From contig JAJDUK010000005.1 of the NCBI GenBank assembly GCA_022826665.1, forward strand, positions 55,262-119,261: a stretch of 64,000 nucleotides of DNA. The letters run 5' to 3'. The DNA comes from Alphaproteobacteria bacterium (GTDB taxonomy: Bacteria; Pseudomonadota; Alphaproteobacteria; UBA828). The translations under genes and the position numbers were made by a program. Shown piece after piece: positions 1 to 64,000 of this stretch (position 1 is the first letter of the stretch; every line of letters starts with the position of its first letter). The notes under the pieces are model-generated. The model was not told the origin of the DNA, made no database searches, and was given only the letters and a program-made list of their open reading frames with translations.

Positions 1-114
1 AGCGCCTCCCCTGTTCTTCCACCTGTACACTCGTCACAAATCCGATCCACTCACTCCGGACAGCCGAAGCGGCTGTAGCCGGTCGTGTCTCGAGACCATG
101 ATTACCGGGCCGAC

Positions 115-543
115 CTAGCCCGATAGCTCCACCTCCGCTCCTTCAATTGCGGGGTAGTTCAATTCGATGCGAACGCCGTTCGGGTCGTGGACGAAGACCT
201 GGTGCAGGTCGAGGTCCGGCACCTTGCGGTGGTGTGCGGTGATGCCGCGTTTCTCCAGCCTCGCGATCATGGCCTTGAGCCCGGTGGCCTCGAAGGCGAT
301 GTGATCGATCGAGCCGGTGGCGTTGTCCGCCGAGCCGCCCTGCACGCGATCGCGCTTTTCGAGATAGTCCCTGTTCTCGGCCACATGGACCACCGCACGG
401 TCGCCCAGGTAGATCCAATGCCCGTCGAACGGGAAGGGTGGCCGGTAGCCATCCTCGAGGCCCAGGACCTCGACATAGAAGTCCCGCGTCGCCTCAAGGT
501 CCCCGGTCAGCACGAGCACGTGGTTGAGGTTCTCCAGGGGCAT
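115..543 (-). CDS. VOC (glyoxalase/bleomycin-resistance/dioxygenase) family protein
   Basis: ORF 115..621 on minus strand. Motifs HVLVLTGDLEATRDFYVEVLGL and IDHIAFEATG are typical of the VOC fold. Start placed at the internal ATG (MPLENLNHV) by frame arithmetic; a 5' extension to 621 is possible. Confidence 0.65.
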   Translation of the reverse strand: MPLENLNHVLVLTGDLEATRDFYVEVLGLEDGYRPPFPFDGHWIYLGDRAVVHVAENRDYLEKRDRVQGGSADNATGSIDHIAFEATGLKAMIARLEKRGITAHHRKVPDLDLHQVFVHDPNGVRIELNYPAIEGAEVELSG

Positions 544-663
544 CGCCGTGTTCTCCAAGCCGAGTTGACAGCACGCTGGAGGGCACGATCTCATCATCCC
601 CTGCAATCGGGCGCTCAACAAGGGAAATCCCCGGTCGCAAGATCACAGAGGGAAGGCAACCGA

Positions 664-1392
664 ATGCCACCGACATCAAACAAGCCGCTGGCCGACGACA
701 CCCTTGAGCGATTGCGCGCCGTGAGCGTCGCCACGGTCACTATGCAGCTGCTCAAACGCGGCCTGCGTCACACCTTCATCCAGGCTGCCCGCCCGCTCAA
801 TCCGCAGCACGCCCGCTTCGCGGCGGAGGCCTACACACTGCGCACCATTCCCATGCGCGAGGACCTCAGCACGCCGGAGGTTCTGGCCGATCCGGAATAT
901 CCCCAACGCAAGGCCATCGAGGCCTGCCCGCCCGGCCAGGTGCTGGTTTGCGACGGCCGGGGAGAGCAGCGTGCGGGGATGCTCGGAGACATCCTGATCA
1001 CCCGGCTCATGGTGCGCGGGGTTGCGGCATTCGTGACCGACGGCCCGATGCGCGATGCGGCGGCGATCGCCGCCATCGCGTTTCCGACCTTTTGCACCGG
1101 CAGTGCCGCGCCCGCCAGCCTGGCCGCCCATTTCGCCGCCGCCGTGCAGGATCCGATCGCCTGCGGCGGCGTCGCGGTGTTCCCCGGCGACGTGCTGATC
1201 GGCGACCCAGACGGTGTGTGCGTCATTCCGCGCGGCATCGCCGACGACGTGGCCCGCGCCGCCGGCGAGCAGGAACAGATCGAGGAGTTTATCCTGGAAC
1301 GCATCCGGGACGGCGCGCCCGTGCCCGGCACCTACCCGCCGAACGAGGCGACTCTTGCCGCCTTCGAGGCTTGGCGGCGCGATCGCGAGTGA
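664..1392 (+). CDS. RraA family protein (4-hydroxy-4-methyl-2-oxoglutarate aldolase / RNase E regulator-like)
   Basis: In-frame ATG at 664 inside ORF 187..1392 (MPPTSNKPLADDTLERLRAVSVATVTMQL...). The 5' half of that ORF is antisense to the VOC gene. Conserved RraA-like blocks DGRGEQRAGMLGDIL and FVTDGPMRD. Confidence 0.65.
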   Translation: MPPTSNKPLADDTLERLRAVSVATVTMQLLKRGLRHTFIQAARPLNPQHARFAAEAYTLRTIPMREDLSTPEVLADPEYPQRKAIEACPPGQVLVCDGRGEQRAGMLGDILITRLMVRGVAAFVTDGPMRDAAAIAAIAFPTFCTGSAAPASLAAHFAAAVQDPIACGGVAVFPGDVLIGDPDGVCVIPRGIADDVARAAGEQEQIEEFILERIRDGAPVPGTYPPNEATLAAFEAWRRDRE

Positions 1393-1408
1393 CGTCCGGA
1401 TCAGGGCA

Positions 1409-2332
1409 TCAGCGGGTTTTCAAGACGAGCTTGCCTCTAAGGTGGCGGGCCGCGCTGGTGGCGAGCGCGGAGGCGGCATCTGCGAGCGGGAAGGTGCGAA
1501 TCTCGGGCACGCCAACGGCGCCTATCTCGACCAGCTCGAGGATGCGCAGCAGATGCGTCCGGTCGCGCCCAACTCTGGGGCGGAGCGCGGTCACGTCGCC
1601 ACGCGCGGGCTGCGGCGCGGTCGGGCCCGAGGCGATGAACGCCGCGCGGCCCCCTGGCTTGAGCACAGCAAAGGAACGCTCAGCCACGTCGCCGCCCACG
1701 GTCTCGAACATGGCATCGCAGTCGGAGACCGCTTCCGCAAAGTCCCGCGCGTTGTAGTCGATCACCTCGTCCGCACCGAGGCCCTGCACATAGTCGATGT
1801 TGCGGGCGCTGCACGTGGCGATGACATGGGCGCCGATGTGCTTGGCAAGCTGGATGCCGAAACCGGCGACCCCGCCGGCCCCACCCTGAATCAGGATTCT
1901 TTCGCCCGGCTGCAAGGCGAGCGTGTCCTCGATCGAGATCACCGCCGTCAGGCCGACCAGCGCGAGCGCTGCGGCATCCACATGGGACAGACTGTCCGGC
2001 TTCGGTGCGACCAGCGCCGCCTTAATCGCGATCTTCTCGGCGTAGGTGCCTTCCTGGCCCACCTCGCAGACGCCGAATACCGGAGCGCCCGGCGCGCACT
2101 CGTTCACGCCGTCTCCGAGCGATGCGACCACGCCCGAGAAATCGCGCCCGAGCACATAGGGGAAGTCGGTGATCCGGCTGTAGCGACCTGACAGCACCTT
2201 GCAGTCCGCGCCGTTGACGCTGGCGGCGTGGACGTCGACGACGATCTCGCCCGGCCCGGCTAGCGGGTCCGGCAGGTCGCCGCAGCGGATGACCTCGGGT
2301 CCGCCATGCTGCTCGAAATAGGCCGCCTTCAT
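1409..2332 (-). CDS. NADPH:quinone oxidoreductase / zinc-type alcohol dehydrogenase (MDR superfamily)
   Basis: 307-aa ORF. N-terminal GroES-like segment (EVIRCGDLPDPLAGPGEIVVDVHAASVNGAD) and Rossmann GGAGGVAGFGIQLAK motif. Confidence 0.75.
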   Translation of the reverse strand: MKAAYFEQHGGPEVIRCGDLPDPLAGPGEIVVDVHAASVNGADCKVLSGRYSRITDFPYVLGRDFSGVVASLGDGVNECAPGAPVFGVCEVGQEGTYAEKIAIKAALVAPKPDSLSHVDAAALALVGLTAVISIEDTLALQPGERILIQGGAGGVAGFGIQLAKHIGAHVIATCSARNIDYVQGLGADEVIDYNARDFAEAVSDCDAMFETVGGDVAERSFAVLKPGGRAAFIASGPTAPQPARGDVTALRPRVGRDRTHLLRILELVEIGAVGVPEIRTFPLADAASALATSAARHLRGKLVLKTR

Positions 2333-2489
2333 CGCCGTCCCTCCTGCTGCGCCGTTGCGCGGCGAAGTCTATATGGAACGCCTAGCATGTCACGCTGGCG
2401 GCCATGGCGGGCGCCGCCAAGGGGACTGGACTGGCCGTCGCTTGACGGGAAAGTCTCCGCGCTCCCCATGCAGGCTCCCGCAGGTCCGG

Positions 2490-4037
2490 TCAACGAGCCG
2501 AAAGTAGATCGCTGGCCCGTTCCGCGACCGCGACGATGGCCGCGTTGACCGGTCCTGTCGTCAGGCTCGGGAGGACAGAACCATCAACGATATAGAGCCC
2601 CGGCACGCCTGCGGCTGAAAGGTCGGGGCGGACAACGGCATCAGGGTCCGTTCCCATCCTGCAGGTTCCGACCGGATGGTGATGCGTGAAGGCGGCGCGC
2701 TCGATGAATGCCGATCGCGCATCCTGGCTCGCGAGATCGCCGGGCTGCGGCAATAGTTCTTCGCCGCACCACGGCGCGTAGGCGTCAGCTCCGCCCAGCC
2801 GCCGCGCCCAGTCGAGCGCTTCGAGGAATAGCGAGCGGTCCTCCGCTGCGCTGAGATAGGCGGGATCGATGACCGGCTTCGCGTGCGGGTCTGCGGAGGC
2901 GATGGTCAGGTGACCCCGGCTGCGCGGGTGCGTGATGCCGAACATCAAGGTGTATCCCTCACCGGGGGTGGGCACGCGAATCCTGCCCGCAAGCGCCTCG
3001 GAGACCACGGGAAGCGTGACGCACGCCACCACAAGCTCCGGCGCGTCTTCGGGCTTCTGCCCGCGTGCGTGGATGTAGGTGAGCGCCTCCGAATGTTGCG
3101 TTGTGGTCGGCGGAATCGGCCTGCGGGCGCGATAAACATTGCCCGCGGCAAGCAGGTGGTCCTGCAGGTTCTGCCCTACGTCGGGCATGTCGCGCCGAAG
3201 GTCAATGCCGAGTGCCGCCAGCCGGGCGCCCGGACCCAGACCGGATCGCATCAGTATTGCAGGCGTTCCGATGACCCCCGCGGCCAGAACAACGGAGCGC
3301 CGGGCATCGAGGCGGTGGCGCGTGCCGCCCTCCAGTACATGAACCCCGATTGCGCGTCCGCTGCCGTCGAAGGCCAGCCGGTCGACGAGGAGGCCTGAGC
3401 GCAGATCGAGGTTCGCTCTCGCGCGAACGGCCTGGGTCAAGTAGGCATCGGCCACGCTCTGCCGCTGACCATCTACAATCGTGAGCGTATTGAGCGTCGG
3501 CCCCGCCAAGTCCCGCCCGTTGTGGTCGCGGACGGGATGGAGCCCGAGCTCCCTTCCGGCCGAGCAGTGAGCACGGGTGAGCGGGTGCGGCTTGGCGGGC
3601 TGGCAAAGTCGCACGGGACCCCCTCCGCCATAACCCTCTTCGGGGGCGAAGGGCGAGGTTTCCGAACGAGTGAAGTAGGGCCGGAGCGCGGCCCAGTTCC
3701 ATCCCGTAGCGCCGGCCTCGGCCCACCTGTCGAAGTCTCTCGGATGGCCGCGCACATGACCCATGGCATTCATCGCGCTCGTCCCGCCCACCACGCGCCC
3801 GCGCGGCCAGGGATGTGCGCGTCCTGCCATGGAGCGCTGCGGCACGGTCTCGAAATTCCAGTCGATCTCGGAGCCTTGTAGAATTGGCCAGGCGGCGGGA
3901 TCGAAGATGTCGGGGTTCTCAGGTTCCCCACCCGCCTCCAGCAAGAGAACGCGGAGGTCTGGCCGCTCGGTAAGCCTCGCGGCAAGCACGCAGCCTGCCG
4001 ATCCGGCGCCCACGACAATGATGTCTGCCTCAGTCAC
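2490..4037 (-). CDS. GMC family oxidoreductase (choline dehydrogenase-like flavoprotein)
   Basis: 515-aa ORF. FAD-binding N-terminus IIVVGAGSAGCVLAARL...LLLEAGG. GMC signature region and C-terminal HHPVGTCRMG active-site block. Confidence 0.8.
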   Translation of the reverse strand: MTEADIIVVGAGSAGCVLAARLTERPDLRVLLLEAGGEPENPDIFDPAAWPILQGSEIDWNFETVPQRSMAGRAHPWPRGRVVGGTSAMNAMGHVRGHPRDFDRWAEAGATGWNWAALRPYFTRSETSPFAPEEGYGGGGPVRLCQPAKPHPLTRAHCSAGRELGLHPVRDHNGRDLAGPTLNTLTIVDGQRQSVADAYLTQAVRARANLDLRSGLLVDRLAFDGSGRAIGVHVLEGGTRHRLDARRSVVLAAGVIGTPAILMRSGLGPGARLAALGIDLRRDMPDVGQNLQDHLLAAGNVYRARRPIPPTTTQHSEALTYIHARGQKPEDAPELVVACVTLPVVSEALAGRIRVPTPGEGYTLMFGITHPRSRGHLTIASADPHAKPVIDPAYLSAAEDRSLFLEALDWARRLGGADAYAPWCGEELLPQPGDLASQDARSAFIERAAFTHHHPVGTCRMGTDPDAVVRPDLSAAGVPGLYIVDGSVLPSLTTGPVNAAIVAVAERASDLLSAR

Positions 4038-4117
4038 GCCGGCGCCAAGGCGTTTGGGCCCGGCTGTCTATGGCCGGGCCGCGGCACCAAAATTAGGGAC
4101 CGACTACGGTCCGAAGA

Positions 4118-4741
4118 CTAGGACGGACGCCAGTCGAACGGGGCGTAGTGGCCGTTGTGGCCGCCCTCCGCGTCGTTCCACTCGATGCCGAAGGCGTTCA
4201 GGTGGCTGTGGGTGCCGATGGCGAGGTGCAGGCGCTTATTGGCGGGGTGGCCGGTGTTGTCGATCATGATGGTCTCGGAGGGGTCGGGCAGGCTGGGAAC
4301 GCCCTCGGCCCCGTGGCTGAGCAGGTCGCCGGCGGTGACCGAGAAGCCCATCTTCCGCCGTTCGATCTTGATCGGCGCCCGCGCCACGCCGGCGAAGGTG
4401 CCGATGAGTGGTGCCATCAGCGCCATCGGGCCGCCCTCGTCGCCGGAGCAGATGCGGCCGATGGCGTCCACCTGCGCGTCGCTCGCGGCTTCGTCGATGA
4501 TCAGGCCCACGGTCCAGTTGCCGTCGCCCATGGGCCCTGCCACCATCGCGGCGGTGACGAAGGCCACGCCGTCGAGGCGGGTGTCGCCGTAGTGCCCCTC
4601 TGCAATGTCCAGCACGATCGCGACCTCGCAGACGCCGTCGGTCGGCATCGCGGTCATGTTGGTGAAGATGCAGGGACAGAGGTAGTCGCAGCTGCAGGTC
4701 TCGAAGTAGTCGCCCCTGATGTGCCAGTCCGCCCCGCTCAT
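4118..4741 (-). CDS. DUF1326 domain protein
   Basis: ORF 4118..4780. Start placed at MSGADWHIRGDYFETCSCDYLCPC (Cys-rich DUF1326 N-terminal signature). Confidence 0.55.
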   Translation of the reverse strand: MSGADWHIRGDYFETCSCDYLCPCIFTNMTAMPTDGVCEVAIVLDIAEGHYGDTRLDGVAFVTAAMVAGPMGDGNWTVGLIIDEAASDAQVDAIGRICSGDEGGPMALMAPLIGTFAGVARAPIKIERRKMGFSVTAGDLLSHGAEGVPSLPDPSETIMIDNTGHPANKRLHLAIGTHSHLNAFGIEWNDAEGGHNGHYAPFDWRPS

Positions 4742-4798
4742 GGCTGCATCCTCCGTCTCTCTTCCGCGCCAGCTTAGCACGCCCCGTGCCGGACGCGC

Positions 4799-5230
4799 TC
4801 AGAGAAGTCCGAGGGCGCGGAGCTCGGCCGCCATGTCCGGCGGGAAGGCGTCCTCGGGTATCTCGACCGTTCCCACAGGGCCGAGGTCGCGTGGTGCGGC
4901 GGAACCCTCCAGATAGCGCCAGCCCTGGTGCGGGCGGCGATGCACCGGATCGGTCGCGATCAGCTCGGGATCGAGCACGATGGCGCACTTGGGCTTGCCG
5001 CCGGCCTTCGTCTCGTGCCGGTCGAACGCCAGGATGCGCTGGCGCACCCGGATGCGGTGCCGGATGACCCAATACATGGAGCCGCCGGCCAGGATCTCCT
5101 CGGCCCGGCGCGGCGTGAAGCGGGTGACGTGAATCAGCCGGCCGAGCCGCTCGAGCCGCGCCGCCTGGACCGCACGCAGATGGTCCACCCCGTCGATACC
5201 GACGGCGAGCTTCAGCAGGTGCAGTGCCAC
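4799..5230 (-). CDS. DUF1489 family protein
   Basis: C-terminal 144 aa of ORF 4799..5392 (VALHLLKLAVGIDGVDHLRAVQ...IRHRIRVRQRILAFDRHE). GTG start placed at 5230 by frame arithmetic; the upstream Arg/Pro-rich extension looks non-coding. Confidence 0.5.
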   Translation of the reverse strand: MALHLLKLAVGIDGVDHLRAVQAARLERLGRLIHVTRFTPRRAEEILAGGSMYWVIRHRIRVRQRILAFDRHETKAGGKPKCAIVLDPELIATDPVHRRPHQGWRYLEGSAAPRDLGPVGTVEIPEDAFPPDMAAELRALGLL

Positions 5231-5279
5231 GTCGCGCGTCCGCGAAGCCTGACGCGCGCGGAATCTAGCTCTTGCAGGT

Positions 5280-6065
5280 TCAGTCCCACCACCTGGGCGG
5301 CCGCTTCTCGAGGAAGGCGGCGATCCCCTCCTTCCCGTCCTCCGAGGCGCGGGCGGCGGCGATGCGGCGCGCGACGTCGTCGGCCAGCGCATCGTCGATC
5401 GGCCGGCCCGAGACCGCGTCGATCAGCGACTTCGCCCGGCGTTGCGCGTCCGGCGAGCACTTCAGCAGGGTCTGCACGATCTCCGCACCGCGCGCTTCCA
5501 GAGCCTTGGCAGGCACCACCTCGTGCACCAGCCCGATCCGAAGTGCGGTCTCCGCATCGAAGCGCTCGCCCGTGAGCATGTAGCGCCGGCTGTGGGAGTC
5601 GCCGATGGCGCGGACCACGAACGGGCTGATCACGGCGGGGATCAGCCCGAGGCGCACCTCGGTCAATGCGAAGGCCGCGCCCTCCGCCGCGATGGCGATA
5701 TCACAGGCGCTGACCAGCCCGACGCCGCCGCCGTAGGCCGGCCCCTGCACCAGCGCCACGGTGGGCTTGGGCAGGCCGCCCAGCACCATGAGGAGGCGCG
5801 CGACCGCGCGGGCGTCGACGATGTTCTCCGCCTCCGAGAAGCCCGCGGCCCTTTTCATGTAGGCCAGGTCGGCACCGGCACTGAAGGACTTGCCGCGCCC
5901 GGTGAGGACCACCACGCGCACGTCGTAGCGCGCGCCCAGCCCCTCCAGCGTGCTGGTGAGCAGGGCGACCAGCGCGTCGTCGAAGGCGTTGTGCGCCTTG
6001 GGTCGGTTGAGCGTGACCGTGGCGACGGCGCCCTCGAATCCGACCAGCACGGTATCGTCGGCCAT
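5280..6065 (-). CDS. enoyl-CoA hydratase/isomerase (crotonase family; methylglutaconyl-CoA hydratase-like)
   Basis: 261-aa ORF with LNRPKAHNAFD and FSAGADL oxyanion-hole motifs. Lies downstream of a carboxyltransferase gene in the same orientation. Confidence 0.8.
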   Translation of the reverse strand: MADDTVLVGFEGAVATVTLNRPKAHNAFDDALVALLTSTLEGLGARYDVRVVVLTGRGKSFSAGADLAYMKRAAGFSEAENIVDARAVARLLMVLGGLPKPTVALVQGPAYGGGVGLVSACDIAIAAEGAAFALTEVRLGLIPAVISPFVVRAIGDSHSRRYMLTGERFDAETALRIGLVHEVVPAKALEARGAEIVQTLLKCSPDAQRRAKSLIDAVSGRPIDDALADDVARRIAAARASEDGKEGIAAFLEKRPPRWWD

Positions 6066-6080
6066 GGCCCTGCGCCCCCG

Positions 6081-7685
6081 CTACATCCTGAAGACGCCGA
6101 AGCGCGTGGCCTCGGCCGGCCCGCCCGCGACGATACCCAGAGCCCGCGCCAGCACCTGCCGCGTCTCCGCCGGGTCGATCACCCCGTCGTGCCAGAGCCG
6201 GGCTGCGGCGTAGTAGGGATTCCCTTGCTCCTCGTACTGCGAGAGGATCGGCGCCTTGAACGCCGCCTCCTCGTCCTCGCTCCATGCGCCGCCGCCGGCC
6301 TCGATCCGGTCGCGCCGGATGCGGGCCAGCACGCTCGCCGCCTGCTCGCCCCCCATCACCGAGATGCGCGCGTTGGGCCACATCCAGAGGAAGCGCGGCC
6401 CGTAGGCGCGCCCGCACATGCCGTAGTTCCCGGCGCCGTAGCTGCCGCCGATGATGACCGTGAGCTTGGGCACGGCCGCGCACGAGACTGCGGTCACCAG
6501 CTTCGCGCCATCCTTGGCGATGCCGCCCTGCTCGTAGCGCTTGCCCACCATGAAGCCCACGATGTTCTGCAGGAAGAGCAGCGGAATGCCGCGCTGGCAG
6601 CAGAGCTCGATGAAGTGCGCCCCCTTGAGCGAGGACTCCGAGAAGAGGATGCCGTTGTTGGCGAGGATGCCGACCAGGTGCCCGCCGATGTGCGCGAAGC
6701 CGGTCACCAGAGTAGCGCCGTAGCGGGCCTTGAACTCGTCGAAGGCGCTGCCGTCCGCGATGCGCGCGATGACCTCGCGCACGTTGAACATGGTGCGCAG
6801 CGATTGCGGCACGACGCCGTAGATCTCTGCCGGGTCGTAGGCGGGCTCGGGCGCCGGCTGCGGCGCGGCCTCCGGCGGCGCGGCATCGAGGCGCGCAACG
6901 ATGGCCCGCGCCCGGCGGATCGCGTCGGCATCGTCCGCCGCCATGTGGTCGGCGACGCCCGAGAGCCGCGTGTGCACGTCGGCGCCGCCCAGCTCCTCGG
7001 CGCTCACCTCCTCCCCGGTCGCGGCCTTCACCAGGGGCGGGCCGCCTAGGAAGATCGTGCCCTGCTCCTTGACGATGACGGTCTCGTCGGACATCGCCGG
7101 CACGTAGGCCCCGCCCGCCGTGCACGAGCCCATCACCACGGCGACCTGCGCGATGCCCTTCGCCGACATGCGCGCCTGGTTGTAGAAGATGCGCCCGAAG
7201 TGCTCGCGGTCGGGGAACACCTCGTCCTGGTGCGGCAGGTTGGCCCCGCCGGAATCCACCAGGTAGACGCAGGGCAGCCGGTTCTCCTCGGCGATCTCCT
7301 GGGCGCGGATGTGCTTCTTCACGGTCATCGGGTAGTAGGTGCCGCCCTTGACCGTCGCATCGTTGGCGATCACGACGCACTCGCGCCCCTGGATGCGCCC
7401 GATACCGGTGATGATGCCGGCGGCCGGAACGTCCGCGCCGTAGAGGCCGTCCGCCGCCAGCGCCGAAAGCTCCAGGAACGGCGAGCCTTGGTCGATCAGC
7501 GCCGTGACCCGCTCGCGCGGCAGCATCTTGCCCCGCTCCCGGTGCCGCTCGCGCGCCTGGGGAGGCCCGCCTTCCAGCACCCGCGCGTGGCGGCTGGCGA
7601 GGTCGTCCACAAGCGCCCGCATGGCCGCCTCGTTGCTCCTGAATTTGTCCGAGGCCGGATCGACCGTCGAGCGCAGAACCTCCAT
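6081..7685 (-). CDS. acyl-CoA carboxylase carboxyltransferase beta subunit (methylcrotonyl-CoA carboxylase beta-like)
   Basis: ORF 6081..7712 with the two carboxyltransferase halves ([24 protein letters not shown]). Start placed at MEVLRSTV (7685); ATG at 7712 is an alternative. Confidence 0.8.
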
Positions 7686-7832
7686 CGCCTCCCCTCCAGT
7701 CGGCCGCGTCAAGGTACATCCGGTCGCCTGTGATGCAACCGGTCGCCCGCGCCCGAAGGGTCGCGGGTACGGCAGATTGAGGCGCGGCGGTGCCTCCCTC
7801 GGAGCCGCGTGAGACGGGGCCGGGCTGCTGCT

Positions 7833-8177
7833 TCAGCCTTCGAGGGATGCCAGTGCCTCGGCCCTGGTCGAATGGATTGCCATAATTTTGGCGAACCCTA
7901 CTCTCTCGAAAACCAGATGGACGGAATCCGACAGTGCGCATAGGGCGAACGCCGCATCGCGTTGCCACAAGCTCTTTGCGACCCTGAGGACGGCGTAGAG
8001 ACCGGCACTGCTGATGTAGACCAGGTTCTCAAGGTCGATAATCACCGCCCGGTCGCCATCCTCGATAGCGTCTGCGACCGTCTCCTCGAACTGCGCGGCA
8101 TTGAGGATAGTGATGCGCCCGCTCACGGAGAACCACAGGACACCGTCCCGCCTTTCGCTGGTCACCTCCATCGCCAT
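7833..8177 (-). CDS. STAS domain protein (anti-sigma factor antagonist family)
   Basis: 114-aa ORF. LWFSVSGRITILNAAQFEE...IIDLENLVYISSAGL matches the STAS/SpoIIAA pattern. Confidence 0.65.
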   Translation of the reverse strand: MAMEVTSERRDGVLWFSVSGRITILNAAQFEETVADAIEDGDRAVIIDLENLVYISSAGLYAVLRVAKSLWQRDAAFALCALSDSVHLVFERVGFAKIMAIHSTRAEALASLEG

Positions 8178-8430
8178 ACCTTCCCTGTCTCACGTAAGAA
8201 CAATAGCCTGCGAACACGAGGCCGGCCACAGAACCCGGCCGCGGCAGCTCTCCGCCCCGGCGATCGGAGAGGGCCAGGGTGAGGCGGGCGAACGCGATGC
8301 AGGGCGGCGGCCGGGGCCTGCCATCCCGTCAGGATCGCGCACCTGCTGTTGCACACCTGCCGTCGCGCACGCCTGAAAGGTCGTGCGCGCCTGCTATAGT
8401 GCGCCGCCACCGACCCAGGGGAGCATCGCC

Positions 8431-9423
8431 ATGCGCCTGCCCACGCTGGCCGAATTCCAAGAGGCCGCCGCCTTCGTTCACGAGACCCTCGACCCCACGC
8501 CGCAGATCCCCTGGCCGCTGCTGGCGCAGCGCACCGGGGCCGAGGTCTGGGTCAAGCACGAGAACCACACCCCAATCTGCGCCTTCAAGGTTAGGGGCGG
8601 CCTTGTCTACATGGACAATCTGCGCCGGCACGGTTCGGTCGCGGGCGTGATCGCCGCCACCAGGGGCAATCACGGCCAGAGCATCGCTTACGCCGCGACC
8701 CGCCTCGGCCTTGCCGCGACGCTGGTGGTGCCGGAGGGCAACGCGGCAGGCAAGAACGCGGCGATGCGCGCCTTCGGCGGCGAGCTGGTGGTGCACGGCA
8801 CGGACTTCGAAGCCGCCTACGAGCACGCCCAGGCGCTCGCGGCCGAGCGGGACCTGGTCATGGTTCCCTCCTTCGACGAGCGCCTCATCCGGGGCGTCGG
8901 CACCTACGCGCTGGAGCTCTTCACCGCGGTGCCCGATCTCGACGCGGTCTATGTGCCGGTCGGGCTCGGCTCCGGCATCTGCGGGCTGATGGGCGTGCGC
9001 GATGCGCTCGGACTCAAGACCGAGATCATCGGCGTGGTTGCGGAAGGCGCCAACTGCTACGCGCTCAGCTTCGAGGCGCGGCGGCCGGTCTCGATCAACC
9101 GGTCCACGACCGTGGTGGGCGACGGCATCGCGACCCGCGAGCCTTCGCCCGAGGGCCTCGACCTGATCCTTGCGGGCTGCGCGCGCATCGTCAGCGTCTC
9201 CGACGACGAGATGCTCGACGCCATTGCCGCCTACCACGCCGACACGCACAACCTCGCCGAGGGCGCGGGGGCGTCCCCGCTCGCGGCGCTGATGCAGGAG
9301 CGTGACATGATGGCGGGCAAGAAGGTCGGGCTGATCCTCTCGGGCGGCAACGTGGACCCTGGCGTCTATGCCCGCGCCATCGCCCGGCTGGAGGCCGGCC
9401 CCGCCACGCAGGCGGCGGAATAG
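8431..9423 (+). CDS. PLP-dependent threonine/serine dehydratase family enzyme
   Basis: Start at MRLPTLAEF inside ORF 8383..9423. PLP lysine block HENHTPICAFKVRGG and glycine loop GLGSGICG. Confidence 0.75.
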   Translation: MRLPTLAEFQEAAAFVHETLDPTPQIPWPLLAQRTGAEVWVKHENHTPICAFKVRGGLVYMDNLRRHGSVAGVIAATRGNHGQSIAYAATRLGLAATLVVPEGNAAGKNAAMRAFGGELVVHGTDFEAAYEHAQALAAERDLVMVPSFDERLIRGVGTYALELFTAVPDLDAVYVPVGLGSGICGLMGVRDALGLKTEIIGVVAEGANCYALSFEARRPVSINRSTTVVGDGIATREPSPEGLDLILAGCARIVSVSDDEMLDAIAAYHADTHNLAEGAGASPLAALMQERDMMAGKKVGLILSGGNVDPGVYARAIARLEAGPATQAAE

Positions 9424-9429
9424 AGCTAC

Positions 9430-10479
9430 TCAGGCCCTTGCCTGGACCCGGTCCATCAGGCGGGCGTAGAGGGCGCGGGCCTGGGCGGTAACGCCCTCCG
9501 GCACCGCAAGCACGAAGACCACAAGAATGACGCCGAGGATCAGGTTGACGTCCACGGTCTGCTGCGTGCCGAGCTCGATGGTGACGAAACCGAGCGCCAT
9601 GGCGCCGATCAGCGGCCCCACCAGGGTGCCGAGCCCGCCGACCACCACCCAGATGATGATCTGCGCGCTGAAGCCGAGGTCGAACACGGTGGGGCTTACG
9701 TAGGAGTTCCAGTTGGCGTAGAGCACGCCCGCGAGGCCGGCCACGGCGCCGCCGATCCCGAAGACGGCCATCTTGTAGAGCCGCGTGTCGTAGCCCAACA
9801 GTTCGGCCCGGAGCTCGTTCTCCCGCATCGCGGCGACCGCGCGCCCAAAGCTGGAGTGCATCGCGAATCGCAGGCCGACATAGACCAGCAACAGGCAGAT
9901 CCCGGTGATGACGAACATGTCCTCGGGCCAGATGATGCTCATGGGATTGCCCGGCGTGTTGATCGGGGGAAGCGCGGGCATGCCGTTAAAGCCGCCGAGA
10001 TGGGCGGTGCCGATGGTGTATTCGTAACCCGCCGTGTGGCCCAGGAACTTGTAGAAGATCAGCGACACGACGAGGGTGATGACCGCCACGTAGACCGTGC
10101 TGATGCGGCCGTAGAACATGAAGTAGCCGAGGAAGAGCGCGAAGGCCGCGGGCACGGCGACGCCCGCAAAGAGCGCGGTGGTGCTGCCCCCCATGTTGAT
10201 CGAGACCACGGCATAGGTGTAGCCGCCGAGGCCATAGAACGCGGCCTGGCCGAAGCTGAAGATGCCGCCGTAGCCCCAGACCCAGCCGAGGCTCATGGCA
10301 AGGATGCCGTAGGCCATGAAGAGCGTGAGCTGGAGCAGGATGAAGATGTCGGAGACCACCAGCGGCAGGATGCCGATGACCAGCGCGATAATGACCACGG
10401 CCGCGATCGGTCCCGTGAGCGTCGGCGAAAGCCGCCCCACCGTGAGCCCTTCGGCGTTGAGATTGACGTTCAGAGCCAT
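9430..10479 (-). CDS. branched-chain amino acid-type ABC transporter permease (LivM-like)
   Basis: 349-aa polytopic hydrophobic ORF immediately downstream of, and overlapping, a LivH-like permease. Confidence 0.75.
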   Translation of the reverse strand: MALNVNLNAEGLTVGRLSPTLTGPIAAVVIIALVIGILPLVVSDIFILLQLTLFMAYGILAMSLGWVWGYGGIFSFGQAAFYGLGGYTYAVVSINMGGSTTALFAGVAVPAAFALFLGYFMFYGRISTVYVAVITLVVSLIFYKFLGHTAGYEYTIGTAHLGGFNGMPALPPINTPGNPMSIIWPEDMFVITGICLLLVYVGLRFAMHSSFGRAVAAMRENELRAELLGYDTRLYKMAVFGIGGAVAGLAGVLYANWNSYVSPTVFDLGFSAQIIIWVVVGGLGTLVGPLIGAMALGFVTIELGTQQTVDVNLILGVILVVFVLAVPEGVTAQARALYARLMDRVQARA

Positions 10480-11336
10480 CGGCGGAAGAACCGGCCGGTG
10501 ATGCCCTGCGGCAGCAGCCTGAGCAGAATGACCGCGGCGATCAGCAGCGCGACGTCGCCCATGACCGGCGTCCAGAGGAAGGTGGTGACCTGGTTCACGG
10601 TGCCGAAGAACGCCGACGCGGACGAGGTGCCGGTGACGATGGCCTCGCCGCCGCCGATCACGGTGATGAAGGCCTTGGCGATGAAGGCCGCGCCCATTGT
10701 GGGCAGCAGGCCGGTCACCGGGGCGAGCGCGGCGCCCGCAAGCCCGGTCAACGCGGCGCCCACACCGAAGGTGATGGTGTAGACGTGCTGGGGGCTGATG
10801 CCGAGCGCGGCTGCCATGTCGGCGTTCTGCATGGTGCCGCGCGCGATCAGCCCTGCGCGCGAATAGCGCAGCACGACGAAGATCACCGCGATTACCAGCA
10901 CACCGAGGAAGATGATGAAGAGCCGGTACTGGCTCTCGACGAACTCGCCGATCTCGAAGCTGCCGAGCGGCGAGACCACGCTCTCGGTCGCATTGCCGAA
11001 GATGGTGGTGATGACGCCGATGAAGAGCAGCGAGAGCCCCCAGGTCGCGATCAGGGTGTCCATCATGCGGCCGTAGAGGAAGCGGACGATGAAGCGCTCG
11101 ACGATCACGCCGACGATGCCGACGAAGAGGGGCGCGATCACCAGCATCGAGACCCAGAAGTTGATGCCGGCCTTGGTCGAGACGACCACAGCGTAGGCGC
11201 CGAGCATCAGGAATTCGCCGTGGGCCAGGTTGATGACCCGCATCATGCCGAAAATGACGGCCAGCCCCGCGCTGATGAGCGCGAGGCTGGCCACGGTATA
11301 GCCGATCTGGACGGCGATGATGCCGGCGAGGTCCAT
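10470..11336 (-). CDS. branched-chain amino acid-type ABC transporter permease (LivH-like)
   Basis: 288-aa hydrophobic ORF. Sits in an operon between the solute-binding protein and the LivM-like gene, with a 10-nt overlap. Confidence 0.75.
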   Translation of the reverse strand: MDLAGIIAVQIGYTVASLALISAGLAVIFGMMRVINLAHGEFLMLGAYAVVVSTKAGINFWVSMLVIAPLFVGIVGVIVERFIVRFLYGRMMDTLIATWGLSLLFIGVITTIFGNATESVVSPLGSFEIGEFVESQYRLFIIFLGVLVIAVIFVVLRYSRAGLIARGTMQNADMAAALGISPQHVYTITFGVGAALTGLAGAALAPVTGLLPTMGAAFIAKAFITVIGGGEAIVTGTSSASAFFGTVNQVTTFLWTPVMGDVALLIAAVILLRLLPQGITGRFFRRWL

Positions 11337-11362
11337 GATCGGTAACGACGACTAGAAAGAGG

Positions 11363-12604
11363 TCAGTCGACCTCGATCCGGTACTGGGTCGCCTGATTCG
11401 GATTGGCGATCAGGTCGCAGACCGTGGCGGTGTCGTCCGGCGTCCGGTTCTCGGCCACCTCGACGATGTTGAAGTTGCCGCCGTTCAGCTCGGCAATCGC
11501 CGCGCTCATGATCGTGTGGTGGGTGGGCGGATCCATCGTCACTGTGCCGCCCGGCCCCTCGACCGAGATCCCAGTCTCCAGCGCCTCGATCACCGCCATG
11601 CGGTCGATGGTTTCGGCTTGCTCCACCGCCTTCTTCCACATGTTGACCGAGTTGTAGGTGCAGATCGCGAGGGTGCCGATTTCCTGGGCATCTTCGCCGT
11701 AACGGCCGCGCCACTTCTCCAGGAACGCCGCGTTGGCCGGCGAGTCGATGCTCTGGAAGTAGTGGTAGGAGCACATGATACCCTCGGACTCAGCGGCCGA
11801 GACGAAGGCGTTCTCCCACGGCCCGAACACGGTGGACGCCACCGGGATCTTGTCCTGCATCCCCGCCGCCGGCCACTGCCGGTAGAAGCCGATGTGGTTG
11901 CCGCCCACCAGCGCCGAGACCACCAGGTCGGGGTCGGCCTGCTGGATCTTGGTGATGGTCGACGCGAAGTCGCCGACATCGAGAGGGAAAAACTCTTCGG
12001 CAATCACCTCGCCCCCAAAATCCTTGGCGTACTTCTTGATCCAGTCGGCGGTGATCTGCCCGTAGATATAGTCGGCGGCGATGGTGTAGACGGTCTTCGC
12101 GCCGAACTTGTCCATCGCGTACTTGAGCAGCGGGCCGTTGATCTGCGCCGGCGTCTCGGCGTTGCAGAAGACCGTTCGGTCGCAGACGCCGCCCTCGTAG
12201 AAGGTGCTGTAGAAGTAAAGCTTGCGGAAGCGGTCGAAGACCGGGCGGATGGATTCGCGCGACGCGCTGGTGATGCCGCCGAAGACGACGTCGACCTGGT
12301 CGCTGGTCGCCAGCCGCTGCGCGTACTGCGAGTAGTTGGCCATGGTCGACTGGGCGTCGTACTCGATGAGTTCGAGCTGCTGGCCCAGCACGCCGCCGCC
12401 CGCGTTGATCTCTTCCACCGCGAACACGAGCGCGTCGGCCATCTCGTTACCGTAAATGCCGATCACGCCGGTGCGGTCGTGCAGCCCGCCGACCCTGATG
12501 GTGTCGGCGCGTGCGGGTTTCACGATCACGGTCGGCGCTGCAGCTATTGCCGCGCCACCGATTCCGGCCGCCTTCAGGAACGTGCGACGATTCACTTTGC
12601 TCAT
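11363..12604 (-). CDS. ABC transporter substrate-binding protein (LivK/amide-urea binding family)
   Basis: 413-aa ORF with Tat/Sec-like leader (RRTFLKAAGIGGAAIAAAP) and a periplasmic binding protein type-I fold. Confidence 0.75.
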   Translation of the reverse strand: MSKVNRRTFLKAAGIGGAAIAAAPTVIVKPARADTIRVGGLHDRTGVIGIYGNEMADALVFAVEEINAGGGVLGQQLELIEYDAQSTMANYSQYAQRLATSDQVDVVFGGITSASRESIRPVFDRFRKLYFYSTFYEGGVCDRTVFCNAETPAQINGPLLKYAMDKFGAKTVYTIAADYIYGQITADWIKKYAKDFGGEVIAEEFFPLDVGDFASTITKIQQADPDLVVSALVGGNHIGFYRQWPAAGMQDKIPVASTVFGPWENAFVSAAESEGIMCSYHYFQSIDSPANAAFLEKWRGRYGEDAQEIGTLAICTYNSVNMWKKAVEQAETIDRMAVIEALETGISVEGPGGTVTMDPPTHHTIMSAAIAELNGGNFNIVEVAENRTPDDTATVCDLIANPNQATQYRIEVD

Positions 12605-12800
12605 CGATAGCCTCCCTGTGTCGGTGCATCCTGCCGTCCGTGCCGGACGCGGCGCGGCCGGGCGCCGGCCTCCTTGCCCAGCGCATCGCCGACGATGGTA
12701 GCCACCTTCAACCGTGGCGACAATCGGCGGGCGCGCTCAAGGCCCGACACGCCCCAATCGAACAAACGCTTGCCCAAACCGGCATAGTCCGGAATGATCC
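12605..12800. promoter_or_regulatory. divergent intergenic region between transporter operon and tetR (inferred promoter/operator region)
   Basis: 196-bp gap between divergently oriented genes. No motif resolved by eye. Confidence 0.3.
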
Positions 12801-13391
12801 TTGGCGGTGGCGGAAACCGACGGGAAGCGCAGGGACAACCGGCGGGGCCGCATTCTGGACGCGGCCGCGGTCGAATTCGCACGCTCCGGTTACAGCGCCA
12901 CCTCGGTGCGGGACATCGCCGCCGCCGCCGGCATCCTGCCCGGCTCGATGTACTACCACTTCGCCTCCAAGGAAGACCTGCTGGCCGCGGTCCATGCCGC
13001 CGGCATCCAGCGGATCAAGGAGCGCGTGCGCGCGGCCATCGAGACCGCGGACGACCCCTGGGACAGGCTGGAGGCCGCCTGCGCCGCCCACGTCGAGACC
13101 CTGCACGCGAGCAAGGACTACGGCTCGGTCATCGCCACCGAGTTCCCGCGCCGGCACTCGCCCAAGCTTCGCGCGCGCATGATCGAGGAGCGCGACGACT
13201 ACGAGAACATCTTCCGCTCGTTGATCGACGACCTGCCGCTGCCCGAGAGCACCAGCCGCAAGTATTTCCGGCTCGCGCTGATCGGCGCCATGGCCTGGTC
13301 CATCGCCTGGTACAGGCCGGGCGAGGACACGGCCGAGGAGATCGCCCGCCACATCGTCAACCTGTTCCGGCCGGCGGCGGAGGCGAAATGA
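12801..13391 (+). CDS. TetR family transcriptional regulator
   Basis: N-terminal HTH ILDAAAVEFARSGYSATSVRDIAAAAG. Its stop overlaps the start of the downstream SDR gene (ATGA). Confidence 0.8.
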   Translation: MAVAETDGKRRDNRRGRILDAAAVEFARSGYSATSVRDIAAAAGILPGSMYYHFASKEDLLAAVHAAGIQRIKERVRAAIETADDPWDRLEAACAAHVETLHASKDYGSVIATEFPRRHSPKLRARMIEERDDYENIFRSLIDDLPLPESTSRKYFRLALIGAMAWSIAWYRPGEDTAEEIARHIVNLFRPAAEAK

Positions 13392-14167
13392 GGCTCGAAG
13401 GCAAGATCGCGGTGGTGACCGGGGCTGCCCGCGGCATCGGCGCGGCCTGCGCCCGGCGCTTCGCCGCCGAGGGCGCGGCGGTCGTCATCGCCGACATCCT
13501 CGAAGAGAAGGGCGAGGCGACGGCTCAGTCGATCCGCGACACAGGCGCCAGCGCCGCCTTCGTCGCCTGCGACACGGGCGACGGCCCGCAGGCGCGCGCC
13601 CTAATCGAGGAGACGCTCACGCGCCACGGCCGCATCGACGTGCTGGTGAACAACGCCGGCATCTTCACCATCGCGGACTTCCTCGACGTGACCGAGGAGG
13701 ACTTCGACCGCGTGCTCCGCGTCAACCTGCGGGGCTATTTCCTGGTGGGCCAGGCGGCGGCGCGGGCGATGGCAGACGCAGGCTCCGGCAGCATCATCAA
13801 CATGTCGTCGGTCAACGCGGAGATGGCGATCGATTCCATCGCGGCCTACGTGGTCAGCAAGGGCGGGGTGAACCAGCTCACCTCGGTCATGTCGCTGGCG
13901 CTCGCGCCCAGGGGCATCCGCGTGAACGCGATCGGCCCGGGCACGATCCTCACCGAGCTCTCGGGCTCGCTGCTCACCGACGAGGCGGCGCGGCGGCGGG
14001 TCCTCTCCCGCACCCCCATGGGCCGTGTCGGCCAGCCGGAGGAGATCGCGGGCATCGCGGTCTTCCTCGCAAGCGACGATTCCTCATACGTCACAGGACA
14101 GGTAATCTACGCCGATGGGGGGCGCATGCGGCTCAACTACACCATGCCGGTGGAGGGCCACGAATAG
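13388..14167 (+). CDS. SDR family oxidoreductase
   Basis: ATG at 13388 inside ORF 12794..14167. TGAARGIG cofactor motif and YVVSK catalytic Y-x3-K. Confidence 0.8.
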   Translation: MRLEGKIAVVTGAARGIGAACARRFAAEGAAVVIADILEEKGEATAQSIRDTGASAAFVACDTGDGPQARALIEETLTRHGRIDVLVNNAGIFTIADFLDVTEEDFDRVLRVNLRGYFLVGQAAARAMADAGSGSIINMSSVNAEMAIDSIAAYVVSKGGVNQLTSVMSLALAPRGIRVNAIGPGTILTELSGSLLTDEAARRRVLSRTPMGRVGQPEEIAGIAVFLASDDSSYVTGQVIYADGGRMRLNYTMPVEGHE

Positions 14168-14178
14168 GGAGCGCGGCC

Positions 14179-14916
14179 ATGACTGACGAACGGAGGACCC
14201 TGATCCTCACCGGCGCGAGTCAGGGGATCGGGCACGCGACGGTCAAGCGCTTCAGCGCGGCGGGCTGGCGGGTCATCACCGCCTCGCGGCGGGCCTTCTC
14301 GGAGGATTGCCCGTGGGAGGCCGGCCCCGAAGACCACATCAGGATCGACCTAGCCGACCCGGAGGACGTCGCGCGCGGCATCGAGGAGATGCGCGGGCGC
14401 TTGGGCGGTGCGCCGCTCGCCGCACTGGTCAACAACGCGGGCATCTCGCCCAAGGGCGAGGACGGCATCCGGCTCGACAGCCTGAGCACCGACCTCGACC
14501 TTTGGCGCGAGGTCTTCCAGGTCAACTTCTACGCGCCGCTGGCGCTGGCGCGGGGCCTCTTCGATGAGCTAAAGCGCGGCCAGGGCAGCGTCGTCAACGT
14601 GACCTCGATCGCGGGCGGGCGGGTTCACCGCTTCGCTGGCAGCGCCTACTCGACCTCTAAGGCGGCGCTGGCGGCGCTCACTCGCGAGATGGCGGCGGAT
14701 TTCGGCCCGCTCGGCATCCGCGTCAACGCCATCGCGCCGGGCGAGATCGACACGCCCATCCTCTCGCCCCAGGCCAACGACCTGCTGCCGGCCATTCCAA
14801 TGGCGCGCCTCGGCAAGCCCTCGGAGGTGGCATCCGCAATCTATTTCCTCTGCTCGGACACGGCCGCCTACATCACCGGCGGCGAGCTGCACGTCAACGG
14901 CGGCGAGCACGTATAG
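14179..14916 (+). CDS. SDR family oxidoreductase
   Basis: 245-aa ORF with TGASQGIG and YSTSK motifs. Confidence 0.8.
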   Translation: MTDERRTLILTGASQGIGHATVKRFSAAGWRVITASRRAFSEDCPWEAGPEDHIRIDLADPEDVARGIEEMRGRLGGAPLAALVNNAGISPKGEDGIRLDSLSTDLDLWREVFQVNFYAPLALARGLFDELKRGQGSVVNVTSIAGGRVHRFAGSAYSTSKAALAALTREMAADFGPLGIRVNAIAPGEIDTPILSPQANDLLPAIPMARLGKPSEVASAIYFLCSDTAAYITGGELHVNGGEHV

Positions 14917-14928
14917 CGATCTAAACAA

Positions 14929-14955
14929 CTGCGGCGCCCAAGGCGGGCGCCGCAG
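14929..14955. terminator. GC-rich hairpin between convergent genes (possible bidirectional terminator, no U-tract)
   Basis: ctgcggcgcc-caaggcg-ggcgccgcag forms a perfect 10-bp stem. No T-run follows on either strand. Confidence 0.3.
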
Positions 14956-14973
14956 CAACCATGACAGCGTAGT

Positions 14974-16266
14974 CTAGGCGGTCTGGAACTCGTTCCAGCG
15001 TTTCACGACGAGGATGTTCTCGTCCATGATCGAGTTCCACACGGCGACCCGGCCCATGCGGTTCGCGAACGAGCCGCCGTCGCGGACGTGGCCGGGCTGT
15101 TCCATGACGTTGCCGAACGGGTCCTTGACCTCGCCTTCCGCCGGCTTGCCCTCGTACCAGTAATCCCACTCCCAGGGCTCCATGAAGCCGCGCGAGTTCT
15201 CGGGCGTGCACATGTAGTAACCCTGCTTGGAGAAGTAGGCGCCGGCCGGGCCCGAGTGGTACCAGTTGAAGTAGTCGTAGAGGGCGCCGAGCTTCTTGCC
15301 CTCGACGTGGCGCGGGATCATCGCGCCGAGCGCCCAGGCCCGGTAGCCTTCCTTGAGGTCGAGGTAGATGCAGGGCACGCCGCGTGCGCGCACCGCCGCC
15401 ACCGCCGGCGACCACATGGACTGCAGCACCACCTCGCCCGAGGTCATCAGATTGACCGAATCGTTGAAGGTGCTCCAGAAGGCGCGGAAGTGCCCGTCCT
15501 TCTTGAGCTGGATCAGCCGGTCGAAGGTGTAGTTGATCTCGTCGACCGTCATGTTGCCCTTGTCGCCGTACTCGATCTCCCCATTGGCCTGGAGCGCCAT
15601 GGCGATATCCATGATGCCGATGCCGGGGAAGTTCTGCAGCGCCGTCCTGCCGCTGAACTCGGGGTTGACGAACTCGGCCCAGGTCTCGATCGGGCGGCCG
15701 ATCTTTTCCGGCTGCGCGCCGAGGGTATCGGCGTTGAAGGTGCCGGGCACGATGGTCATCCATTGGCTGGATTCCGGCTCGACGAAGTCTCTACCGTCGA
15801 TGGCGGAGGTCCAGCAGTAGCGCGACGGGTTCATGCCGTCCCCGTACCAGGCGTCGGCATGGATCGTGCCGCTCTTCTTGTAGATTCCGAGCAGCTGGTC
15901 GAAATGCTCGAGCTTGGTGATGTCGATCGCCTGCATGTTGCCGGACGGGAAGATCTGCGGGAACTGCTCGAGATCCGGCTCGAAGAGGTCGGCCGATCTC
16001 GGCTGCGTGAGGGCACGCTGGCCGATTGTGTTGAGATCGACCGCCGACATGTTGAACTGGAAGCCCAGCGCCTCTTCGGCCATCGCCTCGTAGGTGCTGG
16101 AGATCGTCACCGCCGTGCCGATCATACTGATCTCGATGTCCTTGATGTCCTGCGACCAGACCGTCGGGAAACCGCCGAGGCTTGCGCCGGCCGCCACGCC
16201 GGCGGCCGCTGCCGAGCCCTTGAGTACGGACCGCCTGGAAATTCCTGTCTTCTTGAGATCCGCCAT
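14974..16266 (-). CDS. ABC transporter substrate-binding protein (extracellular solute-binding family)
   Basis: Start placed at MADLKKTGISRRSVLKGSAAAAG (Tat-type leader) inside ORF 14974..16377. Confidence 0.7.
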   Translation of the reverse strand: MADLKKTGISRRSVLKGSAAAAGVAAGASLGGFPTVWSQDIKDIEISMIGTAVTISSTYEAMAEEALGFQFNMSAVDLNTIGQRALTQPRSADLFEPDLEQFPQIFPSGNMQAIDITKLEHFDQLLGIYKKSGTIHADAWYGDGMNPSRYCWTSAIDGRDFVEPESSQWMTIVPGTFNADTLGAQPEKIGRPIETWAEFVNPEFSGRTALQNFPGIGIMDIAMALQANGEIEYGDKGNMTVDEINYTFDRLIQLKKDGHFRAFWSTFNDSVNLMTSGEVVLQSMWSPAVAAVRARGVPCIYLDLKEGYRAWALGAMIPRHVEGKKLGALYDYFNWYHSGPAGAYFSKQGYYMCTPENSRGFMEPWEWDYWYEGKPAEGEVKDPFGNVMEQPGHVRDGGSFANRMGRVAVWNSIMDENILVVKRWNEFQTA

Positions 16267-16511
16267 AAGCTTGCTCCTCCCCGTTATGACGTTCGTGCCG
16301 CACCACGCGCGATGCGATCGGGGGGGAGCCGACGAGCAGGGCGCCCGTCGGCGCCGCCCGTCGCGTTGGAGCAGCACCTCTCCACGCCTTATGGCTCAGC
16401 GGGAAGTATGCGGCCCTGTGGCTCGCAGTACAAGCGCGGCACGGGGCGGCGGGTGCCGACAGTCGGGACGAAGCGTCAGCCGCGTCTCATTCTTGAGCGG
16501 GGATCATTCGC

Positions 16512-16817
16512 TCAGCCGGCCCGTGTTTCGAGTGTCGGAATTCCGGACACGTCGACCATGCGCTCCGCGATTGCCAGGTCGTGGGCCCGCTGCAGGTTGA
16601 GCCAAAAGGCCGCGCCGTTGCCGAACAGCTTGCCGAAACGAACCGCCATCTCGGCCGTGACCGGCTGCTTCTCGTTGAGGATGTCGTAGAGGGTCTGCCG
16701 GGAGATTCCGAGGGCGCCGGCAACGGCCGTCTTGGTCATGCCGAGCGCCGGCAGAACGTCCTCCCGCAGAATCTCTCCCGGATGCACCGGCACTAGGGAC
16801 GGGTGTCTCTTGGCCAT
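16512..16817 (-). CDS. higA: HigA family addiction-module antitoxin (XRE-type HTH)
   Basis: 101-aa ORF. TAVAGALGISRQTLYDILNEKQPVTAEMAVRF is an XRE helix-turn-helix, and the overall pattern matches HigA/VapI. No cognate toxin ORF is adjacent. Confidence 0.65.
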   Translation of the reverse strand: MAKRHPSLVPVHPGEILREDVLPALGMTKTAVAGALGISRQTLYDILNEKQPVTAEMAVRFGKLFGNGAAFWLNLQRAHDLAIAERMVDVSGIPTLETRAG

Positions 16818-16857
16818 CGGTGGCTGCCCTTGATCTCTAGCGCGTTCGGTGGAGGCA

Positions 16858-16934
16858 TGGCGCGCCCGGCAGGACTCGAACCTGCGACCCCAAGCTTAGA
16901 AGGCTCGTGCTCTATCCGGCTGAGCTACGGGCGC
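16858..16934 (-). tRNA. tRNA-Arg (anticodon UCU)
   Basis: The reverse complement folds as a canonical cloverleaf. Acceptor GCGCCCG/CGGGCGC, D-arm GCTC/GAGC, anticodon stem CGAGC/GCTTG with loop CTTCTAA (anticodon TCT), T-arm GCAGG-TTCGAGT-CCTGC, encoded CCA. Confidence 0.85.
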
Positions 16935-17321
16935 CGACCCCGTTCCTACCACGACCGGCCGCAAATGTGATCGACCTTCCCAGCACACGGTAAGTGCCGT
17001 CCCTCGCCTAGTCAGGCCGCGCTCGCACTAGCCCACAACTCGACCTCCGCGTATCGTAACTACGCGATGGTGACGAAGGCCCCGGGCAGAGGTGAGACTG
17101 ACCGTCGCTCCCTACGTGGGCATGACTATGGAGCGCTGGGACGGGGTGGCGAGGGTGGGAATCGTAGTGAGGCGCCCTTGTGCGCCGGCGCCGAGAAGCT
17201 TACATTATTTTCTTGACAAACGGGAGAACACTCAATTGCGTGCTTGTCAGGTGTTGGATACGAGCCGAGGGTGCCCACCTGCGCGACGCAACACCGAGTG
17301 CCAGCTCAAGGGAGGCCGACC

Positions 17322-17576
17322 ATGTCGGAGCTGACCAAGGAGATCGCCGCTTACGAGCGTATGCGTAACGAGCTTGAGACCGATCATCTAGGCAAATGGG
17401 CACTCGTGCACGACGAGGTTCTGGTGGAGGTCTATGCGACGTTCGAGGAGGCAGCAGCTGAGGCTGTGCAACGATTTGGCCGTGGCCCCTACTTGATCCG
17501 CGAAATTGGCGCTGCGCCGATGACGCTTCCGGCATCTGTCCTTTATCATCCTGTGCAGGATCATGCCGTCGGTTGA
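17322..17576 (+). CDS. hypothetical small protein (84 aa)
   Basis: ATG at 17322 preceded by a GGAGG RBS. Overlaps the downstream gene by 14 nt. No recognisable motif. Confidence 0.4.
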   Translation: MSELTKEIAAYERMRNELETDHLGKWALVHDEVLVEVYATFEEAAAEAVQRFGRGPYLIREIGAAPMTLPASVLYHPVQDHAVG

Positions 17577-18015
17577 GTGTGGATTCGTCGATCCCGCAGG
17601 ATCTAGCGGTCCAAACAGCCTCATTCGATTTGGCCCCACCCTCACAGTCCAAATTGGCTTTGACACAGGATATTCTCCTGGGAGTCCTCCCAATTTGCCG
17701 TCAACAGAATTTCACGCGCTCGTTGATACAGGGGCGCTGAGTAGCTGCATTGATTCTACTGTGGCGGCGGCATTGCAATTGCCTATTGTTGACAAGCAAA
17801 AGGTAGCAGGCGTTCATGGTAGTGCAGACGTTAATGTTCACTTGGCGCAAATCTATGTACCTGCACTAGATTTGACGACGCATGGGAGATTCTCGGGAGT
17901 GCACCTTCACGCAGGTGGCCAACCTCACAGCGCTCTTATTGGACGGACTTTTCTTCGATATTTCACCATGATTTACGATGGGGGTACCGGCTCAGTTACA
18001 CTGTCCCGCTCTTAG
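17563..18015 (+). CDS. retropepsin-like aspartic protease domain protein (clan AA)
   Basis: 150-aa ORF with HALVDTGALSSCID (D-T/S-G-A aspartyl protease signature) followed by a hydrophobic flap region. Confidence 0.55.
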   Translation: MPSVECGFVDPAGSSGPNSLIRFGPTLTVQIGFDTGYSPGSPPNLPSTEFHALVDTGALSSCIDSTVAAALQLPIVDKQKVAGVHGSADVNVHLAQIYVPALDLTTHGRFSGVHLHAGGQPHSALIGRTFLRYFTMIYDGGTGSVTLSRS

Positions 18016-18147
18016 TCTCACTGCCAGATCGGCGCCTTCAATAAGTCCCCTTTTGACAAAATATCTTAAGTTTCGTTTCTGCCGACTGTTACCATCCGAA
18101 GCTTGCAGTTCCCACTGGAATCATCAAATTCTCTTGATGGTCCCTCT

Positions 18148-19374
18148 TCACGCCGCGGCTGCGCGCTCCGTGAGCCAGGCCTCGATGCGGGCGATGGATT
18201 CCTCGATCTCCTCGGTGCTCGCGGCGTAGGAGAGGCGGAGGTAGCCCTCGCCGTAGGCGCCGAAGCTGGTGCCGGCGATGGTGGCGACGCCGGCCTCCTC
18301 CAGCAGCCCGTCCTGCAGCGTGCGCGCGTCGAGACCGGTGCCGGTGATGTTGGGCATGGCGTAGAAGGCGCCGGCGGAATCGACGCAGGTGATGCCCTCG
18401 ATCCGGTTGAGCGCGGGGACGATGAGCTTCCGCCGCTCGTCGAAGGTGCGGCGCATGACGTCGACCGACTCCTGCGGGCCGGTGAGCGCCGCGAGCGCCG
18501 CGTGCTGGGTCGGCGCGTTGACGCAAGAGTTGCAGTTGATCGCGAGCCGCGTGGCGTGCGCCGCGAGCGGTGCGGGCCACACCCCGTAGCCGATGCGCCA
18601 GCCGGTCATCGCATAGGTCTTGCTCCAGCCGTCGAGCACGATCACGCGGTCGCGCAGTACCGGATAGTCCAGCATCGTGACATGCTCCCGGCCCTCATAG
18701 AGCAGGCGGCTGTATATTTCGTCGCTCATGATCGCGACGTGGGGATGGGCCTCGAGCCCTTCGGCCAGCCGGTCGAAGGTTTCGCGCGGAACCACGCCGC
18801 CGGTCGGGTTGGCGGGGCTGTTGAGCATGACGAGCCGGGTGCGGGGCGTGATCTTGGCCAGCACCTCCTCGGCATCGAAGGAGAAGCCGGTCTCCTCGTA
18901 GAGCGGGATCGGCACCGGCGTCGCGCCGGAGAACTTGATCGCGGACTCGTAGATGGGGAAGCCCGGATTGGGATAGAGGATCTCGGCCCCCGGCTCGCCG
19001 AACATCAGCGCGGCGAAGAACATTGTGACCTTGCCGCCCGGCACCACCACGACGTTGTCGGGATCGACCTCGCAGCGGCGGTACGTGGCGATGTCGGCGA
19101 CCACCGCCTCGCGCAGGGCCGGGATGCCGTTCGCCGGGGTGTAACCGTGGTGGCCGTCCGCCAGCGCTTTGCGGCCCGCCTCGACGATATGGTCGGGGGT
19201 GCGGAAATCAGGCTGGCCGATCCCGAGATTGATGATGCTGCGCCCGGCCGCCTGCAAGGCGCCCGCGCGGGCCAATACGTCGAAGGCGGTCTCGGTCCCG
19301 AGCCGCCCCATGCGCTCGGCGATCTGCACGTGCGCCTCCCTGTCCCACTCAAAGGCCGCGCATGATGCCACCAA
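18148..19374 (-). CDS. pyridoxal phosphate-dependent aminotransferase (class I/II, aspartate aminotransferase-like)
   Basis: 408-aa ORF. INLGIGQPDF, NPANPTGGV and PLP lysine block LDGWSKTYAMTGWRIGY. Precise start is uncertain. Confidence 0.8.
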   Translation of the reverse strand: MVASCAAFEWDREAHVQIAERMGRLGTETAFDVLARAGALQAAGRSIINLGIGQPDFRTPDHIVEAGRKALADGHHGYTPANGIPALREAVVADIATYRRCEVDPDNVVVVPGGKVTMFFAALMFGEPGAEILYPNPGFPIYESAIKFSGATPVPIPLYEETGFSFDAEEVLAKITPRTRLVMLNSPANPTGGVVPRETFDRLAEGLEAHPHVAIMSDEIYSRLLYEGREHVTMLDYPVLRDRVIVLDGWSKTYAMTGWRIGYGVWPAPLAAHATRLAINCNSCVNAPTQHAALAALTGPQESVDVMRRTFDERRKLIVPALNRIEGITCVDSAGAFYAMPNITGTGLDARTLQDGLLEEAGVATIAGTSFGAYGEGYLRLSYAASTEEIEESIARIEAWLTERAAAA

Positions 19375-19580
19375 AGGAGGCTGCGCGGAACCGGACCTGC
19401 GCTATCATGCGGCGCCGACAGGGAGAGAACTCCGGGCTAGCGCACATCAAGTCCTTCTGTGGCGTTTGCTGTCCTCTCCTGCCGCAGATAATATCCAACG
19501 TAATCAGTAGGATATCTCCAAACGACGATTCTTGCAGTCACCCGAAAGCTCCGCTAGTCTCATTCATAACGTGGGACAGA

Positions 19581-20753
19581 ATGTGGAACAGACACTTGGC
19601 CAAGCAGCTCACCGCCGCCTTCGTGCGCACCGTCAACACCCCGGGCAAGTACCACGACGAGCATGGGTTGATCCTGCGTGTCGTCCTCTCCCAGCGCAAG
19701 CAATGGATCTCGAAATCCTGGGTCCAGCGCCTCGTCATCCACGGCCGGCGCCGCGACCTCGGTCTCGGGGCCTATCCGCTCGTCGGGTTGGCCGATGCGC
19801 GCGAACGCGCCCTGGACAACCGCCGCATTGCCCGTTCCGGCGGAGACCCGCGCGCACGGCCCGCCGCCGCCGCGCCAACCTTCGAGGAGGCCTTCGAGGC
19901 CGTCCTCTCCGTGAAGGCCCCGGCATGGAAGAGCCCGACTTCGCAGGTTTCATGGCGCCAGACGATGCGCCTCTACGTCTTCCCGCACATCGGAAGCCGG
20001 GGCGTCGACACCCTCACCACCAGCGACATGCTCCTGGTGCTCACGCCGCTGTGGAACGATAAGCCGCCCACCGCCAAGCGGGTGCTGCAACGCATGAGTT
20101 CGGTGTGCCGGTGGGCGATCGCCGAGGGGTACCGCAACGACGACCCGACGGCGAACGTGACGAGCGTCCTGCCCAGGCACAAGGGTGAGGAGAGACACCA
20201 TGAGGCGATGCCGTACGTGCAGGTCGGCGCGTTTCTTGTACGCCTGCGAGACGCGGCGGTTCCGCTACCGCGACGGCTGGCACTGGAGTTTCTCACCCTG
20301 ACCGCGGCGCGCACGAGCGAAGTGCGGCTGATGACCTGGGACGAGGTGGACACGGACGCCCGGACATGGACGGTGCCCGCGGCGCGGATGAAGATGATGC
20401 GGGAGCATCGGGTGCCGCTCGCCGAGCGCGCGGTGGCAATTCTCGATGAAGCGCGCGGGCTTCCCCGCCACGGCTCCCGGTGGGTGTTTCCGGGCACCGG
20501 CGGCGCGGAGTTGAGTCAGATGGCGCTGCTGCGCACCATGCGCAGGCTGGACGAGGAAGCGGCCACGCCGCACGGGATGCGCTCGGCGTTTCGTGATTGG
20601 TGTGGCGAGCAGTCCGACGCACCGCACGCGGTGATCGAGGCCGCCCTTGCGCATGTGGTGCGCAACAAGGCCGAGGCCGCCTACGCGCGGTCGGACCTGT
20701 TCGAGCGGCGCCGAGTGTTGATGGAGCAATGGGCGGCGTACCTCTGTCCATGA
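19581..20753 (+). CDS. int: tyrosine-type site-specific integrase (P4/CP4-57 family)
   Basis: ATG at 19581 inside ORF 19362..20753. Catalytic region TAARTSEVRLMTWDE, HGMRSAFRDW (H-x-x-R) and C-terminal Tyr region. Confidence 0.85.
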   Translation: MWNRHLAKQLTAAFVRTVNTPGKYHDEHGLILRVVLSQRKQWISKSWVQRLVIHGRRRDLGLGAYPLVGLADARERALDNRRIARSGGDPRARPAAAAPTFEEAFEAVLSVKAPAWKSPTSQVSWRQTMRLYVFPHIGSRGVDTLTTSDMLLVLTPLWNDKPPTAKRVLQRMSSVCRWAIAEGYRNDDPTANVTSVLPRHKGEERHHEAMPYVQVGAFLVRLRDAAVPLPRRLALEFLTLTAARTSEVRLMTWDEVDTDARTWTVPAARMKMMREHRVPLAERAVAILDEARGLPRHGSRWVFPGTGGAELSQMALLRTMRRLDEEAATPHGMRSAFRDWCGEQSDAPHAVIEAALAHVVRNKAEAAYARSDLFERRRVLMEQWAAYLCP

Positions 20754-20981
20754 GATTTGCGGTGGTGATCGTCGTGGGTCGAAAATCCCGGTCCGCTGCT
20801 GGCACAGGCACGATGGGCTCGATCGGACCGCGAACGCCCTCGCATCACACCCCGCAACCGGCGCCGCTGGTCGCGCCCCGCTTGCGGGAAGCTCATGGAG
20901 GGACGCTCCAACGGACGAAGTGACCACGCGGATGTCCTCGACGAACTCGGCATCGGTACGGGCGCTCTGCACGCGCCCCGT

Positions 20982-21248
20982 TCACCTGGGTTGAATTCGC
21001 CGGCGTCCCGCTCCGTGACGCGCGGAATCGCCGCACACGCTGTCGCGCGAAGCGATCCACTCGTCGATCCCTCGTGCAAGCCACCCGACCGCGCGCGAGG
21101 TCAGCCGGATGGCGGCCGGAAAATCGCCGGCCTTGATGAGGCGGTAGATCGACGCCTTGGAAAGCCCGGTGCGTTCCATCACCGCGGGCAGGCGCAGTAC
21201 TCGCCCGTCAACGTCCACGGCGCCGTTCTCCCTGTCAGATCCGTTCAT
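20982..21248 (-). CDS. alpA: AlpA family phage/island regulatory protein (excisionase-like HTH)
   Basis: RLPAVMERTGLSKASIYRLIKAGDFPAAIRLTSRAVGWLARGIDEWIA matches the AlpA/MerR-like HTH pattern. Convergent with the integrase. Confidence 0.7.
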   Translation of the reverse strand: MNGSDRENGAVDVDGRVLRLPAVMERTGLSKASIYRLIKAGDFPAAIRLTSRAVGWLARGIDEWIASRDSVCGDSARHGAGRRRIQPR

Positions 21249-21604
21249 GCGATCTCACCGATGTCTCGATCGGGAACAAACGTTGTCGTTCGTCATGGCC
21301 GATACCTCCCGGTTACGAGGTCCCGGCAAGGCGATTCATGGCGGCTAGGGTAAGCTCGTACCGATGTGGCGGCCACAACTTCAGTTAGGGAAAATCCTGC
21401 GCTTGGCACATCGGTGCCAAGCGTGCTCTCACGTGCTCAAATTCGAACACGTGCGACCGAACTTCCCACTGATCCCCGAACTGATCGCCGCCCTCAACCG
21501 CGCCCGCGACAAGGGTACCCACGAGCGTCTGATTCGACGCCTCGCCAGGGCCATGACGCGGCAACTACGTAAACGCATCAAGACCCGGCGGACAATCCGG
21601 CCCT

Positions 21605-21877
21605 CTACGGCTTAGCCGGTTCCACGATGATGCGGCCTCGCCCTCGCCTGATCCGGTAGCCGCCGCGCGGGATCGCCAGAGTACCGTCCTGCACCATCGG
21701 CCAGAGCGTGTCGACGATCATGGCCGCGTTGCCGTCCTGCTTCCCCTTTGCCGTGTCCTGCGACGCCAGCCATTCCGCGAACGCGCGTGTCCCTACCTCG
21801 TCCCCCACCGATTTCCTGAGCGCGTTGAGTTTGCGGAGCTGCCCCTTCGTCAACGTCGACTCATCGAATTCTGTCAT
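21605..21877 (-). CDS. hypothetical protein
   Basis: Start at MTEFDESTLTKGQLRKLNALRK inside ORF 21605..21937. No motif. Confidence 0.3.
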   Translation of the reverse strand: MTEFDESTLTKGQLRKLNALRKSVGDEVGTRAFAEWLASQDTAKGKQDGNAAMIVDTLWPMVQDGTLAIPRGGYRIRRGRGRIIVEPAKP

Positions 21878-22271
21878 CGCGGTTCCTCTTCCGGCTTCTT
21901 CTGCTGAACGAATCGATGCCCCTGTAGCCGATACCAATAGCAGCGCCGCTTCCGCCGGCCCATGTCTCGTTGCCGGTATCGGCCCGGCCTTCCGCGATCC
22001 GCATCTTCAGAACATGAGACGGCCGAAACGTCACGACGCGGCGCGCCGGGATCGGCGCCGGCTCCCCGGTCTTCGGGTTGCGGCCCTCCCGTGCCCGTTT
22101 GTGGCGAACCCTGAAACTGCCGAACCCGGAGATCGTCACCGCCCCCCCCGCCGACAGCCGTTCGGCGCACCCCACGACCGCCATGTCCACGCGCGCCGCC
22201 GCAGCGCGGCGCGGCAGGCCGGTCTCGCGGTGGACGGCGTTCGCCAGATCGGCGCGCGTCACTGTCGCCAT
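21861..22271 (-). CDS. HU/IHF family DNA-binding protein (unusually long C-terminal tail)
   Basis: TRADLANAVHRETGL...GGAVTISGFGSFRVRHKRAREGRNPKTGEPAPIPARRVVTFRPS is the HU/IHF arm signature. About 40 extra C-terminal residues. Confidence 0.65.
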   Translation of the reverse strand: MATVTRADLANAVHRETGLPRRAAAARVDMAVVGCAERLSAGGAVTISGFGSFRVRHKRAREGRNPKTGEPAPIPARRVVTFRPSHVLKMRIAEGRADTGNETWAGGSGAAIGIGYRGIDSFSRRSRKRNRDDRIR

Positions 22272-22447
22272 GGCAGAACAGCACTCCGGATTTCGGTCAG
22301 CGTAGCCCCGCCACAGCTTCGGTCAAATCTCAAGACTGCTCACTTGCGAACCAGGCAACTGCGTGCAGCCCATGTCATTCGCCGGCCGGCGCGCTTCAAG
22401 GCGGAATGCGCCAGTGCGCCGTTGCGGAGCGCAGCTGACGCCTGCGG

Positions 22448-24052
22448 CTAAATCCCGATTCTCTTGCTCAGGCTCAGGTAGTTTCGACCGTCTTTGCGCC
22501 GGTATCGCAAGTCGTCGACATACGTGCGCACCAGATGCAGGCCGAGGCCGTCCACCACCGTTTCTTCCTGTATCGTGTCCGGACCCGGCTGGAACATGAG
22601 GGTATCGGGATCCAGCTCCCGGCCGTCATCCTCGAAGCGGATTGCGAGGCTGCGGGATTCCTCGTTCATCTGAAGGTGGACGTCGATCCGCTGCGTGTCG
22701 GCATCGTCATGGCCATGCTCCACCATGTACATCAGTGTCTCCTCCAAACAGAGTTGTATCTGGAACCGGTCCTGTTGCGGCAGCCCGTGCCGGTCGGCGA
22801 AACCGTCCATCGCCTTCGCGACCCGTTCCAGTTCCCCGCGGCCGTTGCGCACGACCAGGCTCAAGCCTGGGGCCGCTTCCGGGGATCCGTCCCGGCCACT
22901 CGCGGCTGTCGACGGCCCCTCGCGGTCCCCTTCCGTTCGGACACCTGGCCGCTGGGCATCGGACGGCCCGTCGGCTCGCACCAACGCGCTCAACGCCGCG
23001 ACATCGATCGCCGGTGTAGTCGACTTGGGTGGCCAGCTCCGGTCCCCGGCCTTTACGACGAGGCTTCTGACCGCTTTCCTCAAGTCGGCCACAAGAGCCA
23101 ACTGCTGCAGCGTGTCCAATGTCTGCGCATGCTCCGGCAGGCACAGGTGCCGCCAGAGCATCTGATAGGACAGGACGTCATCGCCGGCGAAGTCGAAGAT
23201 ATCCATCGGCGAGGCCGGATCTTCCGGCGAGAGCCCCGCGGCCCGGAGCAGGCAGGCGAGCGCCCCGCGGGTTATCCGGTCTTCCTCGAACCCGTCTTCC
23301 GTTCTGTGCAAGGCGCCCAACACGGCGAAGTAGCCCGAGTTCAGTGGCTGGCTGAAGCTCCACAGCGGTCGCGTGGGGTTGGTCAGGTAGCGCCGCTCGC
23401 CGCCCCGGTGAGGGCGCAGCAGGGCGGCGTTGCGGTGGGGAAAGCGGTCGAACAGAAGCAGGGTCTCGGCGTGCTCTATCGCGGCCTTGACGAACGACCA
23501 GCCGACGACCTGGTTGACCCTTCGCTGGTCGGGCGGCGCAGCGGCGATGAGGTCGGCACTCATGCGCGCCGTTTTCTCGACGCAGAGCTCTTGCAGCTTC
23601 AAGTCCTCCGCGTGACCCAGAGGAAAATACATCCATATGCGCTCGATAACGTTGTAGTGCGCAAACTCCCGATCGGTCTCGCAGGCTTGCCGGGAAATCG
23701 AAGCGGTCACGGGATCGTTCGCGTAGGCCAGAGCCGTGCCGCGATAGACGCTTCGCGGGAATTGGTCGAGGACGATCAACTTCGCCAGAATGCCCTTCGG
23801 AGTGTCCCAGACCGGGTCGCCGAAAAAACGGTCCACCCCCTCTCGGTGCATCTGCTCGCACCATTCGCGCTGAACCCGAAGATCGTTCGGATCCAGGGTG
23901 CTTCTGGTGAACGGTCCGACCCGCCACCGTCGCATCGCCTGCTGCCAGTTCTCGCGGGAAGCATCGGCCGGCGTGCGCAGGCGACCGAGCCAGAAATCCA
24001 GCACCGCCTCCGGAGAGCGCTCCGCAATACGGACATGGTCGTCAGCGCCCAT
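22448..24052 (-). CDS. DUF924 domain fused to RsbW/SpoIIAB-like anti-sigma serine kinase (HATPase_c_2-like) domain
   Basis: Start at MGADDHVRIAERSPEAVLDFWLG (frame arithmetic). N-terminal half has the DUF924 block LIVLDQFPRSVYRGTALAYANDP. C-terminal 140 aa has CLEETLMYMVEHGH, RFEDDGRELD and GLGLHLVRTYVDDL resembling N, G1 and G2 boxes. Confidence 0.55.
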   Translation of the reverse strand: MGADDHVRIAERSPEAVLDFWLGRLRTPADASRENWQQAMRRWRVGPFTRSTLDPNDLRVQREWCEQMHREGVDRFFGDPVWDTPKGILAKLIVLDQFPRSVYRGTALAYANDPVTASISRQACETDREFAHYNVIERIWMYFPLGHAEDLKLQELCVEKTARMSADLIAAAPPDQRRVNQVVGWSFVKAAIEHAETLLLFDRFPHRNAALLRPHRGGERRYLTNPTRPLWSFSQPLNSGYFAVLGALHRTEDGFEEDRITRGALACLLRAAGLSPEDPASPMDIFDFAGDDVLSYQMLWRHLCLPEHAQTLDTLQQLALVADLRKAVRSLVVKAGDRSWPPKSTTPAIDVAALSALVRADGPSDAQRPGVRTEGDREGPSTAASGRDGSPEAAPGLSLVVRNGRGELERVAKAMDGFADRHGLPQQDRFQIQLCLEETLMYMVEHGHDDADTQRIDVHLQMNEESRSLAIRFEDDGRELDPDTLMFQPGPDTIQEETVVDGLGLHLVRTYVDDLRYRRKDGRNYLSLSKRIGI

Positions 24053-24509
24053 GTCTCGATTGTCCCATCTCGCCCGACAGGCCCATCGACCGGCGCAACC
24101 TAGGGGGAAACCCGGTCGCGCCGCTATCCTCCCAAGTGGGAGGTTTCGTTCGAAAGGGGGGTCAAAAAAACTCGGCCCGAACGATGTTCCTGCGAGATTT
24201 TTCGGTGTGGCGGGGCGGCGACGGCGCGCCGGCATGGCCCAGTGCCAGCGCGGCCAGGGTCAGGTTCTCCAGCACATCGGCCGCCGCCATCGCGAGCGGC
24301 AGAAGATAGAGCGGCGCGGCGCGCCGCCACAGTCGGACCAGCAGGATCGTCAGCAGCCGGTCGTAGGCGGTCCGCCTGCTGTTCCCGACCGGCTGCTGCA
24401 AGAGCGAGATGCTGACCCTGCGCTGGTGGGGGTCGATCTCGAATTCGGCGAGCTCCATCTCGCTGCAGCCTAGACCGGCCCTCGCGCGGACCTGCTGCCA
24501 CCGACGGCG

Positions 24510-24866
24510 GTGGCGCTGTTGGAAGCGCTGCCGCGACGGATGGACAGCCCCTGGGTGTTTCCGGGCAACGACCGCTACGGGCGCTACAGCAGCGGCGGAC
24601 TCGACCATGCCTGGCGGACCGTGCGGGCAGCGGCCGGGCTGGAGCACGTGCGGATGCACGACCTCAGACACAGCTTCGCGTCCACGGCGCTCGCCCTCGG
24701 AGAAAGCCTGCCGATGATCGCCAGGCTCCTAGGCCACAGCCAGATCAAGACGACCGCCCGCTACGCCCACCTTGTGCGGCAATCGGTGAAGACCGCCGCC
24801 GACACAGTCGCGGACAGCCTCGCGGAAGACCTGGGCCCGCCCCCGGTCGCTCCGTCCACCGCCTGA
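24510..24866 (+). pseudogene. 5'-truncated tyrosine recombinase (C-terminal catalytic fragment only)
   Basis: 118-aa ORF with MHDLRHSFAS and GHSQIKTTARYAHL (R-H-R-Y catalytic region). No N-terminal core-binding domain upstream in any frame. Confidence 0.6.
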
Positions 24867-25436
24867 CCGGCGGCGCGCATTGACCGGATTGGTCTCGGGC
24901 CGCGGCATCGGCTGCTTGTCCCGGACGGCCCCGCGTCGGACACGGCTCTACATGTACGCAATACCGTCGCGCGTCAGATTGATGACCTTCTCGATGTTTC
25001 CCTCGTCAAGTTTGGAAAGGCGCGATTCCGGCATCCCCAGGGCGGCCGCCAATTCGCTCCTTCGCACGATTGTTGTTCGGCGCGCATGTTGGGCGCCGAT
25101 CGCCGTAGTAAAGCGTTGATTTGCTTCGATTCCGAGGGGTCAAACTTCGACGCCGAACAACAGTCGGCGGCCATCATTGATGCCAAATTTCCTTCGGCCT
25201 CGCCGCCGGCCGGCAAGGTCAAGGAGGCAGGGCGGCCCAATTCTTCGTCACGCCCGGAAGATGCGCCATGTCCGGTCCCAACGCGTTTGCAAGGCTCCAC
25301 GAAGCCTGAATCAGTGGAATCGAAATCACGCTGACCCCCGACGACATGGACCTGCTATTCGGCGCAAGTCCTTTTGTTCTGGGGTATTTCCTTCTATACA
25401 AACCCTCAGGCGATCTAGTCGCGAAGAGGACGTGTC

Positions 25437-25988
25437 ATGAAGCCAGCAGTGGCCGTTGTCGATTGGTATGGGCCATACACTCTTGAAGAGGCACGAACCG
25501 CCACCCCAGACTTTGGGGATGGCATCTACATGGCCACCGGAGCATGCAAGTATCAGCGCGCCGTACGGCCTCAGTATTTGGGAATAACATCAAGTCTTTC
25601 GTCAAGACTAAACGGAGACCATCATAAGTTGTCACTGGTCACTCGAGAGCAGGAACTATGGCTAGGGGAAATCGCCAGTTATAGACGGCCTGGTAGGAAG
25701 ACAAAAGCTACCGATAGAATGCTTGACTTGGCTGAATGGGCGCACATCTACTTTCTACAGCTACCCCTCAACGAGAAAAAAAGAGCACAACCTCCAGATT
25801 ATCCGATTACGGTATACAATCGGTGGTGGCGCAACGATTATGCAACTCCACATCGCCGACGTCCACATCAACGATGGCCCGACCTCATCGATTTTGTTGA
25901 CTGCGATTACCCGGCGAAAGTTGTCTGGTTTGGACGGCGTCAGGTCATAAGGCCCGTGCTTGACTTCAAGAACTCACATGTAGTTTGA
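25437..25988 (+). CDS. hypothetical protein (183 aa), first gene of low-GC island
   Basis: Clean ORF in the low-GC segment. No recognisable motif. Confidence 0.4.
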   Translation: MKPAVAVVDWYGPYTLEEARTATPDFGDGIYMATGACKYQRAVRPQYLGITSSLSSRLNGDHHKLSLVTREQELWLGEIASYRRPGRKTKATDRMLDLAEWAHIYFLQLPLNEKKRAQPPDYPITVYNRWWRNDYATPHRRRPHQRWPDLIDFVDCDYPAKVVWFGRRQVIRPVLDFKNSHVV

Positions 25989-26073
25989 AGTCCGTGCTAG
26001 GCGCACTCCACCGCCTTCAGCCGCTCTACATGCGTAGAGGAGATGATCACACATCCAGTCCAAGAACTGAGCT

Positions 26074-26583
26074 CTATGTATTCAGTACGTTCATGCCACT
26101 GGCTGTTTCCATGACCAAGGCCACATGCTCGAGAAATTTGCGTTGCGCATTGTCGGCTAAGTCCACGTGAGTTGTGTCATCACCTACCGTCATATCCACC
26201 GATCCAGTTGCGATGTCGACCTCCACCGTGCCGCCGATCGTCGGGTGTTCTTGAAGGGCCTTGCGTATTCGAATGTTAGTATCTTGCGATCGCCCGGATT
26301 TGCGAAATTGACTAAACCTGGGCCGCAACTCGACCGTTTCTCCTACATAACACTTCGTACGCCCTTCACCGTAAAGGTGGAACCTGTATAGACCGGTCTC
26401 ACGCGTAGTCTCTGGAAACGCTGGGTCGCCCTTGTCGTCCCATGTGATGCGACCGATGCGTCGCCATCGTACCTCGACCGAAAATCGTATCGACTCAATT
26501 CCCGTTACCACCATCTCAGTCGCTGTTGTTCCGATCATCGCAGTTGCTCCGTGACCTCCCATCTGTTGATGATGGCACACCAT
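26074..26583 (-). CDS. GIY-YIG-like nuclease candidate
   Basis: GLYRFHLYGEGRTKCYVGETVELRPRFSQF resembles GIY-(x10)-YVG followed by the conserved Arg-x3-F helix of GIY-YIG domains. Last gene of the dcm operon; start may be MIGTT at 26538. Confidence 0.4.
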   Translation of the reverse strand: MVCHHQQMGGHGATAMIGTTATEMVVTGIESIRFSVEVRWRRIGRITWDDKGDPAFPETTRETGLYRFHLYGEGRTKCYVGETVELRPRFSQFRKSGRSQDTNIRIRKALQEHPTIGGTVEVDIATGSVDMTVGDDTTHVDLADNAQRKFLEHVALVMETASGMNVLNT

Positions 26584-26616
26584 ACTTACGCGCCCAGCGC
26601 CAGCTCCAATACGTTC

Positions 26617-27669
26617 TCACCGCTCATCACCTTGGTCATCAAGATAGCGATGAATTGCCCGTGCATGATGCTCTGCGAACTTCGGCGGGAACGCATTTCC
26701 AATCATTTGTGCTGCTGGATATCTCCCCCGGGAAAGGTCGAATCTATAGCTTTTAGGGAAACCCTGAAGCAGAGCTGCTTCTCGCAATGTAATAGCTCTA
26801 TCTTTTTCCGGGTGTAAGAATCGCCCTTTCGAAGGATTAATGCATCCTCCAGTTATAGTCGGTGCTTCCTTCCTCCATTCCATACGACCATACACATCCC
26901 AAAATCCCTCTAACCTCTTGTGACATTCCAGCTGGTCATCAACGGGCAAGTCCGCTCTACTGCCCCCATCCTTGGGTATGCGGCAAATCAATTCGTAAAC
27001 CTTATGCGCTCGCCTCACTTTGTAATTGTGCGCTGGATCATTCGATTTCTCTGGCGCTGGCAACTTTCGTATAGCTTCAGACACTGTTCTGCGCCGTGAG
27101 GGGCAAGCAAATGGAGGCAATCCCTTAAGGCCTCCCAACAAAAGCAAGCGACGTCGCCGCTGCGGTACACCGTACCGTGCGGCATCAAAGACATCCACAC
27201 CAGTACGGTAATCTAGACAATGAAGTTCGCTCCTTAGCCGCTCCAATCTCTCGTCACTCATGAGAGCAGGTACGTTCTCCATCATAATGGCTTTCGGCCG
27301 AAATACCCTAACGAACCGAACAAACTGGAACACCAGCTCGTTTTGTGGATCGTTTGCGTCCCTCGCTCCATTCAGAGTGCGCAAGGTCGAATATCCTTGG
27401 CAAGGAGGGCAACCCGCTATGAGATCCATCTCCCCGGCTCTTATGCCAAGTACTTTCATCAGTTTTCGCGGCTTGATTGTCGTAATGTCACACTGGAACA
27501 TTCGGGTGTTTCGGTGGTTCTTACGATAGGTTGACGCAGCCAAGGGATCGTTATCGATCGCTGCCACCACGTCGAAGCCAGCTCGACGAAGACCGAGCGA
27601 CAGCCCGCCACAACCTGCAAATAGATCTACCGCTCGCCGTTCCGCCTTCTCGTATTGGAACGATCGCAT
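26617..27669 (-). CDS. DNA (cytosine-5)-methyltransferase
   Basis: All C5-MTase motifs in order: FAGCGG (I), GCPPCQGYS (IV), MENV (VI), QRRRR (VIII), IGNAFPP (X). Start codon overlaps the upstream gene stop. Confidence 0.9.
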   Translation of the reverse strand: MRSFQYEKAERRAVDLFAGCGGLSLGLRRAGFDVVAAIDNDPLAASTYRKNHRNTRMFQCDITTIKPRKLMKVLGIRAGEMDLIAGCPPCQGYSTLRTLNGARDANDPQNELVFQFVRFVRVFRPKAIMMENVPALMSDERLERLRSELHCLDYRTGVDVFDAARYGVPQRRRRLLLLGGLKGLPPFACPSRRRTVSEAIRKLPAPEKSNDPAHNYKVRRAHKVYELICRIPKDGGSRADLPVDDQLECHKRLEGFWDVYGRMEWRKEAPTITGGCINPSKGRFLHPEKDRAITLREAALLQGFPKSYRFDLSRGRYPAAQMIGNAFPPKFAEHHARAIHRYLDDQGDER

Positions 27670-29438
27670 TAATCGACCCTTCCCACAAAGTCCAAACCCA
27701 CCCGAGACAGTGAAGCCCCCAGTTTGTGCAGCAGATTCAATGCATACTCGTAGCGCAGCTGACCGACAACTCGCACTTCTTGTTCCACAAAGCTAAGATT
27801 ACCGTTCGCTGATCTCGTCGACCCTATGGTCAACATTCTTGTGCTAGCAGGGTCGAGAGAAAATAGTCCCTTATTCTTGGCGTAAACAAAGCTCAAAACG
27901 GGCTGGGCATTTCTTTGACTGGTAAACAGATATGACCTATTCTCGCGCCCGTCCAGGTTCAAGAACACACAGCGTCCTTCATTTATTTCATCTGGCCTTG
28001 GCACCGCGCGTGTATCTCTGTGCAGCTTTACCGCGATGAACGGCAGCCACTCCCCGAAGCGGTCACGACGTTCAGCTCCGCCTTGACCAGGTACCAAGTC
28101 GCAGGCCGGGCTCAAACACACCCAGTAATCATCGCCACTCTGAAAGACATGTCCAGTAGTTAAGTGACGTCCTCCGGGGGGTCTGCTGCATGCGAGTACG
28201 TTGTGCTCGATCAATGCTGTCGTTTTTTCCGATTGTTCAGTGAGATCAACCTGAAAGCGTCTATTGCACACTTGTTTGCTGTTCTCACCGTTTGAGTTTT
28301 CAAATTGCACCAGTTCATCGGCGAAGTCACTGACACTTGGGATCACCTCATCAATAAGCAGCTCTGCGTGCCATTTCACGCTTTCTGAAATGTATTGAAG
28401 GCGCACGTCACTGCTCGCGTCCAAGAGCCTGCTGTACCAATAGGCAAGTGCACGGCGTCGAGCAAGAACGTGCTCCTGAACAGGAACACCTTGTTCGTCT
28501 ACCTCCGCCCGCAACCGCGACAAAAGCAGCCGAGAAGGCGTTGGATTCCATCCCGAAAGCGCTTGACTCAGTCGTTGCAAGAGATCGTCGTGCTCTCCCT
28601 TACGAGCAAACGCTATGAAAATGGAACCACTCTGAATCCAATAAGGGTCGGATAGAGCCCACGCAAACTCTCCAACATAGTTGCTGTGCAGGCTCTCCGC
28701 CAATGCCCTTTCCCGCATGACAAGCGCGTAGATTAGCAACGTGCGACGATCATCCTCATCCAAGCCGACGTCGACGCAAAGTGCGTGAAATTCCGCAAAG
28801 GGCTGCTCCGCCGCCTCCATCGTGCCAAACACTTGACCAGGCTCTCGACGGTATTCGAGATATGCCTCCGTCCCAATGCTAGCCAAGAGCGCGTCTTCGA
28901 ACCCCTCCCGTTCGAGCTCCGCTTCATCCAACAGACGCTGGGCTGCTTCGGCGCCAGCACCGCCGCGGGTTAGGTCCTGAGATGCCGAGAGAAGACCGAT
29001 GCGTACCTGCTGAAACACTTCATCCAGCTCTAGGGATGTGTAAATGATTACCAAGTTGAAGTGCTGATTGCCGGCGACATTGCGCAAAATTTCGATTGCT
29101 CTTGAGCCGTCTTCTCGCCGAGTCCGGTCTAACTCATAGTCCAGGACTAACAAGTCCGATTGATGCAAATGCCGTGCAACCTCCCTCGCGCCCTCCTCAG
29201 GTACGTTCTGTCCGTCGTGAATATCCAGTAGGAGCGGCGTATCTCTATCCCGAAACTGCCTTATCAGCTCTCGTACCCGATCTGGCGATTCGCGCCATCT
29301 CTTTTCAACACCTTGGTCCGATTCTGGAGCAGCCAATATGTCGCTATACGTCGGATAGTCATCATCTACGATGAGAACCGAACGAATGGGATCAACATAG
29401 GCTTTTCCTATGAACGCATCGTAGGACTCACACATCAC
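27669..29438 (-). CDS. receiver-like (CheY-fold candidate) N-terminal domain protein with large uncharacterised C-terminal domain
   Basis: N-terminus IRSVLIVDDDYP...TPLLLDIHDGQ...DLLVLDYEL...NLVIIYTS resembles beta1 acidic pair, phospho-acceptor Asp and beta4/beta5 of REC domains, but is degenerate. C-terminal 430 aa has no recognisable motif. 11-nt overlap with the upstream GHKL gene. Confidence 0.5.
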   Translation of the reverse strand: MMCESYDAFIGKAYVDPIRSVLIVDDDYPTYSDILAAPESDQGVEKRWRESPDRVRELIRQFRDRDTPLLLDIHDGQNVPEEGAREVARHLHQSDLLVLDYELDRTRREDGSRAIEILRNVAGNQHFNLVIIYTSLELDEVFQQVRIGLLSASQDLTRGGAGAEAAQRLLDEAELEREGFEDALLASIGTEAYLEYRREPGQVFGTMEAAEQPFAEFHALCVDVGLDEDDRRTLLIYALVMRERALAESLHSNYVGEFAWALSDPYWIQSGSIFIAFARKGEHDDLLQRLSQALSGWNPTPSRLLLSRLRAEVDEQGVPVQEHVLARRRALAYWYSRLLDASSDVRLQYISESVKWHAELLIDEVIPSVSDFADELVQFENSNGENSKQVCNRRFQVDLTEQSEKTTALIEHNVLACSRPPGGRHLTTGHVFQSGDDYWVCLSPACDLVPGQGGAERRDRFGEWLPFIAVKLHRDTRAVPRPDEINEGRCVFLNLDGRENRSYLFTSQRNAQPVLSFVYAKNKGLFSLDPASTRMLTIGSTRSANGNLSFVEQEVRVVGQLRYEYALNLLHKLGASLSRVGLDFVGRVD

Positions 29439-32391
29439 CGAACTTTGCTCCCCGAAACGTGATCAGAAAGTTTGCTCCGTCCAAAGGCATCCTCGCCTTG
29501 TTGGCCTCGTACTTTATTCGGTGACCTCCTGCCGACAAATTCGCCCGGCATAGATACAGTCCCACTCCGCGTCCCCCTCGTGCCTTTCGTGTGAAAAACA
29601 AGGTGAAGAGGTTGCTCACATCTTCTTCATCCACTCCGGGACCATTGTCAGAAACAACCACATCATCTTCGATAACGCCAAAAATGATCCGGCGCTTTTT
29701 TACCTCAGTGCTGGCCAGCCAATAGATGCTGTTGTTCACTAAGTTGATGAACACAGGATAAAGCCGGGACTGCTGATCAAATACCTGCAAACGAAGAAAC
29801 TCATCGGTGGCCTCCAACGCAATTTGGTTTCGCGCCAAAATCGGCTTAAAGAAGTCCGAGGTATATCGAAATACGTCTTCACCTGTGATCCATTTCTGAA
29901 TCTTTTGGCCCGCTAATCGGAGAGGTGACAGGAACCGCAGCTGGTCGGTAAGCCCTTCGTATGCAAATTCGATATCCTTCGCGGCTTTGCTTTCCCGGAT
30001 ATCTCCCGGCAAACGACGCAACCCATCAGCGAGAATGTCGTCGAAGGCTTGAAGATCATGTGCGACGATTTCCACCGCTATGCCAAGCTGCGCCAAGCTA
30101 TTCAGCCTGTCCAGCTCCGCGCGCAATTCGCCCACTTCGTCCGCGTCGAACGTCGCCAAATGCAGCAGGTCTACACTTTCCCCCAAGCTCTCGAGCGTTG
30201 TTATATATGGCAGCAATATATCCCGGTTCTCTTTGTCAAACCTCTCCTTCAATTTATCCATCGCGGCGGAAGCTTCCAAATACGGCATCGCTTGCGCGCG
30301 CACTCGATCCAGCAGCGGTTCGGCTTCTCGAGTGAAAGCGTCCATCCTCTCCTTGACCAGTTCTCTGACGCGTTCGTACTCTGCGCGCTGTAATCTCTCC
30401 GCTTCCTTACCCCAATTATCCAATCGCCGTTTGAGTTCTCGGCCTTGTCGGGTCAATTGTTCAAGGAGTAAATCCTCTGGCCTTGCCGGGTCGACACGTT
30501 CGATCTGCTCTTCCAACTTTTCTCGCAACGCGGCGACCGCGGTTCGGAAAGCACGATAGTTCCGTCGATACTCGACATATTGGCTCTCCAAGCGCGCGCT
30601 CAACTTCTTCGGCTTCACCGGTAGTGTGAAGTCAGAGAGGCGCCCTACAAACGCATCGAGGTCTTCCTTTGCTGGTCCAATTTGCCTTTCTCTCGTTATA
30701 TCAAGTGATTCCACATAGCTCTCAATCTCGTGAAGGACCGCCGGTAGCTCTTCCGCAAAGTCTTTCAAATTCGCGCGAAACGCGCGCGCCTGCCTCTTGT
30801 GAAGCTTCTCGCGTTCTTTATTTGCCTTTTGACGACGATTGTCCTCCCTGATGTCCGGTAAGAAGTCTCCGCGAAAACTGGACTCGGAACCAAAGTACAA
30901 CCTAGCGGATCTCTGCAAAACATTCGCAACGATTTCCCGAAACGTTTTTGCGGCATGGTTGTCTAGAAGCCCTTCTCTCCCCGCCTTGTCCTTGAGGTTC
31001 GGATTAGTCTCGCGTCCGATTGAGAGACGCCCGAACATTTGTCTGTGATTCCAGAATTCACGACCGGCACTCTTGCTGCGGCGTGACTCGATTTCGAAAA
31101 AATCGTTATCTGTACGGCCATAGGGAAGAACACGAAGACCGTCTCGAAAAACCATGAAGCCAGAGTACTTGTTCGCGAGATCGCGATAGCGGTTGAAGTC
31201 CGCTTCGGTGTGCGTGCTGTTTATGGCGGTGAATTCCATTGACGCGATATAGAGGCCGAATGGGCCCACCCGGGTGTCCGCGCGGGTCGGAATTGTTAGA
31301 TCGCGCGGTGGCGGAATGACGCATTCGTCCGTCAGGTCTTTTCCGAAAGCTCTAATGGAGCCTGTGAATACGCCGTCTTCTCCCACCCGCCCCACAATGC
31401 GATGCTCCATGTCATCAATTTGCCGTCTGTCGAACTGTCTCTCGGAACCGACAACTAAATCCGCTGTTCCATTTGTCCAGGCGCGTACGGCATACGAAAA
31501 CTGCGGATCGCTGTTCGACAATGCCTTATCCGAGGGATCTACGAAAGGGTCCACAAAACTCGAAAGCGTCTCGAAGAAACGATCACGCGTCGCCTGTTGC
31601 GCAACCTCACTGTAGTTCCGCTCGATCTGTGCCCGTAAATCATAGTTGAGGCCGGATATCAGTAGCGCCGTACCCCTATCCGACGCATCTGTCCACACAG
31701 GCCAAGGCTCAATGTGTTCCGGTTGGAAAGGCAGCTCAAGAATGTTGGCGATAATGTCTTCGGAGCGAGCGACCTGTATTCCACTTTCCTTCAGTCCGTC
31801 AATCTCCGACCAAGCCTCGGATATTCGAGCAGATCGCCCGGGTTCTCTCCCGCCCTTAACATTTTCCGACAGAGTCTTGGCCAGTAGCGGCAATTCTACG
31901 AATAAATCAGCTCTGTCTTTGAAATCCACAAGAGGAATTTGAATGTCAGAAAGATTGAGAAAGGGATTCTCAAACAATCGCCAATCGATCAGCGCCGCGA
32001 TGAAAGGCGAATCTTTTCTCTTGGACACCAGCAGCAACAAGGGACCCAAGTTCGCACACGAAAGGCGCCCGATTCCCTTTTGGCCTTGGCGTGGCCGAGG
32101 CTTCAGGCCGTTGCGATCCGCTCGACTTCTCGGATCTGCAGTGGCCTTCGCCTCAGTGCCCACCACCAGCCAGTGTCGCTGGAATTCCTCCCCGCTCATT
32201 CCATGCCCGTCGTCCACGATCGCCGCGACAGGCTCCGGGTCCTTGAAGAGGTGGAGTTCGACCATTCTCGCGTAGGCGTCATACGCATTCTTCCAGAGCT
32301 CGGATATCGCCGTCGGGCAATCCGCGATCTGCTCCCGACCCAGGTGGTCTACGGTCCGTGCCCGAGTCTGAAATGCGATTCCTTGAACCAT
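29428..32391 (-). CDS. dual Bergerat-fold ATPase: N-terminal MORC/MutL-like GHKL domain plus C-terminal histidine-kinase transmitter (HisKA-like H-box + HATPase_c)
   Basis: N-terminal ELWKNAYDA (ExxxNxxDA), DDGHGM, GQKGIGRLS. C-terminal IVAHDLQAFDD (H-box-like), INLVNNSIYW (N box), SDNGPGV (G1), LFTLFF (F), GGRGVGLYLCR (G2). Confidence 0.65.
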   Translation of the reverse strand: MVQGIAFQTRARTVDHLGREQIADCPTAISELWKNAYDAYARMVELHLFKDPEPVAAIVDDGHGMSGEEFQRHWLVVGTEAKATADPRSRADRNGLKPRPRQGQKGIGRLSCANLGPLLLLVSKRKDSPFIAALIDWRLFENPFLNLSDIQIPLVDFKDRADLFVELPLLAKTLSENVKGGREPGRSARISEAWSEIDGLKESGIQVARSEDIIANILELPFQPEHIEPWPVWTDASDRGTALLISGLNYDLRAQIERNYSEVAQQATRDRFFETLSSFVDPFVDPSDKALSNSDPQFSYAVRAWTNGTADLVVGSERQFDRRQIDDMEHRIVGRVGEDGVFTGSIRAFGKDLTDECVIPPPRDLTIPTRADTRVGPFGLYIASMEFTAINSTHTEADFNRYRDLANKYSGFMVFRDGLRVLPYGRTDNDFFEIESRRSKSAGREFWNHRQMFGRLSIGRETNPNLKDKAGREGLLDNHAAKTFREIVANVLQRSARLYFGSESSFRGDFLPDIREDNRRQKANKEREKLHKRQARAFRANLKDFAEELPAVLHEIESYVESLDITRERQIGPAKEDLDAFVGRLSDFTLPVKPKKLSARLESQYVEYRRNYRAFRTAVAALREKLEEQIERVDPARPEDLLLEQLTRQGRELKRRLDNWGKEAERLQRAEYERVRELVKERMDAFTREAEPLLDRVRAQAMPYLEASAAMDKLKERFDKENRDILLPYITTLESLGESVDLLHLATFDADEVGELRAELDRLNSLAQLGIAVEIVAHDLQAFDDILADGLRRLPGDIRESKAAKDIEFAYEGLTDQLRFLSPLRLAGQKIQKWITGEDVFRYTSDFFKPILARNQIALEATDEFLRLQVFDQQSRLYPVFINLVNNSIYWLASTEVKKRRIIFGVIEDDVVVSDNGPGVDEEDVSNLFTLFFTRKARGGRGVGLYLCRANLSAGGHRIKYEANKARMPLDGANFLITFRGAKFGDV

Positions 32392-32738
32392 GCCCTCGTT
32401 CCGCGCCCGTCGCCGACCCGATCAGACGGCCCGCTCAATGCCGAACAGACTCCGCACCAACAGCCGAATGAGGCCGACGCCACCACATATAGCATATACT
32501 ACTAAGGATGCCCCAATATGGAGGCGAAGACCGCTCACGGTTCGACGAGCCTTGGGTTCGGCTCCCTCGACATCTCCACTGAATTCGCCCCATCCCGCCT
32601 ACGCTCCAGCCTTCCAGCCACAATTTCAGCAGCCTTGATGCCGGCCTTTTGCTTCCTAGCCTGATTCTTGCCCGTAGTGATCCTCCCCGCTCAAATCCTG
32701 CACTCCCGTGTCCGGTTAGTGCAATATGGCTTCCGCCG
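32392..32738. promoter_or_regulatory. divergent intergenic region between GHKL operon and vsr (inferred promoters)
   Basis: 347-bp non-coding gap between divergently transcribed genes. No motif resolved. Confidence 0.3.
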
Positions 32739-33203
32739 ATGACCGACACAGTCGATCGCAACACCCGTTCTCGCATGATGGCGAGTGTCTCCAGCAAGGA
32801 CACGGCGCCGGAACTCGCTCTGCGTCGGGCACTTCATGCGCTGGGCCTGAGATACCGACTCCATTGTCGGAATCTCCCCGGCACTCCCGATCTGACCTTT
32901 CCTCGCTTCCGAGCCGTCTGTTTCGTACACGGCTGCTTTTGGCACCGCCACCCCCGCTGTCACCGTACGACAGACCCCACCACACGCCCGGAATTCTGGC
33001 ACGCCAAGTTTCAGGCCAACGTGGAGCGTGACCAACGCGCACGACAGCAGCTTCTGGCCGCTGGATGGCGAGTGGCAATCATTTGGGAATGTGCGCTGCG
33101 CAAGGATCGAGCGGAACGTACATCCCACGTGGTGGCCCAATGGCTACACGGCGACGACCGCGAATTCGAAACGCCTCTCTTCGAAACCCGACACCAACAA
33201 TGA
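32739..33203 (+). CDS. vsr: very short patch repair endonuclease
   Basis: ATG at 32739 by frame arithmetic. TPELALRRALHALGLRYRL, FVHGCFWHRH and WRVAIIWECAL are canonical Vsr blocks. Confidence 0.85.
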   Translation: MTDTVDRNTRSRMMASVSSKDTAPELALRRALHALGLRYRLHCRNLPGTPDLTFPRFRAVCFVHGCFWHRHPRCHRTTDPTTRPEFWHAKFQANVERDQRARQQLLAAGWRVAIIWECALRKDRAERTSHVVAQWLHGDDREFETPLFETRHQQ

Positions 33204-33372
33204 TCTCCCTACCGTATTTTGAACCCGACACCGAGGGCATTTTTCCTCCGATTCTGCTGGCCCTCCACGCATCGCGCTGATCGCCTCGCATGCCCACTTG
33301 TTGCCGACGTCGACACCAACCGGGTGATTCGAATTGCCTTACTGCACTTGGAAGTTGTCCTGATACTTGAGT

Positions 33373-33560
33373 TCATCGCGCGACGAAACCGGACCATTCT
33401 TCCATCAGCACCCGCCGCCGCTCGAACAGATCCGTCCGGCGATAAGCGGCCTCCACCCGATCGGAATTCACGTGAGCCAAGGCGAGCTCGCAGACTTCGC
33501 GGGGTACGTCGGAGCACTCCGCCGCCCAGTCCCGAAACTGGGACTGGAACCCGTGCAGCC
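33373..33560 (-). pseudogene. P4-type integrase C-terminal fragment (about 60 aa)
   Basis: LHGFQSQFRDWAAECSDVPREVCELALAHVNSDRVEAAYRRTDLFERRRVLMEEWSGF is near-collinear with the C-terminus of the intact integrase at 20590-20750. No upstream part is present. Confidence 0.6.
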
Positions 33561-33566
33561 CGCACG

Positions 33567-34181
33567 TTAGCTCTGCCGACCGAGGTGGCCGAAGTCGATT
33601 TCGTACGGCACACCGGTGAGGTTGGTGAGTGTGACGATGACGCGGAACGGGCTGTCGACGTAGGGACGGGTCAGCCAGCCGGCCGGCAGCGGACCGCCCT
33701 GGAAGGCTGCGGCCGCTTTCGTCGCCTGGCCGATCGCCCTGTCGTTGAACAGCGACTTCAGCGGTTGGCCAGCGGCGATGTCGTTGGTCTCGACGAAGCC
33801 GGCGATGTCCAGTTCCTGCACCCAGGTCTTGTAGAACGGATTGCGGTCCCACTCGACCTCAGACGAGGCGGGCGAGATGTGCGGGAAACCGAAGGCAAGC
33901 GCGCGGGCAAGGATGGCGGCGCACACGCCGCCGCCGGATGCGCCGGCCGCGACACGGATCTTCACGTCGTGGTCGGGCACGTCATCGTCGTTCGTCTTCG
34001 CCACGTACCAAGCGTCCAGCGCCTCGATGAGCTTGTCCAGGAATCCCGCCGTGTAGGCGCCGGCCGAGACCGTGCCGCCCAACACCAGAGCGACCTCGAA
34101 GGTGCCGTCGGGCAGGCTCCGCGTGACGTTGCTTTCCAGGACCCGCAGGATCTCTTTGTTTGTCGGCGCTGGCATCGTCAT
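33567..34181 (-). pseudogene. patatin-like phospholipase, 3'-truncated (lacks catalytic Asp block)
   Basis: Start MTMPAPTNK. Has VLGGTVSAGAY (oxyanion loop), GASGGG (GxSxG) and TNLTGVPYEIDF (TDLxTG block). The ORF ends about 10 aa later, before any DGG/DGA motif, right at the integrase fragment. Confidence 0.55.
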
Positions 34182-34370
34182 TCCCCTTTCGCTGCGTACC
34201 ACCAACTCTACATGGGTACAGGGCTTAACATCAGAGATCACTATCGGATGGAGGCGACTGCCTAGCTTCGCACCCTCGGGCTCGTCACGCTTGGCTGCGA
34301 ATGAGCGATCCACTAACATTCCAACTGAACCAGCCCCCGAGAACAGACGATAAGGCTGAGGTAACCAGTT

Positions 34371-35132
34371 ATGTTGAAGTCTGTCGGTAAGCCACGCCTC
34401 AGGAACGCCCTCAAGAAACTGAGGCGAATTCCATTTAATCGCGAGGATCCCTACAATCTGGCAACGGCACCTGTGGAGATGTTGGAGTTCCTCGCAATGA
34501 TTTCTGGGTTAAAACCAGTTGTACTTATTGGACGGGGATTTGATGATCAGAATTGGATTAGGGGGGTTCAAGATCTCGCTGAGGATATGCACTTGCATGT
34601 GATCGAAGGTCCCAAGTGGGAAGCGATTCCGGAATACAGCGGCTTGCCAAATTGGTTCGCTTTGATAGACCAGAAGAAGCTCTCAGAGAATTCGGTTGTG
34701 TATATTAGCAAATCAAAGTCAATCTCTAAATGTGTTAGGAGAATTGTGGATGCTAGAAGTATTACTATCGAGGAAGAGTCAGCTATCCTTGGTTATCCAA
34801 CATGTTGTGTAAAAGACCATTATTACAAAGCTGAAAGGATGAACAGAGGCTTTAACCTTATGCTGGAGCGGCTCTCTAGTGGTGACAAGTCAGAAATGAT
34901 GCGACTTGTTAGGGAGGACGTACCCATGTCGCCTGAGACTGATGAGGAGATAGAATGCATGAGAGAGGCGACACGCACAGTCGTTGCTCCCTACACGAGC
35001 ATTGTGATGTGTCCTTCCTGCGAAGATGATCAGGATAGTCCAGCTCGTATAGTCTCAAAGAATTACAAGATTCTTGCTGATAGTATCGATCCCCGTCTAG
35101 CGTTAGATATAAACCTTCATCAAAAAGTGTAA
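34371..35132 (+). CDS. hypothetical Cys-rich protein, very AT-rich (foreign)
   Basis: 253-aa ORF with GC about 45% in a 65-70% GC genome. Contains GYPTCCVKDHY and CPSCEDD Cys clusters. No family recognised. Confidence 0.45.
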   Translation: MLKSVGKPRLRNALKKLRRIPFNREDPYNLATAPVEMLEFLAMISGLKPVVLIGRGFDDQNWIRGVQDLAEDMHLHVIEGPKWEAIPEYSGLPNWFALIDQKKLSENSVVYISKSKSISKCVRRIVDARSITIEEESAILGYPTCCVKDHYYKAERMNRGFNLMLERLSSGDKSEMMRLVREDVPMSPETDEEIECMREATRTVVAPYTSIVMCPSCEDDQDSPARIVSKNYKILADSIDPRLALDINLHQKV

Positions 35133-35340
35133 GCTGCGCGTAATCGCGACCTACCCTTCTAGATTGTGGGACATAGTACCGGCAATTTCAAACGCCAGCT
35201 TTTCACGAAACAGTTTCAATCGCGTGGATTTCTTCCAGTCTCGCCATGCTTTCCCAGGGCCCGGTCCGCCCCATATACCCCTAGCCCAGCCGGGCCCCCA
35301 CAGTTAGCACGATGCGCCGACCATCACGGACCTCGCCTGC

Positions 35341-35772
35341 TCAGCAGGCTCGTCCAACCGAACCCCGAAGACGCTCGATGTCCTCGCGAAAGGGATCGCG
35401 GCTTTCCGCATCGAAGTCCTCGGGATGCGAATCCATCCAGGCGATCGTGCGCTCGTAATATTCGATCGCCCGTTCGGTTTCGCCGCGCGCTTCGCAGACC
35501 ATCGCCTTACGCATGAGCCAATCGTGCACCTCGGGATAGCGGGTCCTCAGCTGCTCGCACACGGCGTCCGCTTCGTCGAGGCGGCCTTCATCGATCAGGT
35601 TGACGACGCTGTTCGAGAGCCGGTCCAGGTCGGTCTCGGCCCAGTGGTATCCATGTTGCGATGCCGCCGGCGCGGTAGGCACATAGGCGGCGCGGTCGCG
35701 GTCCCAGCAGCAGCGCTTGTACTTCCTGCCGCTGCCACAAGGGCAAGGTTGGTTCCTGCCGATCTTCACCAT
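35341..35772 (-). CDS. SEC-C metal-binding motif protein (YchJ-like)
   Basis: Start [22 protein letters not shown] (SEC-C motif) placed by frame arithmetic inside ORF 35341..36303. Confidence 0.6.
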
Positions 35773-35953
35773 TAACGCCTCGTCGCCGGCATTTCCGGCT
35801 CTCGGACCCCCGATCACATGTAGCCCGCTCGCCGGTCGCCAGCAACATTCCCGACCTTCCGCGGCGCGCCGGCAGGAGGCAGCGGCCGGCCTCTTCCGGG
35901 CGAATTCGGGGACCGGAAAGTGGCCCTCGCGCCACCGCCGGGGAGGCCGACCC

Positions 35954-36769
35954 ATGTCCAGCCGCATCGCCGACATTCTCGTGCCGCCGCGATGCCGGGA
36001 GATGATCCGCGCCGGCGCGCTCATCGCCATCAACACCAGCGGTGGCAAGGATTCACAGGCGATGACCATCCTGCTGTCGCGGATCGTTCCCCGCGACCAG
36101 ATCGTGGCGGTCCACGCCCCGCTCGGCGAGGTCGAGTGGCCGGGTACGATCGAGCATATCGAGGCAACGCTACCCGCCGGCGTGCCGCTCGTCATGGCGC
36201 CGGTTTCGTCCGGCAAGTCGCTGCTCGACCACGTCGAGGAGCGTGGCATGTTTCCAGGAGCCCGCCAAAGATGGTGTACGGCGGCCCTTAAACGGGGACC
36301 CATCGAGCGCGAACTGCGCCGCTATCTGAAGGCTCATCCCCGCTTCGGCGGGCGCCTCGTCAACGCCATGGGCATGCGCGCGGAGGAAAGCCCGGCACGT
36401 GCCAGGAAGGCGCCGTGGAGGCGCAACGACCGGATGAGCGTCGCGGGCCGCGAGGTCTTCGACTGGCTGCCGGTCTTCGACCTCTCCACGGACGACGTCT
36501 TCCGCGTCATCCACGACGCCGGCCAGTCGCCGCACTGGGCCTACGCCGCCGGCATGTCGCGGCTGAGTTGCAGCTTCTGCATCCTGGCGTCCCGCGCCGA
36601 CCTTCGCCGCGCGGCCGAGCTCCGCCCGGCGCTCTACCGCACCTATGTGGAGCTTGAGCGGCGCATCGATCACACGCTCTCGCCGTCGGGCATCCCCCTG
36701 CCGGAACTGACCGGCGTCTCCCCGGCAACCGCCCGCCACGACGACCCGACCGGCCTGAACAGCATCTGA
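35954..36769 (+). CDS. phosphoadenosine phosphosulfate reductase family protein (PP-loop ATPase)
   Basis: ATG at 35954. Has INTSGGKDS (SGGxDS PP-loop). Confidence 0.7.
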
Positions 36770-36915
36770 TTCCGGCGCCCCGGGCCGCACCGCCGCCCGG
36801 CAGCAGGCTTCCGCCCCATGCCTCCGGACACGACGAGCGGAGCGGCGCTGCCGGCCGGGCGAAGGCCGGGCGCCCGGAGGGCGTGGCCCGCGCCGCTTTC
36901 CCGCAATTCCGGAGC

Positions 36916-37947
36916 ATGCCCATGACGCTTCCCGAGACCATCTCCGCCGACTACACGCTGCGCCCGAGCGAGCTCGCCGAGGTGCTCGCCACCCTGGTCA
37001 AGGCCCGCCAGCCCACCCTGGTCTGGGGACCGCCCGGCGCGGCCAAGTCGATGATCGCCCGGCAGGTCGCCAGCGACCATGGCTACAACTACGTCGACAT
37101 CCGCGCGCTGCTGCTCGATCCCGTCGACCTGAGGGGCATCCCCTGGCGCGACGAGGACGGCCGCACGCGATGGGCGCCGCCGGTGTTCCTGCCGCCCACC
37201 GCCAGCACTGCATTGTGGATGCTCAATCTGGAAGAGCTGGCCTCCTGCGTGCCGATGGTCCAGGCCGCGCTCTACCAGCTCAGCCTGGAGCGCAAGTGCG
37301 GCGAGTACGAGCTGCCCGAGGGCGCCTCGATCATCGCCTGCAGCAACCGCGAGAACGACCGCGGCATCGTCCACCGGATGCCGACCCCGCTCGCTAACCG
37401 CTTCGTCCATCTGGAAATCCGGGTCGACGCGAAAGACTGGTGCGCCTGGGGCGCGGCGAACGGGATCGCCCCGGAAGTGCTGTTCTTCATCGAGCTCGAA
37501 CCGGAGCTGCTTCACCAGTTTCATCCGGAATCGAAGGAGCACGCCTTCCCGAGTCCCCGCAGCTGGGAGTTTGCCAGCAACATCGTCAAGAACCGCAACG
37601 GGCTCGATGCCGAGGTCGAGCGGGCGCTGTTCCGGGGCACGGTGGGCGAGGCCGCGGCGGTCGAGTTTACGTCGTTCCTGAAGGTATGGCGCGAGCTGCC
37701 CCATCCGAGGGCCGTCCTCGACGATCCCGGCAACGCCGACATCCCGGAGAACGCCAGCACGCTGATGGCTCTCTGCGGCTCGCTCTACCGCATGGCCTCC
37801 GACGTCAACCTGGACGCCATCGTGACCTACGCCACCCGGCTCCGGCGCGAGGTGGGCGAGTCGCTCGTCGGCGCCTGCGTGCGCCGCGAGCCCGCGCTCC
37901 AGCGCTCGCCCGCCTTCATCCGCTGGGCGGCGGCGAAAACCCAGTGA
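36916..37947 (+). CDS. MoxR-like AAA+ ATPase (AAA_5)
   Basis: Walker A GPPGAAKS and Walker B/sensor region IIACSNREND. Confidence 0.75.
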   Translation: MPMTLPETISADYTLRPSELAEVLATLVKARQPTLVWGPPGAAKSMIARQVASDHGYNYVDIRALLLDPVDLRGIPWRDEDGRTRWAPPVFLPPTASTALWMLNLEELASCVPMVQAALYQLSLERKCGEYELPEGASIIACSNRENDRGIVHRMPTPLANRFVHLEIRVDAKDWCAWGAANGIAPEVLFFIELEPELLHQFHPESKEHAFPSPRSWEFASNIVKNRNGLDAEVERALFRGTVGEAAAVEFTSFLKVWRELPHPRAVLDDPGNADIPENASTLMALCGSLYRMASDVNLDAIVTYATRLRREVGESLVGACVRREPALQRSPAFIRWAAAKTQ

Positions 37948-37958
37948 AGGAGAACGCC

Positions 37959-38093
37959 ATGCACTGGTCGGTCACGCACCGCCCGGCGGGGGATGCCCCG
38001 TCGCGCAAGTACGCCGTGCGGGCGCCCAGCCTCGACGCGGCCAGGCGGAAGCTCGCCGCCTTCCTCGACGTCCCCGTGTGGACGCTCCGCTAA
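37959..38093 (+). CDS. small hypothetical protein (44 aa)
   Basis: Short ORF MHWSVTHRPAGDAPSRKYAVRAPSLDAARRKLAAFLDVPVWTLR with a GAAGGAG-like RBS upstream. Sits between MoxR and DUF3150 genes. Coding status unproven. Confidence 0.3.
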   Translation: MHWSVTHRPAGDAPSRKYAVRAPSLDAARRKLAAFLDVPVWTLR

Positions 38094-38110
38094 CCCGAGA
38101 GGAGAACCCG

Positions 38111-39025
38111 ATGGACCTCAACCGCGACGCCATGCTGGTCGGGCTGCACATCGCCGCCTGGTCCGGCCGGCTCTACGACCGCCAGGCGAGCGACCACGTC
38201 GCCGTCGCACACGAAGCGAACACCAGCGCCGGGCGCTACAACAAGCGCCTGCTGCCCAAGGCCGCCTTCGCCGCGCTGACCGCCACCATGAGCGAGGCGA
38301 GGACCAAGCACTATGCCAACTCATTGCCCTGGGACGACAAGGGCGCGCGGCTGCTCACCGTCGCCAACTACGAGCACTACACCGAGCTCATGGACGGCCT
38401 GCGCGAGCGCGTGGTCCGCCAGCGCGCCCGCTTCGTCGAGGATTACGACGACTATATCGACCAGGCCCGGCTCGATTTGGGCAAGCTGTTCCGCATCGCG
38501 GACTACCCCTCGAAGGAAGCGCTCCAGGGCAAGTTCGCGATCCGCTACCGCATTACGCCGGTGCCGGACGCCGAGCACTTCATCGCCCAGCTCGCCCCCG
38601 ACGACACCGAGCGGGTGAAGCGCGACATCGAGCGCCACGTCGAGGAACAGCTCCACGGCGCGGTGGGCGATCTCTACCGTCGCTTCGGCGAAGCCGTCGA
38701 GCGGGTCTCCGAGCGCCTGCGCGAGGACGACGACGGCAAGCCGCTGGTGTTCCGGGACACGATGATCTCGAACATCCGGGATCTGGTGGACGTGGTCCCG
38801 CGGCTCAACATCTTCGGCGACGACGAGCTGGCGAAGCTCTGCGAGCAGGTGAAGGAGAAGATCGCGAGCGTCGAGCCGGACGCGCTCAGACCGTCGAAGA
38901 CCTTCGATCCCGCAGCCCGCGCGCAGGTCAAGCGCGACGCGGACGCGCTCGCGGAGAAGTTCGCGGGGTATTTCGGAGGGCGTGCCGAAGAGCCCGCCGC
39001 CGAGCCGGTGCGGGAGGCCGCCTGA
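38111..39025 (+). CDS. DUF3150 domain protein
   Basis: Start MDLNRDAMLVGLHIAAWSGRLYD. Fits the length and context of DUF3150 proteins found with MoxR/VWA pairs. Confidence 0.5.
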   Translation: MDLNRDAMLVGLHIAAWSGRLYDRQASDHVAVAHEANTSAGRYNKRLLPKAAFAALTATMSEARTKHYANSLPWDDKGARLLTVANYEHYTELMDGLRERVVRQRARFVEDYDDYIDQARLDLGKLFRIADYPSKEALQGKFAIRYRITPVPDAEHFIAQLAPDDTERVKRDIERHVEEQLHGAVGDLYRRFGEAVERVSERLREDDDGKPLVFRDTMISNIRDLVDVVPRLNIFGDDELAKLCEQVKEKIASVEPDALRPSKTFDPAARAQVKRDADALAEKFAGYFGGRAEEPAAEPVREAA

Positions 39026-40431
39026 TGGCCGCCCGCGTGCTCGACGAGTCCGCGATCCGGGTCAGCGACTGCGTGACGGAGCTGCTGCGCAAGCAGCCCT
39101 TCTTCGGGAGCCTCGTTCTGCGGCTCCCGCTCCGGCCCGATCCCACCCGCGAGACGCTGGCGACGGACGGCCACGAGATCCGCTATTCGCCCCGCTGGGT
39201 GGCGGAGACCGAGGCGCACCTGATCGAGACCGCGATGGCGCGGGTGGTGATGGCGTGCGCCCTGAAGCATCACACGCGGCGGGGCGAGCGCGACCCCGAA
39301 CGCTGGCAGATGGCCTCGCAGCTCGTCACCCATGCGCTCATCCGCGACGCCGGGTTCACGCTGCCGCCCGACGCCGAAGCCTGGGACGACCTGAGCGTCG
39401 AGCAAGCCTACGACCGGCTGCCGCAACCCGGGGACGACGATTCCGGGGACCATAACGCTCCCTCGAATGCTGCCGGTGCTGGCTCTTCCGCCGCTGCCCA
39501 ATCCTCGTCGGATGGCGGTGACAATGACGCGGACCAGCCGTCCGATCCCGCCGATGACAGGGACCCGCAGGACCCAAGCAGCGGTCAAGACGGCGACGCC
39601 GAAGATGACGGCGGGGATGACCGGAAGCCGCACGACGATGGTGGCCACGAGAACGGCCAGGGCGGGGATGCCGGATCCGATGCACCTCCCAGCCACGATC
39701 CCTCCGGCACCGGCGAGGTCATGGACGCCGGCACGCGGGCGAGCGAGGACGGCAATGAGTCCGGCAAGACGCCGGTGGACGTCGCCGCCGAGGAGCAGGC
39801 CTGGGACGAGGCGATGCACCAGGCCCTCAACATCGCCCGCGCCGAAGGCAAGGTGCCGGGCCGGGTCGAGGAAACGGTGAAGGGCGCTCATGCGAGCAGG
39901 CTCGACTGGCGCACCCTGCTGCGGCGCTACATGACCGATGCCGCGAAGAGCGACTATTCCTGGAGCCTGCCCAACCGGCGCTTCATCGACTCGGGGCTCT
40001 ACCTGCCCTCGATCCGCTCGGAGGGGATGGAGACGATCGCCGTCATCATCGACACGTCGGGCTCGCTGCCGGCGGACACACTGGCCGAGTTCTGGGCCGA
40101 GCTGCGCGAGGTCGCGGCGGAGATCCGGCCCGAGAGCGTCGTCGTGCTCCAGGTCGACGCCGCGCTGCAGGACGCGGCGGAGTACGCGCCCGACGACCTC
40201 CCCGACGAGATCGCGCTGAAGGGACGGGGCGGCACAGACTTCCGCCCGGGCTTCCAGTGGCTCGACGAACAGGGAATCCGGCCCAGCGTGTGCCTCTATT
40301 TCACGGACATGGAGTGCTCCGACTACCCCGAGGCCGAGCCCGGATTCGACACGATCTGGGTGAACTGGGGTCCGCCTCCGTCCGACTGGAACCGCGAGCC
40401 CTGGGGCGAGCGCATCGACATCGCCGCATGA
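39025..40431 (+). CDS. von Willebrand factor type A (VWA) domain protein with acidic low-complexity linker
   Basis: ATG overlaps the stop of the DUF3150 gene. C-terminal IAVIIDTSGS (MIDAS DxSxS-like) and GGTDF. Central D/G/S/E-rich segment of about 120 aa. Confidence 0.65.
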   Translation: MAARVLDESAIRVSDCVTELLRKQPFFGSLVLRLPLRPDPTRETLATDGHEIRYSPRWVAETEAHLIETAMARVVMACALKHHTRRGERDPERWQMASQLVTHALIRDAGFTLPPDAEAWDDLSVEQAYDRLPQPGDDDSGDHNAPSNAAGAGSSAAAQSSSDGGDNDADQPSDPADDRDPQDPSSGQDGDAEDDGGDDRKPHDDGGHENGQGGDAGSDAPPSHDPSGTGEVMDAGTRASEDGNESGKTPVDVAAEEQAWDEAMHQALNIARAEGKVPGRVEETVKGAHASRLDWRTLLRRYMTDAAKSDYSWSLPNRRFIDSGLYLPSIRSEGMETIAVIIDTSGSLPADTLAEFWAELREVAAEIRPESVVVLQVDAALQDAAEYAPDDLPDEIALKGRGGTDFRPGFQWLDEQGIRPSVCLYFTDMECSDYPEAEPGFDTIWVNWGPPPSDWNREPWGERIDIAA

Positions 40432-40472
40432 CGTCCCAACGACACCGCCGCACCGTTCGAGGAGCAACCGCC

Positions 40473-41129
40473 ATGCAGACCGTTCACCCGTCTCCCGAAG
40501 CCATCCGCCTCGCCATGGCGCGGATCGAGCGCGCCATGGAAGTCCACGGCGGCGACCGGGAGGCTCCTATGGACTGGGGGATCGTCCACCGTCACGAGTG
40601 CCGCACCACCGCCTGCCACGGCGGCTGGTACGCGCTCGGCCGCCTGATGGACCACCCCGCAATCCGCTGGCGCCACGACGAAACCTTCTACAAGGACCCC
40701 GGCGAGATCATGATGGCATTGAGGCGGGATGGGACCGTCACCCATCTCATGTACCACGAGGGCGCGCATATGCTCGCGCGCGACCTCGGCTTCATGAATG
40801 TCCCCGCGTGCAAGGGCTGGGCGGAGCGCCACCCGCAGATCTGGGGCAACCGCCACGGCGAGCGGATGTGCGCCGGCGACGGGGCGCTCGCCTTCGGCAA
40901 GCCGCCCTTTGCGCCGGTCCTGGTAAGCGAGATCATCGCGTGGTGGCGCGCGGTCGCGGACCGGCTCGAAGCGGCGATCCCGGTTCACCACAACCGGCCG
41001 GCCGGTATCGCGGCTCTTGAGCGCCACGATGCGCACACCCGTGAGACCGTCGCGGTCGAGCCTTGCGCGGGCGGCTACCGGATCGTCCGGCGGCCCCGCC
41101 CGATAGACCTGCTCTCACTCCAGTCCTGA
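40473..41129 (+). CDS. hypothetical protein (218 aa)
   Basis: In-frame ATG at 40473 inside ORF 40257..41129. No motif recognised. Confidence 0.35.
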   Translation: MQTVHPSPEAIRLAMARIERAMEVHGGDREAPMDWGIVHRHECRTTACHGGWYALGRLMDHPAIRWRHDETFYKDPGEIMMALRRDGTVTHLMYHEGAHMLARDLGFMNVPACKGWAERHPQIWGNRHGERMCAGDGALAFGKPPFAPVLVSEIIAWWRAVADRLEAAIPVHHNRPAGIAALERHDAHTRETVAVEPCAGGYRIVRRPRPIDLLSLQS

Positions 41130-41295
41130 TCGCGTCCGTTCGGGGCGCGCGCCTCACCGCCGTCCCGCCGCCGCACCCCGGCCCCCGACCGCAACGCCGC
41201 CGGGAGACGGAGCGGGGCGGCCGTTCGGGCGGGCGCGGGGGTGGCCGGAGAGAGCCGCCCGCGCCGCATGTTCGCAACCCTCCAGGGAGATTCGC

Positions 41296-43752
41296 ATGAA
41301 CCACATCGCCCCCAGGGCCGAGCCGCTCATCCGGGAGATCCCGCTGAGCCGGCTCGCGCTCGCCCCCGAGAACGTCCGCAAGACCCCGCCCGATCCCCGG
41401 GCCGATGCGGAGCTCAAGGCCTCCATCACCGCCCTCGGGCTGCTGGAGAATCTGATCGTCCGCATTGACGAGCCCGCCGAGAATCCCGGATCGGGTCCGG
41501 GACAGGCGGCTGACGAGCGCTTTGCAGTGGTGGCCGGCGGGCGCCGACTCAAGGCCATGCAGGCGCTGGTCGAGGACAAGGTGCTGGATGCCGACCATCC
41601 GGTGCCCTGCTTGGTCAGGTCCGGCGACGTCGAGCCCGGCGAGGTCTCGCTCGCCGAGAACGTCGTGCGCATCGCCATGCATCCCGCCGACCAGGTGGTC
41701 GCGTTCACGAAGCTCGCCGACGCCGGCCAGTCGGTTTCCGCCATCGCGGTGCGTTTCGGCGCCTCCGAGCGCATCGTCGAGCAGCGGCTGCGCCTCGGCA
41801 ACGCCGCCCCGGAGCTGCTGGACGCCTACCGGGCGAACGAGATCGACCTCGAAGTCCTGAAGGCTTTCGCCGTCACCGCCGACCGCGAGAGCCAGATGGC
41901 GGTCTGGGAACAGGTCGCGGCCCAGCCCTACCGGCCCTCGGCCGCGCAGGTGAAACGCCTGCTCACCGAGGAGCGGGTGCCCGGCGGCACGGCGATCGCC
42001 CGCTTCGTCGGCGTGGACGCCTACGAGGCCGCCGGCGGCCAGATCATGCGCGACCTGTTCGCCGACGAATACGAGCACGGCGTCTGGTTCGAGGACCCGG
42101 TGCTGCTGGAGAAGCTGGCGGCCGACAAGCTTCAGGCGGCCGCCGACGAGCTGACGACGCGCTGGAAGTGGGCCGCCCCCATGATCGAGGTCGCCTGGGA
42201 CGACACCGCCCGCTGCGGCCGCATCGAGCCGCAGCCGGCGGAGCGCACTCCCGAGGAGGAGGCCGAAATCGGCAAGCTGGAAGCCCGGCAGGCCGAACTC
42301 GCCGAGCTCGACGACGACGAGTGGACCGCGGAGCTGGTCTCGGAAGCCGAGGCCATCGAGACCCGCCTCGACGAGATCGAGGGCGGGATCGAGGCCCGCG
42401 CGGTCTTCCGGCGCGAGGATCTCGCGATGGCGGGCTGCGTAGTCACCGTCGCCCAGGACGGCTCGCTCCAGGTCATTCAGGGCCTGGTGAAGCCCGAGGA
42501 CATGCCGAAGCGGACGGAGGCGGGCGAGACCGGATCGGAACCCGGCGACGGTCACGCCCCGGATGCCTCGACCCACGGCGTTCACACCGCCGGTCATGCC
42601 GTTCACTCCGCCGCCCCGTCCGTCTCCACGCCGATAGCGCCGCCGAAGGACCCCGAGGCCGAGGCGCGCAAGGAGGCCGGCGTCGGGATCGGCCTCGCCG
42701 ACGATCTGCGCTCGATCCGTACCGCACTGGTCAAGGCGAAGCTGGCCGGCGACTTCGAGGCGGCCTTCGACCTCGCGCTGTTCCAGATGGGCCGCGCGGT
42801 GTTCACGCCGGGCCATCACGACCACGCCCTCGACATCGCGGTCAAGGAAACCCCGGACCGGCCCAATACCCGGATGAACGACGCCGACTTCGCGGACTGG
42901 TCGCAGGGCGAGGCGATGCTGGCGGACCGCTCGCACCTGTCGTTCGACTGGCTGGAGATCGAGGACGACGGCGAATCCTTCGCGGCGCTGCGGGCCTTGC
43001 CCCAAGCCGAGAAGGAGGCGCTCTTCGCGGCCTGCGTCGCGAGGACGGTGAAGGGCCAGCTCGCCTTCGAGCCCCAGGCCCGGCCCGAGCTCGAAGCCAC
43101 GGTGGCCCGGCTCGACATCGACTTCGCGGCCCATGTCCGGCCCACTGCCGATATGCTGTGGTCGCGGATCAACAAGAGCCGCGTCCTCGACATCGCCCGC
43201 ACGGTGTTCGGCCTGGCCTGGGCGTCGGCGCGGTCCAAGTACAAGAAGCCCGCACTGGCCGAAGCGATGGAGGCCGCCTTCGCCGCCGGGGACCCACCGG
43301 TCGGCGTGACCAGGGCGATGCACGCCGCCGCGCTCGCCTGGGTCCCGCCCGGCTTCGCGGCATTCGACACGGGCCGGACGGTCGGTGATCCCGGGGATGC
43401 GGCGACTCCCACCGCCGCGACCGCACGGGCCGGGGACACCGCGCCCCCGGAACTCGCGCATCCGTCCGCCGACTCCGGGACCGATCCGGCGGAGGCGGCG
43501 CCGGCCGGCAACGGCCATGCGACGGAGGCCGCTCCGGAACCGTCGAACGGTGTGACGGCAAATGCCGGAAACGGCGCCGCCGACACGATCGACCCTGGCC
43601 CGGACGCCGATCGCGGCGATACCCGGGAGGCCGATCCCGACCCGACCGTCGCAGGCGGGCCGGACGGCATCGCGGCGACCGGCCCGGTCAACGGCCACGA
43701 CGCGCCGCCGGACCCGATGGACATCCCCGAGTTCCTCCGCCGCGTCCAGTAG
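41296..43752 (+). CDS. large ParB/Srx-fold nuclease-like protein (ICE/plasmid type)
   Basis: 818-aa ORF. N-terminal ParB-N block LAPENVRK...FAVVAGGRRLKAMQAL (GxRRxxA). Long C-terminal low-complexity tail. Confidence 0.7.
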   Translation: MNHIAPRAEPLIREIPLSRLALAPENVRKTPPDPRADAELKASITALGLLENLIVRIDEPAENPGSGPGQAADERFAVVAGGRRLKAMQALVEDKVLDADHPVPCLVRSGDVEPGEVSLAENVVRIAMHPADQVVAFTKLADAGQSVSAIAVRFGASERIVEQRLRLGNAAPELLDAYRANEIDLEVLKAFAVTADRESQMAVWEQVAAQPYRPSAAQVKRLLTEERVPGGTAIARFVGVDAYEAAGGQIMRDLFADEYEHGVWFEDPVLLEKLAADKLQAAADELTTRWKWAAPMIEVAWDDTARCGRIEPQPAERTPEEEAEIGKLEARQAELAELDDDEWTAELVSEAEAIETRLDEIEGGIEARAVFRREDLAMAGCVVTVAQDGSLQVIQGLVKPEDMPKRTEAGETGSEPGDGHAPDASTHGVHTAGHAVHSAAPSVSTPIAPPKDPEAEARKEAGVGIGLADDLRSIRTALVKAKLAGDFEAAFDLALFQMGRAVFTPGHHDHALDIAVKETPDRPNTRMNDADFADWSQGEAMLADRSHLSFDWLEIEDDGESFAALRALPQAEKEALFAACVARTVKGQLAFEPQARPELEATVARLDIDFAAHVRPTADMLWSRINKSRVLDIARTVFGLAWASARSKYKKPALAEAMEAAFAAGDPPVGVTRAMHAAALAWVPPGFAAFDTGRTVGDPGDAATPTAATARAGDTAPPELAHPSADSGTDPAEAAPAGNGHATEAAPEPSNGVTANAGNGAADTIDPGPDADRGDTREADPDPTVAGGPDGIAATGPVNGHDAPPDPMDIPEFLRRVQ

Positions 43753-43769
43753 ACGGCATCGCACAGGCG

Positions 43770-43810
43770 CCCCGCCCGGCACCCTCCCGCCGGGCGGGGC
43801 GTTTTTTCTT
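43770..43810 (+). terminator. rho-independent terminator downstream of parB-like gene
   Basis: Perfect 11-bp stem ccccgcccggc/gccgggcgggg with an 8-nt loop, followed by cGTTTTTTCTT. Confidence 0.6.
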
Positions 43811-43834
43811 CCGCAATTCCATGGAGGTCCGTCC

Positions 43835-45595
43835 ATGAACCGCACGATCCGTGCCCGCATCCACGAAACCGCCGTGAAGCGGGTCACCCGCATCTATGCC
43901 GCAACCCTCGCCGACATCTTTGCCGAGACCCTGCAGAACAGCCGCCGCGCCGGCGCCGCGCGAGTGCGAATTTCGGTTTCCGCTCCCACCGCGCGGCCGG
44001 AGGGGACCGCTCCCGAAATCGGCGAGACGCCGCTCACCGTCACAATCGCCGACGACGGCGTCGGGATCGCCGATCCTGCCGTGCTGCTCAGCTTCGGCGA
44101 GAACGGCTGGGACGACGCGCTTGTGCGCCGCGAAGACGCCGCCGGCTTCGGCTTCGCCAGCCTGGCGCGGCGCAACTGCGCCGTCTCCTCGCGGCCGCGT
44201 TCATGGGGCGGCGAGACGTTGCCCGGCTGGTGGGTCCAACTCGAGCCCGAGCATTTTCTCGGGGAGGCCGACGCCGAGGTGCATGCCGACGACGAGGCGC
44301 CCTATCCCTATGGGACGTCGATTTCGTTCGAGGCGACCGAATCAATTGCGTCTATCCGTAACGCCGCGGAGAACGCCGCCCACCACTATCCGCTGCCGGT
44401 CGTGTTCGAGGACCGCTCGGAGGGTGGATATGTCGCCGGGGAGGAGCTGCCGCGCCGCGCCTTCCTCGACGGCGCGGTCCATGCCGAGCCCTGGCGTGGT
44501 CTCGTCTTCGGCGTCTTCAAGGACCGCCGCAGCGGCTACAACGACCCCGACCTCAATTTCTTCGGGCTGCCCCTGGCACTCCGCCTGCCCACGGTCGAGA
44601 CCGTCCACGGCGCGACCTGGACCGTGCTCGCCGAAGTGGACGACTGCCCCGACCTCGAACTGGTCCTGCCGGCCCGCAAGGAAGCGGTCGAGAACGCCTT
44701 CCTCAAGGAGATGCGCGCAGCCGCCCGTCTCGCGATCTACCGGGCCATGGCCGCCGATCCCTCTCCGCGCCCTGCCTTCGAGGACCGCGAGAGGGCGCGC
44801 GAGGCCGGCATCGACGTCGCGCCGCCGCCGGCCGTGCTGCGACCCTGGCGGCCCTCGGTCGCCGACTGCAACGACTGGCGGGAGCCGGGCAAGCTGGCGG
44901 ACGCCGGCCATGACGCCCTGGTCATGGATTGCGACCCGGAGCCGCCCGAGGCGCAGGCGCTCTGGCGCGCCGCAGAACGCGCCGGCTTCGCAACGCGCCT
45001 GTTCGAGGCCGACCGGAGATTGCAAGGCTACGGCTGGTACGACGCGCTCGACCGGGTGGCGGAAATAACCGTCCGCGTCGCCGCCGGGGACGATTGGATG
45101 GCGCTCGACCAGTACCCGCTGCCCGAGACGTCCCGTGCCCCGGCCGCGCCGTTGCCCGCCCGGCCCGCCGCGATCCGCATCGGCCTCGCCGTCCGTCCGG
45201 CGTCGGGTCCCATGCGGACGCTCGACGTGCCCGCCGATCTGGTCTTCGCCGGCGAGGCCTGGTCCTGGATCGACGAGGCCATGCCGCTGGTGACGGAAGA
45301 CAGCACCCTCCAGCCGCACCAGCTCGCCTCGTTGCTCATGGCCGCGTTCTTCTCGCCCTCCGACGATGCCGACTCGGACAGCTGGGAGACCCAGCGCAAC
45401 CGCTTCGAGGACGACGCGCTGCACCTCGCGACGCGGCTGCTGCTGTCCGACGACGAGGCCTGCCGGGCGTCCATCGCCGAGGCGGTGCGGCGTGAGCTGG
45501 TCTGGCTCGCGCCCTGCGACCGCGCCGTCGACATCCACATCCGCCGGCCGGACGTGACCGTGACCCTCGGCGGCGCCGCGGAGGCCGCGTCGTGA
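43835..45595 (+). CDS. HATPase-like (Bergerat fold) domain protein, ICE-associated
   Basis: ATG at 43835 (the upstream ATG gives a 5-codon ORF). N-terminus ADIFAETLQNSRRAGA and TIADDGVGIADP resemble N and G1 boxes. Remainder has no motif. Confidence 0.45.
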   Translation: MNRTIRARIHETAVKRVTRIYAATLADIFAETLQNSRRAGAARVRISVSAPTARPEGTAPEIGETPLTVTIADDGVGIADPAVLLSFGENGWDDALVRREDAAGFGFASLARRNCAVSSRPRSWGGETLPGWWVQLEPEHFLGEADAEVHADDEAPYPYGTSISFEATESIASIRNAAENAAHHYPLPVVFEDRSEGGYVAGEELPRRAFLDGAVHAEPWRGLVFGVFKDRRSGYNDPDLNFFGLPLALRLPTVETVHGATWTVLAEVDDCPDLELVLPARKEAVENAFLKEMRAAARLAIYRAMAADPSPRPAFEDRERAREAGIDVAPPPAVLRPWRPSVADCNDWREPGKLADAGHDALVMDCDPEPPEAQALWRAAERAGFATRLFEADRRLQGYGWYDALDRVAEITVRVAAGDDWMALDQYPLPETSRAPAAPLPARPAAIRIGLAVRPASGPMRTLDVPADLVFAGEAWSWIDEAMPLVTEDSTLQPHQLASLLMAAFFSPSDDADSDSWETQRNRFEDDALHLATRLLLSDDEACRASIAEAVRRELVWLAPCDRAVDIHIRRPDVTVTLGGAAEAAS

Positions 45596-46074
45596 GCCGG
45601 CCCTGGACCGTTCAGGTCGGCTACAGCGCGCACTACTGCAACACCGTCACGGTGGGGGCCGACACGCTCGAGGAAGCCCTCGAGAAGGCCATCGCAACCG
45701 CCAACGAGGACGCTGCGGGCTGGCGCTCGACTGACCATTGCTCGGATTCGTTCGTCGACGCCGTCTGCGAAGGCTCCGATGCCGATCCGTGGGACCGCGA
45801 CGCCACGCTGCCGGTCCCGGCGCGCTTCTCCGAGCATGGCGAGCCGCCGGTGGTGACCCTTGCCGGACCCCTCCCGCCGGGCGCCGTCCGGGTCTCCGGC
45901 GGCAGGGCGACGCTCCGCTTCGAGACCGAAGCCGGCACGATCACGGCGGAAGTGCGCGACCCGCCCCTTCCGCCCACAAACAAGCCGCTGGTCACGGTCT
46001 CCGTCGGACCCGACGGCAAGCCCCGGGTCGAGGTCGAGGGCGGCAGCGCCAGGGTGCACATTCTCGACGGCTGA
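45592..46074 (+). CDS. hypothetical protein (160 aa)
   Basis: ATGA overlap with the upstream gene. No motif. Confidence 0.35.
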   Translation: MSRPWTVQVGYSAHYCNTVTVGADTLEEALEKAIATANEDAAGWRSTDHCSDSFVDAVCEGSDADPWDRDATLPVPARFSEHGEPPVVTLAGPLPPGAVRVSGGRATLRFETEAGTITAEVRDPPLPPTNKPLVTVSVGPDGKPRVEVEGGSARVHILDG

Positions 46075-46234
46075 TCCGGCCGCCTGCCGGTCGCCGCCGC
46101 CGATCCTTCCTCACCGATGCCCGTCCCCGCTCCGCCCGGAGCGGGGGCCGGCATGCGTCCGGACGAGGCGGGGCCGGGGCGCGGAAGCGTCCCGGTCCCG
46201 CATGTCCTGCATCCGGAAACAGGAGGTCCAGCTC

Positions 46235-46450
46235 ATGAAGCCTGCCGCAGTCCCCGAGATCGCCGAGGTCGCAGCCCCGCCGCCCCGGCCCGGCGACGAG
46301 GCCCAGAAGCGCGCCATCGCCAATGCCGTCTGGACCGACCTTCTCTGGCTCATGCCGCCCGACCGCACGGTCACGATCGCCGTCACCGGCGGCAACGTCG
46401 CGGTCGAGCTCGGCCCGCCCACCCCGGCGCCGGAGCTCCCGGCCCACTGA
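46235..46450 (+). CDS. hypothetical small protein (71 aa)
   Basis: ATG at 46235 with an AGGAGG RBS 8 nt upstream. Confidence 0.35.
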   Translation: MKPAAVPEIAEVAAPPPRPGDEAQKRAIANAVWTDLLWLMPPDRTVTIAVTGGNVAVELGPPTPAPELPAH

Positions 46451-46493
46451 TCCGGCGGGGCGCTTCGGATCCACTCCCTTGGAGGACGTCGCC

Positions 46494-47234
46494 ATGCCCG
46501 AATCTGCAACTGGTTTCGACGAGATGCCGCTCTACGACGTACCCGCCGGCCCCGCGTCGATCCGGCAGGCCGCGGACCGCCGCCGGCTCCAGCGCCGCTT
46601 CCTGCGCGCCGGGCGCGAAGCCGTCGACGACCGCGATCTGCTGGAACTGCTGCTCTCCGGACGCCCCGCGGTGGACGATGCAAGCGCACTTGCCGCAAGC
46701 CTGCTCGACCTGTTCGCCACGGCGCCGCGCGTGCTGGCGGCCCGGCCGGACCGGCTGCGCACCGTGCCCGGCCTGCCGGACGATGCCCTCGCCGCCCTCA
46801 AGGCCGCCGAGGCGCTCGGCATCCGCATGGCAAGGTCGGACGTGCCCGACACGGTGCGCCCGTCCCTCGGCAGCTACGACAAGGTGATCGAGTACTGCCG
46901 CGCGCTCGCGGGCCACCGCGAGGTCGAAGAGTTCCGGGTTTTGTATCTCGATCGGAAGAACGTGCTTGTCGCCGACGAGTGCCATCAGCGCGGCACTGTC
47001 TGCCACACGCCGGTCTATCCCCGGGAGATCTGCGTGCGCGCGCTGGAGCTTCAGGCCAGCGCGGTCATCGCCGTTCACAACCATCCCAGCTCGGACCCGA
47101 ATCCGTCCAGAGCGGACATCGACATGACGAACCGCCTCCGCGACGCGCTGAAGACGATCGGGGTCACGCTGCTCGATCATCTGATTGTCGCCCCGACCGC
47201 CTCGGTGAGCTTCCAATCGCGCGGGCTGCTCTGA
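46494..47234 (+). CDS. radC: RadC family JAB/MPN domain protein
   Basis: AVHNHPSSDPNPSRADI (JAMM-like HxHPxxxxxPS) and the N-terminal HhH-like region typical of RadC. Confidence 0.8.
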   Translation: MPESATGFDEMPLYDVPAGPASIRQAADRRRLQRRFLRAGREAVDDRDLLELLLSGRPAVDDASALAASLLDLFATAPRVLAARPDRLRTVPGLPDDALAALKAAEALGIRMARSDVPDTVRPSLGSYDKVIEYCRALAGHREVEEFRVLYLDRKNVLVADECHQRGTVCHTPVYPREICVRALELQASAVIAVHNHPSSDPNPSRADIDMTNRLRDALKTIGVTLLDHLIVAPTASVSFQSRGLL

Positions 47235-47281
47235 CAGGCCGCAGCGATCCCCTCCCTCTCTTTCCCGCGAGGAACCCCACC

Positions 47282-47692
47282 ATGCCCGGCAACGCCACCG
47301 TATTCGATCCCGTCATCTCCACCTACACCCGCGCCCAGGCGATCGAGGACGGCATCCTCGTCGACGTCTCCGAAACCGCGTGCGAGGCGGGATTCAAGAT
47401 CCCCGTCGCGGTCACGCGCACCGTCTGGGAACGCCTGGTCGCCCTGCCCGAGGGCTACCAGGGCTTCCAGGACGAGCGCGGGCGTCTCTGGGACGTTCTC
47501 TGGATGGCGCACTACTACGCGCTCCGCGCCTCCAACAGCAACCGGGTCACCATGTGCGTGCTGGTGCGCGACATCCGCAAGGACCTCCGCGACAGCAACC
47601 GGCCGCCCCGCAAGCACTGCCCCATCGTGGCGATCGGCGGCGGGGACGCCGGAGAGCCGGTCGTGACCGTGATGTTCCCCGAAGACGACTGA
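47282..47692 (+). CDS. hypothetical protein (136 aa), ICE-associated
   Basis: ATG at 47282 by frame arithmetic. No motif. Confidence 0.35.
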   Translation: MPGNATVFDPVISTYTRAQAIEDGILVDVSETACEAGFKIPVAVTRTVWERLVALPEGYQGFQDERGRLWDVLWMAHYYALRASNSNRVTMCVLVRDIRKDLRDSNRPPRKHCPIVAIGGGDAGEPVVTVMFPEDD

Positions 47693-47723
47693 GCGCGCCT
47701 GCTCCGACAGCCACGGCCGGGCT

Positions 47724-47999
47724 TCAGCTGTCCGTGCCGTCCGACCCCTCGCCTTGCCGCTGCCCGCCCCAGGGGTCGGGCGTGCTGTGGCCGCGGGCAA
47801 GGGGCCGTCGGAAGCACTTGATGCCGCTCAGTTCGAGATGGTCCACGATCTTCTCGGCGAACGGCCTGAGCCGGTCATGGTCGCCCGGCCCGCGCTTCTT
47901 CGGCCAGAAGCGCTCCACCTTGCGCAGCGCCATGTCGACCGAGAACACCAGGTCCTCCCGCGACACCGGGATGGTGTGTTTTCTCTCCATGCCTCGCAT
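47724..47999 (-). CDS. small conserved hypothetical protein, paralog A (91 aa)
   Basis: VSREDLVFSVDMALRKVERFWPKKRGPGDHDRLRPFAEKIVDHLELSGIKCFRRP is collinear with the protein at 50912..51166. Confidence 0.45.
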   Translation of the reverse strand: MRGMERKHTIPVSREDLVFSVDMALRKVERFWPKKRGPGDHDRLRPFAEKIVDHLELSGIKCFRRPLARGHSTPDPWGGQRQGEGSDGTDS

Positions 48000-48065
48000 G
48001 GTCGCATGAGAACATTAGCAGAACAAGAGTGGTAATCTGCCGCCGGTGCGGCTAAGGTCGCTGGC

Positions 48066-48758
48066 ATGTGTGGCCGGTTTACCCAGAGGCTCTCGTGGAG
48101 AGAGCTGCACGAGCGGATGGATCTCATCGGCACCCCGCTCAACCTGCGGCCCCGCTACAACGTGGCGCCGAGCCAGGACGTGGCGGTCGCGCGCGCCGCC
48201 CAGGAAGGCCGCACCCTTTCCATGCTGCGTTGGGGGTTGATACCCGCCTGGGCGAAGGACCCGGCGATCGGCTACAAGCTCATCAACGCCCGGTCCGAGA
48301 CGGTCGCAGAGAAGCCGTCCTTCCGATCGGCCTTCCGCCATCGGCGCTGCCTGATCCCCGCGGACGGCTTCTACGAGTGGCAGCGCCGGGGCGGGACCCG
48401 GCAGCCCTGGCGGTTCGGCCTCCGGGACGGCGCCCCCATGATCTTCGCAGGCTTGTGGGAACGCTGGACTGTTCCCGAGGGTGCCGCCCTCACCGGATCG
48501 CTCGCCGAGCGCAGCCCCGGCGATGCGGTCGAGACCTGCACGATCCTCACCACCGCCGCCAACGAGACGGTCGCGCCAGTGCACGGCCGCATGCCGGTCA
48601 TCCTGCCGCCGGACGCCTGGGATGCCTGGCTCGCGGGTGAGGAGGTTTCGCTCGCCCCGTACTTGGCGGACGACACTACGGCTCATCCGGTCTCGACGCA
48701 CGTCAACCGGCCGGCCAACGACGACCCGCGCTGCATCGAGCCGATTTCGCTGAACTGA
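48066..48758 (+). CDS. SOS response-associated peptidase (SRAP/YedK/HMCES family; abasic-site processing protein)
   Basis: N-terminal MCGRF with catalytic Cys2. YNVAPSQDV and GFYEWQ blocks. Confidence 0.85.
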   Translation: MCGRFTQRLSWRELHERMDLIGTPLNLRPRYNVAPSQDVAVARAAQEGRTLSMLRWGLIPAWAKDPAIGYKLINARSETVAEKPSFRSAFRHRRCLIPADGFYEWQRRGGTRQPWRFGLRDGAPMIFAGLWERWTVPEGAALTGSLAERSPGDAVETCTILTTAANETVAPVHGRMPVILPPDAWDAWLAGEEVSLAPYLADDTTAHPVSTHVNRPANDDPRCIEPISLN

Positions 48759-49068
48759 TCCCCGGCCGCCCGGCGGCCTGAGCGTCCCGCTGCCGACGGC
48801 AGCGGCAGGGATCGGCGTCGGTGTTCCATCCCCCTTCTTCACGCGTGTCTCCGTCCGGAGTCCGGTCAGCCGGAGCCGGTCAGGCCGGCGGGTCGGCGCG
48901 GGAGGACGCGCGACTCGCCGGAATCCCGACTACGCCATTCCAGCCTGGAGACCGCCCATGCTCCACCGGATCCCCGACCACGACCGCGTCGTCCTGCGCC
49001 GCATCCAGGAGGCGGTTCGCTTCGTGCGGGTTTCGCTGCCCGACACCACCCCGGAAGGGAGCTGAGCC

Positions 49069-49713
49069 ATGCCGAGGATCATCAAGACCACCGTATTCAC
49101 CATCGACGAGCTCTCAGATGCCGCGAAGGAGAAAGCCCGCGCCTGGTATCGCGAGTCCTGTTTCGACTACGAGTGGTACGACTGCGTCTACGAGGATTTC
49201 CAGACCATCTGCGGGATCCTCGGCGTGACGCTCGCCACCAGCCCGGTACGCCTCTATGGCGGCGGCACGCGGGACAAGCAGCAAATTTTCTGGACCGGTT
49301 TCAGCTCACAGGGCGACGGCGCCTCGTTTGCCGGTCACTACAGCCACGCCAAAGGCGCCGCCAGGGCCATTCGCGCCTACGCGCCCAAGGATGACGAGCT
49401 GCACCGTATCGCAGACGCATTGCAGGCCGTTCAACGTCGGAATATCTGGCAGCTACACGCGTCCATTTGCCAGCGCGGCCGTTACTGCCACGAATACACC
49501 ATGACGATCGAGGTCGAGCGCGAAAGCCCAACCTGGCAGCCGCCGACGGACGATGCCGAGGACGCGGTGACCGAAGCGTTGCGCGATCTGGCACGCTGGC
49601 TCTACCGGCAGCTCCGGGACACCTACGAGGCCGAAACCTCCGACTGCGCCGTCGACGAGGCCATGGAGATCAACGGCTGGACCTTCACCGCCGAGGGAAA
49701 CAGGTTCGGCTGA
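49069..49713 (+). CDS. hypothetical protein (214 aa), ICE-associated
   Basis: Clean ORF with good codon usage. No motif recognised. Confidence 0.35.
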   Translation: MPRIIKTTVFTIDELSDAAKEKARAWYRESCFDYEWYDCVYEDFQTICGILGVTLATSPVRLYGGGTRDKQQIFWTGFSSQGDGASFAGHYSHAKGAARAIRAYAPKDDELHRIADALQAVQRRNIWQLHASICQRGRYCHEYTMTIEVERESPTWQPPTDDAEDAVTEALRDLARWLYRQLRDTYEAETSDCAVDEAMEINGWTFTAEGNRFG

Positions 49714-49855
49714 CGAGGCGCATCGATCGAAGTTCACCCCGCCAATTCCGGACTTTCATCTTGCCGTTGGCGGTCTTCGCTCCCCACAAATCCGCCGCCG
49801 ACCGATCATTGACAGCGCCGTACTCCGTCGGGCAATCCATCGCCGCTCTCGCCCA

Positions 49856-50902
49856 ATGAATCCAACGATCCCCATGACCGACCTTTACGCCATCAACGTT
49901 CACCTTCAGGAACGGCTCGAACGGGACTGGCGCGAGGAAGTTCGCGCCGCCGAGGCCGCGCGCTGGCTGGACGAAGCCGGCCTTCTGCGAAACTACAAGA
50001 ACGGCCTGCCGCTGCGCAGATTGCTGCGCGCCGGACGCATCGCAGGCCAGCAACAGCGCCCAGACCGGAAGAACGGCGCATGGTTCATTCGTCGGCTCGC
50101 GGCGTCCCGCGACCCCGACGCGATCCGTGACGCCCGCTATCGGCTCCGGCGCTGTCTCCCCATCGACCGTGGCGTGCTGCCGCCCGACTGGCCGGTGAAC
50201 CAGGGTCCCGCCGTCTTCTGGCAGGAACTGGGCAAGACGGTCGCGACCTTCGGATACTTGGAGCACATTCTGGCCTCCACCTGCTACGCGCTCCTCGCGA
50301 CGGGCGAGAGGGCCGTCACGCTTCTCGAGGCGAACGACCATGCAGCCATGCGCCGGTGGACCAAGCGACTCCTGCGCTCCCAGACCGACAGCATGCGCCC
50401 TCTCACCCGCGAGCTCGACCGGGTCCTGACCGAGACCGGCCTGGTTCCCCGCGCCGTTCGCGAGGATCTCGTAGCGCGTCTCGATGAACTCCGGCCCTGG
50501 CGCAACGCCCTCTGCCACGGCGCGTGGCTCAGCGTCGCCGAAGACGGTTCCGCCCGCCTTGAGCACCTCTATAGGGACGACGAGGACCTTCCCGTCGCGT
50601 TCGAGCGGAACGTTGGAGTCAAGGACCTGTCCGACGTCCGCGCACGCACGGTCGATATCACCATACGCATCGCCGAAGCAGCCTCCGTCGCCGGCCCCGC
50701 CTACACCCATATGGGCGGCGTCGGCTACGCCCTCGCCACCGTCATGCCGCGCATGTACGAGCCGCGGAACGCCCCTCCCGAACCGGAGCTGCTGCACGCG
50801 GCCCGGCGCGCGGTCGAGCGCGACAGCACGCTTAGCAAAGAGAGACTTACCCGGCGCCTGGGGGCGCTCGATAGCGGGATCGCGCCGACCGAACCGGAAT
50901 AG
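49856..50902 (+). CDS. hypothetical protein with C-terminal HEPN-like R-x4-H motif
   Basis: LDELRPWRNALCHGAWL contains RNALCH (Rx4H) within a predicted helical segment. Otherwise no motif recognised. Confidence 0.4.
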   Translation: MNPTIPMTDLYAINVHLQERLERDWREEVRAAEAARWLDEAGLLRNYKNGLPLRRLLRAGRIAGQQQRPDRKNGAWFIRRLAASRDPDAIRDARYRLRRCLPIDRGVLPPDWPVNQGPAVFWQELGKTVATFGYLEHILASTCYALLATGERAVTLLEANDHAAMRRWTKRLLRSQTDSMRPLTRELDRVLTETGLVPRAVREDLVARLDELRPWRNALCHGAWLSVAEDGSARLEHLYRDDEDLPVAFERNVGVKDLSDVRARTVDITIRIAEAASVAGPAYTHMGGVGYALATVMPRMYEPRNAPPEPELLHAARRAVERDSTLSKERLTRRLGALDSGIAPTEPE

Positions 50903-50911
50903 CGAAATCTC

Positions 50912-51166
50912 TCAACCTCCTCGGCCGGCCGCTCCGTTGGATGCCACCATCGGGCTGCGCCCCGGCGAACTGCCGAAGCAGCGCATCCCGCAGAGTTCGA
51001 CAAGTGCGACCTCGGCCGGTGCGACGAGTTTCAGCCGGCCGCGGTCGCCGGTTACCCGCTTCTCCGGCCGGCGCTTACTCGCCTCGCGCGGCGCTATTTC
51101 GACGGTGAACAGCAGGTCCTCCCGCGAGACCGGGCGGACGGATATCTCGTGCATCGGCTGAGCCAT
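50912..51166 (-). CDS. small conserved hypothetical protein, paralog B (85 aa)
   Basis: MAQPMHEISVRPVSREDLLFTVEIAPREASKRRPEKRVTGDRGRLKLVAPAEVALVELCGMRCFGS is collinear with paralog A at 47724..47999. Start placed by frame arithmetic inside ORF 50912..51655. Confidence 0.45.
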   Translation of the reverse strand: MAQPMHEISVRPVSREDLLFTVEIAPREASKRRPEKRVTGDRGRLKLVAPAEVALVELCGMRCFGSSPGRSPMVASNGAAGRGG

Positions 51167-51461
51167 CGCCTGAAAACGATTCGAGAATTCTAGCTGCCAC
51201 AGGCAACGCTGCGGCCGATTACCCCGCAGCTGTACTTTTCCGCCTTCAGGCCTGAACGCTCTCCGGGATCCCGCTGGCACCGCCTGGGCGGACCGTCCGC
51301 CGTTCCAGCGGCTCATTCCCTTCATCTTCACGTCTCCGTGCGTCTCGCCGGCGTCAGGACGGCCAGCCGGCCGTGGGCGGTCCGGTGGAGCTGGGCGGGA
51401 GGAATTCCTCCCCTCGGCGCATCCCGCCGGTCTTCCGCCCCAGCCGTACGGAGACCGCCCC

Positions 51462-54400
51462 ATGCTCGACGCCCCGCAGGCGCCGGACGCTCTCGCGCGT
51501 CCGCTTCCTCCCGCCATCGCCTCCGACACGTCCGCAACGCCGGCCCGCCCCGTCGTGGGCGATGCCCTGTTCGCCGCGGCCCAAACCCTGCTGCCGGTGC
51601 TGGAGGCCGGCCGGTCCCTCGACGCCGCGACGCTGCGGGACGCCATGACGGACACTTTCGGCGCGTCCGACTCCGAGGGCGCCTGGGTCTGGAAGGACGC
51701 CTACGAGGCCGCCGAAGCAGCCGTCGTGAACTTCATGCAGCGTTACGGCCGGGGCATGCGCCGGGCCGCCGGCGACGGCGGGCCGCGCCGCATGCTGGCG
51801 ATGCTGGAGGCCCTCGCGGCGCTGGAGCCCTCCCACACCAGGCGCTCCGAGGAGCAGGTGCGGCTCCAGCAGTTCTCGACGCCGCTGCCGCTCGCCTATG
51901 CCGCGCTCCAGGCCGCCGCGATTCGGCCGGGCGACATCGTGCTGGAGCCCTCGGCCGGCACCGGCATGCTGGCTGTGATGGCGCAGTGCGCGCTTGGCAA
52001 TTCCGCCGCCGGCAATCTCCATCTCAACGAATACGCTCGCGTCAGGGCACGGTTGCTGACACGGCTGTTCCCCGAGGCGGTGGTCACCGCGTTCAACGCC
52101 GAGACCATCGCGGATTGGCTGCGCGATGTCCGGCCCACCGTGGTGCTGATGAACCCGCCGTTTTCGGCGACGCCGGGGGTGCATCGCATCACCCGCGACG
52201 CCGACCTCCGGCATGTCCGCTCGGCCGCCTCCATGCTGCCGCCCGGCGGGCGCCTGGTGACCATCACATCCGCCCATTGCGCGCCCGGCGACACCGTCGG
52301 CCGTCTCGATCCCCCGGCCCGCTGCGTCTTCACCATGGCCATCGACGGCAGCGCCTATGCCCGCCGGGGCACCGCCTTTGACACCCGTCTCACCGTGCTG
52401 GAGCGCGGCGACGGACCCGACGTGGAGCTGGACGGGACAGCCCGCGCGGCCAACGCCGGCGAGCTGCTCGACGCGGTTATTTCGCGGGTGCCGCCTCGGT
52501 CACCCATCACTGTGCCGTCGGTCCCGGCCGGTCCTGCGCGCGACCTGTTCGGCAAACCGGTCGCCCCCGCGAAGCGGCGGGGTCCCAAGTCCGCCTCGAC
52601 CCCCGAGACCCGGCAGGCCCATGACTGGGGGGCGGTTTCGGAGCTGGTCGTCGAGACCGGGCCGGTCGATGCCGCGGCAGATGCCACTGCCAACGACGCC
52701 GGCCCCTACGCACCCTGGCGGCCGGGCGTCGTTCGTGTGCCGGGCGCGGTCGAGCATCCGACGCCGCTGGTGCAGTCCGCCGCCATGGCCGCCGTCCCGC
52801 ATCCCGCGCCGGCCTGGCGCCCGATGCTGCCGGAACGCGTGGTGACGGACGGCATGCTGTCCGACGCCCAGCTCGAGAGCGTCGTGCTGGCGGGGGAAGC
52901 CCATTCCCGCCATCTCGCCGCGGAGTACCGGATCGGATCCCAGTGGGAAACAGTCCACCGCTGCTCGAAGGACGGCGAGGACGGCAACGACGAGGAGGTC
53001 GATACCTCCCTCGTCACCCAGGAGAACGAGACCCTGTCGGAGCCGGTGCGCTTCCGCCGGGGCTGGATGCTGGGCGACGGCACCGGATGCGGCAAGGGCA
53101 GGCAGGTCGCCGCCATCATCCTCGACAACCGGCTGCGCGGCAGGAAGCGCGCCCTCTGGCTGTCGCAGTCGGACAAGCTGCTGGAGGACGCGCGTCGCGA
53201 CTGGACGGCGCTCGGTGGGCTGGACAGCGACATCATCCCGCTGGGCAATTTCCGCCAGGGGATGGAGATCCCGCTCGATGCGGGCATCCTGTTCGCGACA
53301 TACGCCACGCTGCGCTCGCCGTCCCGCCAGGGCAAGCCCTCGCGGCTGGAGCAGATCGTGGAATGGCTGGCCGGCTCGCTCGACGAGGAGGACCGCCACG
53401 CCTTCGACGGAGTGATCGTCTTCGACGAGGCGCACGCCATGGCGAACGCCGCCGGCTCCAAGTCCGAGCGCGGCGAGACCAAGCCGTCCCAGCAAGGTCG
53501 CGCCGGCCTGCGGCTCCAGAACGCCCTGCCGGACGCCCGCATCGCCTATGTCTCGGCCACCGGCGCGACGACGGTGCCGGGATTGGCGTATGCGGGTCGT
53601 CTGGGCTTGTGGGGCGCTGGCGAGACGCCATTCGAGAAGCGCGTCGAGTTCGTCTCCGCCATGGAGGCCGGCGGCGTCGCCGCGATGGAAGTCGTTGCAA
53701 GGGACCTGAAGGCGCTCGGTCTCTACCAGGCGAGAGCCTTGGCCTATGACGGGATCGAGGTCGACATCCTCGAACACCCGCTCACCCCTGAGCAGCGGCG
53801 CATCTACGACTCCTATGCCGGCGCCTTCAAGGTGATCCACGCCAACATCGAGGAGGCCCTGAAGGCCACCGGCATCGTCCAGGGCGAGGACACGCTGAAC
53901 AAGAACGCCAAGGCGGCCGCGCTCTCCGCCTTCGAGGGCACCAAGCAGCGCTTCTTCGGCCATCTTCTGACCGGCATGAAGTGCCCCTCGACGATCCGCG
54001 CGATCGAGGCCGACCTCGCCGCCGGCCGGTCGGCGGTCGTCCAGCTCGTGTCCACGGGCGAGGCATTGATGGAACGCCGCATCGCCGAGGTCCCGGCTTC
54101 CGAGTGGGACGACCTCAACATCGACCTCACGCCCCGGGACGCGATCCTGTCCTACCTGATGCACGCCTTCCCGGTGCAGTTGCAGGAGCCGTTCACCGAC
54201 GACGGCGGCAATCTCCTCAGCCGGCCCGCCAGGGACGCCGACGGCAACCCGGTGATCTGCAAGGAGGCCGAGGACCGGCGCGACGCGCTGATCGAGAAGC
54301 TGGCGGCGCTGCCGCCGGTGCCGACGGCGCTCGACCAGATCGTGCAGAAGTTCGGGCACGAGGCGGTCGCGGAGGTCACTGGCCGGTCGCGGCGCGTGCT

Positions 54401-55946
54401 CAGGATCACGGACGCCAAGGGCGAACGCCTCTCGCTGCGCAGCCGGCCCGCTTCTGCCAACCTCGCCGAGACCGCCGCATTCATGGACGGCGAGAAGCGC
54501 ATCCTCGTGTTCTCCATGGCGGGCGGCACGGGCCGCAGCTACCACGCCGACCTGTCCTGCGGGAACACCGAGCGCCGCATCCATTACTTGCTGGAGCCGG
54601 GCTGGCGCGCGGACCAGGCCATCCAGGGGCTCGGTCGCACCCACCGCACGCACCAGGCCAGCGCGCCGCTGTTCCGGCCCGTCACCACGGACGTGAAGGG
54701 CGAGCGCAGGTTCATCGCCACCATCGCACGGCGGCTCGACTCGCTCGGGGCCATCACGCGCGGCCAGCGCGACAGCCAGACCGCCATGGGCGGCAGCGAC
54801 GCCGCTCTGTTCCGCGAGAGCGACAATCTCGAGAGCGTCTATGCCAAGGCCGCATTGCGGCAGTTCTACGGCGCGCTCTGGCGCGGTTCCATCCAGGGCT
54901 GGAACGTTGAACGCTTCCAGGTTTCGACGGGTCTCAAGATCGTGCACGAGGGCGGGCTCAAGGACGACCTGCCGCCCATGCCGAAGTTCCTAAACCGGCT
55001 GCTGGCGCTGCCCATCGCCGAGCAGAACCAGCTTTTCGCCGAGCTGGAGGCGCGCATCGCGTCCAACATCGAGCAGGCCATCGAGGCCGGCAGCTACGAG
55101 GTCGGGGTCGAGACCGTGACCGCCGACTCGCTGGTAATCGCCGGCCGGGAAACCCTCTACGAGCATCCCGGCACTGGGGCGGCGACCGAGCTGGTCGAGA
55201 TCGTCCGCCGCAACAAGCTGGTGCCGCTGACCGCCGAGGACGCGCTGGAGATCGGCGAACGGGAGCCGGGACCGGACGGCAAGCCGCGCCTCGCCGTCAA
55301 CGCCCGCTCGAAGCGTGCCGCGGTCATCCTTCCGGCCGCGTCGCGGATGCTGGACGACGGCGGGGTGAAGGAGCGGGTGCGGCTTCTCCGTCCCGCGACC
55401 GGCGAGAGCATGGCGAAGGCCGAGCTCGACGCCTCCAACTGGCGCCGGGCCGACCAGGCACAGTGGCGGCGCATCTGGGACGCCGAGATCGCCGGCCTGC
55501 CGTCCCACCGGGACTCGCGCTTCTGGCTCGCCTCCGGCCTGCTGCTGCCCGTCTGGGACCGGCTGCCGGCCGAGAACATGCGGGTCCGCCGGCTCACCAG
55601 CGATGACGGCATCTCCCTCATCGGGCGCGTGCTGGACGCCGAGCAGGTGCGTGCCGTGCGCGCCGGGTTCGGCCTCGACGGCGGTCCCGCCATGACCGGC
55701 GCGGAGGCCTTCGCGGCAGTCATGGAGCGCGGCAACGCGCTCGCGCTCGCCAACGGCTGGCGGCTTGCCCGCCGGCGCCTGATGGGCCGCAACCGGATCG
55801 AGCTTGAGGGGCCGGCGGACACCGACCTGCCGGCGCTCCGGCGCATGGGATGCACGGTCGAGATTGTCTCGTTCCGGGCCCGGATATTCGCGCCCAACGC
55901 CGGCGCGATGGAACGCATCCTCGACCGCTGGCCGCTCGCCGCGTGA
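51462..55946 (+). CDS. N6-adenine/N4-cytosine-type DNA methyltransferase fused to SNF2/DEAH-box superfamily-2 helicase (ICE orphan MTase-helicase)
   Basis: 1494-aa ORF. VLEPSAGTGML (motif I) and VVLMNPPF (motif IV, NPPF) in the N-terminal 300 aa. GDGTGCGKGRQ (Walker A) and VIVFDEAHAM (DEAH) in the central helicase domain. Confidence 0.75.
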   Translation: MLDAPQAPDALARPLPPAIASDTSATPARPVVGDALFAAAQTLLPVLEAGRSLDAATLRDAMTDTFGASDSEGAWVWKDAYEAAEAAVVNFMQRYGRGMRRAAGDGGPRRMLAMLEALAALEPSHTRRSEEQVRLQQFSTPLPLAYAALQAAAIRPGDIVLEPSAGTGMLAVMAQCALGNSAAGNLHLNEYARVRARLLTRLFPEAVVTAFNAETIADWLRDVRPTVVLMNPPFSATPGVHRITRDADLRHVRSAASMLPPGGRLVTITSAHCAPGDTVGRLDPPARCVFTMAIDGSAYARRGTAFDTRLTVLERGDGPDVELDGTARAANAGELLDAVISRVPPRSPITVPSVPAGPARDLFGKPVAPAKRRGPKSASTPETRQAHDWGAVSELVVETGPVDAAADATANDAGPYAPWRPGVVRVPGAVEHPTPLVQSAAMAAVPHPAPAWRPMLPERVVTDGMLSDAQLESVVLAGEAHSRHLAAEYRIGSQWETVHRCSKDGEDGNDEEVDTSLVTQENETLSEPVRFRRGWMLGDGTGCGKGRQVAAIILDNRLRGRKRALWLSQSDKLLEDARRDWTALGGLDSDIIPLGNFRQGMEIPLDAGILFATYATLRSPSRQGKPSRLEQIVEWLAGSLDEEDRHAFDGVIVFDEAHAMANAAGSKSERGETKPSQQGRAGLRLQNALPDARIAYVSATGATTVPGLAYAGRLGLWGAGETPFEKRVEFVSAMEAGGVAAMEVVARDLKALGLYQARALAYDGIEVDILEHPLTPEQRRIYDSYAGAFKVIHANIEEALKATGIVQGEDTLNKNAKAAALSAFEGTKQRFFGHLLTGMKCPSTIRAIEADLAAGRSAVVQLVSTGEALMERRIAEVPASEWDDLNIDLTPRDAILSYLMHAFPVQLQEPFTDDGGNLLSRPARDADGNPVICKEAEDRRDALIEKLAALPPVPTALDQIVQKFGHEAVAEVTGRSRRVLRITDAKGERLSLRSRPASANLAETAAFMDGEKRILVFSMAGGTGRSYHADLSCGNTERRIHYLLEPGWRADQAIQGLGRTHRTHQASAPLFRPVTTDVKGERRFIATIARRLDSLGAITRGQRDSQTAMGGSDAALFRESDNLESVYAKAALRQFYGALWRGSIQGWNVERFQVSTGLKIVHEGGLKDDLPPMPKFLNRLLALPIAEQNQLFAELEARIASNIEQAIEAGSYEVGVETVTADSLVIAGRETLYEHPGTGAATELVEIVRRNKLVPLTAEDALEIGEREPGPDGKPRLAVNARSKRAAVILPAASRMLDDGGVKERVRLLRPATGESMAKAELDASNWRRADQAQWRRIWDAEIAGLPSHRDSRFWLASGLLLPVWDRLPAENMRVRRLTSDDGISLIGRVLDAEQVRAVRAGFGLDGGPAMTGAEAFAAVMERGNALALANGWRLARRRLMGRNRIELEGPADTDLPALRRMGCTVEIVSFRARIFAPNAGAMERILDRWPLAA

Positions 55947-56037
55947 CTCGCGGAGAATTCACCCGTTCAATGCCCGGCCGGGATACCTATTGCCGGCCGG
56001 GCGGCGGCCGGAGCCGCCGCAATCGAAGGAGAACCCC

Positions 56038-56307
56038 ATGACCGCGCAGACCCTGCCGGACAATCCGAATTTCTGTTTCTGCCCGGCCTACGACGTCGAG
56101 ACCGAGGTGCAGCAGATCAGAATCGTCATCGAAGGCCTCGCCGGGCACGTCCCGACCGCGCTCATCTCCCTCGACCTCGACGACGCCCTCAGCATCTGCG
56201 ACAAGCTGAACCGCCGGCTTGGCCTCGACCGGGAAGCTTGGACCGCCATGGTCGCCGCCTCCATGCGCGCCGAGGACGAGGACCCCGAGAGCGACCCCTG
56301 GCATTGA
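56038..56307 (+). CDS. hypothetical small protein (89 aa)
   Basis: ATG at 56038 by frame arithmetic, with an AAGGAG RBS. Confidence 0.35.
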   Translation: MTAQTLPDNPNFCFCPAYDVETEVQQIRIVIEGLAGHVPTALISLDLDDALSICDKLNRRLGLDREAWTAMVAASMRAEDEDPESDPWH

Positions 56308-56317
56308 GTCCGGCCCC

Positions 56318-56334
56318 CTGCTGCGCAGCCGGCC
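56318..56334 (+). repeat. 17-bp direct repeat copy 1 (CTGCTGCGCAGCCGGCC, contains 10-bp palindrome GCTGCGCAGC)
   Basis: Exact 17-mer seen three times in the same orientation. This copy lies 11 bp after the stop of the upstream small gene. Confidence 0.6.
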
Positions 56335-56565
56335 CGGCATCATCCAGGACCCCGGTTGGACGGGCGGCCGCTATCCGCAGACCATCCCGTCGCCGTCGCG
56401 GTCGTAGGTATCTGTATGGGCCGAGTGGTTGCGCGACAACGGCGTGATGCCGTCACGCATGGCTCCATCGAGGGGCAATCGAGGACGCCTGGATAACATT
56501 GGCCGGGTATGTGCAGATTCCACCGTCGTGGATGTGCCATGGAGCACTGAACGGGAGGAAGCGGC

Positions 56566-57747
56566 ATGCGGCGCCATCTTGTGGTTTGCACCGACGGAAC
56601 TTGGAACACGCCTGATCGGCGTGACCGCGGACGGATTGTCCCGAGCAACGTGGTCAAGGTGGCACGGGCGGTTGCCGGCTTCAATACCTCCGCTATCGAG
56701 CAAAAGGTCTATTACGATGCCGGCGTTGGCACGGGGGATTGGTGGGATCGAATCAAGGGCGGCGCCTTCGGATTCGGGCTATCGCAAAACGTGAAACAGG
56801 CCTACGTGGCCCTCGGGGAGATCTTCGCACGGGGTGACAAAATATTCCTGTTCGGCTTTTCGCGCGGTGCCTATACGGCGCGCAGTCTCGCTGGCCTGAT
56901 CGGACTGTGCGGAATTCCGGATAGTCAGAAAGGCAATGTCACGAGGATCGCCGAGGAGGCATTCAGGATTTACCGCTTAAGCCTTCGATCGCTCGACAGA
57001 GCAAATCAAGCGGAACAACACATCGAGACGTACTCCCACACGAAGAACGGCCGTGTTCTCAACAAAATCCACTTCATCGGCGTCTGGGATACCGTGGGCG
57101 CCCTCGGAATCCCGCTCGGGTTGTTCAGGGCATACAACCGGTACCGATTCCAGTTCCACGACACAGATCTGGGTGGCCATATCGAGAGAGCGTACCACGC
57201 GCTGGCGATCGACGAACGCCGCCGACCGTTCAAACCGACGCTATGGTTAGCCGCCAATGCACCGACGAAACAGGTCGTGGAACAGTTCTGGTTTCCGGGG
57301 GTTCATACCAACATCGGGGGCGGCTATATCGACCATGGGCTGTCGGATCGGGCGTTTCTGTGGATGTGCATCAAGGCGCGGGACGCAGGTCTCGGGTTCA
57401 AGGCCGACTACATGAACCTTCGCGTGATCCCCGACTATCACGGCGAGCTGAGAAATTCCCGGGTGGGGTTTTACAGACTGCTGCCTGCGAAAACGCGTTT
57501 GATCGGGACGACCAAAGCCGTGGGAGAGGCGATACATTACTCGGCGGAGGAGCGGTTCGAACATGCGACGGAACGCAACTACCAGGAGGGGCACGCGAGC
57601 AAGAACCTGGGCCCGCTCTTAAAGGATGCCGGGAAGATTGGAGGGCCGAGTGTGGCGCCTGCACTGAGAGCGGAGAAAGCGTTTCACAGCCGCCTGTCTG
57701 GGTACTTTTGGAAGGATGGCGGAGGATCGCCCAAGTCGTTCCCGTAA
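56566..57747 (+). CDS. DUF2235 domain alpha/beta hydrolase (Tle1-like phospholipase fold)
   Basis: LVVCTDGTWN N-terminus, GFSRGAYTAR (GxSxG nucleophile elbow), GVWDTVGALG. Lower GC than neighbours. Confidence 0.7.
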   Translation: MRRHLVVCTDGTWNTPDRRDRGRIVPSNVVKVARAVAGFNTSAIEQKVYYDAGVGTGDWWDRIKGGAFGFGLSQNVKQAYVALGEIFARGDKIFLFGFSRGAYTARSLAGLIGLCGIPDSQKGNVTRIAEEAFRIYRLSLRSLDRANQAEQHIETYSHTKNGRVLNKIHFIGVWDTVGALGIPLGLFRAYNRYRFQFHDTDLGGHIERAYHALAIDERRRPFKPTLWLAANAPTKQVVEQFWFPGVHTNIGGGYIDHGLSDRAFLWMCIKARDAGLGFKADYMNLRVIPDYHGELRNSRVGFYRLLPAKTRLIGTTKAVGEAIHYSAEERFEHATERNYQEGHASKNLGPLLKDAGKIGGPSVAPALRAEKAFHSRLSGYFWKDGGGSPKSFP

Positions 57748-57838
57748 CAGGCTATGCGCGCCAGCGCACGAAGCCCGCTGAAGAGATATTGAGAATTTGG
57801 GGTGTTGCCGTTCTGGCCGAACGGACGGACGGTGTCGT

Positions 57839-57855
57839 CTGCTGCGCAGCCGGCC
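57839..57855 (+). repeat. 17-bp direct repeat copy 2 (CTGCTGCGCAGCCGGCC)
   Basis: Exact copy about 90 bp after the stop of the DUF2235 gene. Confidence 0.6.
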
Positions 57856-58048
57856 CGAATCCCCCGAGCCTATCCCGCCGTACGCCGCGCACAGGCAGGC
57901 CCGGCGCACGCACGGCGACCGTCGGAGGGGCGGGCAGTTCCCGAAGGCCAACCCAGTACCGCTAGTCTCCGCCGGCGGTGGGAAACCGTGGATCGCCGCC
58001 TCCGAGACCGTCTGACTCAAAGCCCGCCGCGCGACTGCGCCGTCTTCC

Positions 58049-58065
58049 CTGCTGCGCAGCCGGCC
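58049..58065 (+). repeat. 17-bp direct repeat copy 3 (CTGCTGCGCAGCCGGCC)
   Basis: Exact copy about 210 bp after copy 2. Confidence 0.6.
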
Positions 58066-58582
58066 AAGCGCCGTCTCCGGTCAGTCCCTCCAGCCAAGCC
58101 ACCACCACACGATCCAGACCGGTAGGCGACCGCAACGGCGCGACCCGCGATCGAGAGCGGACTGAGCAGCCCGGCCGGTAGCGTCACCGCCACCGTCGCC
58201 GCGCCGGTAGCCGAGCCGCCACAGCCTCCAGCTTCCAAGCGCGAGCGGCAGGCCGCAGGGGACGAACGGCGCCAGCGTCAGCCCCTCCATCGCCATCGTC
58301 GCCGGCCACGGCCCCAGCCGCCCTGCCGCCACCGCGTCCGTCCACCCGAACCGCACGGCCACCTGCGCCACGATCCCGGCCGGCAGCCAGAGCAGCGCCA
58401 GCGGCCAGAACCCGTGACGGCCGATCCATCCGCGCCCTTCCATGCCGTATCCCTGCACCGGACGGGGGCGACGTTCAAGCCAGCTCGGACCAAATATCGC
58501 CGGAGAGGCGGAGAAGAGCGTGCTGGGAGCGAAGCCGCTGACGGAGAGGGAGTGGCGGCAGTCGCAACCGGGGAGATCGACC

Positions 58583-59119
58583 ATGCCGACATTGCGATAT
58601 GCGGGGATTGGGGCGCGTGCGACGCCGGTGGCCGTGCTGGCGGACATGACTGTGCTGGCGGGATGGCTGGCCCGGACCGGCTGGCATCTTTCGAGCGGTG
58701 GGGCGAATGGAGCCGACACTGCGTTCGCCGAGGGTACGCCCGCCGGGCAGAGGACGATCTGGCTGCCGTGGCGGGACTGTAACGGGAATCGGGGGACGGA
58801 CTGCCGGGTGTTGTCGGCTGAGGCGATGGCGGAGTGCATCGAGATCGCGGCGCCCCTGCATCCGGCGTGGGAGCGGTGTTCGCCGGCCGTCCGCATGCTG
58901 CATGCCAGGAACGCGGCGGTGTTGCTTGGCGACACGCTGGGCCGGCCCGTCGATGCAGTCGTGTGCTGGAGCGAACGCGGCGCGGTTACCGGAGGCACTG
59001 GCATGGCTATCCGTATCGCCGAGGCCCGCGGCATCCCGGTGCTGAACCTGGGATCGATGACCCCGCGTGCCGTCTGCGAGCGCCTGGCCGCAATCCGCCG
59101 CGCCGTCCATCGGTCATAG
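58583..59119 (+). CDS. SLOG superfamily (DprA/Smf/LOG-like Rossmann fold) protein
   Basis: YAGIGARATP...LSSGGANGADTAFAEG (GGAxGxD) with IWLPW. ATG at 58583 by frame arithmetic. The 414-aa antisense ORF 58081..59325 is judged spurious. Confidence 0.55.
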   Translation: MPTLRYAGIGARATPVAVLADMTVLAGWLARTGWHLSSGGANGADTAFAEGTPAGQRTIWLPWRDCNGNRGTDCRVLSAEAMAECIEIAAPLHPAWERCSPAVRMLHARNAAVLLGDTLGRPVDAVVCWSERGAVTGGTGMAIRIAEARGIPVLNLGSMTPRAVCERLAAIRRAVHRS

Positions 59120-59220
59120 AGGAAGAGTGAAGCGCCTGCCGGGCGAGTGTCCGGCAGGGCGGAGGGAGTGGGTCCCCCGCGCCGATGCCGGGCAGGGCAA
59201 CGGCAGAGGAGGTCCCGCCC

Positions 59221-59454
59221 ATGTTTCATCCCGACACATCCCTCGATCACCTGGCCGAGCTCGGCATCGACCCGGCGGCTGTCCGCGAGGTCATCGACGA
59301 CGAGCGCGCGATCCGCTGTCCGCACCGCGCCGTCGTCTATCCCGCATACGGCTTCGCAAGCCTTTCCCCGGAACCGGCGTTGGAGATGGTCCTTCAGGAC
59401 GCGGCGCCGGCGGAGCCCTGGGACCCGGCGTCGTCGCTTCCCCCGGCCGATTAG
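59221..59454 (+). CDS. hypothetical small protein (77 aa)
   Basis: In-frame ATG (MFHPDTSLDHLAELGIDPAAVREV). No motif. Confidence 0.3.
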   Translation: MFHPDTSLDHLAELGIDPAAVREVIDDERAIRCPHRAVVYPAYGFASLSPEPALEMVLQDAAPAEPWDPASSLPPAD

Positions 59455-59564
59455 AGGTGGAGGAGGGCTTGGAGAGATTGAACGGAAGGGGGGTCGGGGG
59501 AGTGAACCCGGCCTCCGGCCGTTCGGAACCCATCGTCATCAACCAGGAACCACAGGAGAGCGTC

Positions 59565-60026
59565 ATGCCCTTCGGAAAGAATCACGCGGAACTGGTCGGC
59601 CGCCTCGGCGACGACGTCACCGTCAACCACCTCAGGAACGGCGGCCGCGTCGCCAACATGAGCATCGCGACCGACGAGTCGTACATCGACAAGAACTCGG
59701 GCGAGAAGGTCGACAAGACCGAGTGGCACCGGGTCGTCACCTTCCAGGACGGGCTGATCGACATGCTCCAGAGGCACGCGACGAAGGGCCGCTTGATCCA
59801 CGTCGAGGGCAAGCTCCAGACTCGGCGCTGGAAGAAGGACGGCGAGGACTCCTGGCGCTTCTCGACCGAGATCCTCGTCGTGCCGGGCCACAGGGTGCAG
59901 TTCTACGACAAGCCCAACGGCAGCAGCGCGCCGGCCGCGGACGCCCAGGCACCCGCGAACGGCACGGACATGCCGGACGGCGGCGCCCCGGCGCAGACCG
60001 GCGACATCGAGGACCCGCCCTTCTAG
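59565..60026 (+). CDS. ssb: single-stranded DNA-binding protein
   Basis: OB-fold blocks GRLGDDVTVNHLRNGGRVANMSIATDESY, KTEWHRVVTF and VEGKLQTRRWKKDGEDSWRFSTEIL. Gly/Pro/Asp-rich tail ending DIEDPPF (acidic tip). Confidence 0.85.
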   Translation: MPFGKNHAELVGRLGDDVTVNHLRNGGRVANMSIATDESYIDKNSGEKVDKTEWHRVVTFQDGLIDMLQRHATKGRLIHVEGKLQTRRWKKDGEDSWRFSTEILVVPGHRVQFYDKPNGSSAPAADAQAPANGTDMPDGGAPAQTGDIEDPPF

Positions 60027-60191
60027 GCGCTTCCCGCCCATTCCTCCTCCCTCCCGCCTCGGGGGCCGGCGCTTCGGCGCCGGTCCCCCCTTTTGCAGCC
60101 GAACCGGAGTCCCCCAATGTCCGTTGGGCGCGCGGCGACGGAGGCGGAGAGGAGCGCCGGAGGGGCGTTCCATTGCCCAGGGAGAGAGAGC

Positions 60192-60776
60192 ATGCGCGAC
60201 AACACCGAGAGCGTCTTCGCCCGGGGGGCCGTCATCGTCCCCGACTTCGTCACCCCGGCCGAGGAGGAGCGCATCCTGCTCCGCATCGGCGCCGCGCCCT
60301 GGCTCACCGAGCTGCGACGGCGCGTCCAGCATTACGGCTACCGCTACGACTACCGCGGCGCCAGCCGCCCGGTCCCCGCCGCGCCGTTTCCGCGCTGGGC
60401 CGGGGTCATGGCGGACCGGCTGCGGGACCGCTTCGGGAGCGCGCTGCCGGTGCAGTGCATCGTCAACGAGTACCGCCCCGGCCAGGGGATCGGCATGCAC
60501 GCCGACCATCGCGACTTCGGCGACGTCGTCGCCTCGCTGTCGCTCGCCGCCGACTGGCCGATGCGCTTCCGGCCGCGCTCCGTCCGCCCCTACGCCCGCG
60601 ACGGCCTGCCGGGCGACGAGGTCGCCGTGCTGCCCCGCCGCTCGGTCCTGGTCCTCGCGGGCGAGGCGCGCCGGGACTGGATGCACGGCATCGACCGCGC
60701 CGACACCGCCGGCGCGGCCGCCACCCGCGTCTCCGCCACCTTCCGGACGCTCGCGTCCGGCGCCGGCCGGCCGTGA
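60192..60776 (+). CDS. 2OG-Fe(II) oxygenase, AlkB-like
   Basis: IVNEYRPGQGIGMHADHRD (H-x-D) with a downstream His in WMHGIDR and RxS-type 2OG anchoring (RVSATF). Confidence 0.6.
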   Translation: MRDNTESVFARGAVIVPDFVTPAEEERILLRIGAAPWLTELRRRVQHYGYRYDYRGASRPVPAAPFPRWAGVMADRLRDRFGSALPVQCIVNEYRPGQGIGMHADHRDFGDVVASLSLAADWPMRFRPRSVRPYARDGLPGDEVAVLPRRSVLVLAGEARRDWMHGIDRADTAGAAATRVSATFRTLASGAGRP

Positions 60777-60826
60777 GCCGGCCCGACCCGTCCTCTTCCA
60801 TCTTCCCCCAACCAGGAGCACCGCCC

Positions 60827-61909
60827 ATGATCCGCTTCACCCAGGGCGACCTCTTCGCCTCCGGCTGCGAGGCTCTCGTCAATCCCGTCAACTGCGTCGG
60901 CGTGATGGGCAGGGGGCTCGCCCTCCAGTTCCGGCACCGCTTCCCGGCCAACTACGAGGCCTATCGGCACGCCTGCGCGCGCCGCGAGGTCCGGCCCGGG
61001 CTCTGCTTCGTCTTCGACGCCGGCGCCGGGCCGGCGCGCTTCGTCGTCAACTTCCCAACCAAGCGCCACTGGCGCGACCGCAGCCGCATTGAGGACATCG
61101 CCGCCGGGCTCGACGACCTCGCCGGCATCCTCCGCCGCCGCGCCATCGGCTCCGTCGCGATCCCGCCGCTCGGCTGCGGCCTGGGCGGACTGCCCTGGCC
61201 CGCCGTCCGCTCGCTGCTGGTCGACCGCCTCGCATCCTGCTCCGGCGTCTCGATCATCATCTTCGAGCCTGGCGGACCGGAGCCGAGGCGCGCTTGCGGC
61301 GGGGCGAAGCGCGGCAGGGCCGGAGGGAGTCCGCCGCCGGCAACGGAGGATGACGGAATGCGTATCTACCACCGCGACGAGGTTTGCCCGTTCCGGTTTA
61401 CCCGGGCGGCCTGGGGCGAATTCAGCAATTTCGCGCCGCTGACGGCGCCGATCGCCGCCGGCCCGTGGACGTTTGCGACGTCCGAGCACCTGTACCAGGC
61501 GGCGAAGTTCGGCGCCGCCCCGGCGGTGCAGCGCCGGATCGCCGGCGCGCCGACGGCGCGCGAGGCGGCCGCCATCGGGCGCGGCGAGCGCACCGGCGTC
61601 GATCCCCGCTGGAACGAGCAGCGGGTGAACGTCATGCGCTGGGTGCTGCGCATGAAGCGCGAGACCAACGCCGCCGCGATCGATGCCGCCCTCGCCGCGA
61701 CCGGCGAGCGCGCCATCGTCGAGGTCTCGACCCGCGACCCCTGGTGGGGCGCCAGGCCGGACGGCGACCGCTATCGCGGCGCGAACGTGCTCGGCCGGCT
61801 CTGGATGGAGCTCCGCCAGCAGCTGTGCGACGGCGATCCCGCCGCGCGCGCCGCCGCGTGGGCCGGGCGCATCCGCGTCGGCCGGCTGGCCGATGCGCCG
61901 CGCGCCTGA
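60827..61909 (+). CDS. macro domain fused to NADAR (YbiA-like) domain protein
   Basis: N-terminal LFASGCEALVNPVNCVGVMGRGLALQF (macro glycine loop). C-terminal EFSNFAP...SEHLYQAAKF (NADAR ExxYQxxK block). AGGAG RBS 9 nt upstream of ATG 60827. Confidence 0.7.
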   Translation: MIRFTQGDLFASGCEALVNPVNCVGVMGRGLALQFRHRFPANYEAYRHACARREVRPGLCFVFDAGAGPARFVVNFPTKRHWRDRSRIEDIAAGLDDLAGILRRRAIGSVAIPPLGCGLGGLPWPAVRSLLVDRLASCSGVSIIIFEPGGPEPRRACGGAKRGRAGGSPPPATEDDGMRIYHRDEVCPFRFTRAAWGEFSNFAPLTAPIAAGPWTFATSEHLYQAAKFGAAPAVQRRIAGAPTAREAAAIGRGERTGVDPRWNEQRVNVMRWVLRMKRETNAAAIDAALAATGERAIVEVSTRDPWWGARPDGDRYRGANVLGRLWMELRQQLCDGDPAARAAAWAGRIRVGRLADAPRA

Positions 61910-62051
61910 CCGGCGCGCTCGCCGGCCTTCTTCTTTCTGACCGTCCTGGCCTCGCGACCCCGCTTCGCGCGGCCCGCTCGCCCTCCTGCGCCGGCCGGAG
62001 GGGAGGCCGGCCGGTATCGGGCATCTCGCTCGCCTTGGAAGGAAGTCCCGC

Positions 62052-63053
62052 ATGCAGCACCAACCGTCTCCCGCCGCCGGCATCGCCGCGGCGCTCGCAG
62101 CGCGCGCCGAGGAGGTGTGCAGGCAATATCTACCGCATGGCCGTCGCCAGGGCCGCTACTGGATCTGCGGCGACCTCGACGGCGCTCGCGGACGCTCGCT
62201 CTTCGTCCGCCTCTCCGGCTCCGGCAAGCCCGGTGGGTGGACGGATGCAGCAACGGGGCAGCACGGCGATCTGCTCGACCTGATCCGCTACCGCTCAGGA
62301 GCGCCGACGCTGCGCGCGGCGCTCGACGAGGCGCGGCGCTTCCTCGCCCTGCCGACTTCGCCGGCGACGGCCTCGGATGCGCCCTACGACGCGACCGAGG
62401 CGGCGCGCCGCCTGTGGCGGCGCTGCCGCGCCATCGACGGCAGCCACGCCGAGCGGTATCTCCACGCCCGGGGGCTGTCGCGCTGCCGCTTCGCGACGCT
62501 GCGCTTCCATCCCGAGCTTCGCTATCGCGAAGGCTCGTCCGTGCGCCGGTTACCGGCGCTGGTCGCCGCCGTCACCGGCGGCGACGGCGCCATCCTCGGC
62601 GTGCAGCGCACCTGGCTCGACCCGCGCTCCCCCGCCAAGGCGGGCGTCGCTACGCCGCGCAAGGCGCTCGGCCGCATCCACGGCCTCGCGGTGCGCTTCG
62701 GCGCGCCCTCCGACATCGCTCCGCTCGTCGTCGGCGAGGGCATCGAGACGGTGCTCTCGCTGGTCACCGCCGTGCCGGAGATCACGGCTGCAGCAGCGCT
62801 CTCGGCCGGGAGCCTCGGCGCGTTCGCGCCTCCCTCCGGCCTCGCGCGGCTGGTGATCGCCCGCGACAACGACGAGGACGGCGCGCTCGCGGCCGAGCGC
62901 CTCGCCCGGCGCTGCGCGCGGGCGGGCATCGCCGCCACCGTCATCGTGCCCGCCGGCAACGACTTCAACGACGACCTCGTCGCGCTCGGCTCAGCGGCGC
63001 TCTGCGCCCGCTTCGCGCCGCTGTTCCGCTCCGCCTGCGCCTCCGGCTCATAG
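62052..63053 (+). CDS. toprim domain protein (DUF7146/primase-like, ICE type)
   Basis: VVGEGIETVLS (toprim Glu) and IARDNDEDG (DxD). Confidence 0.65.
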   Translation: MQHQPSPAAGIAAALAARAEEVCRQYLPHGRRQGRYWICGDLDGARGRSLFVRLSGSGKPGGWTDAATGQHGDLLDLIRYRSGAPTLRAALDEARRFLALPTSPATASDAPYDATEAARRLWRRCRAIDGSHAERYLHARGLSRCRFATLRFHPELRYREGSSVRRLPALVAAVTGGDGAILGVQRTWLDPRSPAKAGVATPRKALGRIHGLAVRFGAPSDIAPLVVGEGIETVLSLVTAVPEITAAAALSAGSLGAFAPPSGLARLVIARDNDEDGALAAERLARRCARAGIAATVIVPAGNDFNDDLVALGSAALCARFAPLFRSACASGS

Positions 63054-63133
63054 GCCGGACCGATATCCCGCTCCGGTGGAGGAAGAGAAGAGCGGAGGGT
63101 CGGGCAAGCCGACCCGAGGAGTGGAGGGAGTCC

Positions 63134-63469
63134 ATGAGAGCCATCGTCAATCTGAAGCACGAGCCGGCGCTGCGCGACGAGTTCGAATACGCGCTTGTCG
63201 TCGATAACACCGTGCTGATCGACCGCCGCACCAGGTGGGGCAACCCGTTCAGAATCGGCGAAGACGGGTCGCGGGATGAGGTGATCGCCCGCTACCGCGC
63301 GCATCTATGGCAACACATCCAGGCAGGCGACGTTTCGCTGGAAGAGCTCGCAGAGCTCGACGGGTGCTGGCTGGCCTGTTGGTGCGAGCCGCTGCCCTGT
63401 CATGGAGATGTGCTCGCCAAGGCGGCGGCGTGGGCCTCCGGGGTGTTGGCCGATCGGAAGGGTTCGTGA
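63134..63469 (+). CDS. DUF4326 domain protein
   Basis: RWGNPF...WLACWCEPLPCHGDVL Cys/His cluster typical of DUF4326. In-frame ATG at 63134. Confidence 0.55.
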   Translation: MRAIVNLKHEPALRDEFEYALVVDNTVLIDRRTRWGNPFRIGEDGSRDEVIARYRAHLWQHIQAGDVSLEELAELDGCWLACWCEPLPCHGDVLAKAAAWASGVLADRKGS

Positions 63470-63767
63470 GATGCGTTCCTTCGTTCCTGTCGTACAGGGG
63501 GAATTGGGCGATGCCTTCGGCCCGGGCTATCCGCTGCAATCTCCACTCGCTGGCGCTCGCTCCGATTTCCGCTTCTATCCCTATCGCCTCCGCTCGCAAG
63601 CTCGCTCCGCGCTTCGCTTGGCAAAGCGGCTGGCGCCGCTTGGGGGCATGAAAAGCGCCTCCCGACGTGAAGTCCTATCGTGTCACACGTGCTCGCGACA
63701 GCAACCCTCCGGGTCCTCCGGTCGCTCCGCTCCCTGCGGCCTGGCCCAAGAACCTCTAGGGCGGGCC

Positions 63768-63982
63768 GTGAAAGTCGCCGACCGTGAAGTTGGGCTTGCC
63801 AGAACTCCCAACCACCTCGCCTGTGGCGCGCCGGTCCCTGAAGAAGGGCCCGGCGCGGAGGCCCGGCGCTCCCAGCCCTTGAGAAGGCCAACTCGAAACT
63901 CGGCCAACCACCGCGACCCCGCGCCGGGCCTCCCATAACCGGACGACGCCCAACTTCCGCACCACTCGGCGACTTTCCGCAC
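63768..63982. repeat. nested imperfect inverted repeats (outer arms about 28-35 bp, inner arms 13 bp)
   Basis: Outer left gtgaAAGTCGCCGAccgtgAAGTTGGGC pairs with outer right GCCCAACTTccgcaccacTCGGCGACTTtccgcac. Inner GGAGGCCCGGCGC pairs with GCGCCGGGCCTCC. Confidence 0.4.
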
Positions 63983-64000
63983 CAACCCCGCCCAAGAGGT

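What the first reader, a model, noticed from the sequence alone, without database searches (positions are those of the whole stretch)
56318..58065. Three exact copies of a 17-bp palindrome-containing motif flanking a lower-GC DUF2235 hydrolase cargo gene
Seen in sequence: CTGCTGCGCAGCCGGCC occurs at about 56318, 57839 and 58049, all in the same orientation and all intergenic. The first two bracket the DUF2235 gene (56566-57747), whose GC is visibly lower than its neighbours. The core GCTGCGCAGC is a perfect 10-bp palindrome.

Inference: The arrangement suggests a cassette inserted by site-specific recombination at a repeated site, or a repeated protein-binding operator. Alternatively it is a REP-like element family.
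Basis: seen in the sequence. Interest (0 to 1): 0.55.

Follow-up and report, generated by a model that had tools for sequence, protein, structure and literature searches.

The report
Junction motif of ICE cargo hotspot
The three identical 17-base repeats are copies of a short, one-directional junction sequence that separates swappable cargo gene modules at one fixed spot in a family of conjugative elements, so it probably marks where modules are recombined in and out, by an enzyme not yet identified.

Summary
CTGCTGCGCAGCCGGCC occurs exactly at 56318, 57839 and 58049, same strand, intergenic, far beyond chance. A fourth 15-mer at 54434 is only the codons of a conserved Sno peptide.

The window carries a TrwB/TrwC-type integrative conjugative element (ICE). 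In 80 related loci, the interval between a conserved 89-aa gene (p89) and a 178-aa gene (p178) is a cargo hotspot of 80 bp to about 9 kb. The motif is confined to this hotspot and always in one orientation. It occurs once in an empty site (L017) and is absent from nine minimal backbones.

Hotspots cut at the motif fall into modules (TacAT, HigBA, AbiE, NnrS and others) that recur with different neighbours and never invert. Left and right flanks assort independently.

In the window, the array is c1, a DUF2235 module, c2, a decayed HigA remnant, c3, then m120.

It is not a REP element, an intrinsic terminator, a CRISPR array or a transposon footprint. The palindrome is not the conserved feature.

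Most likely it is a recombination junction resembling integron attC sites or Acinetobacter dif modules. No recombinase was found. Passive crossover at a conserved cis-element of m120 remains a serious rival.

The parts
56316..56336 (+). Motif copy c1 (CCCTGCTGCGCAGCCGGCCCG). It is the left junction, lying between the p89 stop and the DUF2235 module.
   Evidence: Exact 17-mer. Homology of other loci to the window's p89 side ends at 56307-56346. It lies at the same position as the single copy in the empty site L017.
57839..57857 (+). Motif copy c2 (CTGCTGCGCAGCCGGCCCG). It is the junction between the DUF2235 module and a decayed module.
   Evidence: Exact 17-mer. The homology of the DUF2235 module with four other contexts stops around 57838-57841, at the left edge of c2.
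58047..58065 (+). Motif copy c3 (CCCTGCTGCGCAGCCGGCC), followed by AAGCGCCGTC. It is the left terminus of the conserved motif-m120-p178 block.
   Evidence: Exact 17-mer. Homology of other loci resumes at 58045-58051. Long blast matches between loci start within about 5 bases of the motif's left edge 593 times.
56357..57838 (+). DUF2235/Tle1-like cargo module: about 210 bp of 5' region, the ORF 56566-57747, and a 91-bp 3' tail. G+C is low.
   Evidence: Pfam PF09994. G+C 0.55-0.61. The 5' region, ORF and 3' tail are 70-81% identical at nucleotide level to modules in L203-L206, which are other conjugative-element contexts. The module is absent from all 80 related hotspot loci.
57971..58015 (+). 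3' remnant of a HigA-like (HTH_37) antitoxin gene with its stop codon, part of the 193-bp interval between c2 and c3.
   Evidence: 81% identity over 111 bases to L034 15671-15780, the end of the HigA gene plus its flank up to the motif. Pfam identifies the L034 pair as Gp49 plus HTH_37.
56038..56307 (+). p89, a conserved 89-aa backbone gene that forms the left border of the hotspot. Its function is unknown.
58081..58443 (-). m120, a small predicted membrane protein. Its 3' end abuts the motif in most loci that carry the motif.
   Evidence: Gene call. In module family F0 (26 loci) the motif is directly followed by the m120 stop. No family hit.
58583..59119 (+). p178, a conserved backbone gene with a conserved leader of about 100 bp. 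It forms the right border of the hotspot.
   Evidence: Maps of related loci. In minimal loci, p89 is followed by this leader after 80-200 bp.
51462..55946 (+). Sno (strawberry-notch type) methyltransferase-helicase, a backbone gene. It holds a coincidental coding copy of the 15-mer at 54434-54448.
   Evidence: Pfam AAA_34 and Helicase_C_4. The in-gene copy encodes LRSRPASAN, with free synonymous variation across 80 loci.

Best explanation
The 17-mer is the core of a conserved, asymmetric junction sequence. Its consensus is ccT-GCTGCGC-a-GCCGGCC, with a weaker rightward extension CG-n-CG-y-C..C, about 18-30 bp in all.

It belongs to one cargo hotspot, between the backbone genes p89 and p178, of a family of TrwB/TrwC-type integrative conjugative elements. 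These are found in uncultured Alphaproteobacteria and, more distantly, in Binatia, Thermodesulfobacteriota and Gammaproteobacteria.

Direct copies of the sequence separate independent cargo modules, and exchange between elements takes place at it. The window shows a three-site array: p89 | c1 | DUF2235 module | c2 | decayed HigBA module | c3 | m120. This is derived from a one-site state such as L017.

Shown here:
- the hotspot;
- the confinement and single orientation of the motif;
- the empty site;
- homology breakpoints at the motif edges;
- independent assortment of left and right flanks;
- fixed module orientation.

Inferred: the exchange is conservative recombination within the shared sequence. 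I think it is most likely catalysed by a site-specific enzyme that recognises this sequence. The enzyme is unidentified; candidates are the element's TrwC relaxase, its P4-type integrase, or a host enzyme. The architecture resembles integron attC arrays or Acinetobacter dif modules.
For: - Empty site. L017 has a single copy, and both window flanks align to it.
- Breakpoints. Homology of other loci to the window ends at 56307-56346 and resumes at 58045-58051.
- Distribution. Among 70 loci with both anchors, 50 have at least one copy (up to 3 mismatches). All 9 minimal loci (interval 204 bp or less) have none.
- Orientation. There are 75 copies (up to 2 mismatches) on the + strand, 11 of them the coding copy in Sno, against 5 on the - strand. 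Four of those 5 are the same sites in their perfect-palindrome variant. Almost all non-coding copies lie in the hotspot.
- Conservation. The core is kept at 93% or more at 13 of 15 core positions while the left flank is unalignable, in elements whose Sno proteins are only 75-93% identical.
- Modularity. Hotspots cut at the motif give modules that recur with different neighbours. Examples are F1 TacAT at first, second or third place, F13 AbiE after p89 or after F10, and F18 after F12 or F10.
- Independent assortment. For pairs of copies from different loci, both flanks are similar in 38, the left only in 67 and the right only in 155.
- Fixed orientation. 793,837 aligned bases are in the same orientation against 10,800 opposite, and all of the latter involve the motif-less cargo of L008.
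- Precision in the window. The right end of the DUF2235 module, defined from four other contexts, abuts c2 within about 3 bases.
Against: - No recombinase gene lies in or next to the hotspot, and none co-varies with the motif within 10 kb on either side. p89 has no recognisable fold.
- Many loci lack a copy at the left junction: cargo begins right at the p89 stop.
- Eleven loci have 0.5-6.4 kb between the anchors with no copy.
- A DUF2235 homologue sits in the same hotspot of L205 without any motif and in the opposite orientation.
- The distance from the motif to the functional start of the same TacAT module varies from 4 to 46 bases.
- Long homology blocks start at the motif far more often (593) than they end there (about 34), so most copies behave as the left tip of the m120 block.
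- In 13 loci a fixed three-box unit with conserved variant boxes (CCTACTGCGTAGCCGGCC and TGCTCCGCnGCCGGCC) precedes m120. This suggests an additional or different cis function.
- No excised circle or polymorphic empty site was found for this element.
Confidence: 0.55

Rival explanations
1. Passive homology patch. The motif is a cis-acting element of the m120 transcription unit, such as a 3'-end, regulatory or protein-binding signal, and is conserved for that reason. Because it is the only sequence shared between otherwise unrelated cargo, RecA- or annealing-type recombination between co-resident ICE copies happens to cross over there. No dedicated site-specific recombinase exists.
For: - The motif is nearly always adjacent to the m120 stop: 26 loci in family F0.
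- Homology blocks start at its left edge 593 times but end at it only about 34 times.
- Minimal backbones lack both m120 and the motif.
- Internal copies often carry the m120-proximal flank CGCCGTCCGC.
- The three-box unit has box-specific conserved variants.
- Many host genomes hold several copies of the element, giving partners for homologous exchange.
- The backbone encodes SSB and a weakly DprA-like protein.
- No recombinase was found.
Against: - 18-30 bp is at or below the usual minimum for efficient homologous recombination (established knowledge).
- Copies occur without m120. They flank a minus-strand 133-aa gene in L012, L038 and L045, and follow NnrS and TacT genes.
- No terminator-like feature is present, and folding is not better than shuffles.
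- There is no covariation.
Confidence: 0.3
2. Repeated operator. A dimeric regulator binds the palindrome GCTGCGCAGC and controls transcription of the neighbouring cargo genes.
For: - The core is a perfect 10-bp palindrome in the window.
- Some loci carry a perfect 16-bp palindrome, CCGGCTGCGCAGCCGG.
- In some loci a promoter-like TTGCCG follows within 4-46 bases.
Against: - The A that completes the palindrome is the least conserved core position (71%), while its partner T is kept at 95%.
- Every independent copy has the same orientation, which a symmetric site does not need.
- Copies sit 10-40 bases after stop codons rather than at fixed distances from promoters.
- c1 is 231 bases upstream of the DUF2235 start.
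- No regulator gene is associated.
Confidence: 0.07
3. Target-site duplication. A transposon-like insertion of the DUF2235 segment into the motif duplicated 19 bases by staggered cleavage and fill-in.
For: - c1 and c2 share exactly 19 bases that flank a discrete foreign module.
- The module has the same right end in five contexts.
Against: - The module has no terminal inverted repeats and carries no transposase.
- The same module in four other contexts (L203-L206), and a more distant homologue in L207/L208, has no such flanking repeat.
- The same repeat also bounds many unrelated modules in other loci, and the duplicated length varies.
- Its left end differs between contexts.
Confidence: 0.05
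4. REP-like dispersed repeat family of the host genome, or a chance repeat in G+C-rich DNA.
For: The 17-mer alone is found in at least 120 metagenome contigs.
Against: - Those matches are single copies in unrelated DNA that reads like coding sequence. Only 3-4 of them lie in this ICE hotspot.
- Apart from the coding copy inside the Sno gene, there are no copies elsewhere in the 64-kb window, and only scattered 3-mismatch matches at about chance level in the flanks outside the hotspot in the 80 loci.
- The motif travels with the element across host phyla.
- Chance is excluded by the shuffles.
Confidence: 0.02

Closest known systems
Integron gene-cassette arrays (attC sites, IntI integrase)
   Same: - Arrays of independently assorting modules, all in one orientation.
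- Modules are separated by a repeated recombination-site-like sequence lying just 3' of genes.
- Toxin-antitoxin modules are frequent.
- Short, almost empty units occur between sites.
   Different: - The site is 18-30 bp, not 57-141 bp, and has no RYYYAAC/GTTRRRY boxes.
- Its palindrome is not conserved.
- No IntI-type integrase, attI or Pc is nearby.
- Modules carry their own promoters and may hold two genes or minus-strand genes.
- The platform is an intergenic hotspot of an ICE.
dif modules of Acinetobacter plasmids (pdif sites, XerC/XerD)
   Same: - Discrete accessory modules are bounded by short sites (28 bp there).
- Modules are shuffled between related backbones.
- TA modules such as higBA are almost universal.
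- The recombinase is not encoded next to the sites (PMC13141974).
   Different: - pdif sites have XerC and XerD arms around a 6-bp spacer and alternate in orientation, so modules can invert (PMC13141974).
- Here all copies are direct, modules never invert, and the sequence has no resemblance to dif.
Variable hotspots of SXT/R391 and other ICE families
   Same: - Cargo is inserted at fixed intergenic positions between conserved backbone genes.
- Content differs between otherwise syntenic elements.
- Cargo is rich in TA and defence genes.
   Different: From my own knowledge, no repeated junction sequence is described for those hotspots. Here a conserved, oriented motif marks the module boundaries.
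Relaxase-mediated oriT-specific recombination (TrwC of R388)
   Same: - The element encodes a TrwC-family relaxase.
- TrwC of R388 catalyses site-specific recombination between, and integration into, short oriT targets (PMC3264647).
- Such a strand-specific enzyme would explain the strict single orientation.
   Different: - No copy of the motif lies near trwB/trwC.
- The oriT of this element is unknown.
- There is no sequence resemblance to the R388 nic region (from my own memory of that sequence).
- This is a candidate enzyme only.
Arrays of Xer-dependent integrated elements (IMEX) at dif
   Same: Successive integrations give arrays of elements separated by direct copies of a short site.
   Different: - Those use the chromosomal dif site and XerCD.
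- Here the site is inside an ICE and is unlike dif.

Membership tests
ICE variable hotspot | Variable DNA at a fixed intergenic position between conserved, syntenic backbone genes of a conjugative element | tested here: met
   - The p89-p178 interval ranges from 80 bp to about 9 kb in 70 loci with conserved flanks.
- The element has a P4-type integrase, TrwB and TrwC.
Integron cassette array | attC sites of 57-141 bp with R''/L''-L'/R' boxes (RYYYAAC ... GTTRRRY) | tested here: not met
   The conserved block is 18-30 bp. It contains no GTTRRRY or RYYYAAC, and its left flank is unconserved.
Integron cassette array | IntI integrase with attI and Pc adjacent to the array | tested here: not met
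   - The only tyrosine recombinase found in the window is a P4-type integrase 36 kb away, with Arm-DNA-bind_3, Phage_int_M and Phage_integrase domains.
- No gene family within 10 kb on either side is associated with the motif.
- Not every ORF of the window was scanned.
Integron cassette array | Modules between sites assort independently and keep one orientation | tested here: met
dif modules / Xer sites | 28-bp site with XerC and XerD arms, a 6-bp spacer and similarity to dif | tested here: not met
   The consensus ccTGCTGCGCaGCCGGCCcGnCGyC has no inverted arms around a spacer. The lack of resemblance to dif is judged from memory of the dif consensus.
dif modules / Xer sites | Alternating site orientation that allows module inversion | tested here: not met
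   All independent copies are direct. No module is inverted.
REP / BIME elements | Many copies dispersed in intergenic regions genome-wide | tested here: not met
   - Copies are confined to one hotspot; elsewhere in the window and in the 80 loci (1.7 Mb) there are only the coding copy inside Sno and about chance-level 3-mismatch matches.
- Metagenome matches are single and unrelated.
- Whole host genomes could not be scanned.
Intrinsic terminator | G+C-rich hairpin followed by a U tract | tested here: not met
   - No terminator-like site lies in 55800-58700.
- Folding z-scores range from -1.0 to +1.1.
- No T run follows any copy.
Structured RNA family | Rfam match, or covariation supporting a conserved structure | tested here: not met
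   - No meaningful Rfam hit.
- The RNAalifold covariation term is +0.33 on 13 copies of the three-box unit.
Transposon / IS insertion | Terminal inverted repeats, a transposase, and a target duplication of fixed length | tested here: not met
   - No terminal inverted repeats around the module.
- No transposase.
- The same repeat bounds unrelated modules.
CRISPR array | Repeats separated by unique spacers, with cas genes | tested here: not met
   The boxes spaced about 60 bp apart in 13 loci are separated by sequences conserved between loci, not by unique spacers. No cas genes appear among the gene calls.
oriT / nic site of the element's TrwC relaxase | The same sequence present at the element's functional oriT and nicked by the relaxase | tested here: inconclusive
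   No copy lies within the 14-kb trwB/trwC region, but the oriT itself is not identified. Nicking cannot be tested with these tools.

The most novel reading that the evidence does not exclude
This ICE family carries a dedicated cassette-exchange system unlike integrons. A strand-specific enzyme recognises an asymmetric site of about 18-30 bp (GCTGCGCnGCCGGCC plus a 3' extension) and inserts, excises and shuffles promoter-bearing TA and defence modules at a single hotspot. The enzyme could be the element's own TrwC relaxase acting on secondary nic-like sites, or an unrecognised recombinase among the backbone proteins of unknown function.
Probability: 0.3. Interest if true: 0.8.

Novelty: new variant of a known kind. 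Interest (0 to 1): 0.6.

Why it matters
How cargo enters the fixed hotspots of conjugative elements is largely unexplained. Here a hotspot comes with a recognisable, oriented junction sequence and a catalogue of modules that demonstrably reassort at it. That makes the mechanism testable with a 30-bp substrate.

If a dedicated enzyme acts on it, this would be a third kind of short-site module system, beside integrons and dif modules. It operates inside ICEs that are multi-copy and cross phylum boundaries in uncultured bacteria.

In practice, the motif gives a simple marker for delimiting accessory modules, mostly TA, abortive-infection and effector-like genes, in these elements.

Tried and rejected
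- **Rfam, terminator scan and folding.** Rfam search of 55800-58700, the promoter/terminator scan and folding of each copy gave nothing.
- **RNA structure of the three-box unit.** No covariation was found.
- **Functional in-gene copy or antisense pairing with Sno mRNA.** Rejected, because the copy is the codons of LRSRPASAN with free synonymous change.
- **CRISPR-like reading of the 60-bp periodic boxes.** Rejected, because the spacers are conserved between loci.
- **oriT or secondary nic site.** No copy lies near trwB/trwC; unresolved.
- **Search for a recombinase.** Pfam scans of 29 window ORFs found only the P4-type integrase. An association test of all ORF families within 10 kb on either side gave no convincing partner, best p = 6e-4 for a backbone variant.
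- **m120 and p89 homologues in PLSDB plasmids.** None. Megablast of 55000-59500 against plasmids also gave none.
- **Polymorphic empty site or alternative neighbourhood.** None on record for the identical p89 and m120 proteins.
- **Motif around DUF2235 homologues in other contexts.** Absent.
- **Half-site co-segregation.** A per-position test meant to place the crossover inside the motif was uninformative, because of indels in the flanks.
- **Literature search for the sequence itself.** It returned only primers and unrelated text.
Full report
**1. Observation**

CTGCTGCGCAGCCGGCC occurs exactly three times, at 56318, 57839 and 58049, all on the + strand. Allowing three mismatches gives six matches in the window against 1.14 expected, and no shuffle reached six. 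Words from this motif are the only words of 14 bases or more present three or more times in the 64-kb window.

All three copies are intergenic:
- c1 starts 11 bases after the stop of an 89-aa ORF (p89, 56038-56307).
- c2 starts 92 bases after the stop of the DUF2235/Tle1-like gene (56566-57747; PF09994).
- c3 ends 15 bases before the stop of a minus-strand 120-aa membrane ORF (m120, 58081-58443; gene calls).

The DUF2235 gene has G+C of 0.55-0.61 against about 0.70 around it.

A fourth 15-mer at 54434 lies inside the Sno helicase gene. It encodes the conserved peptide LRSRPASAN. In 80 relatives the peptide is kept while the codons vary freely (AGC/TCG, CTG/CTC, CCC/CCG). I therefore treat it as a coding coincidence.

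**2. Setting**

The window carries an integrated conjugative element. Its parts are:
- a P4-type tyrosine integrase at 19362-20753, 2.4 kb from a tRNA-Arg gene;
- a backbone of RadC, SRAP, Sno methyltransferase-helicase, p89, p178, p77, SSB, AlkB-like, Macro-NADAR, Toprim/DUF7146 and DUF4326;
- TrwC and TrwB genes about 9 kb beyond the window end.

The sequence comes from a metagenome scaffold. Megablast of 55000-59500 finds no plasmid match, and PLSDB plasmids encode no p89 or m120 homologue.

**3. Relatives**

A scan of one genome per species with the Sno protein returned 80 loci at 75-93% protein identity. They come from MAGs of Alphaproteobacteria (Rhodospirillales, Defluviicoccus, Thalassobaculaceae), Binatia, Thermodesulfobacteriota and Gammaproteobacteria. 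Several copies often occur per genome.

Mapping the window's proteins and the motif on these loci shows that Sno-p89 and p178-(p77)-SSB-...-Toprim-DUF4326 are syntenic. The p89-p178 interval varies from 80 bp to about 9 kb.
- Nine loci have the minimal state: p89, then 80-204 bp, then the conserved p178 leader, with neither motif nor m120.
- Fifty of 70 loci with both anchors have at least one copy of the motif (up to 3 mismatches).
- Eleven loci have 0.5-6.4 kb between the anchors without it.

In 1.72 Mb of loci, copies with up to 2 mismatches number 75 on the + strand and 5 on the - strand. Eleven of the 75 are the coding copy in Sno. Four of the 5 minus-strand matches are the same sites in a perfect-palindrome variant. 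Apart from the coding copies, nearly all lie downstream of p89.

The window's sequence left of c1 and right of c3 both align to it. Homology of other loci to the window stops at 56307-56346 and resumes at 58045-58051.

**4. Anatomy of the motif**

In 103 distinct copies, positions G3 C4 T5 C7 G8 C9 and G11 C12 C13 G14 G15 C16 C17 are kept at 90% or more. These copies were selected by allowing up to 3 mismatches to the core, which inflates the conservation figures within it. The A at position 10, which completes the 10-bp palindrome, is kept in only 71%, while its partner T is kept in 95%.
- Conservation extends weakly to the right (C18 G19 n C21 G22 y C24 .. C27).
- There is no conservation to the left.

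The element is therefore asymmetric. The palindrome is incidental, although a few loci have a perfect CCGGCTGCGCAGCCGG.

In 13 loci a conserved unit of about 185 bp precedes a variant m120. It holds three boxes about 60 bp apart: the canonical box, CCTACTGCGTAGCCGGCC, and TGCTCCGCnGCCGGCC. Each is followed by nnnGCCGTC, and no covariation supports an RNA structure.

No Rfam family, terminator-like site or unusual folding energy is associated with the window copies.

**5. Modules**

Cutting each hotspot at the motif and clustering the pieces gives families that recur in different places and with different neighbours.
- F1 (TacA/TacT) is first after p89 in four loci, second in four and third in three.
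- F13 (AbiEi/AbiEii) follows p89 in two loci and F10 in another.
- F18 follows F12 or F10 and precedes m120 or F1.
- F6 (HigB/HigA), F7, F12, F17 and F21 behave likewise.

Pfam identifies TacA plus GNAT, Gp49 plus HTH_37, AbiEi plus AbiEii, NnrS and GmrSD_C-Excalibur among the modules.

I compared the 40 bases on each side of every pair of copies from different loci. Both sides are similar in 38 pairs, the left only in 67 and the right only in 155. For example, the NnrS gene end plus motif is followed by four different sequences in L006, L007, L022 and L025.

Modules keep their orientation: 793,837 aligned bases are in the same orientation against 10,800 opposite. All of the latter involve the motif-less cargo of L008.

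Long homology blocks start within five bases of the motif's left edge 593 times but end at its right edge only about 34 times. Most copies therefore behave as the left tip of the motif-m120 block.

**6. The window's array**

The array reads p89 | c1 | DUF2235 module | c2 | 193 bp | c3 | m120.

The DUF2235 module is a discrete unit.
- Its 5' region (from about 56357), ORF and 91-bp 3' tail are 70-81% identical to modules in four other contexts:
  - L203, next to nikA-like and trwC genes;
  - L204, between alpA and an integrase;
  - L205, in the same Sno hotspot but in opposite orientation;
  - L206, a short contig from a sample of the same KELL22-1 series (a different SAMN accession).
- A more distant homologue (about 75% over the ORF only, no flank similarity) occurs in L207/L208.
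- Homology among the window and L203-L206 ends at the base before c2.
- None of the other contexts, L207/L208 included, has the motif.

The c2-c3 interval ends with the last 15 codons and the downstream flank of a HigA-like antitoxin, as in L034. An earlier HigBA module was therefore truncated at a breakpoint that is not a motif.

**7. What it is not**

- It is not a REP-like family. Copies are confined to one hotspot, and the 17-mer's other occurrences in metagenomes are single and unrelated.
- It is not an intrinsic terminator or a known RNA.
- It is not a CRISPR array.
- It is not a transposon footprint. There are no terminal inverted repeats and no transposase, and the same repeat bounds unrelated modules.
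- It is probably not a symmetric operator.

**8. Mechanism**

Shown:
- a conserved, oriented junction sequence specific to one ICE hotspot;
- single-copy and multi-copy states;
- modules that reassort at the junction without inverting.

Inferred: exchange is by recombination within the shared sequence.

I favour a sequence-specific enzyme, for three reasons. The core is nearly invariant in otherwise unalignable non-coding DNA, across elements from different phyla. The orientation is strict. And 18-30 bp is short for homologous recombination.

The enzyme is unknown. I tested the following:
- No recombinase lies near the hotspot or co-varies with the motif.
- p89 has no informative fold.
- The trwB/trwC region has no copy.

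TrwC-family relaxases are known to recombine short oriT targets (PMC3264647), so TrwC is a candidate worth testing.

The main rival is that the sequence is a cis element of m120 that merely provides the only shared homology for crossovers between the many co-resident copies. Several findings support it: the bias of blocks starting at the motif, the box-specific variants, the loci with cargo but no motif, and the variable spacing to module promoters.

**9. Comparison and novelty**

The architecture is closest to integron cassette arrays and to Acinetobacter dif modules. The latter are also rich in higBA-type TA modules and lack an adjacent recombinase (PMC13141974). It fails the defining features of both: site size and boxes, IntI, Xer arms and alternating orientation.

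It fits the general notion of an ICE hotspot, with the addition of a junction motif. I found no description of this sequence or of such a motif in ICE hotspots. I rate it a new variant of a known kind. It is moderately to highly interesting because it turns hotspot cargo exchange into a testable 30-bp problem.

Noticed in passing
window 54434-54450: A fourth copy of GCTGCGCAGCCGGCC(CG) lies inside the Sno gene. It encodes the conserved peptide LRSRPA, and relatives vary freely at synonymous sites. Most metagenome matches to the 17-mer look like the same kind of LLRSRP-type coding coincidence.
   Followed up: yes
window 56371-56410 (minus strand): A C-terminal remnant of an Excalibur-type calcium-binding domain (..YDRDGDGMVCG*) lies in the 5' region of the DUF2235 module. 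The same remnant travels with DUF2235 homologues in L203, L205 and L206. Intact GmrSD_C-Excalibur genes are hotspot cargo in L071, L073 and L074.
   Followed up: partly
window 57748-57838: A 91-bp 3' tail of the DUF2235 module is conserved in five contexts and has a sharply defined right end. It contains the hairpin CCGTTC-TGGCC-GAACGG (57808-57824). The left end of the module differs between contexts, a one-sided pattern I could not explain.
   Followed up: partly
L006, L019, L022, L023, L025, L027, L029, L032, L034, L058, L082, L007, L040 (e.g. L025 8529-8690): A conserved unit of about 185 bp lies downstream of a variant m120. It holds three motif-like boxes about 60 bp apart, and each box has its own conserved variant. 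After box 1 there is a variable hairpin followed by TTTCGG. The function is unknown.
   Followed up: partly
L003-L082: The ICE family is multi-copy within single MAG genomes, with up to five loci on contigs of one Binatia assembly. It spans Alphaproteobacteria, Binatia, Thermodesulfobacteriota and Gammaproteobacteria at 75-93% Sno identity.
   Followed up: no
window 26617-32391 (minus strand): A lower-GC3 block inside the element encodes a C-5 cytosine methyltransferase, a protein with a Response_reg_2 domain and a 987-aa protein with two HATPase domains. It looks like a defence-type island.
   Followed up: no
window 59565-63469: The backbone cluster holds SSB, an AlkB-like 2OG-Fe(II) oxygenase, a Macro-NADAR fusion, Toprim/DUF7146 and DUF4326. 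Further upstream (46.3-48.8 kb) the backbone also carries RadC and SRAP genes. The set resembles the anti-defence and DNA-processing genes of plasmid leading regions. However, trwB/trwC point towards it, so its order of entry during transfer is unclear.
   Followed up: no
L210 about 880-895 (upstream of trwB): A perfect 16-bp palindrome, CCCGGTCCGGACCGGG, lies in the 150-bp region between a divergent 116-aa gene and trwB. It is a possible oriT or terminator feature and is unrelated to the motif.
   Followed up: no
window 16858-20753: The tRNA-Arg(TCT) gene and the integrase are separated by an aminotransferase gene (18148-19374), whose end overlaps the called integrase start. The left boundary of the element was not determined.
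   Followed up: no
L013 9996-10900: Two m120-like genes lie in tandem, each preceded by its own motif copy. This suggests that motif plus m120 can itself behave as a repeatable unit.
   Followed up: no

What the first reader, a model, noticed from the sequence alone, without database searches (positions are those of the whole stretch)
60827..61909. Macro::NADAR fusion next to ssb and alkB-like genes: candidate reversal enzyme for DNA ADP-ribosylation
Seen in sequence: Both domain signatures are present, a macro glycine loop and an NADAR ExxYQxxK block.

Established knowledge:
- Macro domains (for example DarG) remove ADP-ribose from thymidine in ssDNA.
- NADAR domains were shown to reverse guanine ADP-ribosylation by DarT-like toxins.

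Inference: A single protein carrying both domains, encoded in a conjugative-element leading region beside SSB, AlkB-like and SRAP, would be suited to counteract DarT-type toxin systems or ADP-ribosylating defences attacking incoming ssDNA. That is an anti-defence role.
Basis: partly seen in the sequence, partly recalled or inferred. Interest (0 to 1): 0.7.

Follow-up and report, generated by a model that had tools for sequence, protein, structure and literature searches.

The report
Fused DarG-like macro and NADAR enzyme
A mobile genetic island in an uncultured alphaproteobacterium encodes one protein joining two different ADP-ribose-removing enzymes, with no matching toxin nearby; it most likely strips ADP-ribose marks off DNA, as some phages do to escape the DarTG defence.

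Summary
ORF 60827-61909 (+, 360 aa) has an N-terminal macro domain (Pfam 75 bits) and a C-terminal NADAR domain (82 bits), joined by a disordered linker of about 30-40 residues.

- **Macro half.** It belongs to the DarG clade: 153 bits to the T. aquaticus DarG macrodomain, model TM 0.94, catalytic Lys kept (K79).
- **NADAR half.** It is YbiA-type and keeps all eight ADP-ribose-contacting residues of the solved P. nicotianae NADAR.
- **Not a DarTG antitoxin.** The DarT-binding half of DarG is missing, and a DarT profile finds nothing in the window or in related loci.
- **Real and in use.** The fusion is intact in several independent assemblies, with dN/dS about 0.2-0.4 in both domains.
- **Setting.** The gene lies in an integrase-bearing island, and a TrwC relaxase lies 8.6 kb downstream. 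Its slot between ssb and a Toprim gene holds AlkB-like, macro and NADAR modules in different orders and fusions in relatives (Macro::NADAR, NADAR::Macro, Macro::AlkB). Elsewhere these modules occur in 840-1766-aa multidomain proteins.

Best reading: an orphan two-headed DNA de-ADP-ribosylase (thymidine- and guanosine-linked) used as a counter-defence. A "leading region" location is not shown, SRAP is 12 kb away, and a small-molecule substrate is not excluded. Tandem Macro/NADAR proteins and phage orphan erasers (AdfM, AdfN) are already described, so this is a new variant of a known kind.

The parts
60827..61909 (+). Macro::NADAR fusion gene (360 aa plus stop)
   Evidence: ORF and translation. 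Pfam Macro and NADAR both pass. An identical protein is on ENA contig L081. dN/dS over the whole gene is 0.23-0.32 against L001-L003.
60827..61276 (+). DarG-clade macro domain (residues 1-150). N22 is at 60890, catalytic K79 at 61061, and the glycine loop PPLGCGLGG (residues 113-121) at 61163-61189.
   Evidence: 153 bits to T. aquaticus DarG macro 5M31 and 144 bits to M. tuberculosis DarG 5M3I. FPTK79RHW aligns with FPTK80KHW. Foldseek TM 0.94, rmsd 1.0-1.2 A. NCBIfam and PADLOC DarG 215 and 222 bits. N22 aligns with N23 of PhiKZ AdfM.
61277..61357 (+). Low-complexity, disordered linker (residues 151-177)
   Evidence: pLDDT is below 50 for residues 151-183. dN/dS is relaxed at 0.2-2.5. The segment is homologous to the N-terminal leader of some stand-alone NADAR ORFs (alignment A1).
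61345..61360 (+). Internal Shine-Dalgarno-like GGAGGA (61345-61350) and the ATG of M178 (61358-61360), where stand-alone NADAR homologues begin
   Evidence: Sequence. Stand-alone NADARs such as P0016, P0018 and P0038 start at the aligned MR(I/T)Y. Independent translation from this site is an inference.
61358..61906 (+). YbiA-type NADAR domain (residues 178-360), with E220, K227, R252, W262, R266, E299, D304 and W307
   Evidence: Pfam NADAR 82 bits. E. coli YbiA 2B3W 67 bits. Alignment to P. nicotianae NADAR 8BAU places all eight ADPr-contacting residues. Numbering. Residue roles from PMC11543638.
61910..61925 (+). Terminator-like hairpin directly after the stop codon
   Evidence: It is the only terminator-like site in 58300-63600, but the count is not above the shuffle expectation of 1.4. 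Weak evidence.
60093..60776 (+). AlkB-like 2OG-Fe(II) dioxygenase gene, immediately upstream (the gene call on L081 starts at 60117)
   Evidence: Pfam 2OG-FeII_Oxy_2, 77 bits. H136-x-D138, a later H and RxSxTFR are present. Only 21.6 bits to canonical AlkB. 83% identical to the AlkB half of the Macro::AlkB fusion P0054.
59565..60026 (+). Single-strand DNA-binding protein gene
   Evidence: Pfam SSB, 79 bits.
58583..59119 (+). DprA-like (SLOG-type) gene, the most frequent fusion partner of this NADAR clade
   Evidence: PHROG 768 "DprA-like DNA recombination-mediator protein", 163.8 bits. 54-61% identical to domains fused to NADAR, Macro and DUF4326 in P0121, P0122, P0124, P0129, P0130 and others.
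62052..63053 (+). DUF7146-Toprim gene, immediately downstream
   Evidence: Pfam DUF7146 and Toprim_3. Matches the C-terminal region of the TraI relaxase model TIGR02760 at 63 bits.
63134..63469 (+). DUF4326 gene, a recurrent fusion partner of NADAR and Macro
   Evidence: Pfam DUF4326, 87.7 bits. Fused with NADAR or Macro in P0121, P0130, P0132, P0134 and P0148. Gene call on L081.
19362..20753 (+). Tyrosine integrase near tRNA-Arg (16858-16934), the likely left end of the island
   Evidence: Pfam Phage_integrase, Phage_int_M and Arm-DNA-bind_3. tRNA-Arg.

Best explanation
The gene encodes a two-headed, toxin-less (orphan) nucleic-acid de-ADP-ribosylase carried by an integrative mobile element.

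Proposed mechanism:
- The N-terminal DarG-type macrodomain hydrolyses ADP-ribose from thymidine N3 in single-stranded DNA, the mark written by DarT2.
- The C-terminal YbiA-type NADAR domain hydrolyses the N-glycosidic ADP-ribose-guanine bond, and possibly the cytidine bond. These marks are written by DarT1, pierisin/ScARP-like or YarT-like transferases.
- A flexible linker lets the two heads work independently on the same DNA strand.
- The protein is probably made together with SSB, an AlkB-like dioxygenase, a DprA-like protein and a Toprim protein. It would clear base adducts from the element's DNA when the element enters or resides in cells with ADP-ribosylating defence or addiction systems. 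This would be a counter-defence role like phage AdfM plus AdfN in one polypeptide.

Shown here: the domain identities, intact catalytic residues, absence of DarT and of the DarT-binding domain, purifying selection on both halves, mobile-element context, and combinatorial shuffling and fusion with DNA-handling modules.

Inferred: the substrates, co-expression, and the benefit to transfer or establishment.
For: - **Macro half.** It is DarG-clade: 153 and 144 bits to the DarG macrodomains of T. aquaticus and M. tuberculosis. Catalytic Lys (K79) is conserved. The model matches 5M31, 5M3E and 5M3I at TM 0.94, rmsd 1.0-1.2 A. PADLOC DarG scores 222 bits. It is closer to validated DarG2 than the validated phage eraser AdfM is (84.7 bits, 33% identity), and AdfM N23 aligns with N22 (PMC13309987).
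- **NADAR half.** It keeps E220, K227, R252, W262, R266, E299, D304 and W307. These equal E43, K50, R79, W89, R93, E125, D130 and W133 of the ADPr-bound P. nicotianae NADAR (PMC11543638). Every NADAR or YbiA tested removed guanosine-ADPr in vitro and none removed thymidine-ADPr, so the two heads are complementary (PMC11125620).
- **Orphan status.** The DarG profile matches only positions 1-152 of 338. A DarT HMM (positive control 344 bits; control ORF confirmed as NCBIfam DarT, 225.8 bits) finds nothing in the window or in L001-L009 and L081.
- **Both halves under selection.** dN/dS is 0.20-0.27 for macro and 0.20-0.40 for NADAR, with a relaxed linker.
- **DNA-centred context.** The neighbours are ssb, an AlkB-like gene, a DprA-like gene and a Toprim gene. 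Macro::AlkB fusions occur in the same backbone.
- **Variable slot.** The ssb-Toprim slot holds different combinations of the three modules in L001-L009.
- **Mobile element.** There is an integrase. A TrwC relaxase lies downstream on L081 and L085.
- **Plausible adversaries.** Canonical DarT-DarG pairs occur on alphaproteobacterial plasmids and genomes.
- **Precedent.** Phage orphan NADAR AdfN (PMC11825919) and phage orphan macro AdfM (PMC13309987).
Against: - No enzymatic or genetic test was possible.
- No paper found here shows that DarT-type systems restrict conjugation or ICE establishment.
- The "leading region" placement is unproven. On this element the relaxase is convergent with the cluster, and no oriT or type IV secretion genes were seen.
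- The NADAR is YbiA-type (Glu, not Asp, in the last strand) and shows no confidently modelled N-terminal extension. E. coli YbiA and one phage NADAR cleaved guanosine-ADPr in vitro but did not rescue DarT1 toxicity in cells (PMC11125620).
- The domain also passes the NCBIfam riboflavin-intermediate N-glycosidase model (79.6 bits against a cut-off of 73.7).
- Its recurrent partners (DUF4326, SLOG/DprA-like, YAcAr) were interpreted by Iyer et al. 2022 as processing soluble ADP-ribose derivatives (PMC9503650).
Confidence: 0.55

Rival explanations
1. The protein degrades soluble ADP-ribose-derived immune signals or toxins (cyclic ADPR variants, ADPr-phosphates and the like) rather than DNA adducts. 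It would work with the neighbouring DUF4326 (rhodanese-phosphatase-like) and SLOG-type proteins, blunting NAD+-derived signalling defences such as Thoeris-like systems.
For: Iyer et al. 2022 noted tandem NADAR+Macro proteins in viruses. [quoted passage not shown] Here the same partners recur: DprA-like/SLOG, DUF4326 and YAcAr are neighbours in the window and L081. They are fused with NADAR and Macro in P0121-P0134, P0148 and P0155.
Against: The macro half is a close relative of DarG macrodomains, whose only known substrate is thymidine-ADPr in ssDNA (PMC13309987). Experiments published after the 2022 proposal showed that NADARs cleave guanosine-ADPr on DNA and RNA (PMC11543638, PMC11125620, PMC11833690). 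Fusion of the same macro clade to an AlkB-like nucleic-acid dioxygenase, and adjacency to ssb and Toprim genes, point to nucleic acid.
Confidence: 0.15
2. It is cargo that benefits the resident host rather than transfer. It would act as an orphan immunity or repair enzyme against ADP-ribosyltransferase toxins delivered by competitors (Rhs/T6SS, CDI, YarT- or Tre23-like). Alternatively it would act as an anti-addiction module neutralising DarT from incoming DarTG plasmids.
For: YbiA-type NADARs without an N-terminal extension act as antitoxins of the non-DarT transferase YarT (PMC11125620). PARG-type macro enzymes act as immunity against the RNA-targeting toxin RhsP2, and NADARs reverse guanosine-ADPr on RNA (PMC11833690). 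The anti-addiction idea is discussed in PMC11825919. DarTG pairs sit on plasmids of related Alphaproteobacteria. A T6SS Tle1-like phospholipase gene is inserted in the same cluster.
Against: The gene sits in a conserved co-oriented block of DNA-processing and establishment-type genes (Sbno-like helicase, ssb, Toprim, relaxase), not in the low-GC cargo region. The biochemistry would be the same as in the best explanation, so this differs only in who benefits and when.
Confidence: 0.15
3. It is a housekeeping or metabolic fusion. The YbiA-type domain would remove reactive riboflavin-pathway intermediates and the macro domain would deacetylate O-acetyl-ADP-ribose, as automatic annotation would suggest.
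For: NCBIfam TIGR02464 (riboflavin biosynthesis intermediates N-glycosidase domain) is passed at 79.6 bits against a cut-off of 73.7. JGI names related macro proteins "O-acetyl-ADP-ribose deacetylase".
Against: The gene is on a mobile island, absent from or rearranged in close relatives, and has no riboflavin genes nearby. The macro half scores 215-222 bits to DarG models but only 27.5 bits to the ADP-ribose-binding protein model.
Confidence: 0.05
4. It is the antitoxin of a cryptic toxin-antitoxin or defence pair whose toxin is an unrecognised neighbour, for example a DS-32-like NADAR+PRTase system.
For: The best NCBIfam hit of the NADAR half is the DS-32 NADAR anti-phage protein model (129.6 bits, near full length). 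DS-32 pairs a NADAR with a phosphoribosyltransferase (bioRxiv 10.1101/2025.01.08.631726).
Against: The score is far below the family cut-off of 240. No PRTase or ART domain was found in the neighbours scanned. There is no DarT. The neighbours vary between relatives, whereas a toxin partner should be fixed.
Confidence: 0.04

Closest known systems
DarG (DarG2), macrodomain antitoxin of the DarT2-DarG toxin-antitoxin system (T. aquaticus 5M31/5M3E, M. tuberculosis 5M3I)
   Same: The N-terminal 150 residues are a close homologue (153 and 144 bits; model TM 0.94). The catalytic Lys, the ADP-ribose-binding Asn and the glycine loop are conserved.
   Different: There is no C-terminal DarT-binding domain (profile matched 1-152 of 338; 215 bits, below the 250 cut-off) and no adjacent DarT. 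In a crude NJ tree the mobile-element macros form a sister group to DarT-linked DarGs rather than nesting among them (no support values).
AdfM (PhiKZ gp104), phage orphan DarG2-like macrodomain that removes DarT2 marks from phage DNA (PMC13309987)
   Same: It is a toxin-less DarG-like macrodomain on a mobile element. Key residues align: AdfM N23 with N22, and FPTK with FPTK.
   Different: Identity is only 33%. AdfM is a single-domain phage protein imported into the phage nucleus. Here the domain is fused to a NADAR and sits on an integrative element.
AdfN and DarG1, NADAR enzymes that reverse DarT1 guanosine ADP-ribosylation (PMC11825919, PMC11543638)
   Same: NADAR fold with the conserved Glu/Lys pair (E220, K227) and ADPr-binding residues. 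AdfN is likewise an orphan on a mobile element.
   Different: This NADAR is YbiA-type: Glu299 where DarT1-linked NADARs use Asp, and no confident N-terminal extension. The DarT1-linked G. lovleyi NADAR structure was not retrieved by sequence.
E. coli YbiA (2B3W) and myxobacterial YbiA-like antitoxins of YarT (PMC11125620)
   Same: YbiA is the best solved-structure match of the C-terminal half (67 bits). It has the same core fold without an extension. YbiA-type enzymes cleave guanosine-ADPr in vitro.
   Different: There is no ybiB/dinG-type operon and no YarT-like transferase nearby. The domain is fused to a macrodomain.
Tandem NADAR+Macro proteins, and SLOG/DUF4326/Macro/NADAR fusions of DNA viruses (Iyer et al. 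2022, PMC9503650)
   Same: It has the same domain vocabulary and the same habit of shuffling and fusing. Relatives found here include DprA-like+NADAR+Macro+DUF4326 in a single 1124-aa protein.
   Different: Those were described in phages and giant viruses and assigned to soluble ADPr-signal degradation. This one is in an integrase- and relaxase-bearing island next to ssb and Toprim genes, is associated or fused with an AlkB-like dioxygenase, and its macro is DarG-clade.
DS-32 defence system NADAR protein (NCBIfam NF053876; DefensePredictor)
   Same: It is the best curated family hit for the NADAR half, aligned over 157 of 181 profile positions.
   Different: The score is 129.6 bits against a cut-off of 240, and there is no phosphoribosyltransferase partner.

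Membership tests
Macro domain superfamily (Pfam PF01661) | Profile match above the gathering score | tested here: met
   75.3 bits against a cut-off of 22, residues 18-129.
DarG-clade macrodomain | Close sequence and structure similarity to DarG macrodomains, with the catalytic Lys (TaqDarG K80), the ADPr-binding Asn and the glycine loop | tested here: met
   5M31 at 153 bits and 5M3I at 144 bits; K79, N22 and PPLGCGLGG conserved. Foldseek TM 0.94. PADLOC DarG 222 bits.
DarG antitoxin of DarTG2 (NCBIfam NF048014, equivalog) | Full-length architecture with the C-terminal DarT-binding domain, scoring above the cut-off | tested here: not met
   Only profile positions 1-152 of 338 match. The score of 215.2 is below the 250 cut-off.
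DarG antitoxin of DarTG2 | Adjacent DarT (DUF4433) toxin gene | tested here: not met
   A DarT HMM built from 35 DarG-adjacent ORFs (positive control 344 bits) gives no hit better than E about 1 in six-frame translations of the window, L001-L009 and L081. The control ORF was confirmed as NCBIfam DarT.
DarG-clade macrodomain | Hydrolysis of thymidine-linked ADP-ribose on ssDNA | not testable with these tools
   Needs an in vitro assay on DarT2-modified TNTC oligonucleotides.
NADAR superfamily (Pfam PF08719) | Profile match above the gathering score | tested here: met
   82 bits against a cut-off of 35.1, residues 194-333.
NADAR superfamily | Conserved catalytic and ADPr-contacting residues (P. 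nicotianae E43, K50, R79, W89, R93, E125, D130, W133) | tested here: met
   E220, K227, R252, W262, R266, E299, D304 and W307 by alignment to 8BAU. Residue roles from PMC11543638.
YbiA family of NADAR (as opposed to BC4488 / DarT1-linked) | Glutamate, not aspartate, at the conserved charged position of the last strand | tested here: met
   E299 aligns with YbiA's VE and with P. nicotianae E125. Definition from PMC11543638 and PMC11125620.
DarG1 (DarT1-linked NADAR antitoxin) | Adjacent DarT1 gene, plus an N-terminal basic extension with the conserved Lys and catalytic Asp | tested here: not met
   No DarT-family gene was found. Glu is present instead of Asp. Residues 179-196 are modelled with low confidence, so the extension itself is inconclusive.
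NADAR superfamily | Hydrolysis of guanosine-linked ADP-ribose on DNA or RNA | not testable with these tools
   Needs an in vitro assay on ScARP- or DarT1-modified oligonucleotides.
DS-32 defence system (NADAR + PRTase) | NF053876 above the cut-off, and a PRTase partner gene | tested here: not met
   129.6 bits against a cut-off of 240. No PRTase was found among the scanned neighbours.
Orphan antitoxin-like anti-DarT factors of mobile elements (AdfM / AdfN type) | ADP-ribosylhydrolase domain homologous to a DarG antitoxin, encoded without a toxin on a mobile element | tested here: met
   Orphan status. Island with an integrase and a TrwC relaxase. Homology to AdfM.
Orphan antitoxin-like anti-DarT factors of mobile elements | Protects the element against DarTG-carrying cells | not testable with these tools
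   Needs toxicity-rescue and transfer assays.
Leading-region anti-defence gene of a conjugative element (sense of Samuel et al. 2024) | Located within the first ORFs after oriT on the transferred strand of an element with relaxase and oriT | tested here: inconclusive
   A relaxase is present 8.6 kb downstream, but it is convergent on L081. It is co-directional and downstream in the related element L085. No oriT or type IV secretion genes were identified. All genes from about 36 to 63.5 kb are co-oriented.

The most novel reading that the evidence does not exclude
The slot between ssb and the Toprim gene is an anti-defence hotspot of "DNA adduct erasers". A DarG-like macro (T-ADPr), a NADAR (G- and C-ADPr) and an AlkB-like dioxygenase (alkyl or another defence-written base mark) would act with DprA-like and DUF4326 partners. 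They would form one multi-enzyme system, sometimes welded into polyvalent proteins of 840-1766 aa, that cleans incoming single-stranded element DNA. If so, DNA base ADP-ribosylation, and perhaps other enzymatic base modification, would be a significant and so far unreported barrier to conjugative or ICE transfer, and mobile elements would carry a dedicated multi-specificity counter-measure.
Probability: 0.3. Interest if true: 0.7.

Novelty: new variant of a known kind. Interest (0 to 1): 0.5.

Why it matters
Phages are now known to escape DarTG1 and DarTG2 with separate orphan erasers (AdfN and AdfM). Nothing comparable has been reported for conjugative or integrative elements, and the leading-region anti-defence survey read here does not mention macro, ADP-ribosyl or AlkB functions.

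A single protein combining a thymidine-specific and a guanosine-specific eraser would be a compact, testable pan-DarT counter-measure. It would also be a useful reagent for removing DNA ADP-ribosylation.

Its shuffling and fusion with an AlkB-like dioxygenase, a DprA-like protein and DUF4326 gives a concrete gene set for a practical question: do these widespread Macro/NADAR/SLOG/DUF4326 modules act on DNA adducts or on soluble signals? The computational literature leaves that question open.

Tried and rejected
- **Plasmid DNA search.** Megablast of 56000-64000 against PLSDB plasmids gave no match.
- **Protein search of plasmids and phages.** tblastn of the protein against 72,556 plasmids and 50,697 phages found no record covering 80% or more of the fusion, only single-domain hits. 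The best plasmid hits examined (Methylobacterium, Bradyrhizobium) are ordinary DarT-DarG pairs.
- **Extending the element through its relaxase.** The closest long-contig relaxase homologue (L082) lies in an unrelated island and said nothing about oriT or transfer genes here.
- **DarT search.** Negative.
- **The DprA-like neighbour (orf58442).** Pfam, NCBIfam and PDB sequence searches found nothing. Only PHROGs named it.
- **Promoters.** The sigma-70 promoter scan of 58300-63600 found none, which is uninformative in 70-75% GC DNA.
- **Assembly or frameshift artefact.** Rejected: the frame is intact in several independent assemblies, under purifying selection.
- **The 920-aa ORF.** Rejected as the gene: it is a GC-rich stop-free frame, and the true start has an RBS and matches homologues.
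- **Filing as DarG, DarG1 or DS-32.** Rejected on the membership tests.
- **Macro::AlkB domain order.** I first misread it as AlkB::Macro from the Pfam list. The alignment shows macro at the N-terminus.
Full report
**What is there**

The reported coordinates are exactly one ORF, 60827-61909 on the + strand (360 aa). Its ATG is preceded by AGGAG eight bases upstream. The 920-aa ORF listed in the same frame is only a stop-free run in 75% GC DNA.

Both profile calls proposed as the test are passed clearly:
- Macro PF01661, residues 18-129, 75.3 bits.
- NADAR PF08719, residues 194-333, 82 bits.

An AlphaFold2 model built on a 37-sequence alignment shows two confidently folded domains, with block pLDDT mostly 80-96. 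They are separated by a disordered segment, residues 151-193.

**The macro half is a DarG-type macrodomain**

- It scores 215 bits to NCBIfam's DarG antitoxin model and 222 bits to PADLOC's DarG.
- It scores 153 and 144 bits to the solved DarG macrodomains of Thermus aquaticus and Mycobacterium tuberculosis.
- FPTK79RHW aligns with FPTK80KHW, the catalytic lysine motif.
- The model superposes on 5M31, 5M3E and 5M3I at TM 0.94 and 1.0-1.2 A.
- Other macro families score far lower: TARG1 and SCO6735 about 26-29 bits.
- The validated phage eraser AdfM (PhiKZ gp104) is only 33% identical, yet aligns throughout, with its mutated Asn23 on N22.

The window's domain is therefore nearer to proven thymidine-ADPr hydrolases than a proven orphan eraser is.

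**The NADAR half is YbiA-type with an intact active site**

- The best solved relative is E. coli YbiA (67 bits).
- The alignment to ADPr-bound P. nicotianae NADAR (8BAU) places E220, K227, R252, W262, R266, E299, D304 and W307 on E43, K50, R79, W89, R93, E125, D130 and W133 (roles from PMC11543638).
- Glu299 marks the YbiA family rather than the DarT1-linked BC4488 family, which has Asp there.
- In published tests every NADAR or YbiA removed guanosine-ADPr from DNA and none removed thymidine-ADPr. In-cell rescue of DarT1 toxicity varied (PMC11125620).
- Curated-family hits are ambiguous: DS-32 NADAR 129.6 bits (cut-off 240), and riboflavin-intermediate N-glycosidase domain 79.6 bits (cut-off 73.7).

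**It is not a DarTG antitoxin**

Only the first 152 of 338 positions of the DarG profile are matched, so the DarT-binding half is replaced by NADAR.

I built a DarT HMM from 35 ORFs lying directly upstream of canonical DarG genes in fetched loci. One of these was confirmed as NCBIfam DarT at 225.8 bits. The HMM recovers its positive control at 344 bits. It finds nothing better than E about 1 in six-frame translations of the window and of the related loci.

**The fusion is real and in use**

- About nine 90%-identity clusters, at 80-93% identity to the query, carry both domains.
- Four independent DNA sequences keep the 360-codon frame.
- dN/dS is 0.20-0.27 for macro and 0.20-0.40 for NADAR. 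The linker is relaxed.
- Stand-alone NADAR homologues begin at the residue aligned with M178. The linker resembles the leader of some of them.
- A GGAGGA sits seven bases before that internal ATG.

The fusion therefore looks like loss of a stop between two adjacent genes. The NADAR half might still be translated alone, but that is an inference.

**Context**

- Positions 1-16.8 kb carry housekeeping genes.
- tRNA-Arg is at 16858-16934 and a tyrosine integrase at 19362-20753.
- A low-GC block lies at 26-36 kb.
- From about 36 kb to the end, all genes are co-oriented on the + strand. They include RadC, SRAP (48066-48758) and a 1494-aa Strawberry-notch-like helicase. They continue with a Tle1-like gene, a DprA-like gene, ssb, an AlkB-like gene, Macro::NADAR, DUF7146-Toprim and DUF4326.
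- The identical protein lies on an ENA contig (L081) that continues with a YAcAr/SLOG gene. It then reaches a TrwC-type relaxase starting 8.6 kb beyond the stop codon, on the opposite strand.
- In a related element (L085) the relaxase is downstream and co-directional.

This is therefore an integrated, relaxase-bearing mobile element. Neither oriT nor mating-pore genes were seen, so "leading region" remains unproven.

**A combinatorial slot**

tblastn of the window's proteins on loci sharing the same backbone shows that the ssb-Toprim interval varies:

| Locus | Content of the interval |
|---|---|
| window, L001, L002, L006 | AlkB-like + Macro::NADAR |
| L003 | Macro::NADAR without AlkB |
| L004 | NADAR, AlkB, Macro in another order |
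| L005 | NADAR only |
| L007 | AlkB + Macro, with a distant NADAR later |
| L009 | NADAR, DUF4326, AlkB, with no macro |
| L085 | Macro::AlkB fusion |

The AlkB half of such a Macro::AlkB fusion (P0054) is 83% identical to the window's AlkB-like protein.

A search of 1.84 billion representative proteins found the same domains welded together in other orders:
- NADAR::Macro (P0123, P0060).
- Macro::NADAR at 43% identity (P0137).
- DprA-like+NADAR+Macro+DUF4326 (P0121, 1124 aa).
- Macro+DprA-like+NADAR (P0122).
- Many DprA-like+NADAR proteins with DUF4326 or YAcAr, up to 1766 aa.

In a crude neighbour-joining tree the mobile-element macros form a group sister to DarT-linked DarGs (no support values).

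**Interpretation**

The most economical reading is an orphan, two-specificity nucleic-acid de-ADP-ribosylase: the macro head for thymidine-ADPr and the NADAR head for guanosine-ADPr, perhaps also cytidine-ADPr. The element would use it, alongside SSB and the AlkB-like, DprA-like and Toprim proteins, to keep its DNA free of defence- or competitor-written adducts.

Two kinds of background fit this reading:
- Phage precedents exist for each head separately: AdfN (PMC11825919) and AdfM (PMC13309987).
- Canonical DarT-DarG pairs are common in Alphaproteobacteria, including on plasmids, so adversaries are at hand.

The main rival is the earlier computational proposal. It holds that Macro, NADAR, SLOG and DUF4326 modules of DNA viruses degrade soluble ADP-ribose-derived signals (PMC9503650). 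The same partner set occurs here, so I cannot exclude it. Against it stand the DarG-clade identity of the macro, the later biochemical data on NADARs, and the AlkB-like fusion.

A second rival keeps the biochemistry but makes the resident host the beneficiary, through immunity to delivered ADP-ribosyltransferase toxins or an anti-addiction role. Metabolic and cryptic-antitoxin readings are unlikely.

**Novelty**

Already described:
- tandem NADAR+Macro proteins in viruses;
- DUF4326 and SLOG fusions with these domains;
- orphan antitoxin-like erasers in phages.

New here:
- a DarG-clade macro fused to a YbiA-type NADAR on an integrase- and relaxase-bearing island of uncultured Alphaproteobacteria;
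- its place in a variable slot next to ssb;
- its linkage and fusion with an AlkB-like dioxygenase.

No full-length counterpart exists in the plasmid or phage collections searched. The leading-region anti-defence survey read here does not mention such functions.

I rate it a new variant of a known kind, of moderate interest. The function is directly testable with existing DarT, ScARP and DarG reagents.

Noticed in passing
window 26617-32391 (- strand): The low-GC block (52-53% against about 70% GC) carries three adjacent genes: a C5 cytosine DNA methylase, a Response_reg_2 (PF19192) protein, and a 987-aa HATPase_c_3/HEF_HK/HATPase_c protein. It looks like a horizontally acquired defence or DNA-modification cassette inside the island.
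   Followed up: partly
window 56566-57747 (+): A T6SS Tle1-like phospholipase (DUF2235) gene at 62% GC sits between the helicase and the DprA-like gene. It is present in the window and L081 only. L001-L004 and L007 lack it at this position, so this is a second variable slot in the backbone.
   Followed up: partly
proteins P0121, P0122, P0124, P0129, P0130, P0132-P0134, P0148, P0155 (found with the window protein): Multidomain proteins of 840-1766 aa concatenate homologues of five separate genes of this cluster in many orders: DprA-like, NADAR, DarG-like Macro, DUF4326 and YAcAr. Long stretches between these domains match no Pfam family.
   Followed up: partly
window 58583-59119 (+): The DprA-like gene has no Pfam, NCBIfam or PDB sequence match. 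It matches PHROG 768 strongly and is the commonest fusion or neighbour partner of this NADAR clade, also in L014, L015 and L022.
   Followed up: partly
L081 19693-21083 (-) and L085 14566-17077 (+): The TrwC-type relaxase downstream of the cluster is convergent in the window's own element. It is co-directional in a related element with the same backbone. This implies an inversion or different module joining near the presumed oriT.
   Followed up: no
window 62052-63053 (+): The DUF7146-Toprim protein matches the C-terminal part (positions 1593-1863 of 1960) of the conjugative relaxase/helicase TraI model TIGR02760. This suggests a detached relaxase-associated primase-like module.
   Followed up: no
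window 61345-61360 (+): An internal Shine-Dalgarno-like GGAGGA lies 7 nt before the ATG of M178. Stand-alone NADAR homologues start at exactly this aligned position, so a separate NADAR product from the fused gene is possible.
   Followed up: partly
window 35717-36769 and 41296-43752 (+): A PAPS-reductase-like gene and an 818-aa protein with weak ParB N-terminal and HTH matches lie at the start of the co-oriented block. Several large neighbours (40257-41129, 43562-45595, 49856-50902) have no family match at all.
   Followed up: no
window 22448-24235 (-): A 595-aa ORF combines DUF924 with a C-terminal HATPase_c_2 (anti-sigma/serine-kinase-like) domain just inside the integrase end of the island. 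It may be two genes read as one in GC-rich DNA.
   Followed up: no
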